64,000 bases of DNA, taken from the IMG/VR virus record IMGVR_UViG_3300031994_005371; one strand, 5' to 3'. Shown here one piece after another: positions 1 through 64,000 of the stretch; position 1 is the stretch's first letter, and each line of letters begins with the position of its first letter. The position numbers and the translations under genes are program-made. Below the pieces are notes generated by a model. That model made no database searches. It was not told the origin of the DNA and was given only the letters and a program-made list of their open reading frames with translations. The stretch is from an uncultured virus (IMG/VR IMGVR_UViG_3300031994_005371). Taxonomy: Duplodnaviria; Heunggongvirae; Uroviricota; Caudoviricetes.

Positions 1-831
1 TTAGGAGAAAAACGCCATAGCGGCGCTGGAAAGCCCCTCGTTTGAGGGTATGATATACCGCGCCGTAATAGCGCTGGAAGAGTGCTGGAGCACGCGGGAG
101 ATTTCCTCTGTTGCCACCCCGCGCCGGTTAAGGCACGTTGCCATGCTGATTCGGGCCGAGTGTGACGTGATAAACTCATATTTAGGTCCTTTCAGTTCTT
201 TGCCGCCCTTGAGGACTACCACCTCGTCGTTAATTCCGGCCTTCTTGCAAAGTTCGCGGATAGCCTCGTTATAGCACTTTGGCGTAACTTTGTACTCCGG
301 GTGTTCGGCCACCCATGCGATTCTGGCCTCGAGTCCCGGCTTCAGCGGGACCACCCCGGCCTTCTTTGTTTTTTGGGCCACGAATCTAATAACGCCCTCC
401 GAAATGTTTTCGGGAGTAAGGTTCATGGCGTCACCCACGCGGAGGCCCGTGTAGGCGCAGATAAGAAACACGTTCTTAACATACTCCTGCCGGGGCGTGT
501 GCGTCCTCGTTCCAGAAAGCATGTTGAGCTCGGTTTCCGTGAGATAGGTTTTCATCGGCTTTTGATTCTTGCATGAAAGAATCTTCTGCCAGCCTTTCGG
601 CAATTCCACGTCCTCGCAATAGCGGTTGAAGAGCGCCTTCGCGTAGGCCATGACCGTCTTTGCGGTTGAGGGCGCAACGGCCTCGGCCAGGTGGTCGTGA
701 AATTCATACAGCGCGGAGCGTGTAATATCGCCCCATTCGGAGATACCCACCGCGCCGAGGTGCTTGCGGAGGGAGGCCCCCGCCGCGCCTTTGTTCTGCA
801 TCTTGTCGATTGCTTCTTGTAATGTTCTCAT
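1..831 (-). CDS. Tyrosine recombinase/integrase (276 aa, no obvious N-terminal arm-binding domain)
   Basis: YTGLRVGD, HSAR, LQHSS and TARY give the R-H-x-x-R-H-Y catalytic set. Confidence 0.92.
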   Translation of the reverse strand: MRTLQEAIDKMQNKGAAGASLRKHLGAVGISEWGDITRSALYEFHDHLAEAVAPSTAKTVMAYAKALFNRYCEDVELPKGWQKILSCKNQKPMKTYLTETELNMLSGTRTHTPRQEYVKNVFLICAYTGLRVGDAMNLTPENISEGVIRFVAQKTKKAGVVPLKPGLEARIAWVAEHPEYKVTPKCYNEAIRELCKKAGINDEVVVLKGGKELKGPKYEFITSHSARISMATCLNRRGVATEEISRVLQHSSSAITARYIIPSNEGLSSAAMAFFS

Positions 832-876
832 AACTCAAAGATTTTTGATTTGGAAGGGAGAAGGGCGGTCAGGGCC

Positions 877-1116
877 CTACCTCCTTTTGTTTCGCTCAAT
901 AATCCTATCCTCATAGCCTTTTTTCGCTATCTTTAGCTGCTCATATTCGTAGCCGTAGATACCGAAAGTTTCTGCCAGAATGATAAGCTCATGGAGCTTG
1001 TAATACGCCGAGTCGAGCGTTTCCATGCCGATTTGATATGCGACGGGGCTTGTGATATTCTCCAGCCGGTCGCGCATGTGGCGGCGCATTTCTTTTTCGT
1101 TGATTTCTCTTGCCAT
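877..1116 (-). CDS. Hypothetical protein
   Basis: ATG embedded in the conserved start motif. Confidence 0.75.
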   Translation of the reverse strand: MAREINEKEMRRHMRDRLENITSPVAYQIGMETLDSAYYKLHELIILAETFGIYGYEYEQLKIAKKGYEDRIIERNKRR

Positions 1117-1152
1117 AACTCAAAGATTTAAGATTAGAGAAGGAGGAGGCGG

Positions 1153-1311
1153 TCAAGCCTCTTCCTCCTTTTTGCGTTTCGGCTCGCAGAATCCGCAGTG
1201 GCCGAATATCACCATAGACGCGCTATCGTAGCGTCCAATCCTGCACCCTTTTTTGGTGCGTCCGTCCCAATGCTGGCATTTCAAGCATGGTTCTCCTTTT
1301 TCCGGTTTCAT
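1153..1311 (-). CDS. Small Cys-rich protein, 52 aa (MKPEKGEPCLKCQHW...HCGFCEPKRKKEEEA), not in the ORF track
   Basis: Translated by hand; fills the slot between two array elements; its TGA stop lies in the hairpin loop. Confidence 0.65.
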   Translation of the reverse strand: MKPEKGEPCLKCQHWDGRTKKGCRIGRYDSASMVIFGHCGFCEPKRKKEEEA

Positions 1312-1630
1312 ATTCGTTAGATTTTAATGGTTTGGCGAGCCGGTGGCCGGTCAGGGCCACCCGCCCGAAACTAATTACCCCCCCCTCCCCGTTTTCCTCT
1401 TCCGGGTTCTTTTCGAGATACTCTCCAAGCCCGGCCTTCATCTTCTCTGCAAGCGCATCGAGGGCGCCCATGATTTCGTGGAAATCCTCCGCGAGCTTGC
1501 GCTTTTCCGGGTCGCTGGATTCCTCAAACCTCTTCGCGGTCGCTGCGGCGGGGATAGCCTTTGCCTTTTCGCGTAAAACGCGCTCAAAAATCCAAAGGGC
1601 TTCGTTGGGTGTCAATTCTACTTTAATCAT
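1223..1630 (-). CDS. Hypothetical protein; the true end may be near 1375 (G8-TAA tract)
   Basis: Start motif at 1630; the ORF runs through the next array hairpin only because of the G-tract length. Confidence 0.65.
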   Translation of the reverse strand: MIKVELTPNEALWIFERVLREKAKAIPAAATAKRFEESSDPEKRKLAEDFHEIMGALDALAEKMKAGLGEYLEKNPEEENGEGGVISFGRVALTGHRLAKPLKSNEYETGKRRTMLEMPALGRTHQKRVQDWTLR

Positions 1631-1701
1631 AACTCAAAAATTTAAAAGTGAAACATAGGTGTTTGGAAGAAGGCGGGAGGTATCAGCCCCCGCCCCCCTT
1701 A

Positions 1702-1908
1702 CTACTTTTTGAGCGTCTTTTCTAATTCACGCGCTTTGTCCTGCAGGCCGAGGTCAAAGGTCGCTGAAAGATAAAAAAGCTCCATGACATGCCCCCGGGC
1801 TTTTTCCGGGGTAATCATACCGGCGGCAACCATGTTGGTAGTGCCTTCGAGGTGTTCCTCCGCATACGCTTTGAGGTTTTCTTTTGTTACTTCTTTCGCC
1901 ATACTCAT
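1702..1908 (-). CDS. Hypothetical protein
   Basis: Array position; degenerate start motif. Confidence 0.7.
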   Translation of the reverse strand: MSMAKEVTKENLKAYAEEHLEGTTNMVAAGMITPEKARGHVMELFYLSATFDLGLQDKARELEKTLKK

Positions 1909-1962
1909 AAGATTTAATTGGTTTTTGAGCGCGGGAAAGGTATCACCCCGTCCCGCCCTTTT

Positions 1963-2208
1963 TCAGTACGGAAATGTGCAACCGGCCAGCACCCATTTTT
2001 CTACGTCACCGGCGGCTTCGAATAAAGTCCGCACCATGCTTGAAAGAACGTTATCGCCCAGCTTGAAAGTAACAAGGAGCGCCCCTTCTTGGTTGTGACT
2101 CACCACGACGGACTCGCCGTTTCGTGGATTACTCCACGCGGCCCGTATTCCGTGTTGTTCGCAAGCGTAGTAAATCTGCCTTGCGAGGTTTTCTTTTGTC
2201 TTACTCAT
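1963..2208 (-). CDS. Hypothetical protein
   Basis: Perfect start motif. Confidence 0.75.
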   Translation of the reverse strand: MSKTKENLARQIYYACEQHGIRAAWSNPRNGESVVVSHNQEGALLVTFKLGDNVLSSMVRTLFEAAGDVEKWVLAGCTFPY

Positions 2209-2265
2209 AACTCAAAGATTTAAGATTGGAGAAGGCGGGCCGCAATCAAGCCCCCGCCCTCTTTT

Positions 2266-2742
2266 TTAAGCGTTCGGATTCATCTGCCGGAGGATTTTTT
2301 TCATGGCCGCTTCGCACTGCCCCGCCACTTTCAGGCACAGGGCCGATTGGTCTTTGTCGCGGTCGTTTTCCAGCGCCCGGGCGGTCGCTTTCAGGCTCGC
2401 AGATTGGTCTGCAAGTGTGGCGGCAATTACCGTCATGTCCTCTTTTGTCAGCTCAACTTTCTGCTCTCGCGTGTCCGGCGTTCCTTCCCAGTCGGCAACC
2501 CATTCGATTCTTAAAAGTTCGTCCGGCTCCAGCATGTCGCGGTCGTTTCGCCATGCCTCCTCGGCGGCGGCTTTGATAGCATCGCGTTCGCAGTCGAAGA
2601 TTACGGCTTCGGTTCCGGCAATGGCGTGCCCGGCGATATTTCCGCAGAAAACAAGGTCATTGAAAATGTCGCGCATCATTTGATAGGCCATTTGATACTC
2701 GCGGCTCATAGGGTCCTCGATTTTGATAGATAGCTTATACAT
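2266..2742 (-). CDS. Hypothetical protein
   Basis: Variant start motif; array position. Confidence 0.75.
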   Translation of the reverse strand: MYKLSIKIEDPMSREYQMAYQMMRDIFNDLVFCGNIAGHAIAGTEAVIFDCERDAIKAAAEEAWRNDRDMLEPDELLRIEWVADWEGTPDTREQKVELTKEDMTVIAATLADQSASLKATARALENDRDKDQSALCLKVAGQCEAAMKKILRQMNPNA

Positions 2743-2798
2743 AACTCGTTAAGATTTGATTGTTTGGAGAAGGGAGGCGGTATCACCCGCCAGCCTTC

Positions 2799-3194
2799 TT
2801 AATCATCAACGTAGAAAAGAATATCCTCCGGGACGAAATCGAGGTCGTTGTAGTCAATCCCCTCGTCCCAGCAGTACTCTTGCATCTGGTCGCTTATCTG
2901 GTCGGCGAGTCTTGCGTCGGCCTGCAAAAGCGAGCATCGGTTCCGGTCGATAGCGCCCAGCGCCCGGCTCGTCCTTTCGTCCCAGCCTTCGATATTTTCC
3001 TTGCATCGTAGCCAGACGGCCCTCCGGGGCTCTTCCTTTTTCAGCTCCTCAAACATTTCTGGAGTCAGCTTTGAAAGGTCCAGCTTCACGCTCTCGCCGG
3101 TGCGGTAGCTCTTGATTTCGAGCACCGGGCCGTCAAATGAGAAAATCTTGCTTCCGTTAATGATTTTGATTGCGTTTTCGTAGGTCTGTTTCAT
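2799..3194 (-). CDS. Hypothetical protein with acidic C-terminus
   Basis: Perfect start motif. Confidence 0.75.
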   Translation of the reverse strand: MKQTYENAIKIINGSKIFSFDGPVLEIKSYRTGESVKLDLSKLTPEMFEELKKEEPRRAVWLRCKENIEGWDERTSRALGAIDRNRCSLLQADARLADQISDQMQEYCWDEGIDYNDLDFVPEDILFYVDD

Positions 3195-3249
3195 AACTCA
3201 AAGATTTAAGATTTGGCGGGCGGCTCGGGTATCACCCCGGCCCGTCCGT

Positions 3250-3486
3250 TTAACACATGCGGCCAGCGGTCAGTACCGGGGCCATAGAATAGCGCCCGTC
3301 CGGCATGACATACTCCTCTCCCCGGTCGTCCTTGACTCGCAGGGCTTTTTCCGGCCCGGTCCCGTCCTCTTTTACATAGATAGTTTTTTCCGTGCGGCGG
3401 GTAACGAGGTAGAACCATTTGCAATCATAGTCGCAAATAGAGCGGCAATAATACATTTTGCCGGGCTTAAATTGTGTTTTACTCAT
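3250..3486 (-). CDS. Hypothetical protein
   Basis: Perfect start motif. Confidence 0.75.
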   Translation of the reverse strand: MSKTQFKPGKMYYCRSICDYDCKWFYLVTRRTEKTIYVKEDGTGPEKALRVKDDRGEEYVMPDGRYSMAPVLTAGRMC

Positions 3487-3546
3487 AACTCAAAGATTTA
3501 AGATTTTAGCAAGCGCGGGAAGTATCACCCGCCCGCGCCCGTGGTG

Positions 3547-3939
3547 CTATCCAATGCTATAAAAGTGCTCTATGTGGTCGCAAAGTGTTATGTATTTTTC
3601 ATCTTTGCTCCCGTCGCCGTATCCGGCCCTTTTCCAGTCGAAAAACTCGCGCGAAAGGTTATCGGCGGCGATACACTCGCCATAGCTCATACTTTCTTGC
3701 TCCCCGCCCAAAATGAACGTGGCGCAGGCTTTTGCAACGAGCATAGCCCTATCGAGCTCGGTGTTGCTTATTTTGCCGTCCGGGGCATTGGTCGTAAACC
3801 GCAACGACTCCCCGAGGCCTCGCGTGATTGTGATTGCGCGGTCGAGGCCGCTGTTCAGGCAAACGTCGATACTGCGCTCGTTGTTTTTCTCCGCATCAAA
3901 GCAGAAGAGGATAGCAGTTACCATGATTTTCTTACTCAT
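3547..3939 (-). CDS. Hypothetical protein
   Basis: Perfect start motif. Confidence 0.75.
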   Translation of the reverse strand: MSKKIMVTAILFCFDAEKNNERSIDVCLNSGLDRAITITRGLGESLRFTTNAPDGKISNTELDRAMLVAKACATFILGGEQESMSYGECIAADNLSREFFDWKRAGYGDGSKDEKYITLCDHIEHFYSIG

Positions 3940-3979
3940 AACTCAAAGATTTTAAAGATTTAGCGAAGGAGGGCGCGTA

Positions 3980-4414
3980 TCAGGCCCCCGCCTCCATTTC
4001 GTTGAGCTCGTCTATTGCATCGTCGATTATATCCAGCGGCTTGTAATAGTGGCTCATGGCATTTTCTCTTGTGCGCTCGGGGAAGTCGCCCGGAGTCGGC
4101 ATGTAGCGCACGATTTCGGCGCGTGTCAGCTCCAGGGCCGTAACGGCCTCGGCGGTTTCGATATATTCCCCCGTCCGGCCTTTTTCAATCAGCCCGGAAA
4201 GGTAACTTCTATATCCCCCCGTCCCGGCCTTTTCAAGCGCCCTTAAAGCGTTAAAAAGGATTAAACGGACCTGCACCCCGGCCCGGTCTTTTTCTTCGTT
4301 TTTAGCGAAGTTTTGAGCCGTTTTCAGGGCTTCGGCTTCCCGCCAGTTGCGCATCATCAGCGCGAAGGGCAAAACGCAAATACATGTGATAGGGATTAAC
4401 CAAAAAATACTCAT
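3980..4414 (-). CDS. Hypothetical protein with N-terminal hydrophobic segment
   Basis: Start reassigned to MSIFWLIP (4414), next to an array element; stop in the hairpin loop. Confidence 0.7.
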   Translation of the reverse strand: MSIFWLIPITCICVLPFALMMRNWREAEALKTAQNFAKNEEKDRAGVQVRLILFNALRALEKAGTGGYRSYLSGLIEKGRTGEYIETAEAVTALELTRAEIVRYMPTPGDFPERTRENAMSHYYKPLDIIDDAIDELNEMEAGA

Positions 4415-4492
4415 AGATTTTAGATTTAATTTGGAAGCCGGGTGGAGCATCACCCCCGCCCGGCCTTGATTATGAAAACAATGCAAATCGCT

Positions 4493-4564
4493 CTATTCGG
4501 AGCGTTTTTCGGCCATGAGATTGACAAAAATTGCAATCAAAATCATAGGTACAAAAATAGTCAT
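4493..4564 (-). CDS. 23-aa hydrophobic peptide MTIFVPMILIAIFVNLMAEKRSE
   Basis: Perfect start motif; translated by hand. Confidence 0.5.
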   Translation of the reverse strand: MTIFVPMILIAIFVNLMAEKRSE

Positions 4565-4652
4565 AACTCAAAGATTTAAAGATTTTTAGAGAGCGGAAAG
4601 GGTATCACCCCTCCCCGCCCTTTTGTTTTACCCCCTCCCCCTTTTCTTTTTT

Positions 4653-5135
4653 TTAGTCGGCCCAGTGGAACATGTAAGCGCAGGCCTCGTCTTTTTTCGC
4701 GGCCTCCTCCTCGGTGTCGTTCTCGCTTTTGGCGTACTTGCTATCGAACATATCCAGCGCTTTGTAGTACAAATCGGCGTAAAGCTCGGACAGCCCTTGC
4801 TCGTTATTTGCGTGCCAGAACCACGACAAATGATTCAGGCTCATAATAAGCTCGGTGAAGTACTTGTAATCGGACAGCCAGCTGCGCGAGGCGCGGTTGT
4901 AGGTGTCTTTTATCGCGTTGTCCCCGAAGGGCTCGGCCAGGGCGAAATCCGATACAAACGTGGTAAAGCGCTTATATCCGTTATTTTCGCTCATAACCCG
5001 CTCAAAGATACGCTCCATAGCGGCTCCATAGACGAACGGATTGCTCCGGGCCTGCGTGAGAAGTTTCTTGACTCCCGGGCGCATGGCGCGGGCATAGGGG
5101 TTGCTCGTTTGGGTGGCGGTTGCAGTTGTACTCAT
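4653..5135 (-). CDS. Phage hypothetical protein
   Basis: Perfect start motif; 160-aa ORF. Confidence 0.8.
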   Translation of the reverse strand: MSTTATATQTSNPYARAMRPGVKKLLTQARSNPFVYGAAMERIFERVMSENNGYKRFTTFVSDFALAEPFGDNAIKDTYNRASRSWLSDYKYFTELIMSLNHLSWFWHANNEQGLSELYADLYYKALDMFDSKYAKSENDTEEEAAKKDEACAYMFHWAD

Positions 5136-5207
5136 AACTCAAAGATTTAAAAGTTAAACATGGCAGGCGTGGTCCCGGTCAGGGGGCCTCACCCGTTTCA
5201 ATCCTCG

Positions 5208-5474
5208 TTAGTCTTGAATGGCGACATATCGCCACTCGTAGCGGTACTGCCCCCGGGCTCCCGGGGTTTTGGTGTACGTGTTCTTGCAGAGGAGCGCGTC
5301 GCAGTCGGGGTTTATCTTCATCAGCTTATACCCGGCCCGGACGAGGATTTTAACCGCATCTTGAAAATTACTCGGTATCGAGTGGAAGGTAGGCTTATAT
5401 GAGCAAATGACATAGCGCCCGCCCTTTTTACGGTCTGCTCCCTCGGTGAGGAAGGATTTGTTTTTCAGATTCAT
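5208..5474 (-). CDS. Hypothetical protein
   Basis: Variant start motif. Confidence 0.7.
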   Translation of the reverse strand: MNLKNKSFLTEGADRKKGGRYVICSYKPTFHSIPSNFQDAVKILVRAGYKLMKINPDCDALLCKNTYTKTPGARGQYRYEWRYVAIQD

Positions 5475-5533
5475 AACTCAATAGATTTAGATTGTTTTGA
5501 ACCCCGGGCGCGGTATCAGCGCCCCCGGGATTT

Positions 5534-6352
5534 TTAGTCAGATAGTTTGCTAATTATAGCGGCGGTATTTAAGCCCCGCAGCTCGTAAAAAGATACTATC
5601 TTTTTTAGGTGTAGCCCGGCGTTTTTTGCGGCGTTTTCAATGCTGGAGGAGTCCGTAATTGGGGACCCGTGGCCGATTCTAAAATATGTATTTTTCAGTC
5701 CCGGCGCAACTTCCACAAAACGCAAATAATGCCGTCTTAACATGGACGGATTAACGAGGGGGTATGCCGTTTTTTTAATGTCAAGATACTGCGCCGAGTC
5801 CTTGATTCTTACAAACATATTGCAAGTATCATAACTGCCCCGGGAGGCGCTGCATTTAGAACCGAAATAAACGTATAAATTGACTCTATACCCGTTTTTT
5901 TCGAGTCCCATGAGCGCCCCCATGAGGGCGGCGGCGGTATCTTTCAGCTCGTTTGCATCTATATCGCATGAGGCCGTCCCATTATAGCAAATATTCAATA
6001 CTTTGCTATCTTTGTATGATACTCTTTCAGTCCGTATCATTGTTTTAGGAAGTCCCAGGAGGGCGGCGGGTACATTTGCCGCGCCCCCGCATATAGCGTT
6101 AAAACGGCGGGTCCTTTTTCCCTCTCCGAGGGTTTTTACATGGGCCGCAGTTGCTGATTTAAGGGCGGCGGCGCTTTTTTCGTCCCCGTCCCGGAGCAGC
6201 ACGTTTGCGGCTTCGTATGATTCAGTCCCGGAAAAAGACTCGGACCCGGTATGAGAGCCGCATCGATGGCCCTTAAATACCTCGTTTTCCGGGGTTGTAT
6301 CAAGATAGCCCCGGAGCCCGTCCAAATTGCTGAAGGTTTTTGTAATATCCAT
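5534..6352 (-). CDS. Probable VWA-like partner of the AAA+ ATPase
   Basis: Directly downstream of a MoxR/CbbQ-type ATPase; alpha/beta pattern (LNICYNGTAS, YRVNLYV). Confidence 0.55.
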   Translation of the reverse strand: MDITKTFSNLDGLRGYLDTTPENEVFKGHRCGSHTGSESFSGTESYEAANVLLRDGDEKSAAALKSATAAHVKTLGEGKRTRRFNAICGGAANVPAALLGLPKTMIRTERVSYKDSKVLNICYNGTASCDIDANELKDTAAALMGALMGLEKNGYRVNLYVYFGSKCSASRGSYDTCNMFVRIKDSAQYLDIKKTAYPLVNPSMLRRHYLRFVEVAPGLKNTYFRIGHGSPITDSSSIENAAKNAGLHLKKIVSFYELRGLNTAAIISKLSD

Positions 6353-6412
6353 AACTCAAAAATTTAAGATTCAGAACCCCGCCCCCGGTCCCCCGGGCGG
6401 CAGGATTTAATG

Positions 6413-7540
6413 CTACATTGCAAGGGCAAAAGCATTGTTTTTGTGGGTGAGCCCGGCGCGAAGTATGTTGATTTCGTCCCGGTCATAACCGCCCGTAACT
6501 GCAAGACGGACGGCGGCGGCGGTATCAATTCCGGCCTTCATGAACTTTGCGAGGCGGGATATATTTCTATATCCCAGGACGATATGAACCCCGGCCGCGG
6601 CGGCGCTTTTTCTCATGTCATAAATGAACTCGAGAATATCGGACCGCCCCCCGGCGAGGTTTTTCTCAATCTTTGTGCAATAATCAAATTGCATTAAGCA
6701 AAAGCGATTCATGGAGGAGGCATCGATAACGCTGCGGCCCGTGTACTCTTCAGTTGCACCCCGGCCGCAGGTATTTCCGGCCGCGATACAATGAAAATCC
6801 GGGTGCATTTTTTCGCGGCCCCCGGGGAAGGTAAAATACCCGTTTGCGAGGGCGGCGTTTAATGTTACAAGCGTATCCGGGCAGGAGGCGTCGAGCTCAT
6901 CTAACATGAAAACTCCGCCCCGGGTGAAGGCCCGGTAGAATTCCGTTTCATGATAATTGCCGGAGGCATCAAGATAGCCCGTTAATTTGTACTCGTCAGT
7001 TATGGAATTTTGATAGTAAAACTCCAGGCCGAGGGCGCGGGCTATTTGCTCACAAACGTAATTTTTACCGGACCCCGCAGGACCGTAAAGATAGACGGAC
7101 TCGCCGAGCTGCATGAGTTGCAAAAGCGCATCAAAATTTTGGTGCTTAACTTCATCATCTTTGCGGGCGGCGGGTGCGGGCGCGGGGACCGGGACGGGCT
7201 CCGGCATGGGTGCAGGAGCGGGCTCGGGTGCAGGCGTATCTTTGCGGGCGCGGCGGGTTATGTTTTCACGTATCTTTGCATAAGCCTCGGACCCCTCAAA
7301 ACATACGTTTTGCAGTTTTTCAGGACCGGACTCGGCGAGCATTGTAGCGGCTGCAGTTTCAGTCAGAACCCCGGAAAAATCCCCGAGGCGATACATGAAC
7401 TTCCAGCCGTACATGTTACCGAGTTTAGTGTTATTCCATGCAAGGGTATGAGAACCCAAAAACATAGAACCGGACTCGCAAATGATAGCGGATTTTTTGC
7501 CGTTAACATAGCATTTCAAAATGTTTGCATTGTGTTTCAT
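6413..7540 (-). CDS. MoxR/CbbQ/CobS-like AAA+ ATPase
   Basis: Walker A GPAGSGKN, Walker B FMLDELD, IAAGN, DASSMNRF; Pro/Ala linker. Confidence 0.88.
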   Translation of the reverse strand: MKHNANILKCYVNGKKSAIICESGSMFLGSHTLAWNNTKLGNMYGWKFMYRLGDFSGVLTETAAATMLAESGPEKLQNVCFEGSEAYAKIRENITRRARKDTPAPEPAPAPMPEPVPVPAPAPAARKDDEVKHQNFDALLQLMQLGESVYLYGPAGSGKNYVCEQIARALGLEFYYQNSITDEYKLTGYLDASGNYHETEFYRAFTRGGVFMLDELDASCPDTLVTLNAALANGYFTFPGGREKMHPDFHCIAAGNTCGRGATEEYTGRSVIDASSMNRFCLMQFDYCTKIEKNLAGGRSDILEFIYDMRKSAAAAGVHIVLGYRNISRLAKFMKAGIDTAAAVRLAVTGGYDRDEINILRAGLTHKNNAFALAM

Positions 7541-7671
7541 AACTCAAAGATTTAATTGTTTAACATTGGTATTTAAGCGGGGTATCAATCCCGGGAAAAT
7601 AAGCCCGGGCGCCGTATTGCACCCGGGGCGGCAAAAACAATTAAATCTAATTTTTTGAGTTATCGCAAATT

Positions 7672-7878
7672 TCAGATTGTATCAAAACGCCTGCAGTGCT
7701 TCGTTAAAACCATTTTAACGGGCTGCGCAAATAAAACATTTTCAGCGCCCTTCGTTACTTCGGTATTTTCGTACCTTTCAATCTTACTTTTTGCAGTATT
7801 GTCAATGAACTCCCCCGGCGGCGTGGGTCCTTGCATCGTGGATTGTAACGGGGTTTTATCAATCCGGACCCTCGGCAA
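7672..7878 (-). CDS. Possible small hypothetical protein
   Basis: ORF between the promoter and the array. Confidence 0.35.
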   Translation of the reverse strand: MPRVRIDKTPLQSTMQGPTPPGEFIDNTAKSKIERYENTEVTKGAENVLFAQPVKMVLTKHCRRFDTI

Positions 7879-7973
7879 ATAGTTTGTATCTTTGCGCCCG
7901 CTGATGTATCTTCATGTTTCCATGTTACTGCACCTCGGCAGCCGTTTGCGACGGGGCAAAAATCAAATCAAAC

Positions 7974-8022
7974 TATCAAAGAACTGATGCAAAGTTACGA
8001 AATATATTTTAACCGTCAAGAA
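7974..8022 (-). promoter_or_regulatory. Leftward promoter of the accessory array, followed by a boxA-like sequence
   Basis: Minus strand TTGAC...TAACTTTGCA (7988-7997), then AGTTCTTTGATA (7974-7985). Confidence 0.65.
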
Positions 8023-8410
8023 AAAATTTAACTTTTTTTGAAGGGAAGTTGTAAGTTGCATTATATCAATACTTTGCAAGGGGCGCGAAAATGGGCTTAA
8101 TTTTGAATAATTCTAATTTAGAAGGATATTTTAACGGAGGCCGGGGTATATTTTAACGCCCGGCGGCCCTCAATGGACCCCCGGCGGGACGGGTGCAAAG
8201 ATAGGCCCGGCGGCGTATCATGCCAAGCGCCCCAGGGCGAAGGATTGTAAAATAATTTAATAAGCCTCTATTTTGCCCGCTATTGCAAAGTAAGGGCGGC
8301 AAATGATAAATTATATATCCTTTGCGGGAAAATGCCTGCAAGGGCTTAAAAACGGCCAAAACGGGCATAATAGCAAACAAGGGGCCTCACGTGCGCAGGA
8401 GGGGCAAATA

Positions 8411-8452
8411 TCAATACATGAGAATAAAACCCGCGGAAAATACCTATCTTTG
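8411..8452 (+). promoter_or_regulatory. Promoter for the terS-like gene
   Basis: TATCTTTG at 8445-8452; TCAATA box at 8411. Confidence 0.5.
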
Positions 8453-8476
8453 CGGGGTATCTAAACATTTACCAGT

Positions 8477-9007
8477 ATGCCGAAGACGGGATTAGGATTA
8501 GTAAATAAGACGCTCACCGAGCGAGAAAGGGCTGCAATAGCGCTGCATGTCTTTCAGGGCGTCACGGATTGGGCGCTATTATATGCCATAGCGCAGCCGG
8601 GGGCGTATGATAGGGACTTCCCAAAAAATAGCGTTTCCACGTGGAAAAATAGCGCCAAAATACGGGATTTGATACGGGACTATACTGCGGCCAGGGATGC
8701 CCGGGAAAACGCTATAAAAACGGCGGCATTTGAGGAAGGGCAGCGGGTATTGATTGAGCGGGCCGGGACGGATGATAACGGGGCCGGATTGGTGGATTAT
8801 AGTGACCCCAAAAATCAACTGCGGAAGCTAAATTTGCTCGTTAATTCAGCAAAGGACCCCGGCGAAGTGCTCGATGCGCTCAAGGTGATAATTTCCGGGC
8901 AGCGGGATGATAGGCAAGCGGCCCGGGAAGGGCGGCAGGTGCGGGCATATTTGCCGCTATTGTGCTATCAATGCCCGTTATATGAGGAAAAACGTAAAAA
9001 TATATAA
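8477..9007 (+). CDS. Putative terminase small subunit
   Basis: N-terminal HTH-like pattern (TERERAAI...LYAIA...KIRDLI) and helical C-terminus; no other terS candidate seen. Confidence 0.5.
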   Translation: MPKTGLGLVNKTLTERERAAIALHVFQGVTDWALLYAIAQPGAYDRDFPKNSVSTWKNSAKIRDLIRDYTAARDARENAIKTAAFEEGQRVLIERAGTDDNGAGLVDYSDPKNQLRKLNLLVNSAKDPGEVLDALKVIISGQRDDRQAAREGRQVRAYLPLLCYQCPLYEEKRKNI

Positions 9008-9293
9008 ATATTCTAACGTTTTCGGCGCTCAAAATCAAGCATTTAAGGACGCGAGCGGGGCTCGGGCGTGCCGGGGACCGGGGAGGGGGTAAACGGGGGC
9101 CGGACGGGGGCCGGGGGTGTAGACCCAAATTTATTTTTTCAAATTTTTTTCTGGCCTTCCAGCACTACCCTATCCGGCCTTGCGCCATTTCGTTGCGCAT
9201 GCTGTGGGAAAAAGTAACAACCTTGTTACATTTTTAAGCCCCAAAATTTGGCAAATGCAGATTTTTGTAGATTATACGCAACTTTTTCGGTCC

Positions 9294-9522
9294 AAACTTA
9301 CACCAAAAATCGCCATTCTACGGCCTTTAAATGCAGAAAATTGTAACTTTTGTAGATTTCACTATACTCTTTACGCGCATTTGGCAAAAAACTATAAATA
9401 GAATAAAAGAGTACTGCAAAACTTACAAAACTTGCAATTTTCGGCCTCTCGCGCCCTTGTAGTGCCGTTTTCCGTTGTAACTTTACCCTCCAAAACTTGC
9501 AATAAACTTACACAAACTTGCA
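9294..9522 (+). repeat. Six AAACTTRCA direct repeats; putative origin iterons or packaging site
   Basis: Copies at 9294,9419,9428,9493,9504,9514 in a ~600-bp AT-rich region without a convincing ORF. Confidence 0.6.
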
Positions 9523-9618
9523 ATGCCCCGCTTCTTCCAGGGGGCAAAACCGACATAAAAACCGCCTCGGCTCGTTTGTGAACCGGGGCGTTCTTTGGTC
9601 TTACTGGGGAGAAATCGG

Positions 9619-9933
9619 CTATTTCGCCTCTTTCGGGGGCTCGCCTTTGGCTATGAGCCGAAGCTCGGCTCCGCAGCACGGGCAGACAAGCGCCGTCGCG
9701 GTGACTCTTTGGCGCGTGGGGATTGACTCCAGCTCGGACAGCGGGATTTCGGAAATCAGGGTTGCCGGGGTTGTGTCGAGAACGTCCGCAATCTTCTGGA
9801 GCGTATCCAGCGAGATGTTCCCTTTGGTGTAGTACGCGAACGCTTGTTTTGTCACGTCAAGCCTCTTCGCCGCCTCGGTCTGCGTGATGCCTCTTTTTTT
9901 GAGTACGTAAAGTAGATTTTCTTTGAAATTCAT
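9619..9933 (-). CDS. XRE-family HTH transcriptional regulator
   Basis: GITQTEAAKRLDVTKQAF...ISLDTLQKIADVLD. Confidence 0.9.
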   Translation of the reverse strand: MNFKENLLYVLKKRGITQTEAAKRLDVTKQAFAYYTKGNISLDTLQKIADVLDTTPATLISEIPLSELESIPTRQRVTATALVCPCCGAELRLIAKGEPPKEAK

Positions 9934-10072
9934 GTCTTGTTAAATTTTCTTGCAAAAGTAAAGTTAATTTTTTACAAGCGCAAGGAAATGAGAAAAATTC
10001 CGAAAAACTTTCCTCGTCAATAATTCGCAACAACTCTTGCTTTTTGTTTGCGTTTGTGTTATTTTTGCGCCC

Positions 10073-10348
10073 ATGAGAGAAAAGGAATCAAAAAAACTCC
10101 GGGCCTCGGAGAAACTCCCCACTCGTTTCGTGCCGGTCGGCGGGACAATCAGGCGCTATGGCTTTACGTTTGTGGCCGTCAAGCGCCCCGCGGCTTCGCA
10201 GCTTCTTCCGTGCGAGGCTTGCTCCGGGTGCTGGTTTGCCAAAGGCCGCATCGGGGACTTAATCACCAACTGCACGGATATTCAGTGCTCAAAATGGGAC
10301 CGCATGGACGGTCGGAATGTTTGGTTTAAGCTGGAGGACGGGGTATAG
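10073..10348 (+). CDS. Cys-rich hypothetical protein
   Basis: CxxCxxC..C..C...RMDGRNVWF. Confidence 0.7.
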   Translation: MREKESKKLRASEKLPTRFVPVGGTIRRYGFTFVAVKRPAASQLLPCEACSGCWFAKGRIGDLITNCTDIQCSKWDRMDGRNVWFKLEDGV

Positions 10349-10440
10349 AAAACGCCCTTCATAACGAGCTGAAACTCATCCTGGGCCAGCACAAGCCGGA
10401 ATATAAAAGTATTCTGGAGATTCGCGGCTCGCAGGAGAGG

Positions 10441-11670
10441 GTGGATGCGCTGACGCTCCTATGTCGGTCAATTCTCCGGGAGTCCTCGCTATGTTACGTT
10501 GACGGGGTGCTGGTCCACTATGACGGCAAGATTTATTCGGAGATAGAAAACCCCACTTCCGTTACCAACTGCCTTTTTGATATTCTCATGGACTCCGGGA
10601 CGCAGCCCTGGGACGCAAAACGAATCGGGAGTATTATCTTGACGGTGATTTCGGAAAAGTCCTTTGCCCGCTCGCCCTACGTGGCGTTCTCAAACGGGGT
10701 TTTGAATATCAAGACTATGGACTGGTCCGAGGGGTTTAACCCAGGGCGCGTTGTTACTGAATACCTCCCGTATGCTTACGACCCGACGGCCCAATGCCCG
10801 CTGTGGGAAAAATTCTTGAACGAGATTATGCCGGACGAACAGCAGCGGCTCGTCCTCCAGGAGTTCTTCGGCATGGTCTATCTTGACCGCTCCAGCTTCT
10901 CGGTTGAGAAGTTCGCTCTCTTTGTCGGAAAGGGCGCGAACGGAAAAAGTGTCATTTTTGACGTGATGAAAAAGGTTATCGGCGAAAAGTACGTTACTAC
11001 GCTTGATTCCGTCCAGCTCTCCGATGAAAAGATGCTCCCTTATGTAAAAGGCGCGAGGCTGAATTTCTCCCCGGACATGGCGAGCCAAAAAGACTTTTCC
11101 TCGGCCCTTAAGGCCCTTGCCTCCGGGCAGGACGTGACGGGCCGGAAAATCTACGGCGACGCGGAGAAAATCAAATGTCCTCCCCTTTGCTTTGCCATGA
11201 ACGAGCTCCCCCGCTTCCGTGACGTTACCGATGCGTTTTTCCGTCGAATCCTCCTTTTCTCCTTTGAGGTCCAGATTCCACCCCACCGGCAGGACAAACG
11301 GCTCGTTTCCCGCATTTGCGAAAATGACAAGCCGGGCATAATGAACTGGATTCTTCAAGGCCGGTTTCGGCTGATTCGTAGCGGGGGCGAGTTCAGCTAC
11401 TCGGAGAAAATGGAAAAGGACTTGAATATACTCCGTGGAAAGGTCCGCGGGGGTGCGGAATACCCGGTCAAGTCCTACCTCGAGTCCCGTGGGCTCTCCG
11501 TCTATCCGTCCTATGTCGGCCAGGCTCCCGTGCTGATTTCCCGGCAGGAAATCTACGACGGCCTCGGCGGGGCGGTTTCTACTCACATGATTACCCGTGA
11601 GCTTACCGGATTCGGGATTCAAACGATGCGTAGTAAAGAAATGAAATATCGCGTGTATGAGAAAGTATAG
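10441..11670 (+). CDS. D5/P4-type superfamily 3 helicase (primase-associated)
   Basis: AFSNGVL, CPLWEKFLNE, Walker A GKGANGKS, FAMNELP, AFFRRI; frame open from 10330, so the start is uncertain. Confidence 0.88.
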   Translation: MDALTLLCRSILRESSLCYVDGVLVHYDGKIYSEIENPTSVTNCLFDILMDSGTQPWDAKRIGSIILTVISEKSFARSPYVAFSNGVLNIKTMDWSEGFNPGRVVTEYLPYAYDPTAQCPLWEKFLNEIMPDEQQRLVLQEFFGMVYLDRSSFSVEKFALFVGKGANGKSVIFDVMKKVIGEKYVTTLDSVQLSDEKMLPYVKGARLNFSPDMASQKDFSSALKALASGQDVTGRKIYGDAEKIKCPPLCFAMNELPRFRDVTDAFFRRILLFSFEVQIPPHRQDKRLVSRICENDKPGIMNWILQGRFRLIRSGGEFSYSEKMEKDLNILRGKVRGGAEYPVKSYLESRGLSVYPSYVGQAPVLISRQEIYDGLGGAVSTHMITRELTGFGIQTMRSKEMKYRVYEKV

Positions 11671-11842
11671 CCACGTCCCAACGGAGGAACTACATAAGCG
11701 CTGGCTCGCCCTTCGGGACGAGGCTAAACGTACCGGCAAGCACTCGCCGGAGCTGTATGAAATGAGAATGGAACTGGAGCGCCGCCGTGGTTGGCGACCG
11801 CCGGTTGTAGACATAGACTTCACCAAAAACGTACCAGATTAA
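11657..11842 (+). CDS. Hypothetical protein
   Basis: Overlap-coupled ORF. Confidence 0.6.
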   Translation: MRKYSHVPTEELHKRWLALRDEAKRTGKHSPELYEMRMELERRRGWRPPVVDIDFTKNVPD

Positions 11843-11845
11843 GTT

Positions 11846-12718
11846 ATGATTTTTCAGTTTTCGCCCATTCCCGAGGGCTTTTTCGGGGACAGCGGCTTGA
11901 CCGCAACTTCAGCGAATCATATCGCAAACCTCCTGAAGCTCCGCTATGAGCGGATTGAGAACGAGCTTAACTCGCTGAATTTCGTTACCGAACGTATGCA
12001 GGTAGTTGGCATGGATAAGGACGTTATTATGAAAAAAGCGCTCCTTTTCGATGCGGACGAAATCAAGTCACGGCTTGAAGAAGTTGCCATGTGCAAGGGC
12101 TTTATCGCTTTTCTCCGCGAGGCAATCAAGGAGAAAAAGCGCCTTACGGAGGAAATCGAGGACTATACTACGCTGGAGTACCAGACTCTCATGGCTAACC
12201 AGCCCAAGCCGCAGCACCCGATTTCCGAAGAGGAAATCGTCAATGCAATGTCTATTGGCGACCGCGTGCGATACCTTTCTATCGAGGCCCGGGCCGCCAC
12301 GTTCGGAAAGTTCATTCACCCTGGCGGCACTTTGGCGACCGCAAGAAAAGCTGCATTTGAAGCGTTCCAGGAGCCGACGAAGGTTGCAATGGCGGGCCGC
12401 GATACCGTCTTTGTTCACCGCGAAAGCGCTGTTTCTCCCAACGAGATTGACTCGCTGATTTCCGGCCTGCAGGCGGAGCACCGCAAGTCCGAGGCGGAGC
12501 TTAACGGTCTTAACCACGAAATCGACCAAACCCGCGTGCGCGATGCGCAGGACAAAATGGATAAGTACCGTTCCGAAAAGGATAGCTGGGATAAGGAAAC
12601 CAGCCGCTTAAAGAGCGTCATCGACCAGACTCGCGTTGAGCGCAGAAAGGTAATCGAAGAGCTTAAAATCGCCATTCCGAACAAATATCGGGACTTATAC
12701 GAAACCATAAACGGATAA
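11846..12718 (+). CDS. Long coiled-coil protein of unknown function
   Basis: 290-aa helical ORF (GLTATSANHIAN...FGKFIHP). Confidence 0.8.
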   Translation: MIFQFSPIPEGFFGDSGLTATSANHIANLLKLRYERIENELNSLNFVTERMQVVGMDKDVIMKKALLFDADEIKSRLEEVAMCKGFIAFLREAIKEKKRLTEEIEDYTTLEYQTLMANQPKPQHPISEEEIVNAMSIGDRVRYLSIEARAATFGKFIHPGGTLATARKAAFEAFQEPTKVAMAGRDTVFVHRESAVSPNEIDSLISGLQAEHRKSEAELNGLNHEIDQTRVRDAQDKMDKYRSEKDSWDKETSRLKSVIDQTRVERRKVIEELKIAIPNKYRDLYETING

Positions 12719-12746
12719 TCCGGGGCTGAAGGTTTATCCTGAAACC

Positions 12747-13049
12747 CGGACCAACGAAAAGGGCGCATGTTCATTTTTTTCGATAGCGTAGTGCAGAGGT
12801 TAGCACGCTGGATTGGTAATCCGGAGGTCGTCGGTTCAAATCCGACCGCTATTATCATGAGCGCGTTATTTCGCTCGGCATTAAAACGATTTGGAGAATC
12901 GTTTGCACTTGAAATGCAACAAAAATGGCTCCGAACCCAAAAAGTACACGGCTCCGGCCGAACTGACTTTGCCATTGCCCTTGACGGGCTCGGAGGTCCT
13001 TGCCTTTATCCTTGTCGTTGCCTTTGTAACATGCGCCCCAACCGGTCCG
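12747..13049 (+). ncRNA. Candidate structured ncRNA enclosing a tRNA
   Basis: GGGCGCATGTT (12761-71) pairs with AACATGCGCCC (13028-38); CGGACC/GGTCCG outer stem; internal hairpins. Confidence 0.55.
12782..12854 (+). tRNA. tRNA-Thr(GGT)
   Basis: Cloverleaf: GATAGCG/CGCTATT, anticodon loop TTGGTAA, T arm GTCGG-TTCAAAT-CCGAC. Confidence 0.85.
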
Positions 13050-13067
13050 TTTTTAAACTAAATACAC

Positions 13068-13307
13068 ATGGAAACAATCACTATTGCAAAGGTTAAAAAC
13101 CTTATCACGGCACGACCGAAGGAAATGCCGTTTGACGTGTACCGCAAGCTGCGTAAAGAGCAGCAGCTGATGCTCCACGGTTACAGCGTAGTTGAAAAGC
13201 AGAACGGAGTTTTTGTCCGTCGCCACATTCCCGGTCGCCTTGACGGCGTGTGTATTCCGTCAAAGAACTGGACTAACTCGCGCAACGTCCAAATCGTACT
13301 GAAGTAA
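13068..13307 (+). CDS. Hypothetical protein
   Basis: ORF coupled to dut (TAATG). Confidence 0.65.
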   Translation: METITIAKVKNLITARPKEMPFDVYRKLRKEQQLMLHGYSVVEKQNGVFVRRHIPGRLDGVCIPSKNWTNSRNVQIVLK

Positions 13308-13777
13308 TGAGCGTGATAGCAAAAATTATTGCCAGATTAAAGGGGGCCGGAAAAGTCAAAGTTAGGTTCAAGAAACTTAACCCCAATGCCGTTATGCCGG
13401 TAAAGGCTCACCCCACCGACGCGGGCTTTGACCTTGTGGCCGTTTCGTGCTGGCGCGAGAGCGGAAACTACGTGTACGGTACCGGCCTCGCCGTGGAAAT
13501 CCCGGAGGGGTACGTCGGGCTTATCTTCCCCCGCTCGTCTATCTCAAAGGTTGACTTGTTTTTGACAAACGCTGTTGGCGTTATTGATTGCCACTACCGG
13601 GGAGAAATCCTTTTCAAGTTCAAGGCCGCAACCCGGATTCCGTATGGTGTTTATGAGGAAGGGGACCGAATCGGCCAGCTTATCATAATGCCTATTCCAC
13701 AGGTGGAATTTGAGGAGGTGGAGGAGTTGTCTAAAACCGACCGGGGGCGCTGGCGGCTATGGCTCTTCCGGTAAGTA
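13307..13777 (+). CDS. dut: Trimeric dUTPase; motif V frameshifted in this sequence
   Basis: AGFDL, PRSS, GVIDCHYRGEI, RIGQL; RGAGGYGSSG appears only if one G is removed at 13743-47. Confidence 0.9.
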
Positions 13778-13797
13778 ACAAAAATGTTTCATAACCT

Positions 13798-14268
13798 ATG
13801 AAGATACTTAAAAACAACAAAATCAAGCTGGAGCGCGGTGAAACCCGCGTCGGTAACTTCTTCTTTAAGATAGAAGGCGACCACATTAAGATTCAGGACC
13901 TTAACGGCCTTATGTCGTTCCGCGTGCCGCGTAAACGTATGGCTGTCGGCGTATGGCTGGAAAACACGCTCAATCGCGGGGCCGAAGGCGAGGAAACGCT
14001 GAAAGCCTACGCGGCTACCGTGTGGACGTTCCTTGCCCTTGTGCCGGACCAAGAGGCGCTCGGCGGTATTCTGGAGCTTACCAAAGACGCTATGCAGCGT
14101 CACCCGGATTGGTACGGCTATAAGCCCAGCGACGACGAAAAGGCCAATGCCGAAGCCGCCCAGGAAGTCAAGGAAATGACCGAGCTTGAAAAGAGCCTTG
14201 CTGAAATGCCTGCTGGCGAGAAGCCCAAGCGTAAGAGAAAGACCTCCCATGCCGCCAAAAGCGAATAG
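13798..14268 (+). CDS. Hypothetical protein
   Basis: 156-aa ORF in the operon. Confidence 0.75.
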   Translation: MKILKNNKIKLERGETRVGNFFFKIEGDHIKIQDLNGLMSFRVPRKRMAVGVWLENTLNRGAEGEETLKAYAATVWTFLALVPDQEALGGILELTKDAMQRHPDWYGYKPSDDEKANAEAAQEVKEMTELEKSLAEMPAGEKPKRKRKTSHAAKSE

Positions 14269-14437
14269 CACGTTTCGCTATCTCGACTACAAATACCACG
14301 TCGTTACGACCTTTGAGGACGGCGGCGAGGTATATGTGGTCTTGAAGTACTACGGGAAACGCAGGCAGTGGTGGCATTACGAAGTGTGGTCGCTTTTCGA
14401 ATACAATCTTAAAGTAAACGAGAAAAGAAACCTATAA
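14249..14437 (+). CDS. Hypothetical protein
   Basis: Overlapping ORF MPPKANST... Confidence 0.55.
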   Translation: MPPKANSTFRYLDYKYHVVTTFEDGGEVYVVLKYYGKRRQWWHYEVWSLFEYNLKVNEKRNL

Positions 14438-14483
14438 ATTTTCTCCAATATTTGTTGATTTTTATAGGTTTTTCTATCTTTGT

Positions 14484-14562
14484 GAGGAACTTTCTTCAAA
14501 CTGTAACATTCATCACTACTAACTACTAACAAGCCCTCCGTTGTGAAAACGCAGGGCTTTAC
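14484..14562 (+). ncRNA. Candidate sRNA 2
   Basis: TTTG(14451)-N20-TATCTTTG(14475) promoter, C/A-rich unpaired core, AAGCCCT...AGGGCTTT terminator-like hairpin. Confidence 0.45.
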
Positions 14563-14568
14563 TCATAT

Positions 14569-14631
14569 AAAAAGCCTCCCGTTTCCGAGAGGCCAAATCT
14601 TTGAGTTATTTGTAGGCTCGCGCCTAACGGG
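14569..14631 (-). ncRNA. Candidate trans-acting antisense sRNA against the TTTGAGTT-ATG start motif
   Basis: Promoter TTTG-N21-TAATTTTG; hairpin TAGGC-GCGA-GCCTA; core ATAACTCAAAGATTT; terminator GCCTCTCG-GAAA-CGGGAGGC-TTTTT. Confidence 0.75.
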
Positions 14632-14726
14632 TACAAAATTAATGAATTTTTGGCTTTACGCGCAAAAAATTGGCGAAAAGTTCACTTTATTTGCGAAATA
14701 AGCAATAAGGCACAACGGCTATTGGT

Positions 14727-15119
14727 TTAAATTGGCTCGGTAGCCCTTTTTACCTCGCGGAGCTGGATTCCGTGGAAGTAGAGCATCATCTTCCGCTTAA
14801 TCGGGTACTTTTCATCTGGAAAGCCCTTGCAGTCCTCAACAACAATATCTCCGTCTTTCATATAGACGTAATCGGCAACGTAAGTGACGGGCCGTTCAAT
14901 GAGCTTTTGGACGACCTTTTCTTTGGTCTTTAATTTCTTCACTACGGGCCGATATTGGGCCGGGAGTAACGGGAACTCAACCTGCTTACGAAGGTCGCTA
15001 ATTTCGCCCTTTTTGGCCGCTTCTTTGAGAATCAGCCAGCGGTTATATTCCAGCTTTGACGCAAACTCCCCTTCCGAGGTCACTATCTTTTTGTTTCCGT
15101 ATTTTCTGCGTGGTATCAT
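14727..15119 (-). CDS. DUF1064-like PD-(D/E)xK endonuclease
   Basis: KYGNKK..FASKLE..QVEFPL..YVADYVY..VEDCKG. Confidence 0.85.
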   Translation of the reverse strand: MIPRRKYGNKKIVTSEGEFASKLEYNRWLILKEAAKKGEISDLRKQVEFPLLPAQYRPVVKKLKTKEKVVQKLIERPVTYVADYVYMKDGDIVVEDCKGFPDEKYPIKRKMMLYFHGIQLREVKRATEPI

Positions 15120-15856
15120 ATTTCCATAGGTTCAAAGAAATACTCCGGGTAGCATTGGCAACGAGGGTGCGGACGCTCAAACGGTGTTCCGATAGGGATT
15201 TTCTTACCGCAAAGCGAGTCGCACTCCGGGCAGTCGAAGGACGAGCCCCGGTGACGGATATAATAACCCGCCCCTTGCGCCATAGCATCCACCCACTCGG
15301 CATAACGGGCCGCGTCTATAATCAAGTCCGCACCGATTAGCGAGAGCTGGTTATAGATATTGAAACTATATCCCGGCCCCCAGCCCATGCGCTTTATCCC
15401 GGCCTCCCGCCAAAGCGGGCAAAGAAACGGGTTGTTCATGTACCGGGAAATCAGCACCCGCAAATAACCCTTTGTGTAGTTCTTTGCGAGCGCGAGTCCA
15501 ACCCAGACAGAAAGCAGGTCCAAAAGGTGCTCCCCGGCAAGGTCAAAGCTCATACCGGCATACTTTTCGGAAAGGGCCGTTTCAAAGGCCACCTCCTCGT
15601 CCGCATAGTCCAGCGAGTCGGTAATCAGCGTATAGGCAATCTTCCTTGCGTCCTCAATGCAGCCGTCCGACAGCGCAACGCATTGGCGCATGGCCTCTTT
15701 GTAGAGCGTTTCGTCGGCGTCAAAAGAGAAATCAGCGCCGAGGTGCTTGTATTTCCATGCCAGTTCCAAAAGGGCCGCCAGCGCGTCGTTAAATCGCTTT
15801 TTCGACGCACCGGCGAACTCGTTTAGCGAGGCATTTATCTTGTGGTGGTTAAGCAT
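15116..15856 (-). CDS. Head morphogenesis/minor capsid protein (SPP1 gp7-like)
   Basis: Follows the portal; CPECD...HPRCQC C-terminus. Confidence 0.7.
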   Translation of the reverse strand: MLNHHKINASLNEFAGASKKRFNDALAALLELAWKYKHLGADFSFDADETLYKEAMRQCVALSDGCIEDARKIAYTLITDSLDYADEEVAFETALSEKYAGMSFDLAGEHLLDLLSVWVGLALAKNYTKGYLRVLISRYMNNPFLCPLWREAGIKRMGWGPGYSFNIYNQLSLIGADLIIDAARYAEWVDAMAQGAGYYIRHRGSSFDCPECDSLCGKKIPIGTPFERPHPRCQCYPEYFFEPMEI

Positions 15857-17354
15857 TGGTGCGGCTTGCGGTTACGGCGTTGTTCTTAATCTGTTGTGCG
15901 TTTATCTGCGCGGCGGCCACGGCCTCGTCGTGGGCCTCCTGCAGGAGCCTGTTCACCTCGTCCGGGGAAGAATAGCCAATGTTATAGGCGATTTCCGTTG
16001 CGGTCTTTTTAGACATAGCCCCGGCGGCAACAAGCTGCTGAATACCAGAAATCACGTCGTTTTCGGAAAGGAAAATGAACGGGTCCAGATAGGCTTTTAC
16101 TTTGAAAGAAGCAGTATCGCTTGCACGGTTTTCAGAAGTGAAGTAGGCAAACTTGAAGAGGCTTACAACCCCGTTCAGGAATTGCTGGTACTCGATAGAG
16201 TCCGAAAGGGCCTTCAGGTAAGAATCCGCAAAGAGCATCTTGACTGTCCGGGAGGACATATCAGCGCCAGACTTGATTTCGGGCGTTTCCACCGCGAACG
16301 AGCCTCGCATGATATTCTTTTCCATGATTTCCAGCTGCTTTGCAAAAGCGCCGTCAGCGCCCTGCGCGGGCTCCAGGAATCCAACCTTTGCGTTCGGGTC
16401 GATAGAGTCAATACGGTTTGGAGTGCCGTCCGTATTCGTCATTACCTCCATATCCCCGCCGAGGGTATAAAGAATCCTCAAAGCGTAGGCCGCATTGTTT
16501 TCGCTGAACTGCGAAATGCCGATTTCGTAACCGTCAATGATTCCCTGCGAGGCGGTCCAGACGGGGCCGGTATCGCGGCGGTGGTAGCGAACGGGAATAT
16601 CCGGGAAGCCGTGCGGTTTCGGCTCGCCTTCAAGCTCCCAGCCTTCGCCGTCCTCTTTCTTCTTATAAGTGGCAAACGAGGTGCGGTCGATTACGTCCAA
16701 ATACTCATGGGGATTGCCGTCCCAATCTTCCTGCACATACCGGCGGCCAAGAAGCGCCAGCTTGCCGGTCAGCGAGTCGTAGTGTGGATAGAGCGTGTCG
16801 CCACGGTTGTAGGAGAAAACGCGCCAGCCGGGTTTCCCATTGTCGAGATAGACGTAAACAGCAACGTCGCCAATCTTGTAATCCTCCTCAATCGCCTCGT
16901 TGATTGCTACCTCCATATCGTACTCTTCCCAGCCCTCACGGAAGAAGGAAAGGGTGTCAATCATCTTTTGGTTGGTCGCGTCGGAAATCAGCTTCATGCC
17001 GATATTGTTTCCGAGCAGGGCCTCTTTTCGCTTTGTTAAGATTCGCTCCTGAAAGCCGATTGCAATACGGCTTCGCACCTTTGCTTGATACGCACCGGTT
17101 TCCTTATTGACATAAAGGGTATTCGGGTAGTATTTGAGGTGGTTAATCTTGTGCGAGGTCGGAAAGAACTCGCGGTAAAAATCGGCCTGCGTCCGAAGCT
17201 CATGCTGGACGTTTGCAACCGTCTGGACGTAGGGAGCGGATGGGTTTATAATCGGAGTCGTGCCAATGACTCCGGGCGGGATAGGAACGGAAAAGGGCTT
17301 TTTCCGTAAGATTTGTTCGGGTGTCATTGCCCCGATAGACGGAGTAAGTCGCAT
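15849..17354 (-). CDS. Portal protein
   Basis: 501 aa, downstream of terL; HGFPDIPV, MSKKTA patterns of SPP1 gp6-like portals. Confidence 0.8.
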   Translation of the reverse strand: MRLTPSIGAMTPEQILRKKPFSVPIPPGVIGTTPIINPSAPYVQTVANVQHELRTQADFYREFFPTSHKINHLKYYPNTLYVNKETGAYQAKVRSRIAIGFQERILTKRKEALLGNNIGMKLISDATNQKMIDTLSFFREGWEEYDMEVAINEAIEEDYKIGDVAVYVYLDNGKPGWRVFSYNRGDTLYPHYDSLTGKLALLGRRYVQEDWDGNPHEYLDVIDRTSFATYKKKEDGEGWELEGEPKPHGFPDIPVRYHRRDTGPVWTASQGIIDGYEIGISQFSENNAAYALRILYTLGGDMEVMTNTDGTPNRIDSIDPNAKVGFLEPAQGADGAFAKQLEIMEKNIMRGSFAVETPEIKSGADMSSRTVKMLFADSYLKALSDSIEYQQFLNGVVSLFKFAYFTSENRASDTASFKVKAYLDPFIFLSENDVISGIQQLVAAGAMSKKTATEIAYNIGYSSPDEVNRLLQEAHDEAVAAAQINAQQIKNNAVTASRTNA

Positions 17355-17374
17355 GGTATATTCGTTTTAAAATT

Positions 17375-19030
17375 TTAACTTCCAAAAAAGCTCCAGTCGC
17401 CACGGCGCACGCGGCGCGTAGCCTTTGCATTGTCGGCCCGGTCCACCGCGTAGAGCAAAGCCTCGATAAAGTCCGGGGAATGGCCCAGCAGGGCAATCAT
17501 ATCCTTCTTTTTAATCAGCGAGCGGGGGCTTTCATTCTCAATCCATTTCAGCACGATGCGCTCTTGCATGAGCCGCTCTTCGATAGTGAACGGCACGCGC
17601 TTATCCATGAAGATTCTACGAAGCACGTTTTCCTCAATCGACATTTCGCCGTTCTGGATTTTGTCAATGAGAATACCGGCACATTCGGATTTGCGCTTTG
17701 TATATGCCGTTTTGTCCCGTGCCGGGCCTTTGTTGTCAAACGCATGCGCCCGGCGCAGGTCCTCGGACTGGCGGAGCCAGTTACCTACTCCGTTCACGTC
17801 ATAGGCGAAATCCTCATCGGCCACTTCGTTGCGTTTAAGAAAAGCCTTGATGCGAGGCACAACGTCCTCGGCGGTCACGTACTTTATCGCCTCTACGTCA
17901 ATGATATGCCAGCCGTCCATAGCCCAAAGCACAAGCCAGTCACCACGGAGCGCAATATCACCTCCGGCAACCCTGCGCCCGTTCGTTTGGGGGGCGTTTT
18001 GGAAAAACTTATACATATCCCCGGCGGTAATGAGCGAGCCGGTATCGTCAATATCCCGCCAAACGCCCCTAATATCGTTTATAACGGCCTTTGAGCCGCC
18101 GGACGATATTCTGTTCATATACTTCGGGTCGGACGCTTGCAGAATCTTATTTTCGCCAAATTCGCCGTCGATAAACGTAAGCGAGGTAATAAATTCTTTA
18201 TAGTCCCGGTCCGGGTTATCCGTAAGCGAGTTGATTTTGTTGCGGGCGTTGGGGTTGCGATAGACCTCTTCCGGGGTATCGCCCCAAGCGATTTCCGTAA
18301 CGTCCTCGCCGTAACGGCAGAAGTAGCGAATCTTTCCAGAGCGGGCCGGTATCGCCTCGTCCGTTTCCGGGTCAATCCACCAGTCCAGCAGCCAGCGCAG
18401 CTTATTTGATTTACCAACGGGGTTGCAGGTACAAATGAAACGAGCCGGGAGGCCGGTGGTGGAACGGTTGGAGCCCATGAGGTCAAAAATCACGTTCAGG
18501 TTATCCCGGGTGAACTCGGCCAGCTCCTCAATGACAATATAAGGCATTTCCGCACCACGGAAACGGTCTTTTACCGCTTTGAGGTCCGCCAAGTGCTCCA
18601 TTTTCATTGTGGCCCCGGCCCCGCCAAAGAACTTTGCTTCAAAGGACGTGTCGGCGAACGAGGCGAATCCACGGAAGATAGGCTTACAAGACTTCCAAAT
18701 ACCACGCTTTACGTCGTTTTCAAGGCGACGAAAGCCATACATGTTAACGTCGGGGTTTTCCGCGTAGTAAAGAGCACCTATAAGGCTTATGGCTGTTTTG
18801 CCAGCGCCACGTTTTCCTCCGCAAATGGTAATGTCGGCTTTACTGGTTAGCACCTTTTCCTGGAATCCCTCTTGTGGAATCAAATCCCAAATGCGTTTTC
18901 CGAGGCGCTTTTGCTCCAGATTTTCGTGCCGAATCTTTTGTGCGTACTCATACGAATACACCTCGACGCCATATTGCAGAAACACGGGGTCAAGGTACTG
19001 CTTATCGTCTATGACGGTTTGCTCGCTCAT
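17375..19030 (-). CDS. terL: Terminase large subunit
   Basis: PQEGFQ, GGKRGAGKT, IVIEE, TCNP, nuclease GGDIA...YDVNGVG...SPDFIEAL. Confidence 0.9.
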   Translation of the reverse strand: MSEQTVIDDKQYLDPVFLQYGVEVYSYEYAQKIRHENLEQKRLGKRIWDLIPQEGFQEKVLTSKADITICGGKRGAGKTAISLIGALYYAENPDVNMYGFRRLENDVKRGIWKSCKPIFRGFASFADTSFEAKFFGGAGATMKMEHLADLKAVKDRFRGAEMPYIVIEELAEFTRDNLNVIFDLMGSNRSTTGLPARFICTCNPVGKSNKLRWLLDWWIDPETDEAIPARSGKIRYFCRYGEDVTEIAWGDTPEEVYRNPNARNKINSLTDNPDRDYKEFITSLTFIDGEFGENKILQASDPKYMNRISSGGSKAVINDIRGVWRDIDDTGSLITAGDMYKFFQNAPQTNGRRVAGGDIALRGDWLVLWAMDGWHIIDVEAIKYVTAEDVVPRIKAFLKRNEVADEDFAYDVNGVGNWLRQSEDLRRAHAFDNKGPARDKTAYTKRKSECAGILIDKIQNGEMSIEENVLRRIFMDKRVPFTIEERLMQERIVLKWIENESPRSLIKKKDMIALLGHSPDFIEALLYAVDRADNAKATRRVRRGDWSFFGS

Positions 19031-19035
19031 TCTTT

Positions 19036-19110
19036 TGCAAAGATTGTAATTTGTTTTCAATACAAATCAATATTTATTGAAATGTATTGATTTTTTAGCC
19101 TTATATTTGC
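19036..19110. promoter_or_regulatory. Divergent late promoters with four TCAATA/TATTGA boxes
   Basis: TCAATA-N4-TCAATA-N2-TATTGA-N4-TATTGA (19057-19090) between AATCTTTG (minus) and TATATTTG (plus). Confidence 0.6.
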
Positions 19111-19116
19111 CCGTGT

Positions 19117-19278
19117 ATGGACGAAAAGAGCGCAAATACCGGTGTGCAGATTGTCTGCCCGCTTTGCAAGCAGACTTTTCCGGTACGAGTACAAGAACTC
19201 ACGGGAAAGCTGCGGCTCTCGGTCCGATGCCCTCACTGCAAGCGCATTAGCGAGCTTACATTGAGCGATATAAAATAG
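19117..19278 (+). CDS. 53-aa zinc-ribbon protein (Mu Com-like), not in the ORF track
   Basis: MDEKSANTGVQIVCPLCKQ...LSVRCPHCKRISELTLSDIK. Confidence 0.7.
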   Translation: MDEKSANTGVQIVCPLCKQTFPVRVQELTGKLRLSVRCPHCKRISELTLSDIK

Positions 19279-19330
19279 CCAGCGCCATGAGCGCACAATA
19301 GAGGCCACCAGAGTTACATGATAACCGAAT

Positions 19331-19377
19331 AGGCCCGGAGTAGAAATCCCGTGTGGGTTTCCGCTTCGGGTTTTTTG
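19331..19377 (+). terminator. Terminator-like hairpin upstream of the head genes
   Basis: GCCCGGAG...CTTCGGGT followed by a T run. Confidence 0.55.
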
Positions 19378-19402
19378 TATAACCCAGTTCATTGAAAGCA
19401 AA

Positions 19403-20071
19403 ATGAAACAAAAAATTATTGATGCGTTCAAGACGAAGTATTTGAGCTTTGGATTGAGCAACGAGGCTATTGACCGGATTGCCTCTGCATTGGAAAAGAC
19501 AGTCACCAAAGAAGAGGAAATCGCAGAGGCTTTGGCAAAAGTCGATACGATGAACCTTATCGCAAGTGAGCTTCAAAAGATGCGTGACAAGGAGATTCAA
19601 ACGCGAACCGACTTGCAGAACTCTTTTGAGGATTACAAAAAGAAGCACCCCGAAAGCAATCCTGACCCGGACCCCGACCCGGACCCCAACAAGGAACCCG
19701 AATGGGCCAAAACACTGCGCCAGCAGAACGAGCAGCTCCTCGCCCGCCAAAAGGCCGAGGACGATGCAAAAGCCCAGAAGGAACTTATCGCAAGGCTCGA
19801 GGCTGGACTGAAAAAGGCCGGTTGCGTCAATGCCGGTATCCTTGCCGGAGTACTGAAAGGCGTTGCCCTTCAGAAAGACGAAACCGAGGAGGCCGCGATT
19901 GAAAGGCTCAAAGGCGACTATAACGCCTCTGTGAAAGCAATCTTTGGCGACGGCCCTATTCCACCGGCGGCAGGTGGTAGTGCTTTCGGTGACGCAAAGA
20001 CCGCTCTTGACAAAAAGAACGCTTTTCTGCGCCAGCAGGGACTTCTCCCGGAACCCCAAAAAGCACAGTAA
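19403..20071 (+). CDS. Putative capsid scaffolding protein
   Basis: Position before the head genes; helical, with PDPDPDP linker and PEWAK. Confidence 0.65.
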   Translation: MKQKIIDAFKTKYLSFGLSNEAIDRIASALEKTVTKEEEIAEALAKVDTMNLIASELQKMRDKEIQTRTDLQNSFEDYKKKHPESNPDPDPDPDPNKEPEWAKTLRQQNEQLLARQKAEDDAKAQKELIARLEAGLKKAGCVNAGILAGVLKGVALQKDETEEAAIERLKGDYNASVKAIFGDGPIPPAAGGSAFGDAKTALDKKNAFLRQQGLLPEPQKAQ

Positions 20072-20089
20072 CCTTTAACTCAAAGCACC

Positions 20090-20743
20090 ATGCCTAAATT
20101 CAGCTCTTTCAACGCTTATGGCTCCGAGGCTAACGAAATCGGCCAGAGCCATGTTCCCGTTTGGCTTGGTACGGTTGCTCCTCACGCGGTAGGTGGTATG
20201 CTTAATACCGCTTTCTTGAAGAAGGGCCTCCGTATTCCCGCCGGTACGGGTGTAAACCTGACTGCGGGTGTCATTAACCCGCTCCTTACCTACGTGGTTA
20301 AGGCTGTGAATACTGGCGTGATTACCATTGACCCGAAGGAATATGGTTTCACCCCCGCTGTCGGCGAGTATCTGTTCCTCGTGAACGCTGATAGCTTCGC
20401 CTCCAACGGTAGCCCCGTCGCAATCACCGCCGTTGCCGCCAACGCCGCTAACTCCGCACTTCTGGACGTAACCGTCGCCATTGAAGGTGTGGCCGTCGGA
20501 AGTGTTGTAGCTTTCGCCCCCACCAGCGGGGCCGTTCCCGCCCCTAACGGCTATCTCTACAACGACATTTACCTCGGTGGAATCGAAGTCACCGCCGCGA
20601 CTATCGCCGACAAGACCGCCGCCGCCTCTGGTGCTGTCGTTGATTTCCACGGAGAGGGCCTGCTCGTTGAGCTTACCCCTTGCGCCGGAATCGAGAAAGC
20701 CATGAAGGCCGCCGTTCCGAACGTAATCCAGGTGCTCGTTTAA
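20090..20743 (+). CDS. Putative head decoration protein
   Basis: Between scaffold and capsid; Ala/Val/Gly-rich. Confidence 0.6.
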   Translation: MPKFSSFNAYGSEANEIGQSHVPVWLGTVAPHAVGGMLNTAFLKKGLRIPAGTGVNLTAGVINPLLTYVVKAVNTGVITIDPKEYGFTPAVGEYLFLVNADSFASNGSPVAITAVAANAANSALLDVTVAIEGVAVGSVVAFAPTSGAVPAPNGYLYNDIYLGGIEVTAATIADKTAAASGAVVDFHGEGLLVELTPCAGIEKAMKAAVPNVIQVLV

Positions 20744-20769
20744 CCCTTAACGAATAGGAGAAAAACACT

Positions 20770-21939
20770 ATGGATACCTACCAGATTCAATTCTACGACC
20801 TGCTTTCCCGCGCCCTCGGCGCTGGCGAGAGCATTCAGTCCTTCCTGGACAACACTATGGCGCTGAAGTACAACGCCCTGCAGCTGGACGGCTTCACCTT
20901 TGAGCCGTTCATGCAGACCGATTTCACCTACGAGCAGATTGTCGGCGAGCTCGGCCTGAACGTCATGGCGCAGTACTACGACGTTGACTCCCCCGCTCTG
21001 CCTGACGGGACCCAGGGCTTCAAGTCCTACACCGGCAAGATTCCTCGCATGAAGAAGGTGGAATACTTCAACGAGGATAAGCTCCGCAAGATGAAGCTCG
21101 TTGAGGACCGCAAGTCCTCCACCCCGGAGCAGATTGCGGAAATCGCCTATCAGCAGCTCTTCATCACCGTTGACAAGCTGATTGGCGGTCACACCAACGC
21201 CCTGACCTATCAGCGCCACCAGGCCGTTTCTACGGGTAAGTTCGTTATCAACAGCGCCAACAACCCGAAGGGTGTCAAGAACATCACCCTGGATTACCAT
21301 GTACCTGCTGCCAACAAGACCATCCTGCCTTCTGACAGCACTCGCTGGTGGACCTCCACCACGCATACCCAGGCCAACGAGGGCGCAAACTCCAACCCCG
21401 TGAAGGACCTTACCGACATTGTGGCGAAAGCCCGTTATGCCGGTGTTCGCGGTCATTTCGAGGTGGAAATCGACTACCTGAAGGAAGTCCTTGCTCACAG
21501 CAAGGTGCTGGCCCAGATTGGCGTCGCTACCCTGCCCGCCTCCGATTCCACCGCCCAGATTGCCTACGCCGGCATTCTGTCCTACGAGGCCAAGAAGTCC
21601 GCGCTGGAGAGCCTTATCGGCGCTCCTATCAAGGCTATCGACGCCCTTGTGCCGGTAGAGTCTATCGACAAGGCCGAAAAGGCATTCACCCGCCAGAACA
21701 TTAACGCCTTCGAAAAGAACGTGTTTGTGTTCGTTCCCGACGGTGAAATCGGTACTGTAAAGACCGTTGAGCCTATCGCCATTGAGGGCGGCAACTACGC
21801 CTCCTTCTACGGTGGCAAGCTCCTGCTGACCGTCGGCGTTGATTTCGTGAAGAAGTGCCAGAGCTACAACACGGAAATGACCTCGCTCGTCATTCCTTCC
21901 GTGCCGCAGTACTTCTGGTATCTGTTCCCCAACGCCTAA
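20770..21939 (+). CDS. Major capsid protein (lambda gpE-like)
   Basis: 389 aa, strongly biased codons, LDYHVPAANK...NPVKDL. Confidence 0.8.
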   Translation: MDTYQIQFYDLLSRALGAGESIQSFLDNTMALKYNALQLDGFTFEPFMQTDFTYEQIVGELGLNVMAQYYDVDSPALPDGTQGFKSYTGKIPRMKKVEYFNEDKLRKMKLVEDRKSSTPEQIAEIAYQQLFITVDKLIGGHTNALTYQRHQAVSTGKFVINSANNPKGVKNITLDYHVPAANKTILPSDSTRWWTSTTHTQANEGANSNPVKDLTDIVAKARYAGVRGHFEVEIDYLKEVLAHSKVLAQIGVATLPASDSTAQIAYAGILSYEAKKSALESLIGAPIKAIDALVPVESIDKAEKAFTRQNINAFEKNVFVFVPDGEIGTVKTVEPIAIEGGNYASFYGGKLLLTVGVDFVKKCQSYNTEMTSLVIPSVPQYFWYLFPNA

Positions 21940-21970
21940 AGACCGCGCTAATCCCTAATTGAAGGAAGAA

Positions 21971-22345
21971 ATGGCAGACATAAGCACAAACCTAACTTTC
22001 GTAAGGTGGCTCCGGGCAAAGTCCGAGCCGTTCATGGACCTTTCCGATGATTTCCTTTTCTCTGTCCTCATCGGGCGGGACATTACGGACGATTCCATGC
22101 TTTATTCCGAAGCTACCGAGAAACAAAAGGACCTCTGCCTCGCAGACGTGTATTATGCCGCTGCCGTTTCTTCCGTCAAGACGGGGACGCAGGGCGAATC
22201 CGATGGCGGGTGGACCCATTACGTCGCAATCAAGAACGCCGTTAACCGCTCCGGCTTGCTGGATATGGCGAAGGCGCTCTACGACAAGTGGGGCGAGTCC
22301 TTCATTGACCCGCGGAATAAAATCCGCATGAAGCCTTTGTATTAG
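21971..22345 (+). CDS. Putative head-tail adaptor
   Basis: Synteny and size. Confidence 0.55.
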   Translation: MADISTNLTFVRWLRAKSEPFMDLSDDFLFSVLIGRDITDDSMLYSEATEKQKDLCLADVYYAAAVSSVKTGTQGESDGGWTHYVAIKNAVNRSGLLDMAKALYDKWGESFIDPRNKIRMKPLY

Positions 22346-22346
22346 T

Positions 22347-22757
22347 ATGTATAACCCCCGTTGGCCCCATACCTTCGTTATCAAGGGCGTGTCCCTTGAC
22401 GAAAACGGACTCCCCGTTACTGACGACCAGGGACGACCGGTTGAAAGCGAAGTGACGCTGAAAAAGTGCATTTATGATTCCAACTGGAACCCCCGCTTCA
22501 ACAGCGACGGGACTTACGCTTATGAGGAGGTAACGGCTATGCCGTGGGGTTATCGTACTTCTACGGGCGGTCTTAAAACCGCAGGCGACGTGATTGTTGC
22601 CGACTACAAGATTTCCACCCCCAAATGCCTTACCGAAATCCCCACGGGGACCATTTTGGAGCTTACGGACGATACGCACACTTTCCTCGGAAAGGTGATG
22701 AAGTTCACAACCTACAACTGGGGTACTGACATTTGGCTTGACAACGTGAAAAACTAA
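22347..22757 (+). CDS. Putative head closure protein
   Basis: Synteny; beta-rich. Confidence 0.5.
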   Translation: MYNPRWPHTFVIKGVSLDENGLPVTDDQGRPVESEVTLKKCIYDSNWNPRFNSDGTYAYEEVTAMPWGYRTSTGGLKTAGDVIVADYKISTPKCLTEIPTGTILELTDDTHTFLGKVMKFTTYNWGTDIWLDNVKN

Positions 22758-23206
22758 TGAGCCTGAAAAGTGATAACGACCGCAAGATAAAAGCAGGATT
22801 CAAACGCCTCGGACTCCTCAAAGACATTGTTATTGAGAACGGCATGAAGAGGCTTATGAACGATGCTATGATGATTGCCCTCGCCACTCACGACCACGAC
22901 CATTGGTTTCACAAGTCTACGGATAATTCCTACGGCTGGCTTGTGCTCCACGACGGAGCGCACGTAGACCACCGGACGAATACCGGAAAGCACGGCGAGG
23001 GAAGCGCCTATACGGAGCTTATGCGGGCTTCCGAGTCCGCTCCCAAAACCGGTTGGGTTGGAATCCTCCTTGCCGACATGGGCGAGGTCCACGACAACGA
23101 GAAGGGCAAATACTACTTGTTTCACCTTGATTACGAAATTAACCTGCTGGAGCTTACCCGGCAAGACATTGAGGAGCAATTTGATACTTATTTCAAACCG
23201 CTGTAA
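22757..23206 (+). CDS. Putative neck/tail completion protein
   Basis: Synteny. Confidence 0.5.
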   Translation: MSLKSDNDRKIKAGFKRLGLLKDIVIENGMKRLMNDAMMIALATHDHDHWFHKSTDNSYGWLVLHDGAHVDHRTNTGKHGEGSAYTELMRASESAPKTGWVGILLADMGEVHDNEKGKYYLFHLDYEINLLELTRQDIEEQFDTYFKPL

Positions 23207-23595
23207 TGCTTAACAACTTTGACATATCGGACATTGAAAAACTTATCTCCGACAAGGTAAGGGAGCTCGGTGTTTCCGAAAACGTCTGGAACAACAGACC
23301 GAAGGCCACCAACGACAAGATTTCGGATTTTGTCGTTGTGAAGGTTTCCGGCGGCATTTCCGACAAGGCCGCTTATGGCGATTGCCGGGTGCTCGTTTAT
23401 CTGTTTGCCCGTGACATTAAGGAAATGAAAAACTCCAAGCGTTTGTCCGTTATGCAGCAGAAGTTGAGGGAGCTACCCCTTTGGATTGAGCCGCTCCTTA
23501 TCAACGGAAAACCTCGCGTAATCGGTGATACCGCAGACGATTTTGGGTTTCACACAAGGATATTGAATTTCAAAGTATTTATAAAATCTAAATAG
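23206..23595 (+). CDS. Putative tail terminator
   Basis: Synteny, before the tail tube gene. Confidence 0.5.
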   Translation: MLNNFDISDIEKLISDKVRELGVSENVWNNRPKATNDKISDFVVVKVSGGISDKAAYGDCRVLVYLFARDIKEMKNSKRLSVMQQKLRELPLWIEPLLINGKPRVIGDTADDFGFHTRILNFKVFIKSK

Positions 23596-23597
23596 CT

Positions 23598-24191
23598 ATG
23601 GCTAACACTGCTACTCTTACTCAAGCTATGCTTGACGACCTCCATATCGGCAACGCATCGCTGTCCCTGCTGGCCTACAACGCCGCAGGCGTAGACATTT
23701 CTGCCGCTATGGACTTCTCCAACGCGGACCAGATTTTCACGCTCGAGGGCTCTTTCAACCTTTCCGCTGACGACCCCTCCAGCTCTGAAATCCGCATCGA
23801 CCAGCATCAGAAGGTTATCGACCAGAACATTGAAAAGGGCGGTAACTGGCGCATGACCGGCAACATTCCTTCCGTTGCACAGGCCCTCATTGAATACTTC
23901 TTCACCGAGGGCGTGGCTACCGGCACTATCACCGGCTCCAACGGAAAGACCTATACCGGCAAGGGATTCCTTTCCACCCCGGAAACTATCGAGGTTTCTA
24001 TCCTCGTGGAGTCCGAGTCCCAGAACACGGCAATCCTCTTCCCTCACGTGAAACTCATTGTTTCCCCCGTGAAGAAAGACGACAACACCAACCCCGCCTA
24101 CCTCACCTTCACGGGATTCATTCTCCCCAACCCCTTCAAGAAGGAGGGTGCGCTCGTTGGCGACTTCGCCGTGCTGAAGGCCGCTGCTTAA
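23598..24191 (+). CDS. Major tail tube protein
   Basis: Biased codons; precedes chaperone and tape measure genes. Confidence 0.7.
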   Translation: MANTATLTQAMLDDLHIGNASLSLLAYNAAGVDISAAMDFSNADQIFTLEGSFNLSADDPSSSEIRIDQHQKVIDQNIEKGGNWRMTGNIPSVAQALIEYFFTEGVATGTITGSNGKTYTGKGFLSTPETIEVSILVESESQNTAILFPHVKLIVSPVKKDDNTNPAYLTFTGFILPNPFKKEGALVGDFAVLKAAA

Positions 24192-24261
24192 CCGGCGTAA
24201 CGGAACCTAAACCGAGGGGCTGGGTGTGCAAAGCCCTGCCCCTTTTTAAATCCAAGAACAC

Positions 24262-25058
24262 ATGAAACAGCCTACCCTTGAACAAAGGAAAGAGTATCTG
24301 GATATAGAGCAAAACTCCGTGTCCGTAGTACCGATTAAGGGCACAAAGAAAAGTGTCAGGCTTCGTTGGCTGAAGCCCTATACGATTGAGCGAATCACGC
24401 AAATTTGGATTGAGCGTGACCTCGCTGCTGCCCGGCTGGAAAAGGGCGCGGACGTACTGAAAGACCTTGCAAAAGAGCCGTATTTCGCCTTTAAGGAGGC
24501 GGCGCTGATGATTCTTAACCACGATATTAAGATTCGGTTTTTCTACCCGCTTTTGTGGCGTTGGCTGGCGCTCCGTTACGACGAAACGCAGATAGCCCCG
24601 ATTGTGGAAGAAGGTAAAAAAAAACTTCCGCTTTTAGCACACTACGGGACTATGGCGTACTCGCTGGATATGAGGACGGACTTAATGAAGATGACGAAAC
24701 GCGAAGCAGAGCAATACCGAGCAGAACTTCTATTGGGTGCGAAGCAGCTTTCTGCAAAGACTTCCCCGGGTACGGACAGCCCCGCTGGAGGCTCTTCCGT
24801 TGGGAGCGAAACTTCGGCTACCGATGCGTCCTAACATTCGCCCAAATTGAGCTTATGCAGGCCGATTTGCCGCACACTTTGTACCGTGGCTATAAATCCA
24901 CCGTCGGCGACAAGAAAGGGCCTAAAAAGCCGTTTAAAATCAATCCAAAGGACCCGGCAATAGCGCGGCAAGAGGAAGCCAATCGCCGGGCCGCTGAAAG
25001 GAGAGCCGCGCGAATGGCCGGGACAGCCCCGGTCACTATGAACGAGGTTTTTAAATAG
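24262..25058 (+). CDS. Tail assembly chaperone G (24262-24834) and -1 frameshifted GT form (to 25058)
   Basis: A9 slippery run at 24616-24624; the -1 frame opens immediately after it and stays open to 25058. Confidence 0.75.
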
Positions 25059-25069
25059 AAATCAACACT

Positions 25070-28000
25070 ATGGCCGGAACGATTGAATCTTTGGATTTTG
25101 AAGTTATCCTCAAAGACGATAAGTTCAAAAAGAGTATAGACAATGACTTGAAGCTGGCGAGGGAACTCAACACAAGGCTCACGGATATTCTTAACCTGAA
25201 AAAGCGCCTGAACAACGAAACGACCACCCAGCTCGTCAATGCTGAAAAGGTCCGGCAGGCCGAGGCGAAAACAGCCCAGGAAATTGCCAAGACCGCTCTT
25301 GAACAGCAGAAAGTGGCAACCGAGGTCGAGCGCACCCGTATTCTCCAGGAAAAACACACCGGGGCCGCCAAAAAGACGACCGCCGAATACGTCAATATGA
25401 AGTCCGTCCTCCGCACGCTGTCCCAGCTAACCGGGGTTGCGTTCTCTGTTGTTGGTATTCGCCGGTTCCTCGAGTCGATGATTGATATTACCGGGCAATT
25501 CGAGGTGCAGCGCATGGCCCTGCGGAACATGCTCCAAGACGTTGACGGCGCAGACAAGATTTTCGAGGACCTTTACCGCTTCAGCTCCGATTCCACTTAC
25601 CGATTCTCCGAATTGGCAAAGTACGCCAAGCAGCTTTCCGCGTTCAATATCGACAAGGGCTCGCTCCTTGAAACGACCAAGATGCTCGGTGACGTCGCCT
25701 CCGGCGTGGGCGTTTCTATGGACCGGCTGATTCTTGCTTACGGCCATGTGAAATCCTCCGGCTTCCTTCGTGGTATTCAGCTTCGTTCTTTCTCCCAGAA
25801 CGGCGTGCCGATTCTCGACGAGCTTGCAAAAATGTTCAGCGAAACCGAAAAGCGGGCCGTGTCTTTGGGCGAGGTGTTCGACCGCATGACAAAGCGCGAA
25901 ATCCCATTTGAAATGGTGGAGGAGGCTTTCCGCCGCATGACCTCCGAGGGCGGTAAATTCTACCAGATGCAGGAGGTTTTGGCAAAGACGCTCGCCGGGC
26001 AGATTAACATTCTGAAAGGCCGTTGGGAAAATATGCTTGCGGCTATCGGCCAGGCCAACTCCGGCCCGATTAAAGACGTTGTTTCGACCGTTTCCAACCT
26101 AATTGCCAACTACGACCAGCTCGGACGGAAGATTGCCGAGCTTATTGTCGTTTACGGCGCTTACAAGGCCGCTGTGTTCCTGATGACCGCCGTAAGCGAG
26201 GGGCTCTTTGTTGCTACATTCAACCTTCGGCTTGCTTTTGAGAAGCTGGAGCTTGCGCTCTTAAAGAATCCTTTTGCGCTAATTGCCGCCACGGTAACGG
26301 CAACCGGCTATGCGCTTTATCAGTTCAATACGGCCCTTTCCGACTCCGAGAAAATCACCCAGACCGCAGAAAGGGGCGTCCAAAAGTATCGAGCGTCGCT
26401 GGAATCCGAAAAGGCGGAGCTTGAACGCCTTTTCGCCAAGCTCAAATACGCCACTGAAGGCACAAAGGAATACGACGCGGCCAAGCTGGCTATTCAAAAC
26501 CGATTCGGACCCTACTTAAAGCAACTTCAAGATGAGGGCGTTGCGGTTGATAATCTGGCCGGGACGTATGACAACCTCAAAAAGAAAATCACCGAGGCTC
26601 AAATGGCGCGTTTCTTTGAAAGCGAGTCCGATTCCGTCAGCAAGTCGTATGCGACCGCCACGGACAATATCTACTCGTCCTTCAAAAAGACAATGGAGGC
26701 CCACAAGGTTGCTATTGACGAGCAGGAAGCAATCTGGCACTACATTACAACTGGTGAATACCTCGGAAACGACCGCAATAAGCTCGGCCTGCAGGTGGGT
26801 ACTATCGGCCTTCCTGGCTCGTTCACATACAAGGATTTTGGCCGTTCCGCTCTTTCTCTCCGCAAAGATTTTGAAGCGGCAACAACTGCGTATGATGCTG
26901 GAATGTCTATGTTGGAGGACGTGCTGGAGGTACACAAAAGGCGTATCGCCCAGACCGGAGGCGAAACCGCCGACGAGCTCACTTACAATATCGCATCTAT
27001 CGTTGAGGGAATCAAGAAATACGACAAGGATATTCAGGCCATCCGCGACAAGGCGAAAAAGGGCTCTATCACCGCCGACGAAAAGACCACCCTCGCGAGC
27101 CTTGTGGCCTCCCGTAAGGAGCAGGCAGACCTCTACAAGGAAATCATGGGCGTTGACTACGACAAGGGCACGCGCCGTAGCGAACGTGCTTCCGAGAAGG
27201 CAGAGAAAGACGCGATAAACCGCCTTAAAACGCGAATCGCCCTTCTGGAGAAGTACTTGTCTATCTATGAGAAAATCGAGCCTATAAAGGGCGAAAAAAC
27301 GGCAGATTGGCTTGCGGAAACTATGGGCGGCAAGCCGGGCGATTACAAAGACCTTGATAAGCAGATTTTGGCCCTTACCGGCGAACTTCGCAAGCTCGGC
27401 GACGCTGGTACGGAGGCCGCAGACGCAATCGAGGCCCGGCTCGGCCTTGACGCGGCCAGCCAGCTTGTAAAGCAGTTCAAGGCCGACAAGAAAGCCGCCG
27501 AGGACGCTGAAAAGGCGCTCAATAAGTACCTTGATGCGCTGGAGAAATGGGCTGACAAGACGCAAGAAATAACCGGCGTTGGCTCCGCCGGGAAGATTAG
27601 CAAAGCAATCGCGGCGTACCGGAAAGCCCTCGCGGATAATGACACGAAATTCCGCAACATGGCCGTACTCGGAACGAGCGCATACTCCGATGATATTACC
27701 GGCCAGGGCCGCGAAATTGGTAAGCTGATGAACCTTTGGGCGCAGAATAGGGCTAATGCTATGGCCGACCTTCGTTCAAAGCTCAATGAGTATGCCGATG
27801 ATATTTTGAAGGAACAGCTGGAGGGCTTTGACCTTACCAACTGGAACGACAAGACGCTTTCGCAGATTGACGCGATTAAGGCCGCGCTGGAGGGCATGGA
27901 AGTCCCGGAGGATATTAAGCTCATGCTTAAAGACTACCCGGAACTCTTGAAGGAACTTTCCGAAAAGCTCGCCGAGCTGGCTAACGCCAAACTCGCGAAC

Positions 28001-29452
28001 ACGGTAAACCCGGAGCGTTTCAAGAAAATTGCGCAGGAGGTAGCGAAGGCCGCTGATAAAGCTCAAAAGTTTGCAGATGCGCTGGAGAGGCTCGGTGTCG
28101 CCTCCGACAACCGCACCCTACGTGACATTGCCGACGGCATTTCCGGCATTGCAGACATGGCAAACGAGGCCACTTCCGCGTTTACGAAAATGAGCGACGC
28201 ATACGCGAAAAGCGAAAAGGCCGGCGGCTGGCTCTCCAAAATGTTTTCTTCCGGCGCAGACGCTGGTTTTGCTGGTGGAATGATTGCCTTTACGATTGCG
28301 GCCAATATGAAAGTCCTTGAACTTTACGAGGCTGAAAAGGAAGCGGAGAAAGCATTTATCGCCGCGGCGCTTGATGCTCGTTCCGTAGGCCGTGGGCAGT
28401 TTACGTTCGCCAACTCGTTCTTTGGCTCCGACACTATGGCGGAAATAACCGAGCGCGTCGAGAAGCTCAACAAAATCCGCGAGTCTATGGATAGGTATTC
28501 CGAAGGCGCGGAAAATATGCAATTTACAACGAAGCATTACGGCTTTTGGCATAAGTTCTTCGGCTGGATGAACAATGAAAACTGGCGTAACGGCGAGCTT
28601 TTGCCCGATGATATGGCTTCGCTCAAACAACTTGCGGACGGACTCGGCCTCCAGCTTTACGACAAATACGGAAACCTGAACGCAGGAAGCCTTAAAGCTA
28701 TCAATGATACCTATGCCGACCTATCCGACGCGGAGCGCGAATGGCTGGATAGGGCTATCCACGACGCGGAGGATTACGCGGACATTATGAATGGCCTCGA
28801 GGACATTATGGACGATGTTTTTGGCGACATTGCCGGTGGCGCCGCTGATGCACTCGTCAATCAATGGGTGGAAGCCGGGAATGCTGCGCTTGATTATGTT
28901 GACATTCTCGATAATGTTGCCCGGTCCTACGCCAAAATGCTAATTCAGTCCACGATAATTGATAAGTTCCTTGAACCTATCAAGGGCGACGTGATAGACG
29001 CTTTCGGAAAGGGTGATTACGATACGGCCATGAAGCTAATCGCCGCCGCTATGGAGGACGTGAAAGAATCGGCTCCGTTAATGGAGAAAATTCTATCCGT
29101 ATTCGACCCGTATTTCAAGCGGGAGGAAGATGAGAGTTCAAGCTCCTCCGAGGCTAATTCCCTCGGCCACGGTATTAAGGGAATCACCGAGGAAACCGCC
29201 TCGCTTCTGGCCTCCTACCTTAACGCAATCCGGGCAGACGTATCGGTGATGCGGGCTCTCCAGGAAAAGGGCTGGGAGAATATCGAGGCGCTGGCCGGGG
29301 TGCTTACGCCTTCGCTTGCTGATTACGTCCAGCAGATTGCCGCCAACACCTACAACGCCGCGCAGGATACCAATGCTATCCTTGCAGAACTGCGCTCCGT
29401 TATCGGCCCGGCTGGCACAAGCGGCGACGTTGTGAGGGTTGAAATGGCGTAA
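25070..29452 (+). CDS. Tape measure protein
   Basis: 1460-aa helical protein; LLETTKMLGDVASG, AYGHVKSSG, GGKFYQMQE. Confidence 0.92.
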   Translation: MAGTIESLDFEVILKDDKFKKSIDNDLKLARELNTRLTDILNLKKRLNNETTTQLVNAEKVRQAEAKTAQEIAKTALEQQKVATEVERTRILQEKHTGAAKKTTAEYVNMKSVLRTLSQLTGVAFSVVGIRRFLESMIDITGQFEVQRMALRNMLQDVDGADKIFEDLYRFSSDSTYRFSELAKYAKQLSAFNIDKGSLLETTKMLGDVASGVGVSMDRLILAYGHVKSSGFLRGIQLRSFSQNGVPILDELAKMFSETEKRAVSLGEVFDRMTKREIPFEMVEEAFRRMTSEGGKFYQMQEVLAKTLAGQINILKGRWENMLAAIGQANSGPIKDVVSTVSNLIANYDQLGRKIAELIVVYGAYKAAVFLMTAVSEGLFVATFNLRLAFEKLELALLKNPFALIAATVTATGYALYQFNTALSDSEKITQTAERGVQKYRASLESEKAELERLFAKLKYATEGTKEYDAAKLAIQNRFGPYLKQLQDEGVAVDNLAGTYDNLKKKITEAQMARFFESESDSVSKSYATATDNIYSSFKKTMEAHKVAIDEQEAIWHYITTGEYLGNDRNKLGLQVGTIGLPGSFTYKDFGRSALSLRKDFEAATTAYDAGMSMLEDVLEVHKRRIAQTGGETADELTYNIASIVEGIKKYDKDIQAIRDKAKKGSITADEKTTLASLVASRKEQADLYKEIMGVDYDKGTRRSERASEKAEKDAINRLKTRIALLEKYLSIYEKIEPIKGEKTADWLAETMGGKPGDYKDLDKQILALTGELRKLGDAGTEAADAIEARLGLDAASQLVKQFKADKKAAEDAEKALNKYLDALEKWADKTQEITGVGSAGKISKAIAAYRKALADNDTKFRNMAVLGTSAYSDDITGQGREIGKLMNLWAQNRANAMADLRSKLNEYADDILKEQLEGFDLTNWNDKTLSQIDAIKAALEGMEVPEDIKLMLKDYPELLKELSEKLAELANAKLANTVNPERFKKIAQEVAKAADKAQKFADALERLGVASDNRTLRDIADGISGIADMANEATSAFTKMSDAYAKSEKAGGWLSKMFSSGADAGFAGGMIAFTIAANMKVLELYEAEKEAEKAFIAAALDARSVGRGQFTFANSFFGSDTMAEITERVEKLNKIRESMDRYSEGAENMQFTTKHYGFWHKFFGWMNNENWRNGELLPDDMASLKQLADGLGLQLYDKYGNLNAGSLKAINDTYADLSDAEREWLDRAIHDAEDYADIMNGLEDIMDDVFGDIAGGAADALVNQWVEAGNAALDYVDILDNVARSYAKMLIQSTIIDKFLEPIKGDVIDAFGKGDYDTAMKLIAAAMEDVKESAPLMEKILSVFDPYFKREEDESSSSSEANSLGHGIKGITEETASLLASYLNAIRADVSVMRALQEKGWENIEALAGVLTPSLADYVQQIAANTYNAAQDTNAILAELRSVIGPAGTSGDVVRVEMA

Positions 29453-29565
29453 ATCCATTGGCCCTTTTAACTCGCTATCAATAAGCGCGTTATATTACTT
29501 TCAAATCAATACATTTCAATACTTTTTGGCCCTTATAGGGCCAAATTGCTTAAAATTGTGACGCT

Positions 29566-30087
29566 ATGTTGTACGTTCCTTCCATATCCGATTATAAGCC
29601 GTTCTATATCCAGCTTGAAACCGGCTTTGCCATTGACATTCTCAAAGACTACTCCGTGATTGTGCGCTCGCAGGACTATCCTTCGACGCTCAAAGTCAAA
29701 GAGCCGTTCAAAAACCAATGGAAAGACCAGCATGGGGACGAGGAATATATCGCCCCGGAAGGCTTGAAATACGAGGCCTTCTCGTTCAAGCTGGAGTGCG
29801 CCATGTTCGCAAGGAACAACACGGAGGCGCTCGCGATTGCCGACCTCAAAAACGGCATGAGGGCCTTTCAAAATCTTCTCTCGCAGGGGTTCCTGAAAAC
29901 CTACGACGCTTATACCGGTTACGGATTCCGGCAGGTACGGCTCCAAGAGTTCCCAACCCCGGAGGCGGGGGCTTTCTCTGTATGGAACAACTGCACCCGT
30001 ATTCTTTTCCAAGTGGTTCTGAAGGTGAATGACCCGGCAACAAGCATGATTTACAACGCCGCAAACAACTTTATCGTGGAGGGCTAA
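29566..30087 (+). CDS. Putative distal tail protein
   Basis: Immediately after tape measure; WKDQHGDEEY. Confidence 0.6.
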   Translation: MLYVPSISDYKPFYIQLETGFAIDILKDYSVIVRSQDYPSTLKVKEPFKNQWKDQHGDEEYIAPEGLKYEAFSFKLECAMFARNNTEALAIADLKNGMRAFQNLLSQGFLKTYDAYTGYGFRQVRLQEFPTPEAGAFSVWNNCTRILFQVVLKVNDPATSMIYNAANNFIVEG

Positions 30088-30090
30088 TCT

Positions 30091-33000
30091 ATGGCAAGGT
30101 TTGATATAATCCAGAATAACGCACCAATAGCAAACGGGGCTCCGACCTTTACGGGTGCTTACATGAAGCCCGGTGTGCTTACGTTCCGGGAAATTGCCTC
30201 GCCAAGCCCGATAAACTGGCGCATCGGCTCCTATGTGGATTATCCTCGCACGGGGCTCCGATACTACCTTTACAACATACCGCAAGTCAAAAAACAAGCG
30301 GGATTCAAGACTCACGGGGCCGCGTATGTGTATCAAAACGTACAACTGCATGACGCGACCTATGAGCTTGAAATCTGCCCGTTCCGCGATTTGGTCTATG
30401 ATGATAACCGGGTGCATTTTTCCACGCAGAGCGCCATTAGCGTTTTCGACGACGTGGCCGGTATTGCCGAGCGGGTGCAGGCGTGCCTTGACAATTTCCA
30501 CCCTGGGGCATGGGTTGTTCGCCTTGCAACAGAGGAAATGGGGGCCTCTACCGAACTTTTGGCCCTCATGCAAGAGGAACGCGAGTTCGTCGTTTCCGGC
30601 GTTACCCTTCAGGGGGTAATGGATAAAGTCTATGAGATTTGGCCGGAGGTTGGCTACGTCTATTCGTTTGAGAACGGAAAGCACGTCTTGACGATTGGCG
30701 GTGCTGGCCTTAACGGCTTTGGCGAAACATACAGATACGGCAAAGGCCACGGCCTTGTGGCGCTGACGAAAACCGCCGCAAGTCCGGAGGAAATCGCCAA
30801 CCGGCTTTACGTTTACGGCTCGGCCCGGAACATGCTTCCCAACTGGTACAACAAGCAGGAAATCCACGGTGCGGAGTCCGTCGATATTCAAAACTTGATG
30901 ATTCCGATTGGGCCGGTGGACGGGAGCGCGGTCAAGTACGTTTATAACGGAAAAATCTACACCTACGAAGGCAAGATTTACACCTACCCCGGTGCGGTCA
31001 GTCACTATGCCGGTTGGGGTATTACTGACGGACTCCCCGACCCCGCGAAGGCTTATATTGAGGACGCGGCCTCGATTGCGGCCCGTGGACTCCGTGCAAA
31101 GAGCATCTACTTTGACGGCTCCGGCGACCTGAAAGAAATCTACCCCACGATTGAGCGGGTGACGATTGCCGAGGTGCGCGACGCAAGCCCCAGCTACGTT
31201 CCTGCGTCAAGCTGGCCTGACGCGCAGCGGGTTGATGAAGTCTATGCCGTTACCCCGGTCGCCGATGACGGCCTTTCAGGCGCTGACGGCAAGGCTTTCC
31301 TCCAGCGCGAAACCGAGGACTTCGCCAACTCGTTCCAAGAAACCGTTTCAGCAGCGAGCGTTGCCGCTTTCCGTCTTTTCACAAAGCGCATAACCGCTAC
31401 CGTTGCCGGGGCCTTGAAAATCAATCAGTCCGTCAAGATTAACGGCTGGCTGTCCGGGAACATAACCGGCGTGGACGTGTACTTTGAGCTGGCGAAGGTT
31501 CAGACTGGTGGAATGTCTTACGTTATCAAGAGCGTAAAGCAGACGTGTGAATACAACGCAGACGAAGGCGCGTATCATGTCGTTGGCGCTGACCTTGACG
31601 CTGGAAAAATCGAGGTCGAGGCCGGTGACTCCTTCGAGGTCCGCGTGACGCTTTCCGTTTCCAACGTGAACGGAGCGCAAACTGAATCCTTCAGCTACTC
31701 CGGCGACGGCTATTTGGATTTCCAAATTGGCAACTACCGCGCCTCTACTTTCACTATCCAAATCCCGCAAATCGGCTTCGATATTGCCGAGCAGGCGGCT
31801 TTGGGCGAAGGCATGACGCTGGCCTTCCGGTCCGGCAAGTGCGCCGGGCGCGAGTTCAAGATTAAAAGCGTTGAGTACCGGCAGGCAACCGACACATGGC
31901 TCCTTGAAGTAATCCGCTCCGAGGATGAGTCTTTGGCCCAATGGTTCCCGAACACGGACTACCAAATTGAGGTTGGCGACCACTTTGTTTTGCTGGATAT
32001 TGCCATGCCGGGAATGTATATCAACATTGCCGAGAAGCGGCTCCTTGCGTCCGCGCAGGAGGTGCTGGCCGACGTAGCCAAAGAGCAATGGCAGTACACC
32101 CCGGATATTGACGCAAAATTTATGGTTGAGAGCGGGCGCGTCCTTCTCCCGGCCCAGAACATAACCCTTGAAGATGATATTGTTCCCGGCGGCACGACGA
32201 GGATTCTCATTGACTCGGTAACTATCAACGAGGGCGAGGCCGCTATCCCGACTTACAAGGTCACCTTGAGGGACAAAAAGAAAAAGTCCTATTCCGACAA
32301 GGCTTCCGTTACTCCGATTTCCTCCCGTCCGGTTGAGGAGGTCCAGACCACGGCAACCTCGTCCGAATCCTCTTCCGGCGGTGGTTCCGGCTCCGGCCAC
32401 ACCCACGATAATAAAGCCGACCTTGACAAGCTCGGCACGGACGGGCTTTATATTACGATTAACGGCTCAAAAGCGCAGGCGGGATATGCCGACCGTGCGG
32501 GCAGCGCACCGGCGGCAACCGAGGCGGAGCACGCGCTCGAGGCCGACCATGCCGACACCGCAGACGAGGCCGAGCACGCTGAAATGGCAGACGAGGCGGA
32601 ACACGCCAAGAACGCCGACCTTGCTACGCGGGCCACGACCGCTGACTACGCGCTGGATTCCGACAAATGGGACGGTGCGCAGTTTGGTGACTACCTTAAT
32701 CAGCCGGTCCGCACGACGGACGACGTGGCGTTTAACAAAGTCACTACGCCTGAAGTATCCTCCCGCAAGGTTGCCTCCCCGGACTTTACCGAGGGGCCGC
32801 TCGGCGCTGGATTCCGCCTTTGGAAAAACGCGCAGGGAAACGCAGAGCTGGAGCTTGATAGTATCACCGTCCGCAAAACGCTGAAGGTGTTTGAGCTTAT
32901 CATTCAGCAGCTCAAATATCAAGGCGGCATGGTGATTTACTCCGCCGCCTCCGCCGTGTGTACCGAGGTTGAAGAGCTTTCCAACGGCTATAAGTGCTAT

Positions 33001-36000
33001 ATCGACACCAAAGAGGACGAAAACGGACGGATTCAAGAGCCGAATCTCTTTGTTGTTGGCGACCAAGTGCGCTGCCAGCGATTCCAGCTCGGCACGACCG
33101 TTGCCAAATACTACTGGAGGCTCGTTACCGCCGTTGGCGATGACTACATTGTACTGTCAAAGACCGACTGCGACACGGGTTCCGATGCTCCGGAGGCTGG
33201 CGACAACATGATTCAGCTCGGCCACCGGACCAACACCAGCCGTCAAAGCGCAAAAGTCACTACCACGATTGACGGCAATTCCCCTCGCGATGATTACTAC
33301 AAGGGAATCAACTCCTACGACCTGACCGGCAAGCTGATTACCACCGTTGGCGTTCGTGACGGCGAGGTTGGCGTTTATACCAAGAACGGAGAATTTACGG
33401 GCCGGGTTGTAATCACCGGCGGCTCCGGCCTGCAGGAGCTTGACGAGTGGGCCGATTTGTCGCAGTCTATCGCAGACGCGGCCCAGGCCGCCGCCGATGC
33501 GCAGGCAGACGCGGACCGGGCCAACGCCGCATTGGCCGAGTGGGCCTCCGACGGGTATATTTCCCCCGTTGAAAAAGAGCCGCTCTCTAACCAATGGACG
33601 GACGTTCGTAACGAGTACTCCCAAATTATTGCCGATGCGACTCGCTACGGCGTTGACTTCTCCGCTTTCACGGCGGCTTATACCATTGCAAATGCCGCGT
33701 TCCAAAAATACACCGCCAATCCGACCGAAAGCACGGCCAAAGAAGCGGACTATGACAATATCGCCGCCTATTATGCCGCAAGAGCGACGATTTTAGGCAA
33801 TATCGCCGCCGCGTCAAAGGGTTTAATCACCACGGCCCAAAACACGGCAAATAGCGCCGTTTCTGCTGCGGCAGCGGCCCAACTTGCAGCCGATACCGCG
33901 CAGGCGAAAGCCGATGCGCTGGAAGTGGCCCTTGCGTTGCTGAATGACGATACGGTGCTGGACCAGTCCGAGAAAAACATTATCCGTACCGAGTGGATTA
34001 CCATTAACGGGATTGAGGATTTGGGACGCACTGGCGCAAAGGGCTCTTACATAACCACAAAGAACCTCTTTGAGCAATACCGCTCCGTAGGCGGACAGGT
34101 CAAGTACTCCATGAACGGGCGTATTTACACGTTCGGGAATTTGATTTACACTTACAGCGAAATCGGTGTTTCGGCCCTTGATGCGGCTTACCTTGCTCTC
34201 CGCGAGTTCCTTCGCAGTGTTGGGCTGAATGACCGTGATTCCGTCTTTGAGGGCTTCGACCGGGCGCAATTCGCGAGCCTTCTTACCGACTACTACGACG
34301 CGGAGCTCCGCGTAAACGATAATATCAATAAGGCCATTCAGCGCCAGATTGAGGACGCGAAGGCGGAGCTCCTCGCTGATATTACCGGCTTTGAGAGCGC
34401 GATTGAGCAGACGATTCAGGACATGAAGGACGTGCTGGATAACACGATTGAAACGTGGTTTGGCACGGGCGTTCCTGATTTGACTAACTATCCAGCCTCC
34501 CAGTGGCAACCGTCCGAGTACGAATCCCATATTGGGGATTTGTACTATGATGACAATACCGGCGTAGGTTATCGTTTCCAGCTTAACGAGGCAACCAGCA
34601 CTTACTACTGGAATATCCTCCAAGACACGACCGCAACCGCCGCCCTTGCACTGGCCCGCCAAGCAAAGGACACCGCAGACGGAAAGCGCCGGGTGTTCCT
34701 CGCCCAGCCTACCGATGCGCAGGCATACGACGAGGGCGACCTTTGGCTTCACGCCACTATCGGGGCTTATACTGATGAAACGCTCGTTTGCCGGAGCGCC
34801 AAAGCAGCCGGGGTTGCTTTCAATGCCGGTGACTGGACTACTGCCACAAAGTACACGGACGATACGGTAGCAAATGCCGCGCAGGCTGCTGCTAACGCCG
34901 CCCAGCAAACCGCGGACAATGCCGCCACCGCCGCCTCGCGTGCTCAAACGACCGCCGATAATGCCGCTACCGTTGCCAATGCTGCCACAACAAGGCTCGA
35001 TAATTGGGCTAACGACGGGTATGTTTCCCCGACCGAAAAGCTCGCCCTCAAACAGCAGAAAGAGGAGGTTGATTCGGACTATACGGAGATTATCGCCGAC
35101 GCTGGCCGGTATGCCGTATCCACGACCGCGTTTGTTGCCGCCTATAATGCCGCCGTAACGGCTTTCAACAAATATACGGCCTCCACCCCGGAGCTTATCG
35201 AGATAACGGCTGATTTCGGGAATATCGCGGCATACTATGATGCGCGTGCAACTATCCTTGACACAATCGCGGTTGCGGCCAAGAAAGTTGCTACTGACGC
35301 GCAGGCCGCTGCTGATGCGGCCCAGCAAACGGCAAACGCCGCTGGTAGTGCCGCCGCCCTTGCTCAAACCGCCGCAGACAACGCGGCCACCGCTGCGGCT
35401 ACGGCTCAATCTACTGCCAATGCGGCCAAATCTATTGCCGAGGCCGCTCGCGACAAGCTCGCCACATGGGGCTCGGACGGCTATATTTCCCCGACGGAAA
35501 AGACGGCTTTAATTCAGCAGTTCAAAGACGTTCAAACCGAGCGCGACCAGATTGTAGCGCAGGCCACGTCCTACTCCGTTTCCACTACGGCCTATCTCGC
35601 CGCCTACGCCGCCGCCGTTTCCGCTTTCAACAAGTACACCGCGGCCACCCCGGAATCTATCGCCGTGGAGTCCGATTACGCGAATATCGCGGCTTACTAT
35701 GACGCGCGGACACTGATTCTCGATGCGATTTCTACCGCCGCAAAGAAGGCGGCAGATGACGCGCAGGCAACCGCAAACGACGCAGCGGCTTTGGCCCAAG
35801 ACGCTATGGATGCCGCGGAGGCCGTTGCCGAGGCGCTGGAAAAGATTAACCTTGATGCGGTTTTGGACCAGTCCGAGAAGGAGGCTATCCGCACCACATG
35901 GACCGGCATTAACGGCATTGTTTCCACCGGCGCAATGGGAACGACCGGCACTTACTACGCGGCAAAGCAAATGATTGAGGGCGTTTCCCGCACTGGCCTT

Positions 36001-38205
36001 CCGGTCAAATACACTTTCAACGGAAAGGTTTATACATTCCGTGGTGCTTATGACGAGGAAACAGAAACCTACGGGCGCGTCGTTTACACGATGAACAATA
36101 TCGGCGAGGGCGCTCTCGATGCGGCCTACCTCGCCCTCCGCGAGTATCTTAACTCCGTCCAGCTCAACATTGACGGCGAGTTTACCGGCTTTGACCGCGA
36201 CACTTACGCCAAGCTCCTCCGTGACTATAACGTTGCGCTTAATAACGTGATGAAGGTGCTTTCCGACATTGCGAAGAAAGCTGCCGACGATGCGCAAAAC
36301 ACGGCAAACGAGGCTTTGACTGATGCGCGTGCCGCCGTGGGCCAACTTACCCTTTGGGGTGCGGACGGCGCTATCTCCCCTATGGAAAAGCGCGGGCTCG
36401 TCCAAATCAAGGCAGACATTACCAAAGAGCGCGATACGCTTGTTGCAAAGGCCGTTATTTACGGGGCGGACTATACCGAGTTCCAGCAGGCGTACACCCG
36501 GGCTATTACGGCCCTTAACAAGTACACCGCCGACTTAACCACCACGCAGGCCCGTGACGAGGATTACGAATATATTGCCGCATACTACGGCTACCGCGAT
36601 GCACTTGCCCGAAACGTGGACGAGCGCGAGAAGGCGGTTATTGACGCAAAGGCCGCTAAAAGCGACGTGGAGTATCTCACCCGGGCTCTCGCGAAAGACG
36701 ACACGGTTATTCAGGGTGGCGTTGTGCTTTCCTCTTTCATTGGAGTTAAGCGCAATAGCTCCGTGAAGGCCGCTATCAACGCCTCCGGCTCCGTGGCCGG
36801 ATTCAGCGGCTCCACGCACGGAGTACTGATGATTGCCGCCGGCATCACCACTCTTGCGCAGGCAAAGGACAACGCCACTTTCCGCGTGTTTGAGGACGGC
36901 TTTATTGTCGCAACCGCCGGACTTATCGGCGGGTTTAATATCGGTGCGAGTGCTATCTATAACGGCATGACCTCTTATGCCGACCAGTCCCATAACGGCG
37001 TTTATATCGGTACGGACGGAATCGCCCTCGGCGGTGGCAAGATTACCATGCACAACACGGGAGCCTTCCGAGCAATCGACGCGATTATTCAGGGCAAGAT
37101 TATCGCTACCGAGCTTGACCTTACGAACGCGACCATATCCGGCCTTGATTATAGCGACGTTAATAATACACCCGACTTGACTGTTTATGTCGCAAAAGAC
37201 GGGACGATTGGCAATACACCCGCAGAGGGCGTGACGGGATTCTTCCTTTCCTCTACCGGGCTTTTGAGAGCAAGTAACGCCTTGATTTACGGTACGCTTT
37301 ACTCTACGGCTGGAATGATTGGCGGCTGGACGCTTTCGACAAATCGCCTTTACTCCGGCTCCTCCAACAACTACGTCGGGATAAGCTCCAACACCAGCGA
37401 TACTTACGCATTTTGGGCCGGAGCGTCCACCGGCGCGAGCGCCCCGTTCAGTGTAACACGCACGGGCGCGATTAAGGCTACAAGTGGAGCGATTGGCGGG
37501 TTTGATATTAGCGACGACCACTTGGGTATCACCGGAACGCAACCGACGCCGGGCGGCACACCGAGTTCTACGACGAATGGTGCGGCGCTTTATCCCACCT
37601 ACCTGCAGTTCAAGAGGAGTAATAGCAATGTAAAGGGCCGCTTGACTATCGGCGCTTCTATTTACCAAGATAGCTACGTTGGCGGCGAGGCGCTTGAAAT
37701 ATGGCTTGACGGACTCGGGAAAACCGCGTCTGTACCTATCTACGGAAGGGGTATCAGTGTTGATGTTACTCGTTTCCAAAAGAACATTGCGATAGACTGC
37801 TTGAACGGCATGATAGCCGGCTTGCGCCCGCTTATATACTACTCTACCGGTGGATTTATTTATACCGATAGGCTTGCCTCCGACTACCCGGCCCGCGCTC
37901 ATACGATTATCGTAAACAACACCTCCGGACAAAACGGAACGCTGTATGTTTCTTCCAATCCGCAGGACGGCGAAGAGTATCTGCTCATACATACTTCTAC
38001 GAACGCATTTTACATATCGCCCAGAAATAACGCGCACCCGATTTTTGTTCAGCATGATGGAACATGGCACGTCGGTATGAGCGTGACTTCTATTCAAACA
38101 ACCTCCAGGGAAATGTGCTACTTGATTTATAGCGCATCCATGACTACTACAATTAACGGAACAACCTATACCGGTTGTTGGATTTGCCAATTCTTCCATA
38201 ACTAA
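30091..38205 (+). CDS. Giant tail tip/central fibre protein (2704 aa) with internal repeats
   Basis: Hub-like N-terminus (YRYGKGHGL, NRLYVYGSARN), Ala-rich coiled coils, G-x-I-G-G-F/W repeats. Confidence 0.85.
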   Translation: MARFDIIQNNAPIANGAPTFTGAYMKPGVLTFREIASPSPINWRIGSYVDYPRTGLRYYLYNIPQVKKQAGFKTHGAAYVYQNVQLHDATYELEICPFRDLVYDDNRVHFSTQSAISVFDDVAGIAERVQACLDNFHPGAWVVRLATEEMGASTELLALMQEEREFVVSGVTLQGVMDKVYEIWPEVGYVYSFENGKHVLTIGGAGLNGFGETYRYGKGHGLVALTKTAASPEEIANRLYVYGSARNMLPNWYNKQEIHGAESVDIQNLMIPIGPVDGSAVKYVYNGKIYTYEGKIYTYPGAVSHYAGWGITDGLPDPAKAYIEDAASIAARGLRAKSIYFDGSGDLKEIYPTIERVTIAEVRDASPSYVPASSWPDAQRVDEVYAVTPVADDGLSGADGKAFLQRETEDFANSFQETVSAASVAAFRLFTKRITATVAGALKINQSVKINGWLSGNITGVDVYFELAKVQTGGMSYVIKSVKQTCEYNADEGAYHVVGADLDAGKIEVEAGDSFEVRVTLSVSNVNGAQTESFSYSGDGYLDFQIGNYRASTFTIQIPQIGFDIAEQAALGEGMTLAFRSGKCAGREFKIKSVEYRQATDTWLLEVIRSEDESLAQWFPNTDYQIEVGDHFVLLDIAMPGMYINIAEKRLLASAQEVLADVAKEQWQYTPDIDAKFMVESGRVLLPAQNITLEDDIVPGGTTRILIDSVTINEGEAAIPTYKVTLRDKKKKSYSDKASVTPISSRPVEEVQTTATSSESSSGGGSGSGHTHDNKADLDKLGTDGLYITINGSKAQAGYADRAGSAPAATEAEHALEADHADTADEAEHAEMADEAEHAKNADLATRATTADYALDSDKWDGAQFGDYLNQPVRTTDDVAFNKVTTPEVSSRKVASPDFTEGPLGAGFRLWKNAQGNAELELDSITVRKTLKVFELIIQQLKYQGGMVIYSAASAVCTEVEELSNGYKCYIDTKEDENGRIQEPNLFVVGDQVRCQRFQLGTTVAKYYWRLVTAVGDDYIVLSKTDCDTGSDAPEAGDNMIQLGHRTNTSRQSAKVTTTIDGNSPRDDYYKGINSYDLTGKLITTVGVRDGEVGVYTKNGEFTGRVVITGGSGLQELDEWADLSQSIADAAQAAADAQADADRANAALAEWASDGYISPVEKEPLSNQWTDVRNEYSQIIADATRYGVDFSAFTAAYTIANAAFQKYTANPTESTAKEADYDNIAAYYAARATILGNIAAASKGLITTAQNTANSAVSAAAAAQLAADTAQAKADALEVALALLNDDTVLDQSEKNIIRTEWITINGIEDLGRTGAKGSYITTKNLFEQYRSVGGQVKYSMNGRIYTFGNLIYTYSEIGVSALDAAYLALREFLRSVGLNDRDSVFEGFDRAQFASLLTDYYDAELRVNDNINKAIQRQIEDAKAELLADITGFESAIEQTIQDMKDVLDNTIETWFGTGVPDLTNYPASQWQPSEYESHIGDLYYDDNTGVGYRFQLNEATSTYYWNILQDTTATAALALARQAKDTADGKRRVFLAQPTDAQAYDEGDLWLHATIGAYTDETLVCRSAKAAGVAFNAGDWTTATKYTDDTVANAAQAAANAAQQTADNAATAASRAQTTADNAATVANAATTRLDNWANDGYVSPTEKLALKQQKEEVDSDYTEIIADAGRYAVSTTAFVAAYNAAVTAFNKYTASTPELIEITADFGNIAAYYDARATILDTIAVAAKKVATDAQAAADAAQQTANAAGSAAALAQTAADNAATAAATAQSTANAAKSIAEAARDKLATWGSDGYISPTEKTALIQQFKDVQTERDQIVAQATSYSVSTTAYLAAYAAAVSAFNKYTAATPESIAVESDYANIAAYYDARTLILDAISTAAKKAADDAQATANDAAALAQDAMDAAEAVAEALEKINLDAVLDQSEKEAIRTTWTGINGIVSTGAMGTTGTYYAAKQMIEGVSRTGLPVKYTFNGKVYTFRGAYDEETETYGRVVYTMNNIGEGALDAAYLALREYLNSVQLNIDGEFTGFDRDTYAKLLRDYNVALNNVMKVLSDIAKKAADDAQNTANEALTDARAAVGQLTLWGADGAISPMEKRGLVQIKADITKERDTLVAKAVIYGADYTEFQQAYTRAITALNKYTADLTTTQARDEDYEYIAAYYGYRDALARNVDEREKAVIDAKAAKSDVEYLTRALAKDDTVIQGGVVLSSFIGVKRNSSVKAAINASGSVAGFSGSTHGVLMIAAGITTLAQAKDNATFRVFEDGFIVATAGLIGGFNIGASAIYNGMTSYADQSHNGVYIGTDGIALGGGKITMHNTGAFRAIDAIIQGKIIATELDLTNATISGLDYSDVNNTPDLTVYVAKDGTIGNTPAEGVTGFFLSSTGLLRASNALIYGTLYSTAGMIGGWTLSTNRLYSGSSNNYVGISSNTSDTYAFWAGASTGASAPFSVTRTGAIKATSGAIGGFDISDDHLGITGTQPTPGGTPSSTTNGAALYPTYLQFKRSNSNVKGRLTIGASIYQDSYVGGEALEIWLDGLGKTASVPIYGRGISVDVTRFQKNIAIDCLNGMIAGLRPLIYYSTGGFIYTDRLASDYPARAHTIIVNNTSGQNGTLYVSSNPQDGEEYLLIHTSTNAFYISPRNNAHPIFVQHDGTWHVGMSVTSIQTTSREMCYLIYSASMTTTINGTTYTGCWICQFFHN

Positions 38206-38212
38206 TAATGCC

Positions 38213-38476
38213 ATGAAAAAAATTGATTTTCAGCACTTCAAAATGTTTCAAGACATTGCCCATGAGCAAGTATTAGAAACAGACGCAAGGAAAGACCTCG
38301 CGGACCTCCTTTACAAGAATGTGAACGGGGTTGCGGCCCTTGACCTTGCCATGCGCATCTTCAAATCAAACGGGGAAATGGAACTCTCCGAGGACGATTT
38401 GAAAATCCTCCAGCCGTTTATTGAGGGTGGATTTACCCCGGCCTTCATCGACTCTTTTAACTCAAATCTCAAATAG
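38213..38476 (+). CDS. Small tail-associated hypothetical protein
   Basis: ORF between tail genes. Confidence 0.65.
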   Translation: MKKIDFQHFKMFQDIAHEQVLETDARKDLADLLYKNVNGVAALDLAMRIFKSNGEMELSEDDLKILQPFIEGGFTPAFIDSFNSNLK

Positions 38477-38479
38477 CCT

Positions 38480-39832
38480 ATGGCAGCAACAGAACAACCA
38501 GTAACCGAATTGACGGTTTACACCGACCCGGCCCTCGTCGCCGGAAAAGCAGTTTTGCTTCACGACAAGACCACGGGCGACGCTATTCGCTTTGACGCGG
38601 AAAAGCTCGTTGCGGTCGCAAAGGATTTGTCCATGTTCACCGTGGACGGGACCTCTCTCATTCTCCGCGAAACCGCCAACTGCTATGTTGTGCGTACCCC
38701 AGGAGTCTATAAGTTTCCCGTTGTTTACGGAAACGGCATTAAGCGCGGTGTTGCCAATGACGCGGCCTATACCCGTCAAGGAACAACCTATACCGCCGAC
38801 TTCGTAAACCACCTCGGAAACGTAATCACCTCGCCGTATATCGAGAAAAACGCCAACTGTCAGCCCGCTTCCGCAGGCCTCCTTTGGCAGACGGGAACGA
38901 GCATCATCACCAGCGTTTCACTCGTTGAGGGTGGCGACTGCAAGTATATCCAGTTCACCGTGGGCCGCGTGCCGGCAACGAATGGCAATGCCGTTTTGTT
39001 CGTCAAGGACTCCGGCGGCAATATCATGTGGAGCTGGCATATTTGGCTGACCTCCGATTCCCTCGGCCCGGAAATCTTCGAGAACAACACCGGTGTTAAG
39101 TACCCGCTCATGAGCGAGAACCTCGGCGCAATGTGGAACGAGGCTCGCACCCGGTCTTTCAATCCTCATTATCAGTGGGGACGAAAGGACCCTATGGCCC
39201 CGCCCGCATCGTACTCGTCCAGTTCTCAAATGACGCTTTACGATATAAACAACAACGTTTATACCGGCTTTGGTGTCCTGGGTGCTGATTCCGACGAGCT
39301 CGCCACAAAGACCGTCGATAACGCGATTAAGAACCCTAATTTGTTCTTTACTCGCTACGACCAGACGAGCCACAACTGGAACAACCTTACGTGGTTTAAC
39401 AACTTCTGGAACGCTGCGGAAACCGCGTCCTCTTCGCTGGCGGACAATCAGGAAAGCGCCGTAAAGACCATTTACGACCCGTGCCCGGTTGGATTCATGC
39501 TTCCTTCCGGACGAGCCTTTACCGGATTCACAACGACTGGCGGGAACACCTCCGACTCGACACAGTTTAATGTTGTTGGCTCGTGGATTAACGGCTGGAA
39601 CTTCAAAAAGACCAGCGCTGACGAGGCGGGCAATATGTTCCCCGCCTCCGGCTACCGGGACGGCGGTAGTGGAGCGTTGACGAGCGTTTCAGGTAACGGC
39701 CGCTATTGGAGCTTTGCTCCGAACAGCCAGACCAGCGCCCGTAACTTGAGCTTCGGTTCGGGCAACGTTAACCCGCTGACCAACGGCTACCGTAGCTACG
39801 GCTTTTCGGTGCGGCCCTGCCGAGAATACTAA
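38480..39832 (+). CDS. DGR target 1: probable receptor-binding protein with variable C-terminus
   Basis: ANCY, WSWHIW, YQWGRKDP, YDPCPVG, FPASGYR...GFSVRPC; 3' end matches TR. Confidence 0.9.
   Translation: MAATEQPVTELTVYTDPALVAGKAVLLHDKTTGDAIRFDAEKLVAVAKDLSMFTVDGTSLILRETANCYVVRTPGVYKFPVVYGNGIKRGVANDAAYTRQGTTYTADFVNHLGNVITSPYIEKNANCQPASAGLLWQTGTSIITSVSLVEGGDCKYIQFTVGRVPATNGNAVLFVKDSGGNIMWSWHIWLTSDSLGPEIFENNTGVKYPLMSENLGAMWNEARTRSFNPHYQWGRKDPMAPPASYSSSSQMTLYDINNNVYTGFGVLGADSDELATKTVDNAIKNPNLFFTRYDQTSHNWNNLTWFNNFWNAAETASSSLADNQESAVKTIYDPCPVGFMLPSGRAFTGFTTTGGNTSDSTQFNVVGSWINGWNFKKTSADEAGNMFPASGYRDGGSGALTSVSGNGRYWSFAPNSQTSARNLSFGSGNVNPLTNGYRSYGFSVRPCREY
39643..39827 (+). repeat. DGR variable repeat VR1
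   Basis: 185 bp colinear with TR; 14 of 15 mismatches are at TR adenines. Confidence 0.96.
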
Positions 39833-39846
39833 TTGACTTTGCGGGA

Positions 39847-39896
39847 AGCCCCGCCTTTGGAGGGCGGGGCTGAAGCCCGCGCGTAAGGAAAAAGAA
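39847..39896 (+). promoter_or_regulatory. Hairpin and conserved tail downstream of VR1 (probable DGR target-recognition element)
   Basis: AGCCCCGCC-TTTGGAG-GGCGGGGCT, then CCCGCGCGTAAGGAAAAAGAA. Confidence 0.8.
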
Positions 39897-39905
39897 AGAA
39901 ACACA

Positions 39906-40091
39906 ATGAAAAAATTACTACAAATAGACGGCTTGAAAGCCGCTGGAGCAACGATTGTTGTTGCTGAACGTGTTTACGTTGGGTCGGTCGAATCATCAGA
40001 GCTTATCGACAAGATACGCGAGTTTGATTTGGCGAACGCAACGCCTCTCATGTGCTACGACTTTTTAAGGAAACTCAAAGAGGACTTGTAG
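39906..40091 (+). CDS. 61-aa DGR-linked ORF resembling the MutS C-terminal helical segment
   Basis: IREFDLANATPLMCYDFLRKLK. Confidence 0.55.
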   Translation: MKKLLQIDGLKAAGATIVVAERVYVGSVESSELIDKIREFDLANATPLMCYDFLRKLKEDL

Positions 40092-40092
40092 T

Positions 40093-40443
40093 ATGGACTT
40101 TTACGCCCTGAACGTTTACAATACGGTGAGATTACTCTACGGCCAGCTTGTAAGAAGCACGCAGAAAGTACCGCGCGAGGACCGCATTTCCTCCGTGGTC
40201 GAAGTAAAGCGCTGGATTGAGCAGGTCATGGAATATATCGCTTTTGCAAACGAGGTATTTGAAACAAAAGAGAACAGATTGCAGTTTATCCGTAACGCTA
40301 TCAACGTCATGCACAGAATTGAAATCCGCGTTAGGATATACTTCGATTTGGGCCATATCAAAGAAAAGGGCTTTGACGCAATAACGAACCTCGAGGCGAG
40401 CGTTGTCCGTCAGCTTCGCGGTTGGGAAAAAGCAAATTCATAA
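40093..40443 (+). CDS. avd: DGR accessory variability determinant (Avd-like four-helix bundle)
   Basis: 116-aa helical protein just upstream of TR; ends QLRGW. Confidence 0.8.
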   Translation: MDFYALNVYNTVRLLYGQLVRSTQKVPREDRISSVVEVKRWIEQVMEYIAFANEVFETKENRLQFIRNAINVMHRIEIRVRIYFDLGHIKEKGFDAITNLEASVVRQLRGWEKANS

Positions 40444-40708
40444 TGAACGCGCCCTCGAATAAGATTGAACTTGCGGAACCTGCCGTAATTGGTATTCTGC
40501 TCATGGAATCTTTTTTAATTCAGCGATTCTCGCCTTTTCGCTTTTTAGCGGAAGGCTGTCATAGCCGGGTAATGCCGGTAGTCCATATCGCCGTCAGCGC
40601 AATGCTCCCGGCCCTATGTTCATTCAAGCGGAATCGCTCATACAGGGTTGGCCTTTGGCCGCTTGCGCGTTGTGTTGTAGCGCGGGCCGTCCCGCTTGGG
40701 GTTCTTTT

Positions 40709-40893
40709 CGCCTCCGGCTACCGGAACAACGGTAGTGGAGCGTTGACGAACGTTTCAGGTAACGGCAACTATTGGAGCTTTGCTCCGAACAGCCAGACCA
40801 ACGCCCGTAACTTGAACTTCAATTCGGGCAACGTTAACCCGCTGAACAACAACAACCGTAGCTTCGGCTTTTCGGTGCGGCCCTGCCGAGAAT
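40709..40893 (+). repeat. DGR template repeat TR
   Basis: AAC-rich copy of both VRs, between avd and RT; diverges after GAGAAT (IMH*). Confidence 0.96.
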
Positions 40894-40919
40894 TAAAATA
40901 GAGGGCGCTTTATAAAGTT

Positions 40920-42125
40920 ATGATTTATAATTACGAGGAAATACATAGTCGTGTGACGGCGGGATACGTTAAAGCCCGTTCGGAAGAGCGCAGTACATTC
41001 GCCCAAATTGAATTTGAGCTGAATGTTGAGGATAAACTCCGCGAGCTTTCGTTTGAGCTGTATCTTCGCCAATGGTCGCCGCTTCCTCTTGACTGGTTTG
41101 TGCTAACAAAGCCGTCGGTACGCGAGGTGTTTGCCCCGCAGTTCCGCGACCGCATTGTGAGCCATGTTCTTTTCGATATTCTCATGCCGATTTACGACCG
41201 GCTGTTTATCTACGATAGCTACTCATGCCGGGTCGGAAAGGGAACGCTTTTCGGCATTAGCCGGTTTGAACACCACTTGCGAAGCGTAACGAATAACTAT
41301 ACCCGCGACGCATACGTTTTAAATCTTGATATTTCGGGATATTTCATGTCGATTGACCGCCAGATACTCTACAATCTTATTCACGCCGAAATCGTCAAGT
41401 ATGCGCAATTCCACACGGATTTTGACCTCGACTTTACGGAGTATCTTGTGCAGACGTTCTTATTCCGGGACCCGCTGGCGGGGTGCATCTATCATGGCAA
41501 CCCGTGTCTTAAAAAGCTCGTCCAGCCGAATAAGAGCCTTTTCGGCCAGCCCCCCGGCGTCGGCCTTCCGATTGGCGACGTGATTAACCAGCTCAATTCA
41601 AACATATATCTTAATCTGTTCGACCACTTCTGCAAGCGAAATTTGAAAATTCGCGGCTACGGGAGATACGTTGATGATTCCCGCTCGGTCCACAATAGCC
41701 TGCAGTACCTCGAAGAATGCAAGGAGCGTAGCGCCGAATTTTTATACGAAAGGCTCCACTTGAATTTGAATAAAAACAAAAGCAATATCACCAGCGCTTA
41801 CGAAGCCAATACGTTCCTGGGCGCAACGATAATGCCATACTATAAAACCGCAAACGAAAAGACCATACAGCGTTTTGAGCTGTATATGAAGGACCTTAAC
41901 CGGCGTATCGGAAACCATGAGCCGATAGACACGCGATATGAGCTATCAAGGATTAACTCCGCGCTCGGCCACTTGGCGCATTTCAGCTCGGCCAAAGTCA
42001 TGCGCGAGGTTATCCAAAAGTCGGTAGAAACGAGAAGGGTTTTCGGATTCACCTCCGACAACAAGAAAGCAATCATTTTAACCCCAAATAATTATGAAGT
42101 ACCAATTTTCCCAGCCGCAGCGTAA
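40920..42125 (+). CDS. DGR reverse transcriptase
   Basis: REVFAPQFRDRIVSH, LDISGYFMSI, GLPIGDVINQ, YGRYVDD. Confidence 0.96.
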   Translation: MIYNYEEIHSRVTAGYVKARSEERSTFAQIEFELNVEDKLRELSFELYLRQWSPLPLDWFVLTKPSVREVFAPQFRDRIVSHVLFDILMPIYDRLFIYDSYSCRVGKGTLFGISRFEHHLRSVTNNYTRDAYVLNLDISGYFMSIDRQILYNLIHAEIVKYAQFHTDFDLDFTEYLVQTFLFRDPLAGCIYHGNPCLKKLVQPNKSLFGQPPGVGLPIGDVINQLNSNIYLNLFDHFCKRNLKIRGYGRYVDDSRSVHNSLQYLEECKERSAEFLYERLHLNLNKNKSNITSAYEANTFLGATIMPYYKTANEKTIQRFELYMKDLNRRIGNHEPIDTRYELSRINSALGHLAHFSSAKVMREVIQKSVETRRVFGFTSDNKKAIILTPNNYEVPIFPAAA

Positions 42126-42450
42126 GGCTGCTCTCAACAACGGTAAAATCCGTTGCTTCTACAACGAGGAAATCAAGCGCGAGCTTGTGAAAACCACCAA
42201 CCCCGAAACCGAGGAAGTCACTACGGAGGAGGTAGTAAACTATCTTTACGACGTGGTGGATATTGCCGCCCCGGCAGAAAAGGGAAAAATCGTCGATGCG
42301 CTGATTCGCACCCGCTATTCGCAGTCAGACGTGGAGGCTATCATGCGGCACAAAATGGCCGGTGACGAAGGCGCGGACGAGGAGTTTAACGCTTTCAATG
42401 CTTTTGCCGAAACCTGCAAGGCCGAGGCAAAGCGCATACTGGAGGATTAG
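42094..42450 (+). CDS. Hypothetical phage protein
   Basis: LIRTRYSQSDVEAI; in the late operon. Confidence 0.7.
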   Translation: MKYQFSQPQRKAALNNGKIRCFYNEEIKRELVKTTNPETEEVTTEEVVNYLYDVVDIAAPAEKGKIVDALIRTRYSQSDVEAIMRHKMAGDEGADEEFNAFNAFAETCKAEAKRILED

Positions 42451-42453
42451 GTT

Positions 42454-42945
42454 ATGGGAGAGGAACAGAGCTTTATCCTTCAAGGGAGCGTTTCGTCCGT
42501 GTTGGTGGCGTTCTTTCAAAGCGCCGTCCTGCGAATGATTCCCTACTCCGTTGCCGCCGTTCCGTTAATCGTTCTTGACTTGATTTACGGAATCCGCGCG
42601 GCAAAGTACCGTGGTGAGCGGGCTCGGCTCTCAACCGCCGTGCGCCGTTCCATGACAAAGACCTTCAGCTATGTTTGCTGGCTGATACTGGCAACCGCCC
42701 TTGCGCTTTCCTTTGAAGTGAAGTGGATTGAGTGGGTTGTGTTGGGAACGGTCTATCTCAACGAGCTTGCATCCATTGTCGGCAACTATCTTGAAACGAA
42801 GGGTATTCACTTTTCCTATGCCGGTTTTATTCGCCTGCTTTTCAAAAAGGGCGCGGAGAAGGCCGGTATCGAGGTTTCCGACGAGGAGGCGAAAGAAATT
42901 ATCCGTCCCCGCGATTCTCGCGGAAGGTTTGTTAAAAACCAATAG
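42454..42945 (+). CDS. Holin
   Basis: Hydrophobic helices, DLIYGIRAA..S.AVRRS..K, ELASIVGN; before the endolysin. Confidence 0.85.
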   Translation: MGEEQSFILQGSVSSVLVAFFQSAVLRMIPYSVAAVPLIVLDLIYGIRAAKYRGERARLSTAVRRSMTKTFSYVCWLILATALALSFEVKWIEWVVLGTVYLNELASIVGNYLETKGIHFSYAGFIRLLFKKGAEKAGIEVSDEEAKEIIRPRDSRGRFVKNQ

Positions 42946-42947
42946 CC

Positions 42948-43412
42948 ATGATTGAACTGCTTATAGAACGTAAGTGGGCCAAAAAGGAGTACACCGTGGG
43001 CGCATTCAGCGCCTGCGGTGAGCGCCTTTGCGAGTCCCTTGAAGATACCGACCGTGGGCTGGTATCTTCCATGCCTACCGCCGTGATTAACGCGGCAAAA
43101 GTGTACGGCAAAACGGCTATCCCGAAAGGGCGCTACCGCGTCGTGCTGTCCTACTCACCGAAATTCGCCAACCGCGTTTGGGGCAAAAAGTACGGCGGGC
43201 TTGTGCCGGAAATCCTCGGCGTGAAGGGTTTTTCCGGCGTGCGCATTCACCCCGGGAACAAAGCCGACGATACCCTCGGCTGTCCCCTTGTTGGCCGCAA
43301 CAAAAAGGTTGGCGAGCTGGTGGAGTCCACCGCGTGCTATTACAAGCTGATGAACGAATATTTAATCCCGGCCCATGAATCCGGCGACGAAATGTTCATA
43401 ACCATTCAATAG
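42948..43412 (+). CDS. Putative endolysin (DUF5675-like)
   Basis: KTAIPKGRY, GVRIHPGN..DTLGCPLVG. Confidence 0.8.
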   Translation: MIELLIERKWAKKEYTVGAFSACGERLCESLEDTDRGLVSSMPTAVINAAKVYGKTAIPKGRYRVVLSYSPKFANRVWGKKYGGLVPEILGVKGFSGVRIHPGNKADDTLGCPLVGRNKKVGELVESTACYYKLMNEYLIPAHESGDEMFITIQ

Positions 43413-43413
43413 C

Positions 43414-43962
43414 ATGGGCGCTCAATCAAAAAGACCAGAGGACAACTGGAGGCGCGACACGGTGATAGTTTGGCTGGCGTTTTTCTCTGCGCTGGCCCTG
43501 ACATTCATGTGCGCCTCCGGGTGCTCCCCGAAAATCTACAAAGAAGTCATCGAGAGGGAGAAAATCGTTTACCGCGATAGTACCGCTTGGCGAGATACGA
43601 CTATTTACGCGCCGATACCCCTCGAATCCGGGCAGGCGGTGGTCGCCGTCGGAGATACTGCCAGGCGGGAAACGTCCGTTGCCAGGGCCGAGGCGTGGGT
43701 GGACTCTTTGGGACACTTGAACCTGAACCTCGAAAACAAGAGGACTTTGGTCCCGGTTGTTGCTAAAATTCCGTCCAGATTTATCTACACCGGCGTAACT
43801 CAAAATAAGGCCGAAATCCTAACGAAAGTTGTTGAGGTAGACAAACCCTTGTCTTGGTGGAAATCGTTTAAATTAGGCGCTTTTTGGTGGCTTTGCGGGG
43901 CCGTTGTGCTCTGCCTTTTGTGGATATTCCGAAAACCCCTACTCAAAATTATAGTACCATGA
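43414..43962 (+). CDS. Putative unimolecular spanin
   Basis: Lipoprotein-like signal ending ASGC plus a C-terminal transmembrane helix; follows the endolysin. Confidence 0.6.
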   Translation: MGAQSKRPEDNWRRDTVIVWLAFFSALALTFMCASGCSPKIYKEVIEREKIVYRDSTAWRDTTIYAPIPLESGQAVVAVGDTARRETSVARAEAWVDSLGHLNLNLENKRTLVPVVAKIPSRFIYTGVTQNKAEILTKVVEVDKPLSWWKSFKLGAFWWLCGAVVLCLLWIFRKPLLKIIVP

Positions 43963-44243
43963 AAAATTTTATCCGTAAAATTTGGGACGCGATTGTAAGT
44001 TTCATTAACCGCGTTCCGCACGACAAGTTGCTGCACTTTGTCGCTGGCGTTATTATCGCCGCCTTTTTCGCCATTTCCCTCGGCATGAAGTTCTGCTTTT
44101 GGCCGGTAATCTTCTTTGCCTTTGGCAAGGAGTTTTTCGACAAGTGGACTACGGGCGAATGGGACTGGTGGGATTTCGGTGCAACTTGCATCGGTGGCCT
44201 CGTTCCGCAGATATTCGTTCTGCTGAATATGTGGTGGTTCTAA
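43959..44243 (+). CDS. Small membrane protein
   Basis: DKLLHF..KEFFD..DWWDF. Confidence 0.7.
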   Translation: MKNFIRKIWDAIVSFINRVPHDKLLHFVAGVIIAAFFAISLGMKFCFWPVIFFAFGKEFFDKWTTGEWDWWDFGATCIGGLVPQIFVLLNMWWF

Positions 44244-44300
44244 CCTGCTGGGCCAATCCGCTCCGGTACTGCGAAACACGCGAGCGTTGAAATCCAACAG

Positions 44301-44341
44301 AAAAAGCCCCTCCGCGCTTTGTAGGCACGAAGGGGCTCGTT
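44301..44341. terminator. Terminator between the convergent arms
   Basis: AAAAAGCCCCT...AGGGGCT. Confidence 0.55.
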
Positions 44342-44344
44342 CTA

Positions 44345-44578
44345 TCATAACGGCTCAATATAAGCCCAGTGGGTGATTTCGGCCCCGCGTGGTAGGCCAA
44401 CCCAGCCGCCACCGAAATTGTCAAACAATCCCGGCGGCAGATAACTCCACCAAAACTCCCCGTCCCAACGACAAATGAGGTGTTCGGTAAACGGTAATCC
44501 CCTTACCTTACAGACAAGCTCAATCGGGCCGTTAAGGGGCTTTGGCGGCTGGAATGAATCAAGATTATGCCATTTCAT
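44345..44578 (-). CDS. Hypothetical protein (DUF551-like)
   Basis: MKWH...ITHWAYI. Confidence 0.65.
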   Translation of the reverse strand: MKWHNLDSFQPPKPLNGPIELVCKVRGLPFTEHLICRWDGEFWWSYLPPGLFDNFGGGWVGLPRGAEITHWAYIEPL

Positions 44579-44581
44579 AAA

Positions 44582-44998
44582 TCATACCCGTTTCGCCATG
44601 AAACTGTAAGTATAAATCTTTCTCCCCTCCGGCGTAGTACCGCCCTCCGGGCTCCCGAACTCGCGTATCAGCGAGTCTGCAATCGTGGCCGCAAGATGCT
44701 TTCTTATGCCGTTTTCCATGAGCTTCTCGGTTGAGTAGCGGTACTCGTCCGATTCGGTTACAACGTAACTGGCTTTGATTGGCCTCGCGTCTTGACTATT
44801 AAGATTTTGCGCCCTTATTTCTTCAAGCGCGTTTTCCACGGCCCCCTCGCGGAGGTTAAGTTCGATTTCCCTCCGGTCAAGTTCATGGCGGTAGTTGTCA
44901 AGTCGCGCCTTCGTGCTTCGATTCTCGGCGGCCAAAATAAGATTATAGACGGCCAGCGCAACAACCATGACCGCAATAAGAATTATTGTAATTTTCAT
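44582..44998 (-). CDS. Membrane-anchored hypothetical protein
   Basis: N-terminal hydrophobic helix. Confidence 0.7.
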   Translation of the reverse strand: MKITIILIAVMVVALAVYNLILAAENRSTKARLDNYRHELDRREIELNLREGAVENALEEIRAQNLNSQDARPIKASYVVTESDEYRYSTEKLMENGIRKHLAATIADSLIREFGSPEGGTTPEGRKIYTYSFMAKRV

Positions 44999-44999
44999 A

Positions 45000-45635
45000 T
45001 CAGTTCTCTTTTACCCATTCGTGAATTTTTCGCGCAATAACCGTAAAAAGGTTATCGTGCTTCAGGCTTGAAATAGTGATTTCGCCCTTTCCGGGAAGTC
45101 CGCGAAGATACCCCATAGCCATAGCAAACGAAAGCTCCCGGAGGCGGGATAGTATCGGATTTTCCTCAGGCTCCAGAATATCCCCGAAAGGCGCTCGTTT
45201 GACGTGATAATTTACGTTTTTCCATGCGGCGTTGGCGAATTGTGTAAAGATATGCGCCAGCATAAACCAGCTCACGTTTTTGCGCTCGTCAAAACCCACC
45301 CCGTCAAACATTTGAAGAATCCCGCTTTGGAGCATCATTATCTCGTTTGAGATATACTCGTAAAGCGAGTCCATAAGGTCGGTTACTTCGTCTTGATTCT
45401 CTGCCGGGATAAACGAAAAGAAAGGCCGGTTAAAGAGCGTGTATTGCTTATGCCAAATCGCAGATTTTTGTTTTTGCTCATGCTTTAACGGCCCCGTCGC
45501 CTTTTCGCCTTTCATCTGGCACTGATAGGCTATATCGGCCAAAAGGAACGGCAGAATCGGTGCGAGCGAATCTCCCTTTACTTGCGTTCTGGCCGCACCT
45601 TTCAGGCCGAGTTCAACAAGTTCTTTCTTTGTCAT
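45000..45635 (-). CDS. Hypothetical protein
   Basis: Long ORF in the operon. Confidence 0.75.
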   Translation of the reverse strand: MTKKELVELGLKGAARTQVKGDSLAPILPFLLADIAYQCQMKGEKATGPLKHEQKQKSAIWHKQYTLFNRPFFSFIPAENQDEVTDLMDSLYEYISNEIMMLQSGILQMFDGVGFDERKNVSWFMLAHIFTQFANAAWKNVNYHVKRAPFGDILEPEENPILSRLRELSFAMAMGYLRGLPGKGEITISSLKHDNLFTVIARKIHEWVKEN

Positions 45636-45853
45636 AATCCACACTTCTTTTTGTCCCACATAAAGCGCGAAAACGCAAGTTGAGCCGCGCCCTCTGCATC
45701 AACTTTGGCAAACACGCGATAGTTGCGCGTTGCGCTGCCGCTTTGAGTTTGCACGGCGCATTTGTAGCCGAGCGAGGTTGCCTCTACGGAAACGAGGTAG
45801 CCGTTGAAAAAGAAAATATCCCTAATCGGGAGTCCTGGTGTTTGGCACGTCAT
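45632..45853 (-). CDS. Hypothetical protein
   Basis: Coupled ORF. Confidence 0.55.
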   Translation of the reverse strand: MTCQTPGLPIRDIFFFNGYLVSVEATSLGYKCAVQTQSGSATRNYRVFAKVDAEGAAQLAFSRFMWDKKKCGL

Positions 45854-46013
45854 ATCTATTCTTCATTTTGTTTCGACTGTTTATCCATTTTCTTATTCCA
45901 CCTACGGAGCGATATATTCTCAATCCACTCGTCAAGCAGATACCAGCCACCGCAGATAAAGCCGCATATCAAAGCACCGATAACGCCTTTAATAATATAC
46001 CCAAATGTCATAT

Positions 46014-46283
46014 CTATTTCTCCTTTCTTGCGTTATACCCCTTGTTCCAAAAGTGGCGGGCGATGGCATCTAATGTTTGCTCATTAAGATATTCCCTATC
46101 ATCAGAAAACGGAACTTTATAGCGAATTATCTCCCTCTCTAAATCCACCTCCGGCTGCTCCTGCTGGAGAGATTCTACAACTTTTTTGCAGGATGCCCAA
46201 CAATCATAGGCCATTCCGTACTCAAATATAGATAGCCGTTTTTCTATCTCGGCTTTCAGTTTTTCTGCGTCAATGTACTTCAT
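46014..46283 (-). CDS. Hypothetical protein
   Basis: MKYIDAEKLKAEIE phage-type N-terminus. Confidence 0.7.
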   Translation of the reverse strand: MKYIDAEKLKAEIEKRLSIFEYGMAYDCWASCKKVVESLQQEQPEVDLEREIIRYKVPFSDDREYLNEQTLDAIARHFWNKGYNARKEK

Positions 46284-46594
46284 ATCTCAAATAGTTTCGG
46301 CTCATTCTTGTGTTTCTCATATTTCTTTGTCGGCCTATGCTCCTGGCGATATGGGCAATCGGCTTGTCGGCAAATGTCAATAGTCCTCTGGGAGATAGGC
46401 TGTTTGTCCGTTACCATTCGGGTAAAAATATCCCTTTGAATGGCGCATTTAAGCGGAGTCCAATCTGGAAAGTCCGGGTCGCTGCCTTTCTTGATATGGG
46501 AGGACTTCCAGCACCTATCACAGTTTCTACTCTCCCACCAATCGTATTCACTCCCGCTACTGAACGGGTCGCGGTCAACCTTCTTTAGAGCCAT
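46280..46594 (-). CDS. Cys-containing hypothetical protein
   Basis: PFSSGSEY..W...NCDRC. Confidence 0.7.
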   Translation of the reverse strand: MALKKVDRDPFSSGSEYDWWESRNCDRCWKSSHIKKGSDPDFPDWTPLKCAIQRDIFTRMVTDKQPISQRTIDICRQADCPYRQEHRPTKKYEKHKNEPKLFEI

Positions 46595-46877
46595 GATTAT
46601 CCTCCTTCTTAACGACCTTAATACCGTCTTGATTGACTACGCAGAGGTTTCCGTCGTTGTCAAGATACCTTTCGACTTCTACGATATTTTCCGGCGCCTG
46701 CGCAAGGAGAGTCGAGGCGAAGCCAGAAAACACGTGAGCGACCGTTATAAGCTGGGCTGGGGTCCATTTCTTTTTCAGCTCGCCGTTTTCTTTAACGGAT
46801 AATTTGGCAACCGAGTCTTTATGCGTTACGGTGTCAATATCCATTGTGATACATATTTCTCTATGAATAATACTCAT
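46575..46877 (-). CDS. Hypothetical protein
   Basis: Coupled ORF. Confidence 0.6.
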   Translation of the reverse strand: MSIIHREICITMDIDTVTHKDSVAKLSVKENGELKKKWTPAQLITVAHVFSGFASTLLAQAPENIVEVERYLDNDGNLCVVNQDGIKVVKKEDNHGSKEG

Positions 46878-46982
46878 TTTAATTTGGAATTATTAAAAAT
46901 TAGATATATCTTTGCACCCGTTATGAGAAAAACGAAATCCATAAAACGATAGGATTTCGGCCTTGCACAAGGTCGAAGTAAT

Positions 46983-47055
46983 GACCTTGTGGCGCAACTG
47001 GTAGCGCAATAGGCTTTTAACCTATGGGTTGCGGGTTCGACTCCCGCCGGGGTCA
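46983..47055 (+). tRNA. tRNA-Lys(TTT)
   Basis: ATAGG-CTTTTAA-CCTAT anticodon arm; GCGGG-TTCGACT-CCCGC. Confidence 0.92.
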
Positions 47056-47061
47056 CAAAAT

Positions 47062-47133
<72 letters not shown>

Positions 47134-47345
47134 CTAATCGGCTGGATTAGCTTGCAACGCTATTCTGGCCGATTGTCATTATAGATGGTCCAGCACCTTA
47201 CAAACGGCGGAGTAAACACGCTGACAAACCGCCTTTTCGCCCGGTTCCAGCGCGTTACCTCCGTACATTCTTTCGTCCAGGACCTTTCTTGCCTCTTTCA
47301 TAAGGCCTTGCACCTTGTAGAGGGTGTTAATTGTTTCTGGTGACA

Positions 47346-47684
47346 TTATTTCGTGAGTATTTTATACATTTGCATAAACCCGTCCTGCTCTTTGATTGGC
47401 GAGTAACCACATTTCTTGTAGAAATCAATCACCCAATCAGTCATAACGGAATTAAGGTCTATGCGGAAGATTCCGTGCTCACGGCAATAGCTCTCGCACG
47501 CGAGCATAAGCTGCTTCGCAAGCCCCCTTTTACGCAGCGGCCCGATTACTGAAAGGCCGGAGAGATAGCAAACGCCGGGATTGTTGTCCTCAAAAGATAA
47601 GTCCACGCAAGCCCCGCCATTCGCGGCGATAATCGTTATCGTTTTGCCCCACGGCCAAGTGTTGTGATGCCAAATTACTTTCAT
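47346..47684 (-). CDS. GNAT acetyltransferase
   Basis: LSV...RKRGLAKQLM, FYKKCGY. Confidence 0.85.
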   Translation of the reverse strand: MKVIWHHNTWPWGKTITIIAANGGACVDLSFEDNNPGVCYLSGLSVIGPLRKRGLAKQLMLACESYCREHGIFRIDLNSVMTDWVIDFYKKCGYSPIKEQDGFMQMYKILTK

Positions 47685-48034
47685 TGTACTTTAATAATAC
47701 ATTCGTAGACCCCAATGAAAGGAACGCTTATGCCCCTTGTTGTAAGGAGGTAGGTGGAGTCCTTTTTGATACCGGCGCATTCCGGGGCCGCGTTGAATCC
47801 GGCGGTGCGAATGTGATATGCTCCCCTATCCGTAGATACAATGTAGTAAATACGTGTACTGAAGCCATCGCTATCGCCCTCGGTGCTCTCAACTTTATCT
47901 ATGGAAAGAACGGTGTGGCGTTGTGTCTTTTCGTTAATGAAGTTCGCTAAAACTCCAAACGAAACAATTACGAGCGTAATTAAAAGCGCAAAGACCTTTG
48001 CGAAAGCCCCTGCGCCTGATTTCTTGTTTCTCAT
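47681..48034 (-). CDS. Membrane-anchored hypothetical protein
   Basis: N-terminal transmembrane helix. Confidence 0.7.
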   Translation of the reverse strand: MRNKKSGAGAFAKVFALLITLVIVSFGVLANFINEKTQRHTVLSIDKVESTEGDSDGFSTRIYYIVSTDRGAYHIRTAGFNAAPECAGIKKDSTYLLTTRGISVPFIGVYECIIKVQ

Positions 48035-48036
48035 GA

Positions 48037-48084
48037 TTCTTTTTCCTTACGCGCGGGCCACGGCCCGGCCTCCAAAGCCGGGCC
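48037..48084 (-). promoter_or_regulatory. Hairpin and conserved tail downstream of VR2
   Basis: GGCCCGGC-TTTGGAG-GCCGGGCC, then CCCGCGCGTAAGGAAAAAGAA. Confidence 0.8.
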
Positions 48085-48099
48085 TACCCACGAAGATTA

Positions 48100-48630
48100 T
48101 TAGTATTCTCGGCAGGGCCGCACCGAAAAGCCGTTGCTACGGCTGTAGCCGTCCAGCGGGCTAACGTAGCCCGAATTGAAGTGCAAGTAACGGGCGCCGG
48201 CCTGGCTGGTTTTACTCACGCAGCGGGTCCAGTAATACCCGTAGCTACCGCTACCTACTCCGTCGTGCCCGTCGGCAGGAAGGAAGATAGATTTTCCGTT
48301 AGGGCCGATAACCTTATAGCCTTCGCCCGTCCACTTCCACTCGCAGTTTTCGTAGAGCTCGGCCATTGCGGTTGCGCTGGGGAGATACTCGCCGAAGGTT
48401 TCCTGTGCCTCTTCATGGGTGAAAAACCGCTTCCCGTTGACCTTTGCGTTGTGGTCGTACCAAAGGTTGCCGGACGGAAGCCCCAAATCCACCCAATCGG
48501 ATTTATTCGGAACGAAAGTCGGCTGGAAATCAAAGAGGTTGGATACGGCATTGCGGATTTCCTCGGTGGTTTTTTCGTCGTTCACGACGACCTTTGCCCT
48601 CTCGATAAGGGCATTCAAATCTTTAATCAT
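48100..48630 (-). CDS. DGR target 2 (remote), 176 aa
   Basis: WVDLGLPSGNLW, GPNGKSIFLPA, ends GFSVRPCREY like target 1. Confidence 0.9.
   Translation of the reverse strand: MIKDLNALIERAKVVVNDEKTTEEIRNAVSNLFDFQPTFVPNKSDWVDLGLPSGNLWYDHNAKVNGKRFFTHEEAQETFGEYLPSATAMAELYENCEWKWTGEGYKVIGPNGKSIFLPADGHDGVGSGSYGYYWTRCVSKTSQAGARYLHFNSGYVSPLDGYSRSNGFSVRPCREY
48105..48210 (-). repeat. DGR variable repeat VR2
   Basis: 106 bp matching TR 40788-40893; 13 of 15 mismatches are at TR adenines. Confidence 0.94.
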
Positions 48631-48635
48631 AGTGC

Positions 48636-48815
48636 TTATTGTTTTAAGAGTTCGTTAAGATTCAGCGACGCATTGCTTATCATGTGGATAACATTTGCGC
48701 CGAGGATTGCCTCGGCCACCGTTGCGTCAGTAAAGGTTATCCGGCCAATTATGCGGCCAGCCTTGTTTAGTTTCCTCCGCGCCCTTTTGAGCCGGATTTT
48801 ATCTATCGTATTCAT
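48636..48815 (-). CDS. Hypothetical protein (59 aa)
   Basis: Translated by hand; fills the gap with an ATGA overlap. Confidence 0.5.
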   Translation of the reverse strand: MNTIDKIRLKRARRKLNKAGRIIGRITFTDATVAEAILGANVIHMISNASLNLNELLKQ

Positions 48816-49045
48816 ACGTTCTCAAAGTAAATATCCTGCCAGCGCGTACCGGCGGGAATGTTGAACAATTTTTGAATCTTCGCGTAATCGCTGGGGTTAT
48901 CCAGAAACATTTGCACCGGCTCTTTCTTTGCGTATCGGAGCATTCGTAGATACTGGCCGAGCTTGGCCTCGGATTTGACTACCCCGGTTTCTGCAAAGCG
49001 GGCGGCCCCTGAAATAGTCTTGTAGTAATGTATTTGTTCTGCCAT
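48812..49045 (-). CDS. Hypothetical protein
   Basis: Coupled ORF. Confidence 0.6.
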   Translation of the reverse strand: MAEQIHYYKTISGAARFAETGVVKSEAKLGQYLRMLRYAKKEPVQMFLDNPSDYAKIQKLFNIPAGTRWQDIYFENV

Positions 49046-49047
49046 AG

Positions 49048-51081
49048 CTAAAGCGGTAAATCGTCAATATCCTCCGGCATGGGAGCGACCTGCTCGAACG
49101 AGGTTTGGACGGGCTCTTCCTGCCAGCCGAATATGATATTTTCGGCAATGTCGTTCTTGATGCGCCGGGTTTCCGGCTCGTAGTACAGCCCAATCAAGTA
49201 GTCAGTAACGCCTATTGAGCGGTTTTTAACGATTTCCAGCACCACGTCAAAGCACATGTACTCCGCGACCTTTGCGGCCCCGAAAAAGTCCTTTGCGCGT
49301 TTCTCAAAGTCGTTTCCTACCCGGTGCGAGATTATCAAGTTGTCGCAAAGGTTGGTGAGGTTTGCAGTACCCGCGATAGACTCCTTTCGGAGAAGCTGGA
49401 AGGATTGCTCCTTTCTCGGGTGGCATACCAAAATCACATGGATATTTTCGCGGGTGCAAAGGTCCTTGACCTGTTTTACAAACCGCGTTTCCCTGGAATT
49501 TTGGTCGCTATCGTCGAACTCCAGCGCCATGAGGTTGTCAATCATAACGAGCCTGATTCCCTCGGTATGGATTACTTCAACGATTTTGTCATAAAGCTGG
49601 TCCCAATTTGAACCGTAGTCGTTGTTGTAGAGAAACAACTTGCCGTCGAGCCAATCGTTGATTTTGTCGGAAATGTTCTTTGGCGCATAGTATATGTCGT
49701 CATACCCGGCCTTCTGGCGAACGAAAGCCTTTCCTGCAGCCATTTGGTCTATCCACGACTGAAAGCGCGACCCTTTGAGCTCCCCGGAGAATATCGCCGT
49801 TTTTTCGCCTCTTTGAACCGCGTTGAGGGCAAAGAAATCCAAAAACGTTGTCTTTCCGGAGCCGGACAGCCCGGAGAATATCGTAAGGTCGCCGAGCGTG
49901 AATCCCATAATTTTCCGGTCAAGCGCCGAAATGCCGGAGGCAATACTGACAAGCTCGGACGGGTCTTGCCAAACAATATCCTTCATTGACAGCCAAACCT
50001 TTCCACGCTTATCCTCTACAATCGGCGCAACGGTCTTTTGTGGCGCTCCGCTATAATAGCGTCGTTTCCTTGCGTATTCCTCTTGCTCCCGCCGGTCGTA
50101 AGCCTGCGGGTCGTAGTGTAGCCGAAATTCGCGCCAATGGAAATGCTGACAGGAGTTGTGGAGGCAACGGAACGCGATAGCGCCCGAATCCATAACAAAT
50201 AAGGCCGAATCAGGGGCTTTGTGACCCCCGAATGGGCACTCGTCCAAAATCAGCTTTAAACCGCCGGAAAAACGGGTTTCTTTGGCAATCCCAATCCCAT
50301 GCTGGGAAATGAAACTGCGAATGTCGAATTTTTCCGTTGAATAATTGTTATACCGGCTGGGCTGTTCCGGTTTCGGGAGGTAAGATGCAACCTTTTTGAT
50401 ATAGGCTATATCCACCTCTTTGTATGACTCCGGCACATAGCAGAAGAATGACTGCCTTTGCGGCCGCTCCGGCGTGTCGGTCCCCTTTGCTGATTTCGTA
50501 CCAATCAGCTTGGAGATACGGGAGGCGTTGAACACGCTTGTATCAATCTTTACCGCATCGGAAGAAAAGAGCATATCCAGCACTTGAAGAAAGTTCTTGA
50601 TAAGCTCGGTGTTTTCCGGGATATTATCGAGATAGACCTTGTAAAGCAGGTGGTAGCCGTTCGCCGAATCGGCAATCACCGGCTTCTCAAACCCCTGGTC
50701 TGCAAGGTACTTGATAATGTTTTTCGCGGTTTCCCATGCGAGCGCCTTTTCCGCGTCCGATGCGTTGGTGTCCGACGAGCGCTCCGGGTCAAGGTCAATC
50801 AAAAGCGTTGTGCGGAACTCAATATCGTTATCCGACGTGGTGGCCTTCGGCTTTTGTATGATGCAATCATGCTGGGTGCGCCCGTAGCATGAATCCTTGA
50901 TGGCGTTAATCGTAGCGTATATCCCGTAGCCCTCATAGGCCCGAATATCCGCTATCAGCTTTTCGGGATTTGTGTAGTAGCCGGAGAATGTTTTTCCCCG
51001 GCCCAAAATCCGAACTTCCGTAAGCGGATTGTCGCGCTTAAATATATCCCACCACCGCCGTATTTCGCTCTCGTTAATCAT
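49048..51081 (-). CDS. Primase-helicase: AEP/primpol-like N-terminus, Zn-binding segment, DnaB-like SF4 helicase
   Basis: LIDLD, SANGYHL, CPF..H...C.HNSC, GLSGSGKT, IDNLM, HPRK, KNR. Confidence 0.88.
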   Translation of the reverse strand: MINESEIRRWWDIFKRDNPLTEVRILGRGKTFSGYYTNPEKLIADIRAYEGYGIYATINAIKDSCYGRTQHDCIIQKPKATTSDNDIEFRTTLLIDLDPERSSDTNASDAEKALAWETAKNIIKYLADQGFEKPVIADSANGYHLLYKVYLDNIPENTELIKNFLQVLDMLFSSDAVKIDTSVFNASRISKLIGTKSAKGTDTPERPQRQSFFCYVPESYKEVDIAYIKKVASYLPKPEQPSRYNNYSTEKFDIRSFISQHGIGIAKETRFSGGLKLILDECPFGGHKAPDSALFVMDSGAIAFRCLHNSCQHFHWREFRLHYDPQAYDRREQEEYARKRRYYSGAPQKTVAPIVEDKRGKVWLSMKDIVWQDPSELVSIASGISALDRKIMGFTLGDLTIFSGLSGSGKTTFLDFFALNAVQRGEKTAIFSGELKGSRFQSWIDQMAAGKAFVRQKAGYDDIYYAPKNISDKINDWLDGKLFLYNNDYGSNWDQLYDKIVEVIHTEGIRLVMIDNLMALEFDDSDQNSRETRFVKQVKDLCTRENIHVILVCHPRKEQSFQLLRKESIAGTANLTNLCDNLIISHRVGNDFEKRAKDFFGAAKVAEYMCFDVVLEIVKNRSIGVTDYLIGLYYEPETRRIKNDIAENIIFGWQEEPVQTSFEQVAPMPEDIDDLPL

Positions 51082-51686
51082 TATCGCTGGGGTTTACGGC
51101 GCGACTCGGTAAACAGCTGGAGCTCGCCCTGTTCCTGCTCGGAATAATCCGGGAGGTTGTTCAGGAACGTGGAGAAGTTCTGAATCCAGCTCCGTTTTTC
51201 CGTAGCCTCGTCAATATAGCGTTTGATTGTAGCGGCGAGCTCTTCCTCTGTGTGGCCCTTTTTGAGCAGGCGCACAATCTTTTGAACGTCGGACTTTGAC
51301 TTACCAGTGCCGCGTCCGCTTGTGGGGCATTTGGTGGGATAGAGCTTATAGATGCGCTCGGCGATTTCCTGAAGCCCCGTGGTTTCCTCGGTCGGCTTGG
51401 TTTCGGGTGTAGCCTCCGCCGGGGCTTTATCCTCAAACTTGGTTTGAAGAATCTTCCACTTCTTTCCGTCCACGGCGAGCTCTTTTCTTATAACGAGTCC
51501 CCGCTCGGCTAACGAATTGATTACCGGCGTTGCGTTGGTCGCTCCGATTTTCTCCGCAAGGTCGCTTGCGCTCCCACACCAAAGGCCGCACCCGCCTTTG
51601 GTACACTCAAAGACAACGGCATAGGCCAGTAGTTCAAGACCTTTCAATTTGAGGTCCCGAATCATAAAATCTTCAATTACTATCAT
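51081..51686 (-). CDS. Putative replication protein with N-terminal winged HTH
   Basis: LKLKGLELLAYAVV; IYKLYP.K...NFSTFLN. Confidence 0.65.
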   Translation of the reverse strand: MIVIEDFMIRDLKLKGLELLAYAVVFECTKGGCGLWCGSASDLAEKIGATNATPVINSLAERGLVIRKELAVDGKKWKILQTKFEDKAPAEATPETKPTEETTGLQEIAERIYKLYPTKCPTSGRGTGKSKSDVQKIVRLLKKGHTEEELAATIKRYIDEATEKRSWIQNFSTFLNNLPDYSEQEQGELQLFTESRRKPQR

Positions 51687-52165
51687 AACTCAAAGCATAG
51701 ATTTTTATTGGATTGGAATACCGCCGGGCCGCCATTTTTAAGACTATCCGCCGCTATCCGACATAATTCGTCGGCCCGCTCGTTGCCTTTCGTGCCGTTG
51801 TGCCCCCGGACCCATTCAAACTCAACGCGGACTTGGCGTTTTTTACACTCATAAAAGAATCGGTCGATAAGTCCGAGGTTTGCGCTGGCGTTCCATTCTC
51901 TTGAAAGGACCTTTACGCAATACTGGGAATCGGAAATGACTCGTAGGGTGCTTCCGTTCGGAACACACATGACGGCCCGGATAATAGCGCCGAGCTCCTG
52001 CTCTTGGTTGCGTTGTTTTTTGAGCGGGTCGTACTCAACCCGGCGGGCGGCGGCCCGTTCAAAGAGCACCCGTTTTCGGCTTGCGTCCATAAGGAGGACC
52101 GCAGACGCGCCGATTTGCGTTTTCATGTCAAACGACCCGTCCGTGTAGGCGATAAACTTTGCCAT
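51683..52165 (-). CDS. rnhA: Ribonuclease HI
   Basis: YTDGS, EL.A, SDSQY, WVRGHNG..GNERADEL. Confidence 0.9.
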   Translation of the reverse strand: MAKFIAYTDGSFDMKTQIGASAVLLMDASRKRVLFERAAARRVEYDPLKKQRNQEQELGAIIRAVMCVPNGSTLRVISDSQYCVKVLSREWNASANLGLIDRFFYECKKRQVRVEFEWVRGHNGTKGNERADELCRIAADSLKNGGPAVFQSNKNLCFEL

Positions 52166-52167
52166 GA

Positions 52168-53037
52168 TTAGAAAAGTTTTCGTTGCACAAAGGGCAGGAC
52201 CTTTTCACAAGCGCCCTTGAAGAAAGTCTTGTCAATCTCAAAGCCGTAAGCCTTGCGTTTGAGGTTTGCCGCCGCGAGTAGCGTCGTTCCAGAGCCTCCG
52301 CATGGGTCAATCACCACGTCGCCCTCGTCTGTAAAGATTTCGATTAGTCGCTCCAAAAGCGGGACCGGCTTTTGCGTGCTGTGGAGCTTTGGCGTATCGT
52401 TGTCGATTATCCAGTCAAAGCAGTTAAAGACCATGCGCCCCTCGTTGTTGAATTTCGGTAGGCGGTTTCGGTAAAGCACCACAGCATACTCGCAATTCCC
52501 GACAATACGCATATTCGCTTTCAGGACTTGGGCGCTGAAATTCTTACGGAAAACGAGGTTGATATAGTGATTGAATCCGAACTCTTTTGCGGTTTCGATA
52601 AGCTGGAATTGCTGTTCAAACGAGCAAAAGATTACCATGCACGGAGCGCCGCCGGATTTCTTGCCGGTCTTGCCAATGTCCTTCCCATCGGAATTGTCTT
52701 TTGGTTCCGGGCGGAGCATCTGGGTTGCGAAGTGGAGAAACTCTTTTACCTTGAATGAGTAATCCGAGTAGAAAAAGGCTTTGCCCGCCTTGTCGGATTC
52801 TCCGTTTTCGTTTGAGCCTCCGCAATACCAAACGGGGTTGCTCCCGTAAGCGTCCGCTCCTATCCCGTAAGGAATGTCGGAGAGTATGAGCTGCGCCTTT
52901 GGTATGTTCGGGTGGGTCTTGAAATTCTGGAATGAATCGTTGCAATACATGATACCAGCCTCCTTGTTGATATAATCGGGCGCGGGTTTCAGCCTTGCTT
53001 TCTTTTCCTCCAGTTCTTTTCTTCTTTCTTCTGTCAT
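52168..53037 (-). CDS. Amino (N6A/N4C) DNA methyltransferase, beta class
   Basis: DIPY precedes HSTQKP and DPCGGSGTT. Confidence 0.9.
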   Translation of the reverse strand: MTEERRKELEEKKARLKPAPDYINKEAGIMYCNDSFQNFKTHPNIPKAQLILSDIPYGIGADAYGSNPVWYCGGSNENGESDKAGKAFFYSDYSFKVKEFLHFATQMLRPEPKDNSDGKDIGKTGKKSGGAPCMVIFCSFEQQFQLIETAKEFGFNHYINLVFRKNFSAQVLKANMRIVGNCEYAVVLYRNRLPKFNNEGRMVFNCFDWIIDNDTPKLHSTQKPVPLLERLIEIFTDEGDVVIDPCGGSGTTLLAAANLKRKAYGFEIDKTFFKGACEKVLPFVQRKLF

Positions 53038-53206
53038 AACTCAAAGATTTCTAATTGTTGTGGTTGCCGCCGCTTTTCGTCGCGCCGGTACTGGTCGTAT
53101 CTTGCGCAATAGCCGCCTTTGTATGAGCAGTGCGCTTTGGTTGCGTTGTTGTACTGACAGCCGGTGCAGGACTCCTGCCCGTACTTGGCGAGCCATTCTT
53201 TTAGCG

Positions 53207-53362
53207 TCAGCATGATTTAAGGCTTGTTTCGTGGGCGTAGATTAACTTTCCGTCTGGTAAACGAACACGAATACCTCTCGCGGTAAATTCTTCAATTACG
53301 CCCGTTTTAGGGCCGTTTACAGTGTCCCAGCAAACGCGGTCGCCAACTTTAAATTCTCCCAT
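53207..53362 (-). CDS. Small hypothetical protein
   Basis: MGEFKVGDRV. Confidence 0.55.
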   Translation of the reverse strand: MGEFKVGDRVCWDTVNGPKTGVIEEFTARGIRVRLPDGKLIYAHETSLKSC

Positions 53363-53363
53363 G

Positions 53364-54305
53364 TCAAAATAGCGTTGGTTTGAAGTAGTCTTGACCTTTC
53401 GCCACAAAGAGCCGCTCGGTGGATTCCGTCGGCCTATCCGCGTTTAGCGTTGAGTTGATTTTGGTTTCCCAAATACACTCAAACCTATCCTCCGGCATTT
53501 CGTATTCGGAGATATAGACCGGCACGGTTTGTTTCTCAATCCACGCATAGAGCGCATCGGAGTCGAAGTCGGATATTTTCTTTTTCCCGTAGCCATTAGT
53601 CCCGGCGTATGGCGGGTCCAGATAAATGATAGAATCGGGCTCTATCACAACTTCGTTGTAGGATTTCTGCGATATTTGCAGCCGGGCGACTCTTTCAAGA
53701 TTTTGCAGCCGGGCGACTCTTTCAAGATTTTGCAGCCGGGCGACTCTTTCAAGATTTTGCAGCCGGGCGACGCGCTCCAAATGTTCCAAATGAACCTTTC
53801 CGGCGTTGCGGTGTTCGTCCTCGTTCTGGGCGTTGATAATGTCGTAGGCCATGAGCCTTCTCCGCTGGACGTCCGGCTCGGAGTCAATCGGCGTAAGGTC
53901 GTATCCGTATTGTGCTATCAGCGAATAATCCCGAAAGACTATCGCATAGTGCAAAGCCTTCTTGTAGTTCTCAACCTCCCCGGCGGCGTAAATATACGTC
54001 CTGCAGTCCGTCCCGAACGAGAAAAGGAGCTTAATCAGCGCATCGTCGGTCTTGAAAAACTCCTCCCGCGAAATCCACCTTTGCTCGTCCCGGTACTCAC
54101 CGGCAAGGGCATTGGCGAAGATTTGCGGATAGGGCTTCACGTCATTTGCTACAACGCGCTTGTATTTGCCTGAAAACATGGCCGCATGAGTAATCGCACA
54201 GCCACCGGCGAAAAGGTCATAGAGCGTACCGGCTGGCGGAAGGTGCTCCAGCACCTCCTGCGCAATCCGCGATTTCGAGCCTTTGTATGGTAGTCCGTAA
54301 AGCAT
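53364..54305 (-). CDS. Dam/D12-like DNA adenine methyltransferase
   Basis: PYKGSK, DLFAGG, YLDPPY. Confidence 0.88.
   Translation of the reverse strand: MLYGLPYKGSKSRIAQEVLEHLPPAGTLYDLFAGGCAITHAAMFSGKYKRVVANDVKPYPQIFANALAGEYRDEQRWISREEFFKTDDALIKLLFSFGTDCRTYIYAAGEVENYKKALHYAIVFRDYSLIAQYGYDLTPIDSEPDVQRRRLMAYDIINAQNEDEHRNAGKVHLEHLERVARLQNLERVARLQNLERVARLQNLERVARLQISQKSYNEVVIEPDSIIYLDPPYAGTNGYGKKKISDFDSDALYAWIEKQTVPVYISEYEMPEDRFECIWETKINSTLNADRPTESTERLFVAKGQDYFKPTLF
53676..53771. repeat. 27-bp tandem repeat, ~3.6 copies (LERVARLQN)
   Basis: TTGCAGCCGGGCGACTCTTTCAAGATT x3 plus a partial copy. Confidence 0.95.
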
Positions 54306-54688
54306 CAGAACAGCCTCCCCTGAAACGGCCCGCAGTATCTTTTTTTGCGCTGGCGTTCGATACTCTCACAAACACCCATGATTGCCTCGGCCCGTCCGCG
54401 TAGCGAGTCCTCGTAGTCTTTAAGCTCGTCCTCGCTTTCGGCAACGTAGTAGCCCTTACTGGTTGCAATCAGGCACGGTACTAAATCATTTTGGCGAATG
54501 TGGTTGATGATTTTTCTTATACGCGCTGGCCCAGGTCGTATTTCCACCGGGCAGGCGTCTGCTATTTGCTGGTTAAATACAGCGTTTTTGCGCCCGTAAG
54601 CGAGTTTCAGCGTTGGAATGATAAATTCCATTGCCAGAAGCTCAACGTCGCTTAAAGGGGCTGTTTCTTGGCTGAATCCTTGTAGCAT
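54305..54688 (-). CDS. Hypothetical protein (winged-HTH-like)
   Basis: RIRKIINHIR..IATSKGYY; preceded by a full array-type element. Confidence 0.75.
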   Translation of the reverse strand: MLQGFSQETAPLSDVELLAMEFIIPTLKLAYGRKNAVFNQQIADACPVEIRPGPARIRKIINHIRQNDLVPCLIATSKGYYVAESEDELKDYEDSLRGRAEAIMGVCESIERQRKKRYCGPFQGRLF

Positions 54689-54745
54689 AACTCAAAGTGT
54701 TTTGTATGGTAGCCGGAGGCGGTATCACCCGCGACCGGCTAATGT

Positions 54746-55236
54746 TTATTTCAGTTCGGTGTAGGTAACAATCATCAGCTTGTTATCCTTGATAACCGCG
54801 CCCCGCTTTTTGAGCTCGGCCCAAAGCTCCTCGACCGTCATTTTTGAGATATAATCCGATTTGACATAGACCGGCTCGCCGGTGTTGGCTATGATGCCAA
54901 CCGGGTTGTTTGCATAGCGTCTTGCAACCTGGTCCCTTTGGTTTTTGTGGATTGCATCTGCAACCGAGCGGATAAAATGGGGAGTCGGCTCGCTGGTGGC
55001 GGTCCACTTGTAGGCATAGAATACTCCTTTTCGATAGCCCTTGCTGTGGCGCACTTTTGAAAGTACCCCGCGCTTTACAAGCTCGCCTACAATGAGAACG
55101 AGTAACTGGTCGCCGAGGCCCTTGAATCCTTCTTTATACTCTTCGTCTTTTGTGGCGTTGTAGATAAAATCAATCAGTTCTTTGTATCTTCCGAGGTTGG
55201 CATTTGCATTTACCCCCCCCCATTACTATTTTCCAT
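54746..55236 (-). pseudogene. Hypothetical gene interrupted at a G9 tract (55213-55221)
   Basis: ATG 55236 meets TAA right after G9; G10 or G7 joins it to ORF 54746-55054. Confidence 0.6.
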
Positions 55237-55238
55237 GA

Positions 55239-55670
55239 TTAGAAATTGATTAGGTTTTTCTCAAATTCTTCAAGAGATACGAACGGCTGAATCACCCCAA
55301 ATACAACGTCCTTCAGCCTTTCGTAGAAAGTAGAGAACTCCGCGTTATCCATGTTGCTGAAATTCCATGATTTCGGTTTCTCGACAAAGGATTTAAGCCT
55401 GCGGTTAAAGTAAACGTCGTAGTACCCGGCGGCAACCGTCAGATAATCCCGAAAACCCTCCACGGACCGGAATCCGTTTTGGGTTTTCTCGGGAAGATAG
55501 GACCACGCCGCGTTGACGAGCGCAAAGGCTTTCTTGTGGAGCTCATAGTTTCGCGCCAGCCGGATTTCAGCCGTGTAAACTTCTCCGATTTTCAGCATTT
55601 TCTTTGCGTCAAAATCCTCGTCGTAACACGGCTTCAATCCTTGCGGTGTGTTAAGTAGTGTGAGTTTCAT
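55239..55670 (-). CDS. DUF1367/NinB-like protein
   Basis: RNYELHKKAFAL..PKSWNFSNMD..EF..FY. Confidence 0.7.
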   Translation of the reverse strand: MKLTLLNTPQGLKPCYDEDFDAKKMLKIGEVYTAEIRLARNYELHKKAFALVNAAWSYLPEKTQNGFRSVEGFRDYLTVAAGYYDVYFNRRLKSFVEKPKSWNFSNMDNAEFSTFYERLKDVVFGVIQPFVSLEEFEKNLINF

Positions 55671-56296
55671 TAGAATCCCGGAGGAAGGTCGTCCGGCTGG
55701 GGTGTGGTGTAGGCCGGGTCGTTCATCGGAGGATACTGCTGATTACCGGGCTGGCCGGGCTGCGGTACTGCCGGAGGGGGCGTAGGCATTCCACCCTGGG
55801 GGGGGTAAGCGGGTGCTGCTCCCTGTGGTGGGTATGCCGGTTGCTGGTACTGCGGTTGAGGTGGAGCCGCCGGGTAGCCGGGGGCCGGAGGTGCATAACC
55901 CTGCGGAGGCTGGGCGTAACCACCCTGCGGAGGATAACCCGGCTGGGCCGGTGCGGCATTTGCTGGCTTGGGGCCGAGGAGCTGGAGGTTGAATACCTGA
56001 ATCTCGGTGGCGTAGCGCTTTGCTCCGCTTTGGTCCGTCCATTCGCGGGTGTGGAGCTTGCCTTGAACGTAGAGCGACGTGCCCTTCCTGACGTAGTTTG
56101 CCACAACGTCAACGGTCTTACCGTTTGCGACGAGCGAAATCCACTCGGTCGTTTCTTTCGGCTGGCCGTCACGCGCTGTAAACCTCTCCGTCACGGCGAT
56201 ACGCAGATTTGCCACGCGCCCGCCGTCTTGGAACGTGCGGATTTCCGGGTCGGCCCCCACGTTTCCGATAAACTGACAAAGATTAAGTGCTGACAT
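55670..56296 (-). CDS. ssb: Single-stranded DNA-binding protein
   Basis: IGNVGADPEIR, TTEW, KGTSLYVQGKL, Pro/Gln tail, DDLP. Confidence 0.95.
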   Translation of the reverse strand: MSALNLCQFIGNVGADPEIRTFQDGGRVANLRIAVTERFTARDGQPKETTEWISLVANGKTVDVVANYVRKGTSLYVQGKLHTREWTDQSGAKRYATEIQVFNLQLLGPKPANAAPAQPGYPPQGGYAQPPQGYAPPAPGYPAAPPQPQYQQPAYPPQGAAPAYPPQGGMPTPPPAVPQPGQPGNQQYPPMNDPAYTTPQPDDLPPGF

Positions 56297-56302
56297 AGCT
56301 TT

Positions 56303-56614
56303 TTATGATTTGATTTTACTTGGTGTTACTGGAAATTCGGCAACGGTCTGGGCGTTTACGACTTTCACTTTTGCATTTGCTCTTGCGAAGGCAACCGATA
56401 CGGCAGACCATATTTCGCGGAGCGCATCGTCATTGTCAAGGGCGCAACAAGTCGCACCAACAACGTCAGAGCCCTTCCCGGAAACAAGGAATCCCACGCG
56501 CTCCCCATGCGCACCAACGCAAAGGAGCATTCCGTGTTCTTCCTCGTGTTCCTGCGCGAAGTTTTTGCAAGCGTCCAGCGCCTCCCAAAACTCTTCGACG
56601 GTGTTAATCTTCAT
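56303..56614 (-). CDS. Hypothetical protein
   Basis: Coupled ORF; MKIN start like its neighbour. Confidence 0.65.
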   Translation of the reverse strand: MKINTVEEFWEALDACKNFAQEHEEEHGMLLCVGAHGERVGFLVSGKGSDVVGATCCALDNDDALREIWSAVSVAFARANAKVKVVNAQTVAEFPVTPSKIKS

Positions 56615-56933
56615 GGCGAACCCCTTTTGCTTTCAATTCGTCGAGAAGCGCACCCTTCGTAATGTGGTCCAGACTGATGGCGAGGCAGGCCCTGTCGAGT
56701 AATGCGTGGAATCCGCTATCGTTCTTGTAGGCATGGAGAAGCGACTCGGTAAGCATGTCCGCCGGGCCGGTGAGCACCCCGTGGAATCCGTGGTCCTCTC
56801 CCTCCGTATGAACGTAGCCAATAATAAGAGCGTCTTTCTTTTCGTTGTCGGGCTGTTTCTTGTTATTCTCAACGACAAACTCGCGGATAGCCAAAATGGC
56901 CTCTTCGCATTCTTGGTAATTGTTAATCTTCAT
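56604..56933 (-). CDS. Hypothetical protein
   Basis: Coupled ORF. Confidence 0.65.
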   Translation of the reverse strand: MKINNYQECEEAILAIREFVVENNKKQPDNEKKDALIIGYVHTEGEDHGFHGVLTGPADMLTESLLHAYKNDSGFHALLDRACLAISLDHITKGALLDELKAKGVRHED

Positions 56934-57852
56934 TGGGCTTAAAACTTACTGAACCTTTGACTTGGATTTCCTTTGCGACCTTTGCAAAGACAGCCGGAAA
57001 TTGCTCCTTCAGCTTTGCGGTGTCGCATCTTACCTGCGTGCTTGCGGCCCGGCGCTTGAATACGCCGCCCTCGGCCTGCAGTTCTGTGAGATTGTGCTCC
57101 TCCATGTAGGCGAGCACTTTTGCATCGTTGGCTTTCATAGCCCCCTCAATCTGCTTTATCTGGGCTTTGAGGATTGCTATCTTTCGTGCGTTGGAAACAT
57201 AGACGGAAAGCTCACCGGCAGGGATTGCGACCTCAACGCCGGGCTTCTCGTTTTCGTCCATGTAAATAAGGCCCTTTTTCTCGGCTTCTAAAAGACTTTC
57301 TACCTCGGCTTTGGTAACTGGCTCAACCGGGATAAAATCTTTGATTTTACGGGCCTTTTTGTCAATCCAAAGACAGTGACAGGATTCCACTTCGTAACCC
57401 GGATTCAGCCGCTCAAAAAGATACTTGTAGATTCCGAGCTGCCACTCCAAAGGGCGGCGGTGGTATTTCTGCGTTGTCTTGAAGTCAACCAGCTTTACCT
57501 TTTTCTTTGTGGAGCCTTCGTAAACCCCGTCGATTGCCGAGGCCACGGTTTCGTAGTCCGTCACTTGGTATTCGCTGGCGATGAATTTCAGTCCGAGTTT
57601 CTTGTAGTCCGAAATGAGGTCGCTTGCGAGTACCGAAATGCCGTTTTCGTAGTCTTGGATTTCTTGGTGGATTGCCGTGCCTTCTTCTGCGGCCTTCCGT
57701 AGCGTAGCCTCCGGGATTCCGGAGTAGTCGGGTGCAAGCCCGTGCTTTTTCATCAGGCTTGTTACACCCATGAGGAGCGTTTCGCCGTCCAGCACATAGC
57801 TGTGCGAGGTCGGCTCAAAAAACACTCGTTTAGTTGTGTCCGTTAGCTGCAT
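56923..57852 (-). CDS. PD-(D/E)xK exonuclease (recombination)
   Basis: GTAIH, E..V, ASAIDG, VDFKT, WQLGIY. Confidence 0.8.
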   Translation of the reverse strand: MQLTDTTKRVFFEPTSHSYVLDGETLLMGVTSLMKKHGLAPDYSGIPEATLRKAAEEGTAIHQEIQDYENGISVLASDLISDYKKLGLKFIASEYQVTDYETVASAIDGVYEGSTKKKVKLVDFKTTQKYHRRPLEWQLGIYKYLFERLNPGYEVESCHCLWIDKKARKIKDFIPVEPVTKAEVESLLEAEKKGLIYMDENEKPGVEVAIPAGELSVYVSNARKIAILKAQIKQIEGAMKANDAKVLAYMEEHNLTELQAEGGVFKRRAASTQVRCDTAKLKEQFPAVFAKVAKEIQVKGSVSFKPNED

Positions 57853-58426
57853 CGTTAAGCTCCTTCATGTGTTTGTTGTAAGCCTTGATAAAGTCCTTGT
57901 CTTTGCCAATGGCAAATTGTGAGTAGTACTGCCATGCGGCCTGCATATCTTGGGCGGTTTTAAGGCCGTTGATATAGGCGATAGCGTTTTGGACGGTCAT
58001 TTCCTGCTCTGGTGTTTTCGGTGCGTCCACGTCGTCCTTGTCGGTCTGAATGTGGAAGTACTTTAAGAGGAAATAACGCTCGCCGTAGGTCAGCGCGGAG
58101 CCGTAGCCCTTATCAAATCCATTCATGCCGGAGGAGGCCCATAAGCACTCTTGCTTTTCGCCGGTGTCCGTGTCAATCCATGTAAATTTGATTTTGAGGG
58201 CGCAGAACATTTCGGATTTCTGCCCTGACTTAACGGCGTAGTCTTGCCGTGTGAAACTTGCCTCCAGCACCTCCGGCACGAGGATTAGGCCGAGCTCGTC
58301 CATTTTGGGGCGCACGATTGAGAGGATTTTGTTGCCAGAAACATACGCCCCGGCGTTCCCCTGCGCGTCCTTCAAAAGTCCCGTTACGGCCTTCTGGAGT
58401 TCAAGGAGTTTTTTGTGTAGTGCCAT
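57830..58426 (-). CDS. ERF-family single-strand annealing protein
   Basis: DKGYGSALTYGERYFL..F.I...DD.D. Confidence 0.88.
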   Translation of the reverse strand: MALHKKLLELQKAVTGLLKDAQGNAGAYVSGNKILSIVRPKMDELGLILVPEVLEASFTRQDYAVKSGQKSEMFCALKIKFTWIDTDTGEKQECLWASSGMNGFDKGYGSALTYGERYFLLKYFHIQTDKDDVDAPKTPEQEMTVQNAIAYINGLKTAQDMQAAWQYYSQFAIGKDKDFIKAYNKHMKELNDAANGHN

Positions 58427-58429
58427 ATT

Positions 58430-59156
58430 TTAGAATAATGATAGTTGCGTGTTTTCTTGTGGCTTCCCCAAAACGAAATCGCAGATAAAGTTCCTGGCGT
58501 AGTCCGGGGAAATCATCGAGCGCTCTTGATTGCAGAGTCCCGGCTGGCGATTCGGCTCTATTTGACAAATGTTCTTGCCTTTTGCCGTTGGTTGGGCCGT
58601 TACTTGGCTCGTCGGCTCGCAGTTCACAAACCAATATGCCGTCGGCTTCACAAAGTGGTCGCCACGGAGAAGCCGGTTTGCATCAATGACTGACGGATTG
58701 GCCGGGAAGTTTTGTTTGAGGAATGTTTGTTCGCTCCAGGGATTTTCTATAATCATGCGGAGCCCGCGAATTTTGGCGATACCCCAAAGACGGACGGCGC
58801 GGCCAAAGAAAAGCTCTCGATTACCGGCCCTTTCCAAAATCGCGTCTATCCGTTGCTTGGGCGTGTAATTCTTGTAGTTCCGGTGCGTATAGCTAATCAG
58901 CATTTGCGACATGCAGGAAAAGTATATGCACGGGAAGAAGGCCACAATCAAATCATCGGGCGTAACCGAATCGAATATTGACATACCCCCCCCCATACGC
59001 TTTTTCGATTTCCGCGAAAAGGTCTATAACGTGGTCCGTCTGGCCGAAATTGTTTTGTATATCGTAATCTTCGGCTGGAATACCCAATTTTATAAACTCG
59101 TTCTTGAATGTGCCGGATTGCTCGAAGAAGCAATGTACTTTTCCGTTAATCTCCAT
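58430..59156 (-). pseudogene. Cytosine-methyltransferase-like gene split at a G9 tract (58986-58994)
   Basis: CFFEQSG N-half and AFFPC, IENP, KPT, RS C-half; G8 restores one frame. Confidence 0.65.
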
Positions 59157-59422
59157 TACAACTCCTCCCCTTCCGTACAATAAACCGCGTCGCCGACTAT
59201 ATCTGCGTAGCCGAACTGATGCACCAGCTCGCTCGCCTTGCGGTTGTGTTGTAAATCCAGCAAGCGCCCGTCCTCGTTAACCACAAGCACATGGCCCTTA
59301 CCCACCCTGAACTGCGCCACGAAGCCGCCAACATAATCCTGGAGCTCGCGGAGCGTGAATTTCTTTTTATTTTTCGGGGCGATATAGATTTTCTCCCCGG
59401 TGGTCTTATAAAGTGTAGCCAT
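59156..59422 (-). CDS. DUF3846-like protein
   Basis: FTLRELQDYVGG..VVNEDG..N..AS..IVGD. Confidence 0.75.
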   Translation of the reverse strand: MATLYKTTGEKIYIAPKNKKKFTLRELQDYVGGFVAQFRVGKGHVLVVNEDGRLLDLQHNRKASELVHQFGYADIVGDAVYCTEGEEL

Positions 59423-59580
59423 TATAGTAATCCTGCTTGGTATTCTTCTCTGTGATAACCGTCCACGGCGATACGGTGGAGGATTTGTCGGGCCTCCTCC
59501 GTATCCGCCTCGTCCGGCTCAATCTCGGCCCAATACTGATTGCGGGCCTTCTCAATGAGGGCTTTATCTCTTTCCGTCAT
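59422..59580 (-). CDS. Hypothetical protein
   Basis: MTERDKALIEKAR; coupled. Confidence 0.6.
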   Translation of the reverse strand: MTERDKALIEKARNQYWAEIEPDEADTEEARQILHRIAVDGYHREEYQAGLL

Positions 59581-59857
59581 TTGCCATTTCTTCAAGGGCC
59601 TCCATATTGCGAGCCCAATAACCGGCCACAAAGAAAGCCTCCCATAGTTTGACAAAATCACTAAATATCTCGCTGGGCATAGGACTGTAAAGCATGCAAA
59701 AGAGCTCAACAATCGGCAACGGAACGGACTTTCGCCACGCTTCCAACGTGGGTATCTTCGCCTTGTCGAAAAGCTCGGCAATGTGATTCGTGGCCTCGTC
59801 GCTCATTAAGTTGGCCGCGTTAGCCTTCTTCATGGCTTCTTCAATGAATTTCTCCAT
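59564..59857 (-). CDS. Hypothetical protein
   Basis: Variant start motif. Confidence 0.65.
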   Translation of the reverse strand: MEKFIEEAMKKANAANLMSDEATNHIAELFDKAKIPTLEAWRKSVPLPIVELFCMLYSPMPSEIFSDFVKLWEAFFVAGYWARNMEALEEMANDGKR

Positions 59858-59867
59858 ACTCAAAGAT

Positions 59868-60041
59868 TTATTTGGTTGAACATTTGTCAAGCCGATTCAG
59901 CGCCCAACCGCAGACCGCGACAACGGCCAGCCAGCCGAGCGTCCACGGGAGGCAAGTCCCTCCGTCTGCCGTTTCGCCACCGGCAAGGACCAGGGCGAAT
60001 AATAGAACAACGGCGATTAAAGATTTGGCAATTTTTCTCAT
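59868..60041 (-). CDS. Small two-TM membrane protein
   Basis: Two hydrophobic segments. Confidence 0.6.
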   Translation of the reverse strand: MRKIAKSLIAVVLLFALVLAGGETADGGTCLPWTLGWLAVVAVCGWALNRLDKCSTK

Positions 60042-60049
60042 ATCGGAAA

Positions 60050-60571
60050 TTATTTGGATTCCAATGGTGCGAAATCGTACCACCCACGGATTGAGCCTAT
60101 CTTCTGGCCGCGAGGGACTTTCTCAATACGGGGAGCCCGTTTCGTTTCCGGGGTGTAGTAGGCAATCAAATTCTCTTTATCGACAATGTAGCCGAGGCGT
60201 TCAAGGCGGTTTCGTTGGAAAAGCCTCGCCCTCGGCTCGCTGGTGTAGTGCCGCCCTTTTTGTGCGGGTAACATGCCCCACCGAATACGCATCTTGTCTA
60301 TATCGTATTGCTTTTTCAGTGTGGCCTCGCGCTTGGCGTAGGATTCAGGGGTGTTAATCCGTTTTCCGTACCCGCCCTTTATTGCAACCTCGCGGCACTG
60401 GCGCACGATAAACTCTTTTGACTTGCGCCAGCCGTGTTTCTCGGCCCGGCTTTTTATCGTCCACTTGGAAAGCCCCAAAGCCTCGGCAATCTCGGCGTTA
60501 GATTCGTTGGGGTAATGCTGGGCGATATAGTCAAGCTGCTCTTTGTTCAGGTGCTTGGATTTTGGTTTCAT
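60050..60571 (-). CDS. HTH-containing protein
   Basis: YIAQHYPNESNAEIAEALGLSKWTIKSRA; variant start motif. Confidence 0.7.
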   Translation of the reverse strand: MKPKSKHLNKEQLDYIAQHYPNESNAEIAEALGLSKWTIKSRAEKHGWRKSKEFIVRQCREVAIKGGYGKRINTPESYAKREATLKKQYDIDKMRIRWGMLPAQKGRHYTSEPRARLFQRNRLERLGYIVDKENLIAYYTPETKRAPRIEKVPRGQKIGSIRGWYDFAPLESK

Positions 60572-60654
60572 TCTCAAAGATTTGTAAAGCCTCCCCGCAT
60601 TTCGCAACGCAAGGGAGGCGGAGTGTTTTGTCATAAAGGCCCGCATTGGGGTTG

Positions 60655-60729
60655 TTGCTGGAGCCGGAGTCGAACCGGCAACCTTTGGAGTCAAAGTCCA
60701 ACGCTCTAAACCATTTGCGCTATCCAGCA
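60655..60729 (-). tRNA. tRNA-Gln(TTG)
   Basis: TTGGA-CTTTGAC-TCCAA; GCCGG-TTCGACT-CCGGC. Confidence 0.88.
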
Positions 60730-60790
60730 ATAGTGCCGGGGCTTGTATGCACCCCGACGGGTGTATTGAGAGAGTAATTAGAGGTGTTTG

Positions 60791-60872
60791 TGCCCGGGGA
60801 GGGACTCGAACCCTCACGCCGTATGGCAACGGCTCCTTAAACCGTTGTGTCTGCCAGTTTCACCACCCGGGC
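60791..60872 (-). tRNA. tRNA-Leu(AAG)
   Basis: ACGGT-TTAAGGA-GCCGT, long variable arm, A73. Confidence 0.85.
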
Positions 60873-60883
60873 AAAGTGATTTG

Positions 60884-60965
60884 TGGCCCCGGAGGGACTC
60901 GAACCCCCAATCCCGTAGGCGGCAAGGTTTGAGCTTGCCGTGTATTCCAATTCCACCACGGGGCC
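60884..60965 (-). tRNA. tRNA-Leu(CAA)
   Basis: GCAAG-CTCAAAC-CTTGC, variable arm, A73. Confidence 0.88.
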
Positions 60966-61037
60966 AAGTGCCGGTCTTTCCCGGCTGTCAAAGAAGTTTT
61001 TAGTGAATAGTAATGACTAATAGCGCATCACTGCGTT

Positions 61038-61122
61038 TGGAGGCGGTGACGGGACTCGAACCCGCGACCCCATGATACATGTGGTAGTTCTCATGCGCTC
61101 TACCTTCTGAAGCTACACCGCC
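61038..61122 (-). tRNA. tRNA-like gene with a 15-nt anticodon loop and encoded CCA; identity undetermined
   Basis: GGCGGTG/CACCGCC-T-CCA, normal D and T arms, CATGA-GAACTACCACATGTA-TCATG. Confidence 0.7.
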
Positions 61123-61602
61123 ACGTCCGAGTCTTTCCTCGGTGTCACCGATACCGCGAATTGCCTAATATGAGATTATGTCGCAACGGCTTTCTCCGGC
61201 TCGCGACGGGCAAATAGTTGTGCGGAGGCTTCCCGTCGGGCCATATTCGTGGTAACGCCCTCTACGTCCCGTTCGGTTTCGGGACCGACTTTCGTGCGAA
61301 CGCCTCCTCTTCACGGGTTGTCCCGGACGGCATATTCGGAACAACCTGCGCCCCTGGCGGGAAAATGAGAGCCCGGAGTATCGGTCAGGATAAACCGGGC
61401 TGGTTTTGGTTAGAGGAATATCCGTATCAATATTCTTATACGGGACTTGCACCCGCCCGCACGCCTTTTTCGTGCGTAAATAAAGAAATAGAAACGGTTA
61501 TGAGTGCGGGACGAAGCGCATAGGCCCCGCGTTGTACTAACTAACTAATATGGCTTCTTCTCGATTTGAAATTCTTTTGCGCTTCCGCCGCATCGCTGCG
61601 GG

Positions 61603-61839
61603 TTATTGTAGTTCAGAGAGAAGGATTCCCGTAACTCCTCCGCGGGTAACTTTCTTCAAGTACCCCTCGCGGATTTTCCGGGATATTGTCTGGCGCGTCT
61701 TGCCGGTGATTGTCGCGGCCTCGTTGATTGAAACAACACGGTCTTTCAGCTCGGCCTCCCGGAGGTCGTTGAACCGGCGAAGCTCATAGACGAGCCCCAT
61801 GATATTTTGATTCAGCTCCTCAATAATGTGGCTATCCAT
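61603..61839 (-). CDS. Excisionase-like HTH protein
   Basis: VSINEAATITGKTRQTISRKIREGYL. Confidence 0.75.
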   Translation of the reverse strand: MDSHIIEELNQNIMGLVYELRRFNDLREAELKDRVVSINEAATITGKTRQTISRKIREGYLKKVTRGGVTGILLSELQ

Positions 61840-62077
61840 TTGCTACCGTGATTGTCACCTTGCAGGCGTTGTTCTGGATTTTTTCAACGTGAAAATAATA
61901 TGCACGCTTTATTCCGTTTGCCTTGTTTCTGGAGTTTATATCATAGGCCATAGCCTTACAGGATTTCATGGCTTTTTCGGACGGGAAAAACAGCTCGTTC
62001 GCGCCCGGCTCCAGACAACACAAAAGCTCCGTCCACTTGTTATTGTGGATTAGTATTTGAATATCTGCTGCTGTCAT
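61832..62077 (-). CDS. Hypothetical protein, first gene of the leftward early operon
   Basis: Position opposite the repressor. Confidence 0.65.
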   Translation of the reverse strand: MTAADIQILIHNNKWTELLCCLEPGANELFFPSEKAMKSCKAMAYDINSRNKANGIKRAYYFHVEKIQNNACKVTITVANG

Positions 62078-62613
62078 TGGATTTTAATTAGAAAATGAGA
62101 ACCGGCAACAAGGAACCGCCCCTCGTCCCGGTTGTTCTATTCCCGCCCGCATCTATTTGTCGCCGACCTTGCCGACGCATGATAATCGAGTACTTTGCGT
62201 GCGTTAAATATTTATCCCTATCCGCTACCTTGTAGCTCGTAGTAGTTTTGTCGTTTCTTTCGCTGATTTGCTTCTATTATTTTCCGGGTATGCCTCGCGC
62301 CCTACATTTTGACTTCCCAAACATTTCTTGTCGTATTGCTTGGGTTTCGCCCCGAAGAAGGATTGGCTACCTCCAAAGGGATTTCTTTCGGACTCGGTTT
62401 CCCCGGCCACGCGATTATACGCAAGGCGCGGTAATTAAGCTGAAACACGCCTGCGTGCCCGTTTTTGGCCCGGGCCGGCCTTCAGATTTGTCAAATAACT
62501 CAAAGATTGATTGTAAAAAGTAGGTTACTTACTTTGAAAAGCCGAAGGAAATCCCTAAATTTGCCGTAGGAACTATTGTAGGAGGCCGATTTAGGGTTTC
62601 CCCGGACTTTGTA

Positions 62614-62652
62614 TATCAAAGAACTTACTTATTCAATCCGGGTACAAAGTTA
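62614..62652 (-). promoter_or_regulatory. Leftward early promoter with a boxA-like sequence
   Basis: TAACTTTGTA (62643-52), then AGTTCTTTGATA (62614-25). Confidence 0.6.
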
Positions 62653-62746
62653 GGAGAAAAAACCGAACTTCCAAAACTTTTTGGAGAAAATCGACAAAAT
62701 TTTTTGGAGAATATCGCAGCCGCCTGCTAAAACAAAACTTTGAGTT

Positions 62747-63085
62747 ATGGATAACAACGTGCAGAAACGGCTGCAGGAGGCCATAGATAGCCTCTGCAAC
62801 GGCAACAAGTCGGAATTTTGCCGACGCATCGGGAAAGACGTATCTTCCTTGAAAGACATTATCGGAGAGAAGCGCAGCGCCCCTGGGTACGGACTTTTGT
62901 TCGCAATCCTGTCCTCGGATTTGGGGATTTCTCCAAATTGGCTCATGCTTGGGGAAGGCCCCATGCTTTCGGATAAATCCCCTATCCCCGCTGGGAACGA
63001 CGTGCATCACAACAACGTAGTAATAATTGGAAATCTTGGCGACCTGAAAGAAGTTGTCGCCGAGGCTATCCGTGAAAACCGATAG
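62747..63085 (+). CDS. CI-like XRE repressor
   Basis: GNKSEFCRRIG...ISPNWLMLGEGPM. Confidence 0.85.
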   Translation: MDNNVQKRLQEAIDSLCNGNKSEFCRRIGKDVSSLKDIIGEKRSAPGYGLLFAILSSDLGISPNWLMLGEGPMLSDKSPIPAGNDVHHNNVVIIGNLGDLKEVVAEAIRENR

Positions 63086-63088
63086 GCC

Positions 63089-63403
63089 ATGACGGAGATT
63101 GAAAGAATAAACTATTTGATAGAGGTTTTCGCCTGCGGTAACGCAAAGCAGTTTGCCGACAAGTGCTCTATCCGTCCAGATTCTTTAAGCCGGGTGCGGA
63201 ACGGGAAGGGCTCCCCCTCTCACTTCTTCCCCCATATCCTCAAGGCCCTCCCCGACGTTCGCCGCGAATGGCTTTACAACGGCGAAGGCCGGGCGCTTCA
63301 TTCCGAGGCTCAAAAAGACATTTTAACGGCCAAAATAGACACTTTGACGGAAGAAGTAAGGAAACTATCGGAACTTGTGCAAAAGTGCCTGAAAACGCCT
63401 TAA
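63089..63403 (+). CDS. Second XRE-family regulator
   Basis: GNAKQFADKCSI...VRREWLYNGEG. Confidence 0.8.
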   Translation: MTEIERINYLIEVFACGNAKQFADKCSIRPDSLSRVRNGKGSPSHFFPHILKALPDVRREWLYNGEGRALHSEAQKDILTAKIDTLTEEVRKLSELVQKCLKTP

Positions 63404-63741
63404 ATCGTTCGTCTAACTTTTCGTCTATTTCGTCTTACATTATTGCTACATAATAAGACAAATTATTACATAATTTTACGTTTAACCATGACGAAACGAG
63501 TTGATAATCAGCGCTAAAATGCTCGCTATCAATCACTTTGGACGGCTCGCCAGTTTGCACTTTCCCAGCACCACATAATAAGCTGAAAATCAGTTAGTTA
63601 CAAATTTACGCACAACTTTTACGCATAATTGGCGAGAAGTTGTGCGTTTTTTGTGGCTTAAAAACAGCCGTGTTGCTCACCTGACGCTACGGGTCCATTC
63701 GAATGACATGGTATAAGCATTAGAGGCGTTTTTTAGCACAT

Positions 63742-64000
63742 CTATATCAGCCCCATATCCTTGACTGTTGAGGTAAGTTCGGCCGTGTTGGCAACATCAA
63801 ATTTCACAAGGAGCTTCTTGCGGTACCACTTCACGGTTTCCGGGCTGAGGCCCAGACAGTCGGCGATTTGCGGTGTGGTATAGCCTTTGGTAAGCAACTC
63901 AAGGATCTCTTTTTCACGCTCAGATACTTGCGGCAGTCTGTCGTCGGATGTCGGCTGTCCCATCTCTTGAATGGTTTCTTCCAGAACGGCCGACACTTCG
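63742..64000 (-). CDS. LuxR-family regulator C-terminus (probably host; truncated by the window)
   Basis: SEREKEILELLTKGYTTPQIADCLGLSPETVKWYRKKL. Confidence 0.88.
   Translation of the reverse strand, partial: EVSAVLEETIQEMGQPTSDDRLPQVSEREKEILELLTKGYTTPQIADCLGLSPETVKWYRKKLLVKFDVANTAELTSTVKDMGLI

Follow-up and report, generated by a model that had tools for sequence, protein, structure and literature searches.

Hairpins resembling the acceptor/T-arm half of tRNA precede each gene of a phage array and may mark its message for processing

The window is a 64,000-nucleotide stretch of DNA from an uncultured virus of the Caudoviricetes (IMG/VR record IMGVR_UViG_3300031994_005371). It carries 16 co-oriented minus-strand open reading frames that span positions 7540 to 1, each with a hairpin ahead of it. 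A preliminary description had reported this arrangement and a lone further copy, and both are confirmed. The region is probably the early-type operon, running leftward, of a temperate siphophage of the Bacteroidales type, and would be transcribed from a single promoter near 7995. The genes are as follows.

6413..7540, minus: g1, MoxR/CobS-like AAA ATPase (AAA_5, phrog_249), 375 aa
5534..6352, minus: g2, DUF7192 protein, 272 aa
5208..5474, minus: g3, orphan, hypervariable slot
4653..5135, minus: g4, conserved protein of family F3, function not assigned
4493..4564, minus: g5, ORF for a hydrophobic 23-aa peptide
3980..4414, minus: g6, family F4; terminates at the TGA in the element 7 loop
3547..3939, minus: g7, variable gene
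3250..3486, minus: g8, variable gene
2799..3194, minus: g9, family F8
2266..2742, minus: g10
1963..2208, minus: g11
1702..1902, minus: g12
1223..1630, minus: g13, spans element 14; 135 aa, against 86 aa in L001
1153..1311, minus: g14, Cys-rich ORF, 52 aa; terminates at the TGA in the element 15 loop
877..1116, minus: g15
1..831, minus: g16, short tyrosine recombinase, 276 aa

The catalytic residues of g16 (R131/K154/H224/R227/H250/Y259) are invariant across 34 sequences. Other genes of the phage encode an Erf-like annealase, a RecE-like exonuclease and NinB/Orf. The following features make up the promoter and leader region.

7990..8019, minus: predicted Bacteroidota-type primary promoter, TAnnTTTG at 7997-7990, TTG 19 nt upstream
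7976..7985, minus: boxA-like decamer at the 5' start of the leader; some relatives lack it
7635..7666, minus: leader segment antisense to the array start-region consensus; kept in 12/13 leaders
7604..7627, minus: leader hairpin A, 9 bp, loop starting AAU, covarying

The promoter call used TAnnTTTG, which we take to be the Bacteroidota promoter consensus. The decamer may resemble boxA; a literature search on such a leader decamer or antitermination gave no paper. Folds and duplex energies predict cis pairing between the antisense segment and the start region of gene 1.

Elements 3 to 16 in the list below were placed by covariance-model search.

7567..7601, minus: element 1, weak stem, CCA at 15 nt
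6372..6407, minus: element 2, GGACC loop, CTG tail; CCA in relatives L024, L029 and L031
5497..5532, minus: element 3
5161..5195, minus: element 4
4587..4621, minus: element 5
4432..4466, minus: element 6
3961..3996, minus: element 7, loop TGA is the g6 stop
3507..3541, minus: element 8
3214..3248, minus: element 9
2765..2799, minus: element 10
2227..2262, minus: element 11
1925..1959, minus: element 12
1664..1699, minus: element 13
1333..1367, minus: element 14, g13 ORF runs through
1135..1169, minus: element 15, loop TGA is the g14 stop
851..886, minus: element 16
54707..54741, minus: lone element, 13 bp, GTGATA loop, CCA; before an ORF starting at 54688
61367..61401, minus: possible extra copy, 13 bp, CTGACC loop, CTC tail; weak, E 0.19

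The possible extra copy lies upstream of a tRNA cluster, with no start codon after it.

A descriptor that combines a 13-position stem, a YGR loop and CCA matches the coding strand of the array seven times and the opposite strand not at all, against a mean of 0.015 and a maximum of 1 in 200 dinucleotide shuffles, which served as the background for stem descriptors. Without CCA, 14 matches are obtained (shuffle mean 1.62, maximum 7). The covariance model recovers 15 array and lone copies at E<0.001, and misses element 1, with its weak stem, and the GGACC copy. All 70 matches to the model, distributed over 50 loci, are on the coding strand. A scan that required no loop motif recovered such arrays in more distant phages as well, at 7 of the 52 loci scanned; these use different start regions.

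Within the array, stems are fixed at 13 bp, and the tail that follows is CCA in nine copies, C-N-A in six and CTG in one. The loop is TGATAC in 9/16 copies and TGACC in 4/16, so that the earlier statement that one or the other is almost always present holds for 13 copies; the remaining three carry TGATGC, TGATTG or GGACC. That the loop TGA serves as the stop codon of the upstream gene at 1153-1155 and 3980-3982 was also correctly noted, and the lone copy, reported near 54686-54740, is now placed at 54707-54741. Two further claims stand only in part. The loop is constant among variable stems, but two further traits, stem length and a 3' C(C)A, are just as constant and had been overlooked; in the distant L233 array, the geometry and first C are kept and the loop sequence is not. 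Likewise, the hairpins are present as described in the proposed stem-spacer-start motif unit, but exact TTTGAGTTATG precedes only 11 of the 16 array genes and also occurs before three genes that lack a hairpin (53045, 51694 and 62739). TTTGAGTT-ATG is a lineage-specific start region that is outside the element proper; the start region after each hairpin is AU-rich and 14-37 nt long.

The geometry of the elements follows that of tRNA. Of 115 elements, 62 have CCA at exactly 15 nt 3' of the loop A and 14 have it at 16 nt; the 15-nt register matches that of 33 tRNA genes of these phage loci. Of 176 distinct hairpins, a set that takes in some leader and chance hairpins, 81 have a span of 32 nt and 131 one of 30-33 nt. 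In the 142 hairpins with an even-sized loop, the helix closes at 13 bp; the three bases that follow it are C in 126, C in 88 and A in 114, respectively. G stands at +1 in 103 of these hairpins and at -1 in only 11, and C stands at 73 in only 6. The tail reads C-N-A in 112/142 elements versus 26/33 distinct tRNA genes of the phage loci, of which 31 have C as the first tail base. The loop consensus is a 6-nt NYGAYM that places G-A at the equivalents of tRNA positions 57/58. The canonical 7-nt T-loop (UUCRANY), with its U-U-C, is absent from this consensus, so that only G-A and the register agree; one element, in the L233 array, has a true T-loop. The discriminator also departs from typical tRNAs, because the N73 equivalent pairs with N-1 in 100/142 elements, as in the 8-bp acceptor stems of the tRNA-His type, and is mostly G or U, whereas A73 is found in 25/33 phage tRNAs. 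Judged by these sequence features, the element is a minimal tRNA acceptor/T-arm half that consists of a 13-bp stem, a 6-nt N-Y-G-A loop and a C(C)A tail.

CCA is commoner in the elements (77/142) than in the phage tRNA genes (7/33). This excess, together with the many copies in one early-type transcript, would also suit a model in which cleavage at both feet serves to release the 35-nt tRNA-top RNAs; early in infection, these would act as decoys, ~16 per transcript, for defence effectors that target tRNA or for enzymes that handle it. We consider such a role improbable, given that the siting of one element per gene, after stops and before starts and for the lone copy too, suits a mark acting in cis, and that the stem sequences have no common identity elements.

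Covariation, proposed as a check in the preliminary description, is found: the paired columns pair in 90.2% of cases versus 44.6-54.2% for slid partners, and double changes occur in 13/13 stem pairs, although the sequences were picked for pairing and the test is partly circular. G.T outnumbers A.C in the stems (136 versus 36), and because this bias favors the coding strand, the fold appears to be a strand-specific one on the mRNA; G.T bias fits RNA and single-stranded DNA alike. Of the original proposal of a protein-recognized RNA or single-stranded DNA structure, a selected, strand-specific fold is supported. Searches against Rfam 15 found only tRNAs at gathering score in the window, and no match to any family at E<=1 within 700-8200.

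A host or phage protein that binds the hairpins uncut, by measuring a 13-bp helix and reading the YGA loop and 3' C, might stabilize decay intermediates or shield the translation start of each gene from the ribosome upstream. This explanation shares the structural evidence and allows for stop codons inside the hairpin, and the enrichment of a G.U pair at one stem position (65/142) is as expected of protein-read helices. Two small DNA/RNA-binding-like ORFs (61835-62077 and 60053-60646) are present in 4/5 element-positive and 0/4 element-negative genomes, which may only mirror kinship. Binding alone leaves the tRNA-precursor register and tail unexplained, and we regard it as unlikely, though less so than the other alternatives.

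The promoter motif TAnnTTTG is found inside 0/118 elements, and a U-tract typical of intrinsic terminators lies 3' of the stem on the coding strand in 5/118; an A-rich 5' flank, which would be a U-tract on the opposite strand, is present in 33/118. With so few U-tracts to overcome, and no N-like partner found, the suggestion that each gene carries a boxB-like antitermination or pause site to keep RNA polymerase processive through the operon is very unlikely, especially since elements with a 13-bp ruler and CCA stand before every gene. Two leader features point in its direction, the conserved hairpin and a boxA-like decamer that some of the relatives have where the leader begins. The leader hairpin is a better candidate for a single nut-like site than are the per-gene elements.

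Genes have been gained, lost and replaced between elements in relatives, as anticipated in the preliminary description, and the g3 slot is hypervariable. The proposed check of gene order and breakpoints against a cassette model gave a near-fixed order (11/593 pair comparisons reversed) and breakpoints at mixed positions: several fall at CCA, others coincide with the 5' foot, lie within the start region or fall at a hairpin-less ATG. The idea that the adjacent recombinase shuffles the genes is not sustained. Folded-strand recombination sites for this enzyme, integron- or shufflon-like, would account for the 13-6-13 inverted-repeat geometry, the single-strand bias, the breakpoints at CCA, the intact catalytic residues and the fact that the recombinase closes 6/6 complete close arrays. 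However, recombinase homologues with 56%, 44%, 43% and 42% identity, and that of LoVEphage, occur without elements, and elements also stand before a gene far from the array and before the first gene, which is never swapped. An IntI-specific insertion is the hallmark of integron integrases; the integron-integrase model TIGR02249 gave no match for the window protein and <=23 bits in relatives versus a cut-off of 265, and the box I-box II spacing of 93 aa is near that of XerA (91). No circle or inversion junction had support in four runs of assembled contigs, which drop rare forms. Because order is near-fixed, breakpoints vary and homologues lack elements, an integron or shufflon was rejected, and this is the least probable of the explanations considered. 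An attC-like bottom-strand fold was likewise rejected, since the coding strand is favored and conservation lies in the loop and 3' tail, not the paired core.

Of the options offered initially, an RNase processing site fits best. Our preferred reading, somewhat better than an even prospect on the sequence evidence, is that the elements are tRNA-like punctuation at which host RNase P, a 3' tRNA-processing enzyme or both cut the message, and that genes are swapped by homologous exchange. Each intergenic element would fold on the mRNA as an acceptor/T-arm stack followed by C-C-A, and host enzymes would mistake it for pre-tRNA, with RNase P acting at the 5' foot and/or RNase Z, or RNase E plus trimming, at the 3' foot. 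In line with host enzymes, no phage nuclease or RNA-binding gene recognizably tracks the arrays in five element-positive versus four element-negative genomes, a weak comparison that kinship confounds. Bacterial RNase P is described as cutting acceptor/T-stem hairpins, preferring G+1 and pairing with D73-C74-C75 (PMC11143913). The putative cuts would divide the polycistronic transcript gene by gene, and every resulting unit would have an AU-rich start region and an end protected by a hairpin. Because each unit has its own processing mark and start region, ORFs would be exchangeable, and exchange of unrelated ORFs between conserved flanks, by homologous or microhomology recombination that could use the phage Erf-like annealase, RecE-like exonuclease and NinB/Orf, would therefore yield cassette-like variation. 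The terminal recombinase may be merely the last gene of the operon.

This processing model is in tension with some copies. The upstream stop lies inside the hairpin in 21/108 elements, of which 16 use the loop UGA, and a 5' cut would therefore yield mRNAs without a stop; CCA is not relaxed in these elements (12/21 versus 58/87, p 0.45). A CCA or C tail is described as inhibiting some RNase Z enzymes (PMC7479834). Therefore, neither enzyme suits all copies.

If the cut is real, the host's tRNA-processing enzymes would be put to natural use on phage mRNA across an entire operon. More than 150 natural variants would then define what, in the absence of a T-loop, a Bacteroidota RNase P or RNase Z requires (helix length, G+1, C74), and would bear on how far RNase P acts on bacterial mRNAs, a matter raised in PMC11143913. 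Orphan early genes would be explained as plug-in modules without promoters of their own, and the element would offer a portable 35-nt processing part for Bacteroides engineering.

Several known systems resemble these arrays in part. RNase P model hairpin substrates, as presented in PMC11143913 and PMC12710915, have a continuous ~12-13-bp helix, G+1, 3' NCCA and a single-stranded leader; the phage elements are natural, lie inside mRNA, have a 6-nt NYGAYM loop rather than a 7-nt T-loop, and usually pair N-1 with N73. In mitochondrial tRNA punctuation, and with plant t-elements and acceptor-stem-like stem-loops, folds between protein genes have been proposed as cis signals for RNase P/RNase Z, and some of the resulting ends fall within reading frames (Forner et al. 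2007, PMC1920247). The present arrays share such tRNA-like or acceptor-stem-like folds between protein genes, but belong to a bacterial virus, have one minimal 35-nt fold per gene with fixed geometry, encoded C(C)A and a non-canonical 6-nt loop, and their cleavage would be a prediction. Extending the mitochondrial analogy, 35-nt tRNA-top RNAs might be excised between all genes by host tRNA-maturation enzymes, leaving swappable units and a decoy burst, with the leader RNA as a trans antisense regulator of all start regions; this fuller scheme is doubtful. In Clostridia, operons with selective RNA processing and stabilization have stem-loops between genes, which are proposed to determine the mRNA level of each gene once the transcript has been cleaved; these operons are cellular, and the portions of PMC4423207 and PMC8219983 consulted mention no tRNA-like geometry.

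Integron arrays (attC/attI/IntI) also contain single ORFs, each with a sequence-variable hairpin, beside a tyrosine recombinase, as outlined in PMC8618304. Here, in contrast, the coding strand folds, the loop rather than the stem base is conserved, there is no attI-like entry site, order is kept and the recombinase is neither IntI nor tied to the elements. In Bacteroides phage LoVEphage (MW660583), a 37% identical short recombinase ends the early operon and faces a full-length integrase, and the genome layout is similar; this early operon has no element array. The PeSLs of T4-like phages, as characterized in PMC2839356 and PMC4122927, are promoter and terminator units with variably placed stems, unlike the fixed tRNA-top geometry and lack of a promoter motif in the elements. 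They too are repeated stem-loops with start regions that flank orphan ORFs in a hypervariable early region, and ORF gain, loss and replacement by recombination in conserved flanks is common to both.

Each of the 16 minus-strand ORFs in the array (7540 to 1) has a hairpin before it. The loops, the two cases in which a stop codon lies in the loop, and the lone further copy (54707-54741, minus strand) were all borne out on re-inspection of the preliminary description, and the hairpin pattern is far above that in shuffled sequences (7 versus a mean of 0.015). Gene 1 encodes an AAA_5 ATPase, gene 2 a DUF7192 protein, and gene 16 a tyrosine recombinase. The 12 small array proteins searched against Pfam and PHROGs (that of gene 5 was left out) had no match, and ESM Atlas gave none for those of genes 4 or 9. 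Gene 13 (1223-1630, minus strand) encodes 135 amino acids and runs through element 14, because its stop codon is out of frame after a run of G; the counterpart in the close relative L001 encodes 86 amino acids. Either a slip in assembly or genuine variation could account for this difference.

Elements from the window were aligned on the loop with those of ten more arrays from its clade. The element consists of an ungapped 13-bp stem with a 6-nt loop (N-Y-G-A-Y-M), followed by CCA. Among 115 anchored distinct elements, CCA begins exactly 15 nt past the loop A in 62 and at 16 nt, with 7-nt loops, in 14; any other offset occurs at most 7 times. Tails in the window are CCA (9 of 16), C-N-A (6) and CTG (1), and the lone copy has CCA. 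A wider set, for which 21 of the 22 regions given yielded 176 distinct hairpins (some being leader or chance hairpins), has a paired span of 32 nt in 81. In the 142 hairpins with even loops, pairing collapses past 13 bp, and the stem is followed by C (126), C (88) and A (114).

In 40 hand-framed elements, a partly circular sample, 90.2% of cells are paired, compared with 44.6-54.2% for slid partners, and double changes occur at all 13 stem pairs. The stems, which come from elements that are not independent, contain 136 G.T versus 36 A.C combinations. This excess indicates that the coding strand folds, and it is equally compatible with RNA or single-stranded DNA. The motif TTTGAGTTATG was ruled out as a recombination core, promoter or boxA, because it precedes hairpin-less genes and is missing in arrays L166, L179 and L212. 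Antitermination, another role proposed initially for the hairpins as protein-recognised sites, is very unlikely.

The geometry of the element resembles that of tRNA, in which A58 and C74 are fifteen nucleotides apart, matching the 15 nt from loop A to tail. ARAGORN called 33 distinct tRNA genes in these loci; C occupies the C74 place in 31, and 26 have C-N-A (CAA 12, CCA 7, CTA 5, CGA 2). The elements carry the same four tails (112 of 142), and their ends are tRNA-like, with G frequent at +1 (103 of 142) and rare at -1 (11), and C rare at 73 (6). However, the element loop is one base shorter than that of tRNA and lacks UUC, and position 73 is mostly G or U and is paired in 100 of 142. The G3-U70 alanine identity was ruled out because, counted from CCA, the enriched G.U lies one pair closer to the end, and a tRNA-Ser call within array L166 was set aside because it falls inside an ORF. 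That the elements serve to release decoy RNAs is quite unlikely. Single hairpins with 13 bp and 6 nt also occur at L001 11532, L020 18368 and L021 17313, after a gene beyond the recombinase and with no start region following. A further CCA copy at L001 15596 lies upstream of a tRNA cluster, as does a possible, weak copy at window 61401.

For an independent check, 80 viral loci were fetched by recombinase alignment, and 49, plus three annotated records, were scanned for any hairpin before CCA, with the loop motif unconstrained. Seven of these 52 loci have 5-13 of them on the coding strand, against 0-1 on the opposite strand, and NYGR loops recur in the arrays found by this loop-blind scan. The same hairpins, with C-N-A tails, occur in L169 and L175. 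In L233, the 13 bp, the 6 nt and the first C are kept and the loop sequence is not, and one element has a true T-loop. L166, L179 and L212 have a different start region (the AU-rich stretch from hairpin to ATG), without GAGTTATG. Because distant arrays keep hairpin and tail with other start regions, the element is the hairpin plus tail; the start motif, originally counted as part of it, is lineage-specific. A covariance model of the element produced 70 matches in 13 of 50 loci, 70 of 70 on the coding strand, and its matches are grouped into one array per genome in all five positive records. It produced none in five other recombinase-bearing records, that of L233 among them, and none in the more distant AAA(+DUF7192) loci L013, L014, L015 and L025; therefore, the AAA/DUF7192 gene pair can occur apart from the elements.

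Downstream of a predicted promoter (7997-7990) lies a leader of ~450 nt. Such leaders are largely divergent, but 12 of 13 keep a segment antisense to the start-region consensus, and a covarying 9-bp hairpin comes after it. Ten of ten single folds join this segment to the gene-1 start in a helix that encloses the 9-bp hairpin and element 1, and the two partners change in step from phage to phage; in contrast, the RNAalifold consensus did not recover the long helix. Even in L001, L020 and L030, whose gene 1 no longer has the complement, the AACUCAA part of the antisense is invariant, so that another partner or action in trans is conceivable. Duplex energy is -15.8 kcal/mol with array starts versus -7.3 for 51 other genes, a difference arising because those starts resemble each other. 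In nine distant loci the best duplex sites did not amount to a conserved leader element, in a scan that also missed the known site of L031; because distant arrays yielded no such antisense feature, we restrict this putative feature to the AAA/DUF7192 clade. On a smaller scale, the arrangement of the leader recurs in L179 (~7960) and L212 (~9280), where one internal element each follows a short stretch antisense to the start region downstream of that element.

Close arrays share a backbone of AAA, DUF7192, a variable slot, the gene families F3 and F4 and, at the end, the recombinase, which is last in all six that reach the end. Between elements, genes are gained, lost and replaced. Comparison of the window with L001 reveals replacement of g3 and g7+g8 and two extra genes, and sequencing run X4 has a replacement across 5196-5482. 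Gene order is reversed in just 11 of 593 pair comparisons. Identity breakpoints lie at CCA, the 5' foot, the start region, or an ATG without a hairpin, and chimeric stems are never produced. Thus, the suggestion of a cassette array holds for gene turnover between elements, but the rarity of reversed order and the mixed breakpoints speak against an integron- or shufflon-like array. The recombinase has all catalytic residues and is not IntI; Foldseek puts it among XerA, lambda Int, XerH, IntI4 and Cre, with no discrimination between them. Some of its homologues, with identities of up to 56%, occur without elements, which, together with near-fixed order and mixed breakpoints, speaks against the idea that the adjacent recombinase shuffles cassettes, and it is most unlikely that the elements are its sites. 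The cassette-like variation appears instead to be the outcome of exchange inside conserved flanks, as described for PeSLs (PMC2839356).

The window covers the greater part of a tailed phage genome of ~65 kb, which has genes for portal, terminase, capsid, tape measure, Erf-like annealase, RecE-like exonuclease, NinB/Orf, methyltransferases and repressors, six tRNA genes and a diversity-generating retroelement (Avd, RT). Some features are as follows.

8477-9400: divergent 176-aa ORF resembling a small terminase (no profile match), then a GC-skewed low-complexity stretch
15116-19060 (-): terminase and portal genes, facing the opposite way to the capsid and tail genes
19403-38205 (+): capsid and tail genes
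38480-39832: 450-aa candidate target gene preceding the retroelement
40093-42125 (+): diversity-generating retroelement, with Avd-like gene and reverse transcriptase
61038-61122 (-): tRNA-shaped RNA in which the acceptor, D and T arms are normal and the anticodon arm is enlarged, with CCA encoded; folding z -1.85; not called by ARAGORN or at the Rfam gathering threshold
61950-62600 (-): long, structured-looking non-coding leader after a promoter divergent from repressor genes, opening with the start-region-like motif TTTGAGTT at 62504

Runs X3 and X4 have a raised summed contig depth, which is not copy number, over 8877-9193. The 8477-9400 region may mark a genome end beside the early operon.

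Sheep and goat gut metagenomes contain sequence similar to the window. The Bacteroides phage LoVEphage has a homologue of the terminal recombinase at the same place (37% identical), facing a full-length integrase, and a second, convergent tyrosine recombinase lies 1-2 kb past the array end in four of five close relatives. An AAA alignment search of GTDB contigs found no host. The exact element pattern matched 96 stretches of GTDB contigs, and the 80 fetched contained no arrays and one single weak hairpin. In the order of a Bacteroidales MAG, the recombinase profile matched 0 of 401 and the element covariance model had one match in 151 cellular genomes, both searches having limited sensitivity and no positive control. 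With host searches near-empty, we infer a Bacteroidales host solely from promoter type, likeness to LoVEphage and ruminant gut runs.

The structure, strand, geometry, tail and distribution of the elements are established. As to function, we consider it somewhat probable that host tRNA-maturation enzymes cut at them. Acceptor/T-stem hairpins are cleaved by bacterial RNase P, with G+1 favoured and pairing with bases 73-75 (PMC11143913), and rulers along the acceptor/T stack are described as the way these tRNA-processing enzymes act (PMC4810234). A 5' cut would leave a paired 5' end on each downstream mRNA, and the upstream gene's stop would be lost in 21 of 108 cases; plant t-elements, with ends within reading frames, are a precedent for a stop-removing cut (PMC1920247). 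A 3' cut would retain the upstream stop. Some RNase Z enzymes are inhibited by C or CCA tails, and others cut after CCA (PMC7479834). Cleavage could fall at either the 5' or the 3' foot. RNA run X20 covers 6 of 30 bins of the region, in contigs only. It is unlikely that the element is instead bound and left uncut, as a stabiliser or insulator.

Rfam, at gathering and E-value thresholds, has no family matching the elements or the leader, and no description of the element appears in the searched literature, which comprised openly licensed PMC papers and bioRxiv. Compared with known systems, the elements differ from the canonical minihelix in loop and discriminator, and neither they nor the array belong to the integrons. 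They evolve like PeSL modules, but have no promoter within them and so fall outside that class. In their proposed mode of action, they would work like t-elements and tRNA punctuation.

Follow-up and report, generated by a model that had tools for sequence, protein, structure and literature searches.

The minus strand of positions 14569-14666 in the window (the whole stretch of DNA that was analyzed, 64,000 nucleotides) is likely to hold the gene for a trans-acting antisense small RNA that masks initiation regions carrying a common start tag. The phage that carries this unit is a temperate Bacteroidales siphophage of the gut, and the RNA probably turns off about 20 of the phage's own non-structural genes jointly. 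A regulatory reading of this kind had been put forward in the initial annotation, and all of its points that sequence could address came out in its favor: the anatomy of the unit, its strand-specific structure and conservation, the covariation of its stems, the co-variation of its seed with the tag and the phage specificity of the tag were all observed. The promoter, hairpin, 15-mer and terminator first described for the unit were recovered on the minus strand at the same coordinates, with the following features.

14663-14666, minus strand, −33 TTTG element of the sRNA promoter, read from the sequence
14634-14641, minus strand, −7 box TAATTTTG of the Bacteroidota TAnnTTTG type, read from the sequence
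14569-14629, minus strand, predicted sRNA of about 61 nt, with a putative 5′ end and with its 3′ end at the U-run
14613-14626, minus strand, 5′ hairpin UAGGC-GCGA-GCCUA with a GNRA tetraloop, from the fold
14595-14612, minus strand, unpaired seed, from the fold and the tag search
14569-14594, minus strand, intrinsic terminator GGCCUCUCG-GAAA-CGGGAGGCU followed by U5, from the terminator scan

The two promoter elements are separated by a 21-nt spacer, and the Bacteroidota −7 consensus TAnnTTTG was taken from an excerpt of PMC7366714. Within the seed, nucleotides 14595-14609 read ATAACTCAAAGATTT on the minus strand, which is the exact reverse complement of the 15-nt start tag, and the terminator consists of the stem-loop GCCTCTCG-GAAA-CGGGAGGC at 14593-14574 with T5 at 14573-14569 on the same strand. 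The minus strand folded with −23.2 kcal/mol (z −3.70), a value equaled by none of 200 shuffles, and the fold of the plus strand was weaker (−15.9, z −1.81). The terminator scan returned a terminator on the minus strand only, GNRA loops were present on that strand only, and a U-G pair in the terminator would be a C-A mismatch if read on the plus strand. With a promoter and a terminator on one strand and no ORF, the unit is predicted from its sequence to be a transcription unit of its own. A small plus-strand ORF after the inverted copy of the tag was discarded as it is not conserved (TTG-TAG in the window, different in L004 and L005, and ATG-TTT-CCA-TAA in L012). The predicted sRNA scored 69.6 bits against the covariance model described below. 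A scan of the whole window against Rfam 15 at gathering scores reported only six tRNAs, and the unit therefore lies outside the Rfam C4 family and other curated families.

The 15-nt tag AAATCTTTGAGTTAT has 17 matches in the window at up to two mismatches, compared with 0.13 expected, and none of 100 shuffles reached 17. Eleven matches are exact. Ten of these are on the minus strand and overlap an ATG, the last two bases of the tag being AT, and the eleventh is the single inverted copy at 14595-14609 on the plus strand. The sequence TGAGTTATG occurs 16 times in the window versus 0 for its reversed control. The ten exact-tag starts listed in the initial annotation (831, 1116, 2208, 3194, 3486, 3939, 4564, 5135, 7540 and 53037) were confirmed, and the near-match starts that it named (1630, 2742, 5474, 6352, 51686, 54688, 59857, 60571 and 62747) are all present, start 5474 with four mismatches and start 2742 with only GAGTTATG of the tag. 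A further tagged start was added at 4414 (AAATCT-ATG). The tag sites are given below.

830-844, minus strand, exact tag, integrase (start 831)
1115-1129, minus strand, exact tag, 79-aa ORFan
1629-1643, minus strand, tag with one mismatch (C to T, potentially a G-U pair), 135-aa ORFan (start 1630)
2207-2221, minus strand, exact tag, 81-aa ORFan
3193-3207, minus strand, exact tag, 131-aa ORFan
3485-3499, minus strand, exact tag, 78-aa ORFan
3938-3952, minus strand, exact tag, 130-aa ORFan
4563-4577, minus strand, exact tag, ORF of just 22 codons (start 4564)
5134-5148, minus strand, exact tag, 160-aa ORFan
6351-6365, minus strand, tag with one mismatch, DUF7192 protein (start 6352)
7539-7553, minus strand, exact tag, AAA_5 ATPase, first gene of the array
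7649-7663, plus strand, ORF-less tag copy with two mismatches, leader of the plus-strand module
51685-51699, minus strand, tag with three mismatches, replication initiation-like protein (start 51686)
53036-53050, minus strand, exact tag, N6_N4 DNA methylase
54687-54701, minus strand, tag with two mismatches, phrog_2113 protein (start 54688)
59855-59869, minus strand, tag variant AAATCTTTGAGT-ATG, 97-aa protein (start 59857)
60569-60583, minus strand, tag variant AAATCTTTGAGA-ATG, 173-aa protein (start 60571)
62495-62509, minus strand, ORF-less tag copy with one mismatch, leader of the leftward early operon, downstream of a TAACTTTG box
62734-62748, plus strand, tag with one mismatch, 112-aa protein at 62747, phrog_9710

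At starts 59857 and 60571, 11-12 contiguous tag bases are present and the ATG is shifted. The product of start 62747 had been called a CI-like repressor; the tag match stood, and the repressor identity did not, as the protein belongs only to phrog_9710, of unknown function, and to no Pfam family. The virion genes of the window carry no tag. Among gene starts at 15-47 kb, no tag with up to four mismatches was found apart from a weaker look-alike with three mismatches at start 46283, and 8-base partial matches at 25098 and 34077 are not at gene starts. The tag takes one orientation relative to transcription, sits on the AUG and has a rare inverted copy away from a start, which is the pattern of the start-associated sequences (SAS) compared below.

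When gene starts were ranked by duplex energy, a check suggested with the original proposal, the top 18 of 100 were all tagged genes, at −15.5 to −24.7 kcal/mol; ranks 19 and 20 went to starts 46283 and 29566, and the median from rank 21 onward was −7.25. The whole-genome comparison was based on counts of contiguous complementarity. By this measure 17 sites in the window, the unit's own included, have at least 11 contiguous bases complementary to the window seed, and at 10 bases 24 sites were observed, where shuffled seeds gave 1.0 on average and 6 at most. The seed is predicted to be accessible as well as complementary to sites elsewhere: all eight TGAGTTATG-lineage units that were folded leave it unpaired in the prediction, while in the L012 and L009 units some of its bases are paired. 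The tagged regions themselves are predicted to be only moderately open (mean 0.36-0.63 unpaired). A check for wobble pairing gave 83 G-U-compatible versus 40 mirror transitions, counts that are dominated by two template Cs at the seed edge.

Initiation in Bacteroidota proceeds without Shine-Dalgarno pairing and needs an open, A/U-rich initiation region, and a duplex over the start should therefore exclude the 30S subunit. Transcription by the host RNA polymerase carrying the primary Bacteroidota sigma factor would begin a few bases past the TAATTTTG box and end at the GAAA-looped terminator. The product, about 60 nt long, would consist of a short 5′ hairpin capped by a GNRA loop, 18 nt of open sequence and the terminator hairpin. 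The open stretch would pair with 15 nt (up to 25 nt in relatives) whose end falls on the AUG or inside it in about 20 phage mRNAs or cistrons, and also with the two tagged operon leaders. The resulting duplex would keep the 30S subunit off and may also invite duplex cleavage, such that a single RNA would silence the tagged non-structural set of integrase, ORFan cassette array, methylase, and replication and early genes. We infer transcription, pairing in vivo, the direction of the effect and its timing (late shut-off or silencing in the lysogen) from sequence, and repression is counted in this group because no transcript was seen; four metatranscriptome runs, represented by assembled contigs only, had region shares of 0.05-0.16, and among the contigs listed for positions 1-20000 none lay over 14569-14666. 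An excerpt of PMC7366714 describes Bacteroides as having neither Hfq nor ProQ and as seeming to need long seeds.

An RNA that is real and pairs with the tags might have an effect other than a block of initiation, namely cleavage or processing, premature termination in the leaders, or activation. We regard this as unlikely. Several observations speak for such an effect. Premature termination is the effect of the CI RNA of satellite P4, and the ORF-less tags at 7649-7663 and 62495-62509 lie in operon leaders. The duplexes, at 15-25 bp, are long enough for a double-strand RNase, and the GC hairpin that precedes nearly every tag could protect the upstream fragment after a cut. The SviR RNA of the PLE satellite reduces translation and also changes how mRNA is processed, according to an excerpt of bioRxiv 10.1101/2022.04.08.487710. 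However, in 15 of 21 units the seed extends over the AUG itself (in the window lineage it ends one base short of the AUG's G), which fits occlusion best and makes activation unlikely. Sequence does not separate cleavage from occlusion, and both can act together.

The initial annotation named an equal frequency of the motif at host gene starts as an outcome that would speak against regulation by the unit. The motif proved phage-specific when the true host was represented by a relative's genome bin and by 201 genomes from a single order: all five copies of TTTGAGTTATG in the bin that holds relative L029 were on the phage contig, and counts in the 201 genomes were near those of the reversed control and mostly 0-10 per genome, compared with 15 in the 64 kb of the window. 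Use of the tag as a promoter or leaderless start, with AAtcTTTG as a −7 box, was rejected on four relatives. L038 has lost the TTTG part of the tag and kept TGAGTTATG, and in L037, L041 and L010 the tagged gene has a separate −7 box 17-22 nt upstream, which places the tag in the 5′ UTR.

The covariance model R1 detected the unit at E ≤ 0.01 in 18 distinct records among 55 sources (749 kb). The unit adjoins the resolvase gene in phages with portal proteins 63-100% identical, and wherever tblastn found a homologue of this resolvase (DUF1064) the unit lies directly after it in the same direction, with L011 and L057 as exceptions. The order of resolvase and unit is kept in L038 and L039, although the module is inverted there relative to the portal gene. 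As a point against an RNA gene of its own, the unit might be produced only as the 3′ end of the resolvase mRNA. In 20 of 21 units a [TC]AnnTTTG box precedes the 5′ stem by 3-12 nt, compared with about 0.006 expected per unit from a background frequency of 0.0006 per position; a −33 TTTG at the corresponding distance is present in 17 units, and the first loop is GNRA in 15. Across 17 units, 90.6% of stem cells are paired versus 40-54% with the partner slid, and both sides have changed in 14 of 17 stem pairs (five of six in the 5′ helix and nine of 11 in the terminator), a value that none of 500 shuffles reached, in an alignment fitted to the structure model.

The model is biased to one seed type. 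It missed the G002-lineage unit in L019, which holds the L012 unit, and scored L043 at only 18.5 bits. The long records L011/G004 and L056 (portal identity 69-76%) had no model match and no tag in the available DNA, relatives at about 50% identity had neither unit nor tag, and blastn of 14400-14760 against the phage collection returned no match. No cultured carrier was found; the nearest named phages, LoVEphage, BI-TP1 and PV4-TP1, have a portal identity of 31%, and BI-TP1 (71.6 kb) has no start tag, its commonest 9-mer before an ATG being ATAAAAATG, found nine times. G081, picked up by an 11-mer excess and a 34.5-bit model match, was rejected as unrelated: its motif forms a tandem repeat of 7 nt, with TGAGTTATG present in 303 copies, and what the model matched is an ordinary terminator.

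The initial annotation proposed examining whether seed and start motif co-vary in relatives, and they do: the lineages with TGAGTTATG, TTAGCYATG and TGCCTTATG each have a matching seed. In G002 and L043 the tag CTCACTAA..TGCCTTATG has 12 forward copies and one inverted copy, versus 1 and 0 for the control, and the unit carries ACAUAAGGCA..UUAGUGAG. In L044 the tags are AAATCTTTTTAGC[CT]ATG and the seed is ACAUAGCUAAAAAGAUUUGG. Sites with at least 11 complementary bases follow the same division, each own-genome count including the RNA gene's own site: the window seed has 19 in G006 and none in L044, G002 or L043; the L044 seed has five in L044 and at most one elsewhere; and the G002 seed has five in G002, one in L043 and none elsewhere. 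Tag counts for L033, L035, L037, L038 and L043 come from 15-21.5 kb only. Both structure and seed-target pairing have therefore been kept in evolution, as for an sRNA, and concerted evolution of the cassettes could contribute to the co-variation. The 17-mer target predicted for the unit of L009, a contig of 6.3 kb, had only unrelated single matches in viral contigs.

It is very improbable that the inverted copy acts as double-stranded DNA, either as the site of a regulator or as a relic of cassette inversion, with the hairpins serving as terminators of convergent operons. The unit region does lie between convergent operons and is accompanied by a second hairpin at 14530-14560, the inverted copy with its neighboring hairpin mirrors the layout of a target cassette, and weak model matches (E 0.04-1) fall on the antisense strand of target cassettes. 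A DNA site would leave unexplained the −7 box that 20 of 21 units have at a fixed short spacing, the sequence change of the 5′ stem with pairing and GNRA loop kept, the G-U pairs, which only the minus strand permits, and the single AUG-set orientation of the tag at all other sites; a relic would not have stayed in the same syntenic position while the tag sequence changed completely.

A GC-rich hairpin precedes nearly every tag, and hairpin and tag together are a shuffling cassette that marks gene-swap junctions; the initial annotation mentioned neither the hairpin nor the cassette. Between the window and G006, homology is interrupted at cassette junctions (3251/3927 and 5204/5484), with entire genes exchanged in between, and isolated matches of 55-74 bp to other relatives fall on cassettes. 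As the tag travels with the GC-hairpin cassette, incoming genes would already bear the address on acquisition. The inverted copy is arranged like a target cassette in reverse reading (first the GC hairpin, then the tag), and it may therefore have begun as an inverted cassette. Integrons have an integrase that is divergent from the array at attI, and attC cores of the form RYYYAAC/GTTRRRY. An integron cassette array was rejected here: the integrase is last in the array, on the same strand and itself tagged, the tag is also found in the replication module at 51-63 kb, and no attC core was seen. We find it hard to credit that the tag serves another end, as a translation enhancer or a cassette recombination joint, and that the complementary unit is a non-regulatory by-product, for although the junction breakpoints resemble those of the PeSL cassettes of T4-like phages (excerpts of PMC2839356 and PMC4122927) and Cluster K SAS were proposed by their authors to act in translation initiation (PMC3203893), a by-product would not retain promoter, structure and matching seed in 18 records and three tag types, and the joint and address roles of a tag are mutually compatible.

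A limited literature collection was searched, and it contained no paper describing a tag together with an antisense RNA. The initial annotation recognized no described system here, yet start tags of this kind are in print as the SAS and ESAS of Cluster K mycobacteriophages, which have no known partner RNA. These SAS and the P1/P7 c4 RNA are the closest published analogues. Like the tag, SAS is a short and asymmetric motif that many genes carry a few bases at most from their start codon; it is confined to the non-structural half of the genome, at mostly ATG starts, in essentially one orientation, and is absent from the host genome. About half of its sites follow an inverted repeat (ESAS), which can be likened to the GC hairpin of the window. 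Unlike the tag, which has no Shine-Dalgarno sequence and enters the AUG, SAS has a Shine-Dalgarno core and is located 3-7 bp before the start. SAS (GGGATAGGAGCCC) and the tag (AAATCTTTGAGTTAT) have no sequence likeness and the host phylum differs, making SAS an analogue and not a homologue. PMC3203893 leaves undecided whether the motif is bound by an RNA or a protein of the phage or the host. No partner RNA has been described for SAS, and the terms antisense and sRNA each appear 0 times in a 2025 paper. The inverted copy here, unlike SAS as described, has a promoter, structure, a terminator and co-variation with the tag.

The CI RNA of satellite P4 is the same kind of trans-acting structured RNA as c4, and c4 is processed from a longer transcript. 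The unit in the window, in contrast to processed c4, has its own promoter, and whereas the targets of c4 and of CI are two sites within one operon, about 20 sites in at least three transcription units are found here. An excerpt of PMC12197685 describes c4 as a small structured trans-acting phage RNA, like the unit, whose exposed bases pair with repeated sites at the ribosome binding region and turn lytic functions off. T4 RegA, according to an excerpt of PMC3014915, resembles the proposed RNA in competing with the ribosome at about 30 early mRNA initiation regions, at A/U-rich, unstructured sites that overlap the AUG or are just 5′ of it. RegA is a protein with loose recognition, whereas the recognizing partner here would be an RNA with exact complementarity. 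The PeSLs of T4-like phages (excerpts of PMC2839356 and PMC4122927) are stem-loop cassettes between small ORFans in a variable region, and stem-loops and gene-swap breakpoints at cassettes are seen in the window too; in those excerpts PeSLs carry an early promoter and no antisense partner is described, whereas the tag is not a promoter. GibS and other sRNAs of Bacteroides thetaiotaomicron have the same promoter type and long single-stranded seeds and function without Hfq or ProQ (excerpt of PMC7366714), and SviR of the Vibrio PLE satellite is a mobile-element sRNA with several targets in its own and a rival genome (excerpt of bioRxiv 10.1101/2022.04.08.487710). As far as these excerpts go, GibS and SviR are chromosomal or satellite RNAs with heterogeneous sites, and no uniform tag on a phage's own genes is reported.

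If the antisense reading is true, one 60-nt RNA controls about one fifth of the phage genes, including the integrase and the variable cassettes, and a viral regulon would be joined by a uniform sequence address and not by a protein. Such an RNA would provide a global translational switch for Bacteroidota phages, whose hosts lack Shine-Dalgarno-led initiation, Hfq and ProQ, and in hosts without Shine-Dalgarno pairing and Hfq it would fill the role of the T4 RegA protein. Acquired genes would be wired into the switch by arriving in a tagged cassette. We suggest only tentatively that start-codon tags are addresses for phage antisense RNAs in general, a convergent strategy that would include the SAS and ESAS of Cluster K. 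Should this broader suggestion hold, a single RNA gene, born from an inverted cassette, would silence labeled and newly acquired genes, and SAS and ESAS, which have lacked a known function since 2011 and likewise show one inverted copy outside gene starts, would be explained. The tag and its RNA offer a testable answer to the purpose of phage start-associated sequences and may be a compact natural part for multi-gene control in gut Bacteroidales.

The DNA is that of a tailed phage or prophage, whose genes are arranged in the following blocks:

1-831, minus strand: integrase, the last gene of the minus-strand array of small ORFan genes
877-7540, minus strand: array of small ORFan genes
about 7.7-14.4 kb, plus strand: module with primase and dUTPase
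19030 down to 14727, minus strand: large terminase, portal protein, 246-aa protein and DUF1064 resolvase
after the packaging block: head, tape-measure and 2704-aa tail proteins, then a DGR-type reverse transcriptase
62.6 down to 47 kb, minus strand: long replication/recombination operon

Six tRNA genes are also present. The host is most likely a gut or rumen Bacteroidales member, since among named phages the LoVEphage-like isolates of Bacteroides/Phocaeicola come nearest (portal identity 31%), a Candidatus Cryptobacteroides bin contains one relative, and the promoter boxes follow the Bacteroidota pattern. The reverse transcriptase gene (40920-42122, plus strand) sits a few genes downstream of that for the 2704-aa tail protein (30091-38205, plus strand).

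The initial annotation proposed that one phage sRNA is antisense to a start-codon tag shared by about 20 genes, and all of its coordinates proved correct when the sequence was reread. The tag AAATCTTTGAGTTAT has 17 matches in the window with up to two mismatches (0.13 expected; none of 100 shuffles reached 17). Ten are exact minus-strand copies whose final two letters are the AT of an ORF-opening ATG, and a single exact copy is inverted (14595-14609). Once weaker variants were counted, about 20 gene starts were indeed tagged: the integrase, 12-13 array genes, a methylase, a replication-initiator-like gene, three more early genes and the plus-strand gene at 62747. Gene starts in the 15-47 kb region carried no tag with four or fewer mismatches to the 15-mer; the weaker look-alikes in this region were 8-base partial matches at 25098 and 34077 and a three-mismatch copy at start 46283. 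When all 100 called gene starts were ranked by duplex energy with the seed, the unpaired stretch of the predicted sRNA, the top 18 were tagged genes, as had been anticipated, and starts 46283 and 29566 occupied ranks 19-20. Computed duplexes of the tagged regions with the seed ranged from -15 to -19.3 kcal/mol, and the predicted openness of these regions was moderate (0.36-0.63). Two further copies are not attached to an ORF:

7649-7663: leader of the plus-strand module
62495-62509, minus strand: leader of the leftward early operon

The latter opens a stretch of about 500 nt (62100-62650, minus strand) without a convincing ORF, flanked by a TAACTTTG box near 62650 and by the first early gene (62077). 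This stretch, in which Rfam gave no match, could serve as a structured leader or encode a further non-coding RNA. An exact tag is also borne by a 22-codon ORF (4495-4564, minus strand), which may encode a real micro-protein because its start (MTIF...) is conserved in two related loci (L002 and L004).

The inverted copy lies within a 61-nt unit (14629-14569, minus strand) that is predicted to fold into three parts:

minus strand, 5' hairpin: 5 bp with a GCGA loop
minus strand, open stretch: 18 bases containing the complement of the tag
minus strand, 3' hairpin: 9 bp with a GAAA loop, followed by U5

The minus-strand fold has an energy of -23.2 kcal/mol (z -3.70; none of 200 shuffles was equally good), compared with -15.9 kcal/mol (z -1.81) for the plus strand. 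A terminator scan reported the unit's terminator on the minus strand only, and its U-G pair would be a C-A mismatch if read on the plus strand; in a variant from locus L005 the wobble has shifted to the adjacent pair. The promoter described previously, TTTG followed by a 21-nt spacer and TAATTTTG, could be read directly upstream of the unit, and this layout agrees with the published consensus for the primary Bacteroidota sigma factor (PMC7366714). Rfam contained no family at the unit. A second hairpin at 14530-14560, AAGCCCUCCGUUGUGAAAACGCAGGGCUU on the plus strand, is the terminator of the convergent plus-strand operon; the terminator of the unit in the lineage of G002, a related genome, is very similar to it in the opposite orientation.

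The key result came from related phages, in which the proposed co-variation of seed and tag was found: three tag types occur, each with its own matching seed. In G002, whose portal protein is 63% identical to that of the window, the array genes lack TGAGTTATG and instead carry CTCACTAA, a short spacer and TGCCTTATG. This tag occurs 12 times in forward and once in inverted orientation, compared with 1 and 0 for the reversed control. Its inverted occurrence sits downstream of the portal gene, at the position that the unit has in the window, and belongs to a unit comprising a TATCTTTG box, a hairpin (CUUAUG-GAAA-CAUAAG) and a terminator. The tags of locus L044 read AAATCTTTTTAGC[CT]ATG and its seed ACAUAGCUAAAAAGAUUUGG, such that two seed positions have changed jointly with the tags. 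Two other loci (L038 and L051) have an additional CCTTAAAA box in their tags that is also spanned by their longer seeds. Counting sites of at least 11 contiguous complementary bases, with own-genome counts including the RNA gene's own site, gave a clean block pattern. The window seed has 17 sites in the window, 19 in the related genome G006 and 0 in L044, G002 and L043; the L044 seed has 5 in L044 and at most 1 in any other; and the G002 seed has 5 in G002, 1 in L043 and 0 in the others. For 10-base sites in the window, 24 were observed, compared with 1.0 on average and at most 6 for shuffled seeds.

Relatives were gathered by an exact 19-mer and by the portal protein: 9 loci in viral contigs, 4 in genomes and 35 in metagenomes. 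A covariance model built on eight units gave matches with E ≤ 0.01 in 18 distinct records (55 sources, 749 kb in total). Two further units, those of L012 and L043 in the G002 lineage, were recognized by eye; the model gave the L043 unit only 18.5 bits and missed that of L012 (searched as L019, the same record), and is therefore biased to one seed type. It also matched only one of two tandem units in L009 (4257-4331 and 4369-4442, plus strand), each equipped with a separate TACCTTTG box and terminator; the two seeds are different but have UUUAAGGGUU in common. A unit lies 3' of the resolvase gene, in the same direction, in every tblastn-positive resolvase locus except L011, where none follows the gene, and L057, where the model match is upstream on the opposite strand. 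In L038 and L039, where the resolvase module is flipped with respect to the portal gene, the unit is flipped together with it. The motif [TC]AnnTTTG precedes the 5' stem by 3-12 nt in 20 of 21 units (background 0.0006 per position), a -33 TTTG is present in 17 of 21, and the first loop is GNRA in 15 of 21 and GUGAU in two more. In an alignment of 17 units that was fitted to the model and hence leans to the structure by construction, 90.6% of stem cells were paired (40-54% with slid partners) and 14 of 17 stem pairs had changes on both sides, values matched by none of 500 shuffles. Separate folds of the units gave the three-part shape again, with at least seven distinct 5' stem sequences. Neither unit nor tag was found in the DNA examined from the long relatives L011/G004 and L056 or from any relative with about 50% portal identity, and the system is therefore confined to one clade.

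Two other explanations of the tag were considered. A promoter role was rejected because L038 lacks the TTTG part while TGAGTTATG is kept, and because in each of L037, L041 and L010 a separate -7 box stands 17-22 nt before a tagged gene, so that the tag falls within the 5' UTR. That the motif is equally common in the host, the second explanation, was contradicted by the 2.1 Mb bin containing relative L029, in which all five TTTGAGTTATG copies lie on the phage contig, and by counts in 201 genomes of one order that resemble the reversed control; the 64 kb of the window contain 15 copies, compared with 0 for the control. An excess of TGAGTTATG in G081, a genome of the same order as G010 (303 copies; control 30), reflects 7-nt tandem repeats on many contigs and is unrelated to the phage tag.

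The initial annotation had overlooked the GC-rich hairpins, variable in stem but recurrent in loop, that come before almost every tag. These hairpins occur at 800-7600 and 51-63 kb of the window and in G002, L035, L037 and L038; the loop approximates YTGAYAC or GTGAnAC, and in the sense direction no U-run follows. A terminator, RNA end protection or a protein site are possible roles. Between the arrays of the window and G006, homology breaks at cassette junctions with whole genes swapped in between, and the short, isolated stretches that match more distant relatives consist of the cassettes; hairpin and tag therefore also mark gene-shuffling joints, as do the PeSL cassettes of T4-like phages. 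Read in reverse, the RNA gene has the layout of a target cassette (hairpin, then tag), and the covariance model gives weak matches on the antisense strand of such cassettes. From this resemblance we infer that the RNA gene probably derived from an inverted cassette.

The closest published counterparts are the SAS/ESAS of Cluster K mycobacteriophages, which share with the tag its placement, its restriction to non-structural genes and a single inverted copy, laid out as in the window (PMC3203893). An inverted repeat precedes about half of the SAS sites, and the pre-tag hairpins are reminiscent of the ESAS inverted repeats. The function of SAS has been stated to be unknown since 2011, with RNA or protein partners explicitly left open (PMC3203893), and a 2025 analysis of 188 phages mentions neither antisense nor sRNA. 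Our search of a limited library returned no paper describing an RNA of this kind from a Bacteroidota phage, and the word stem Bacteroid is absent from a 2025 review of phage sRNAs. Mechanistically, the c4 RNA of P1/P7 is closest and, among proteins, T4 RegA.

Taken from sequence and predicted structure, the unit is likely to be a trans-acting antisense RNA that would mask the initiation regions of tagged non-structural messages, with duplex cleavage as a possible second effect. Repression is favoured because the seed spans the AUG itself in 15 of 21 units. The host-type promoter would permit expression in a lysogen, where the RNA could act as c4 does and silence early and integrase messages that leak through; a RegA-like shut-off of early genes late in infection would also be compatible with the location of the unit, which closes the late packaging block.
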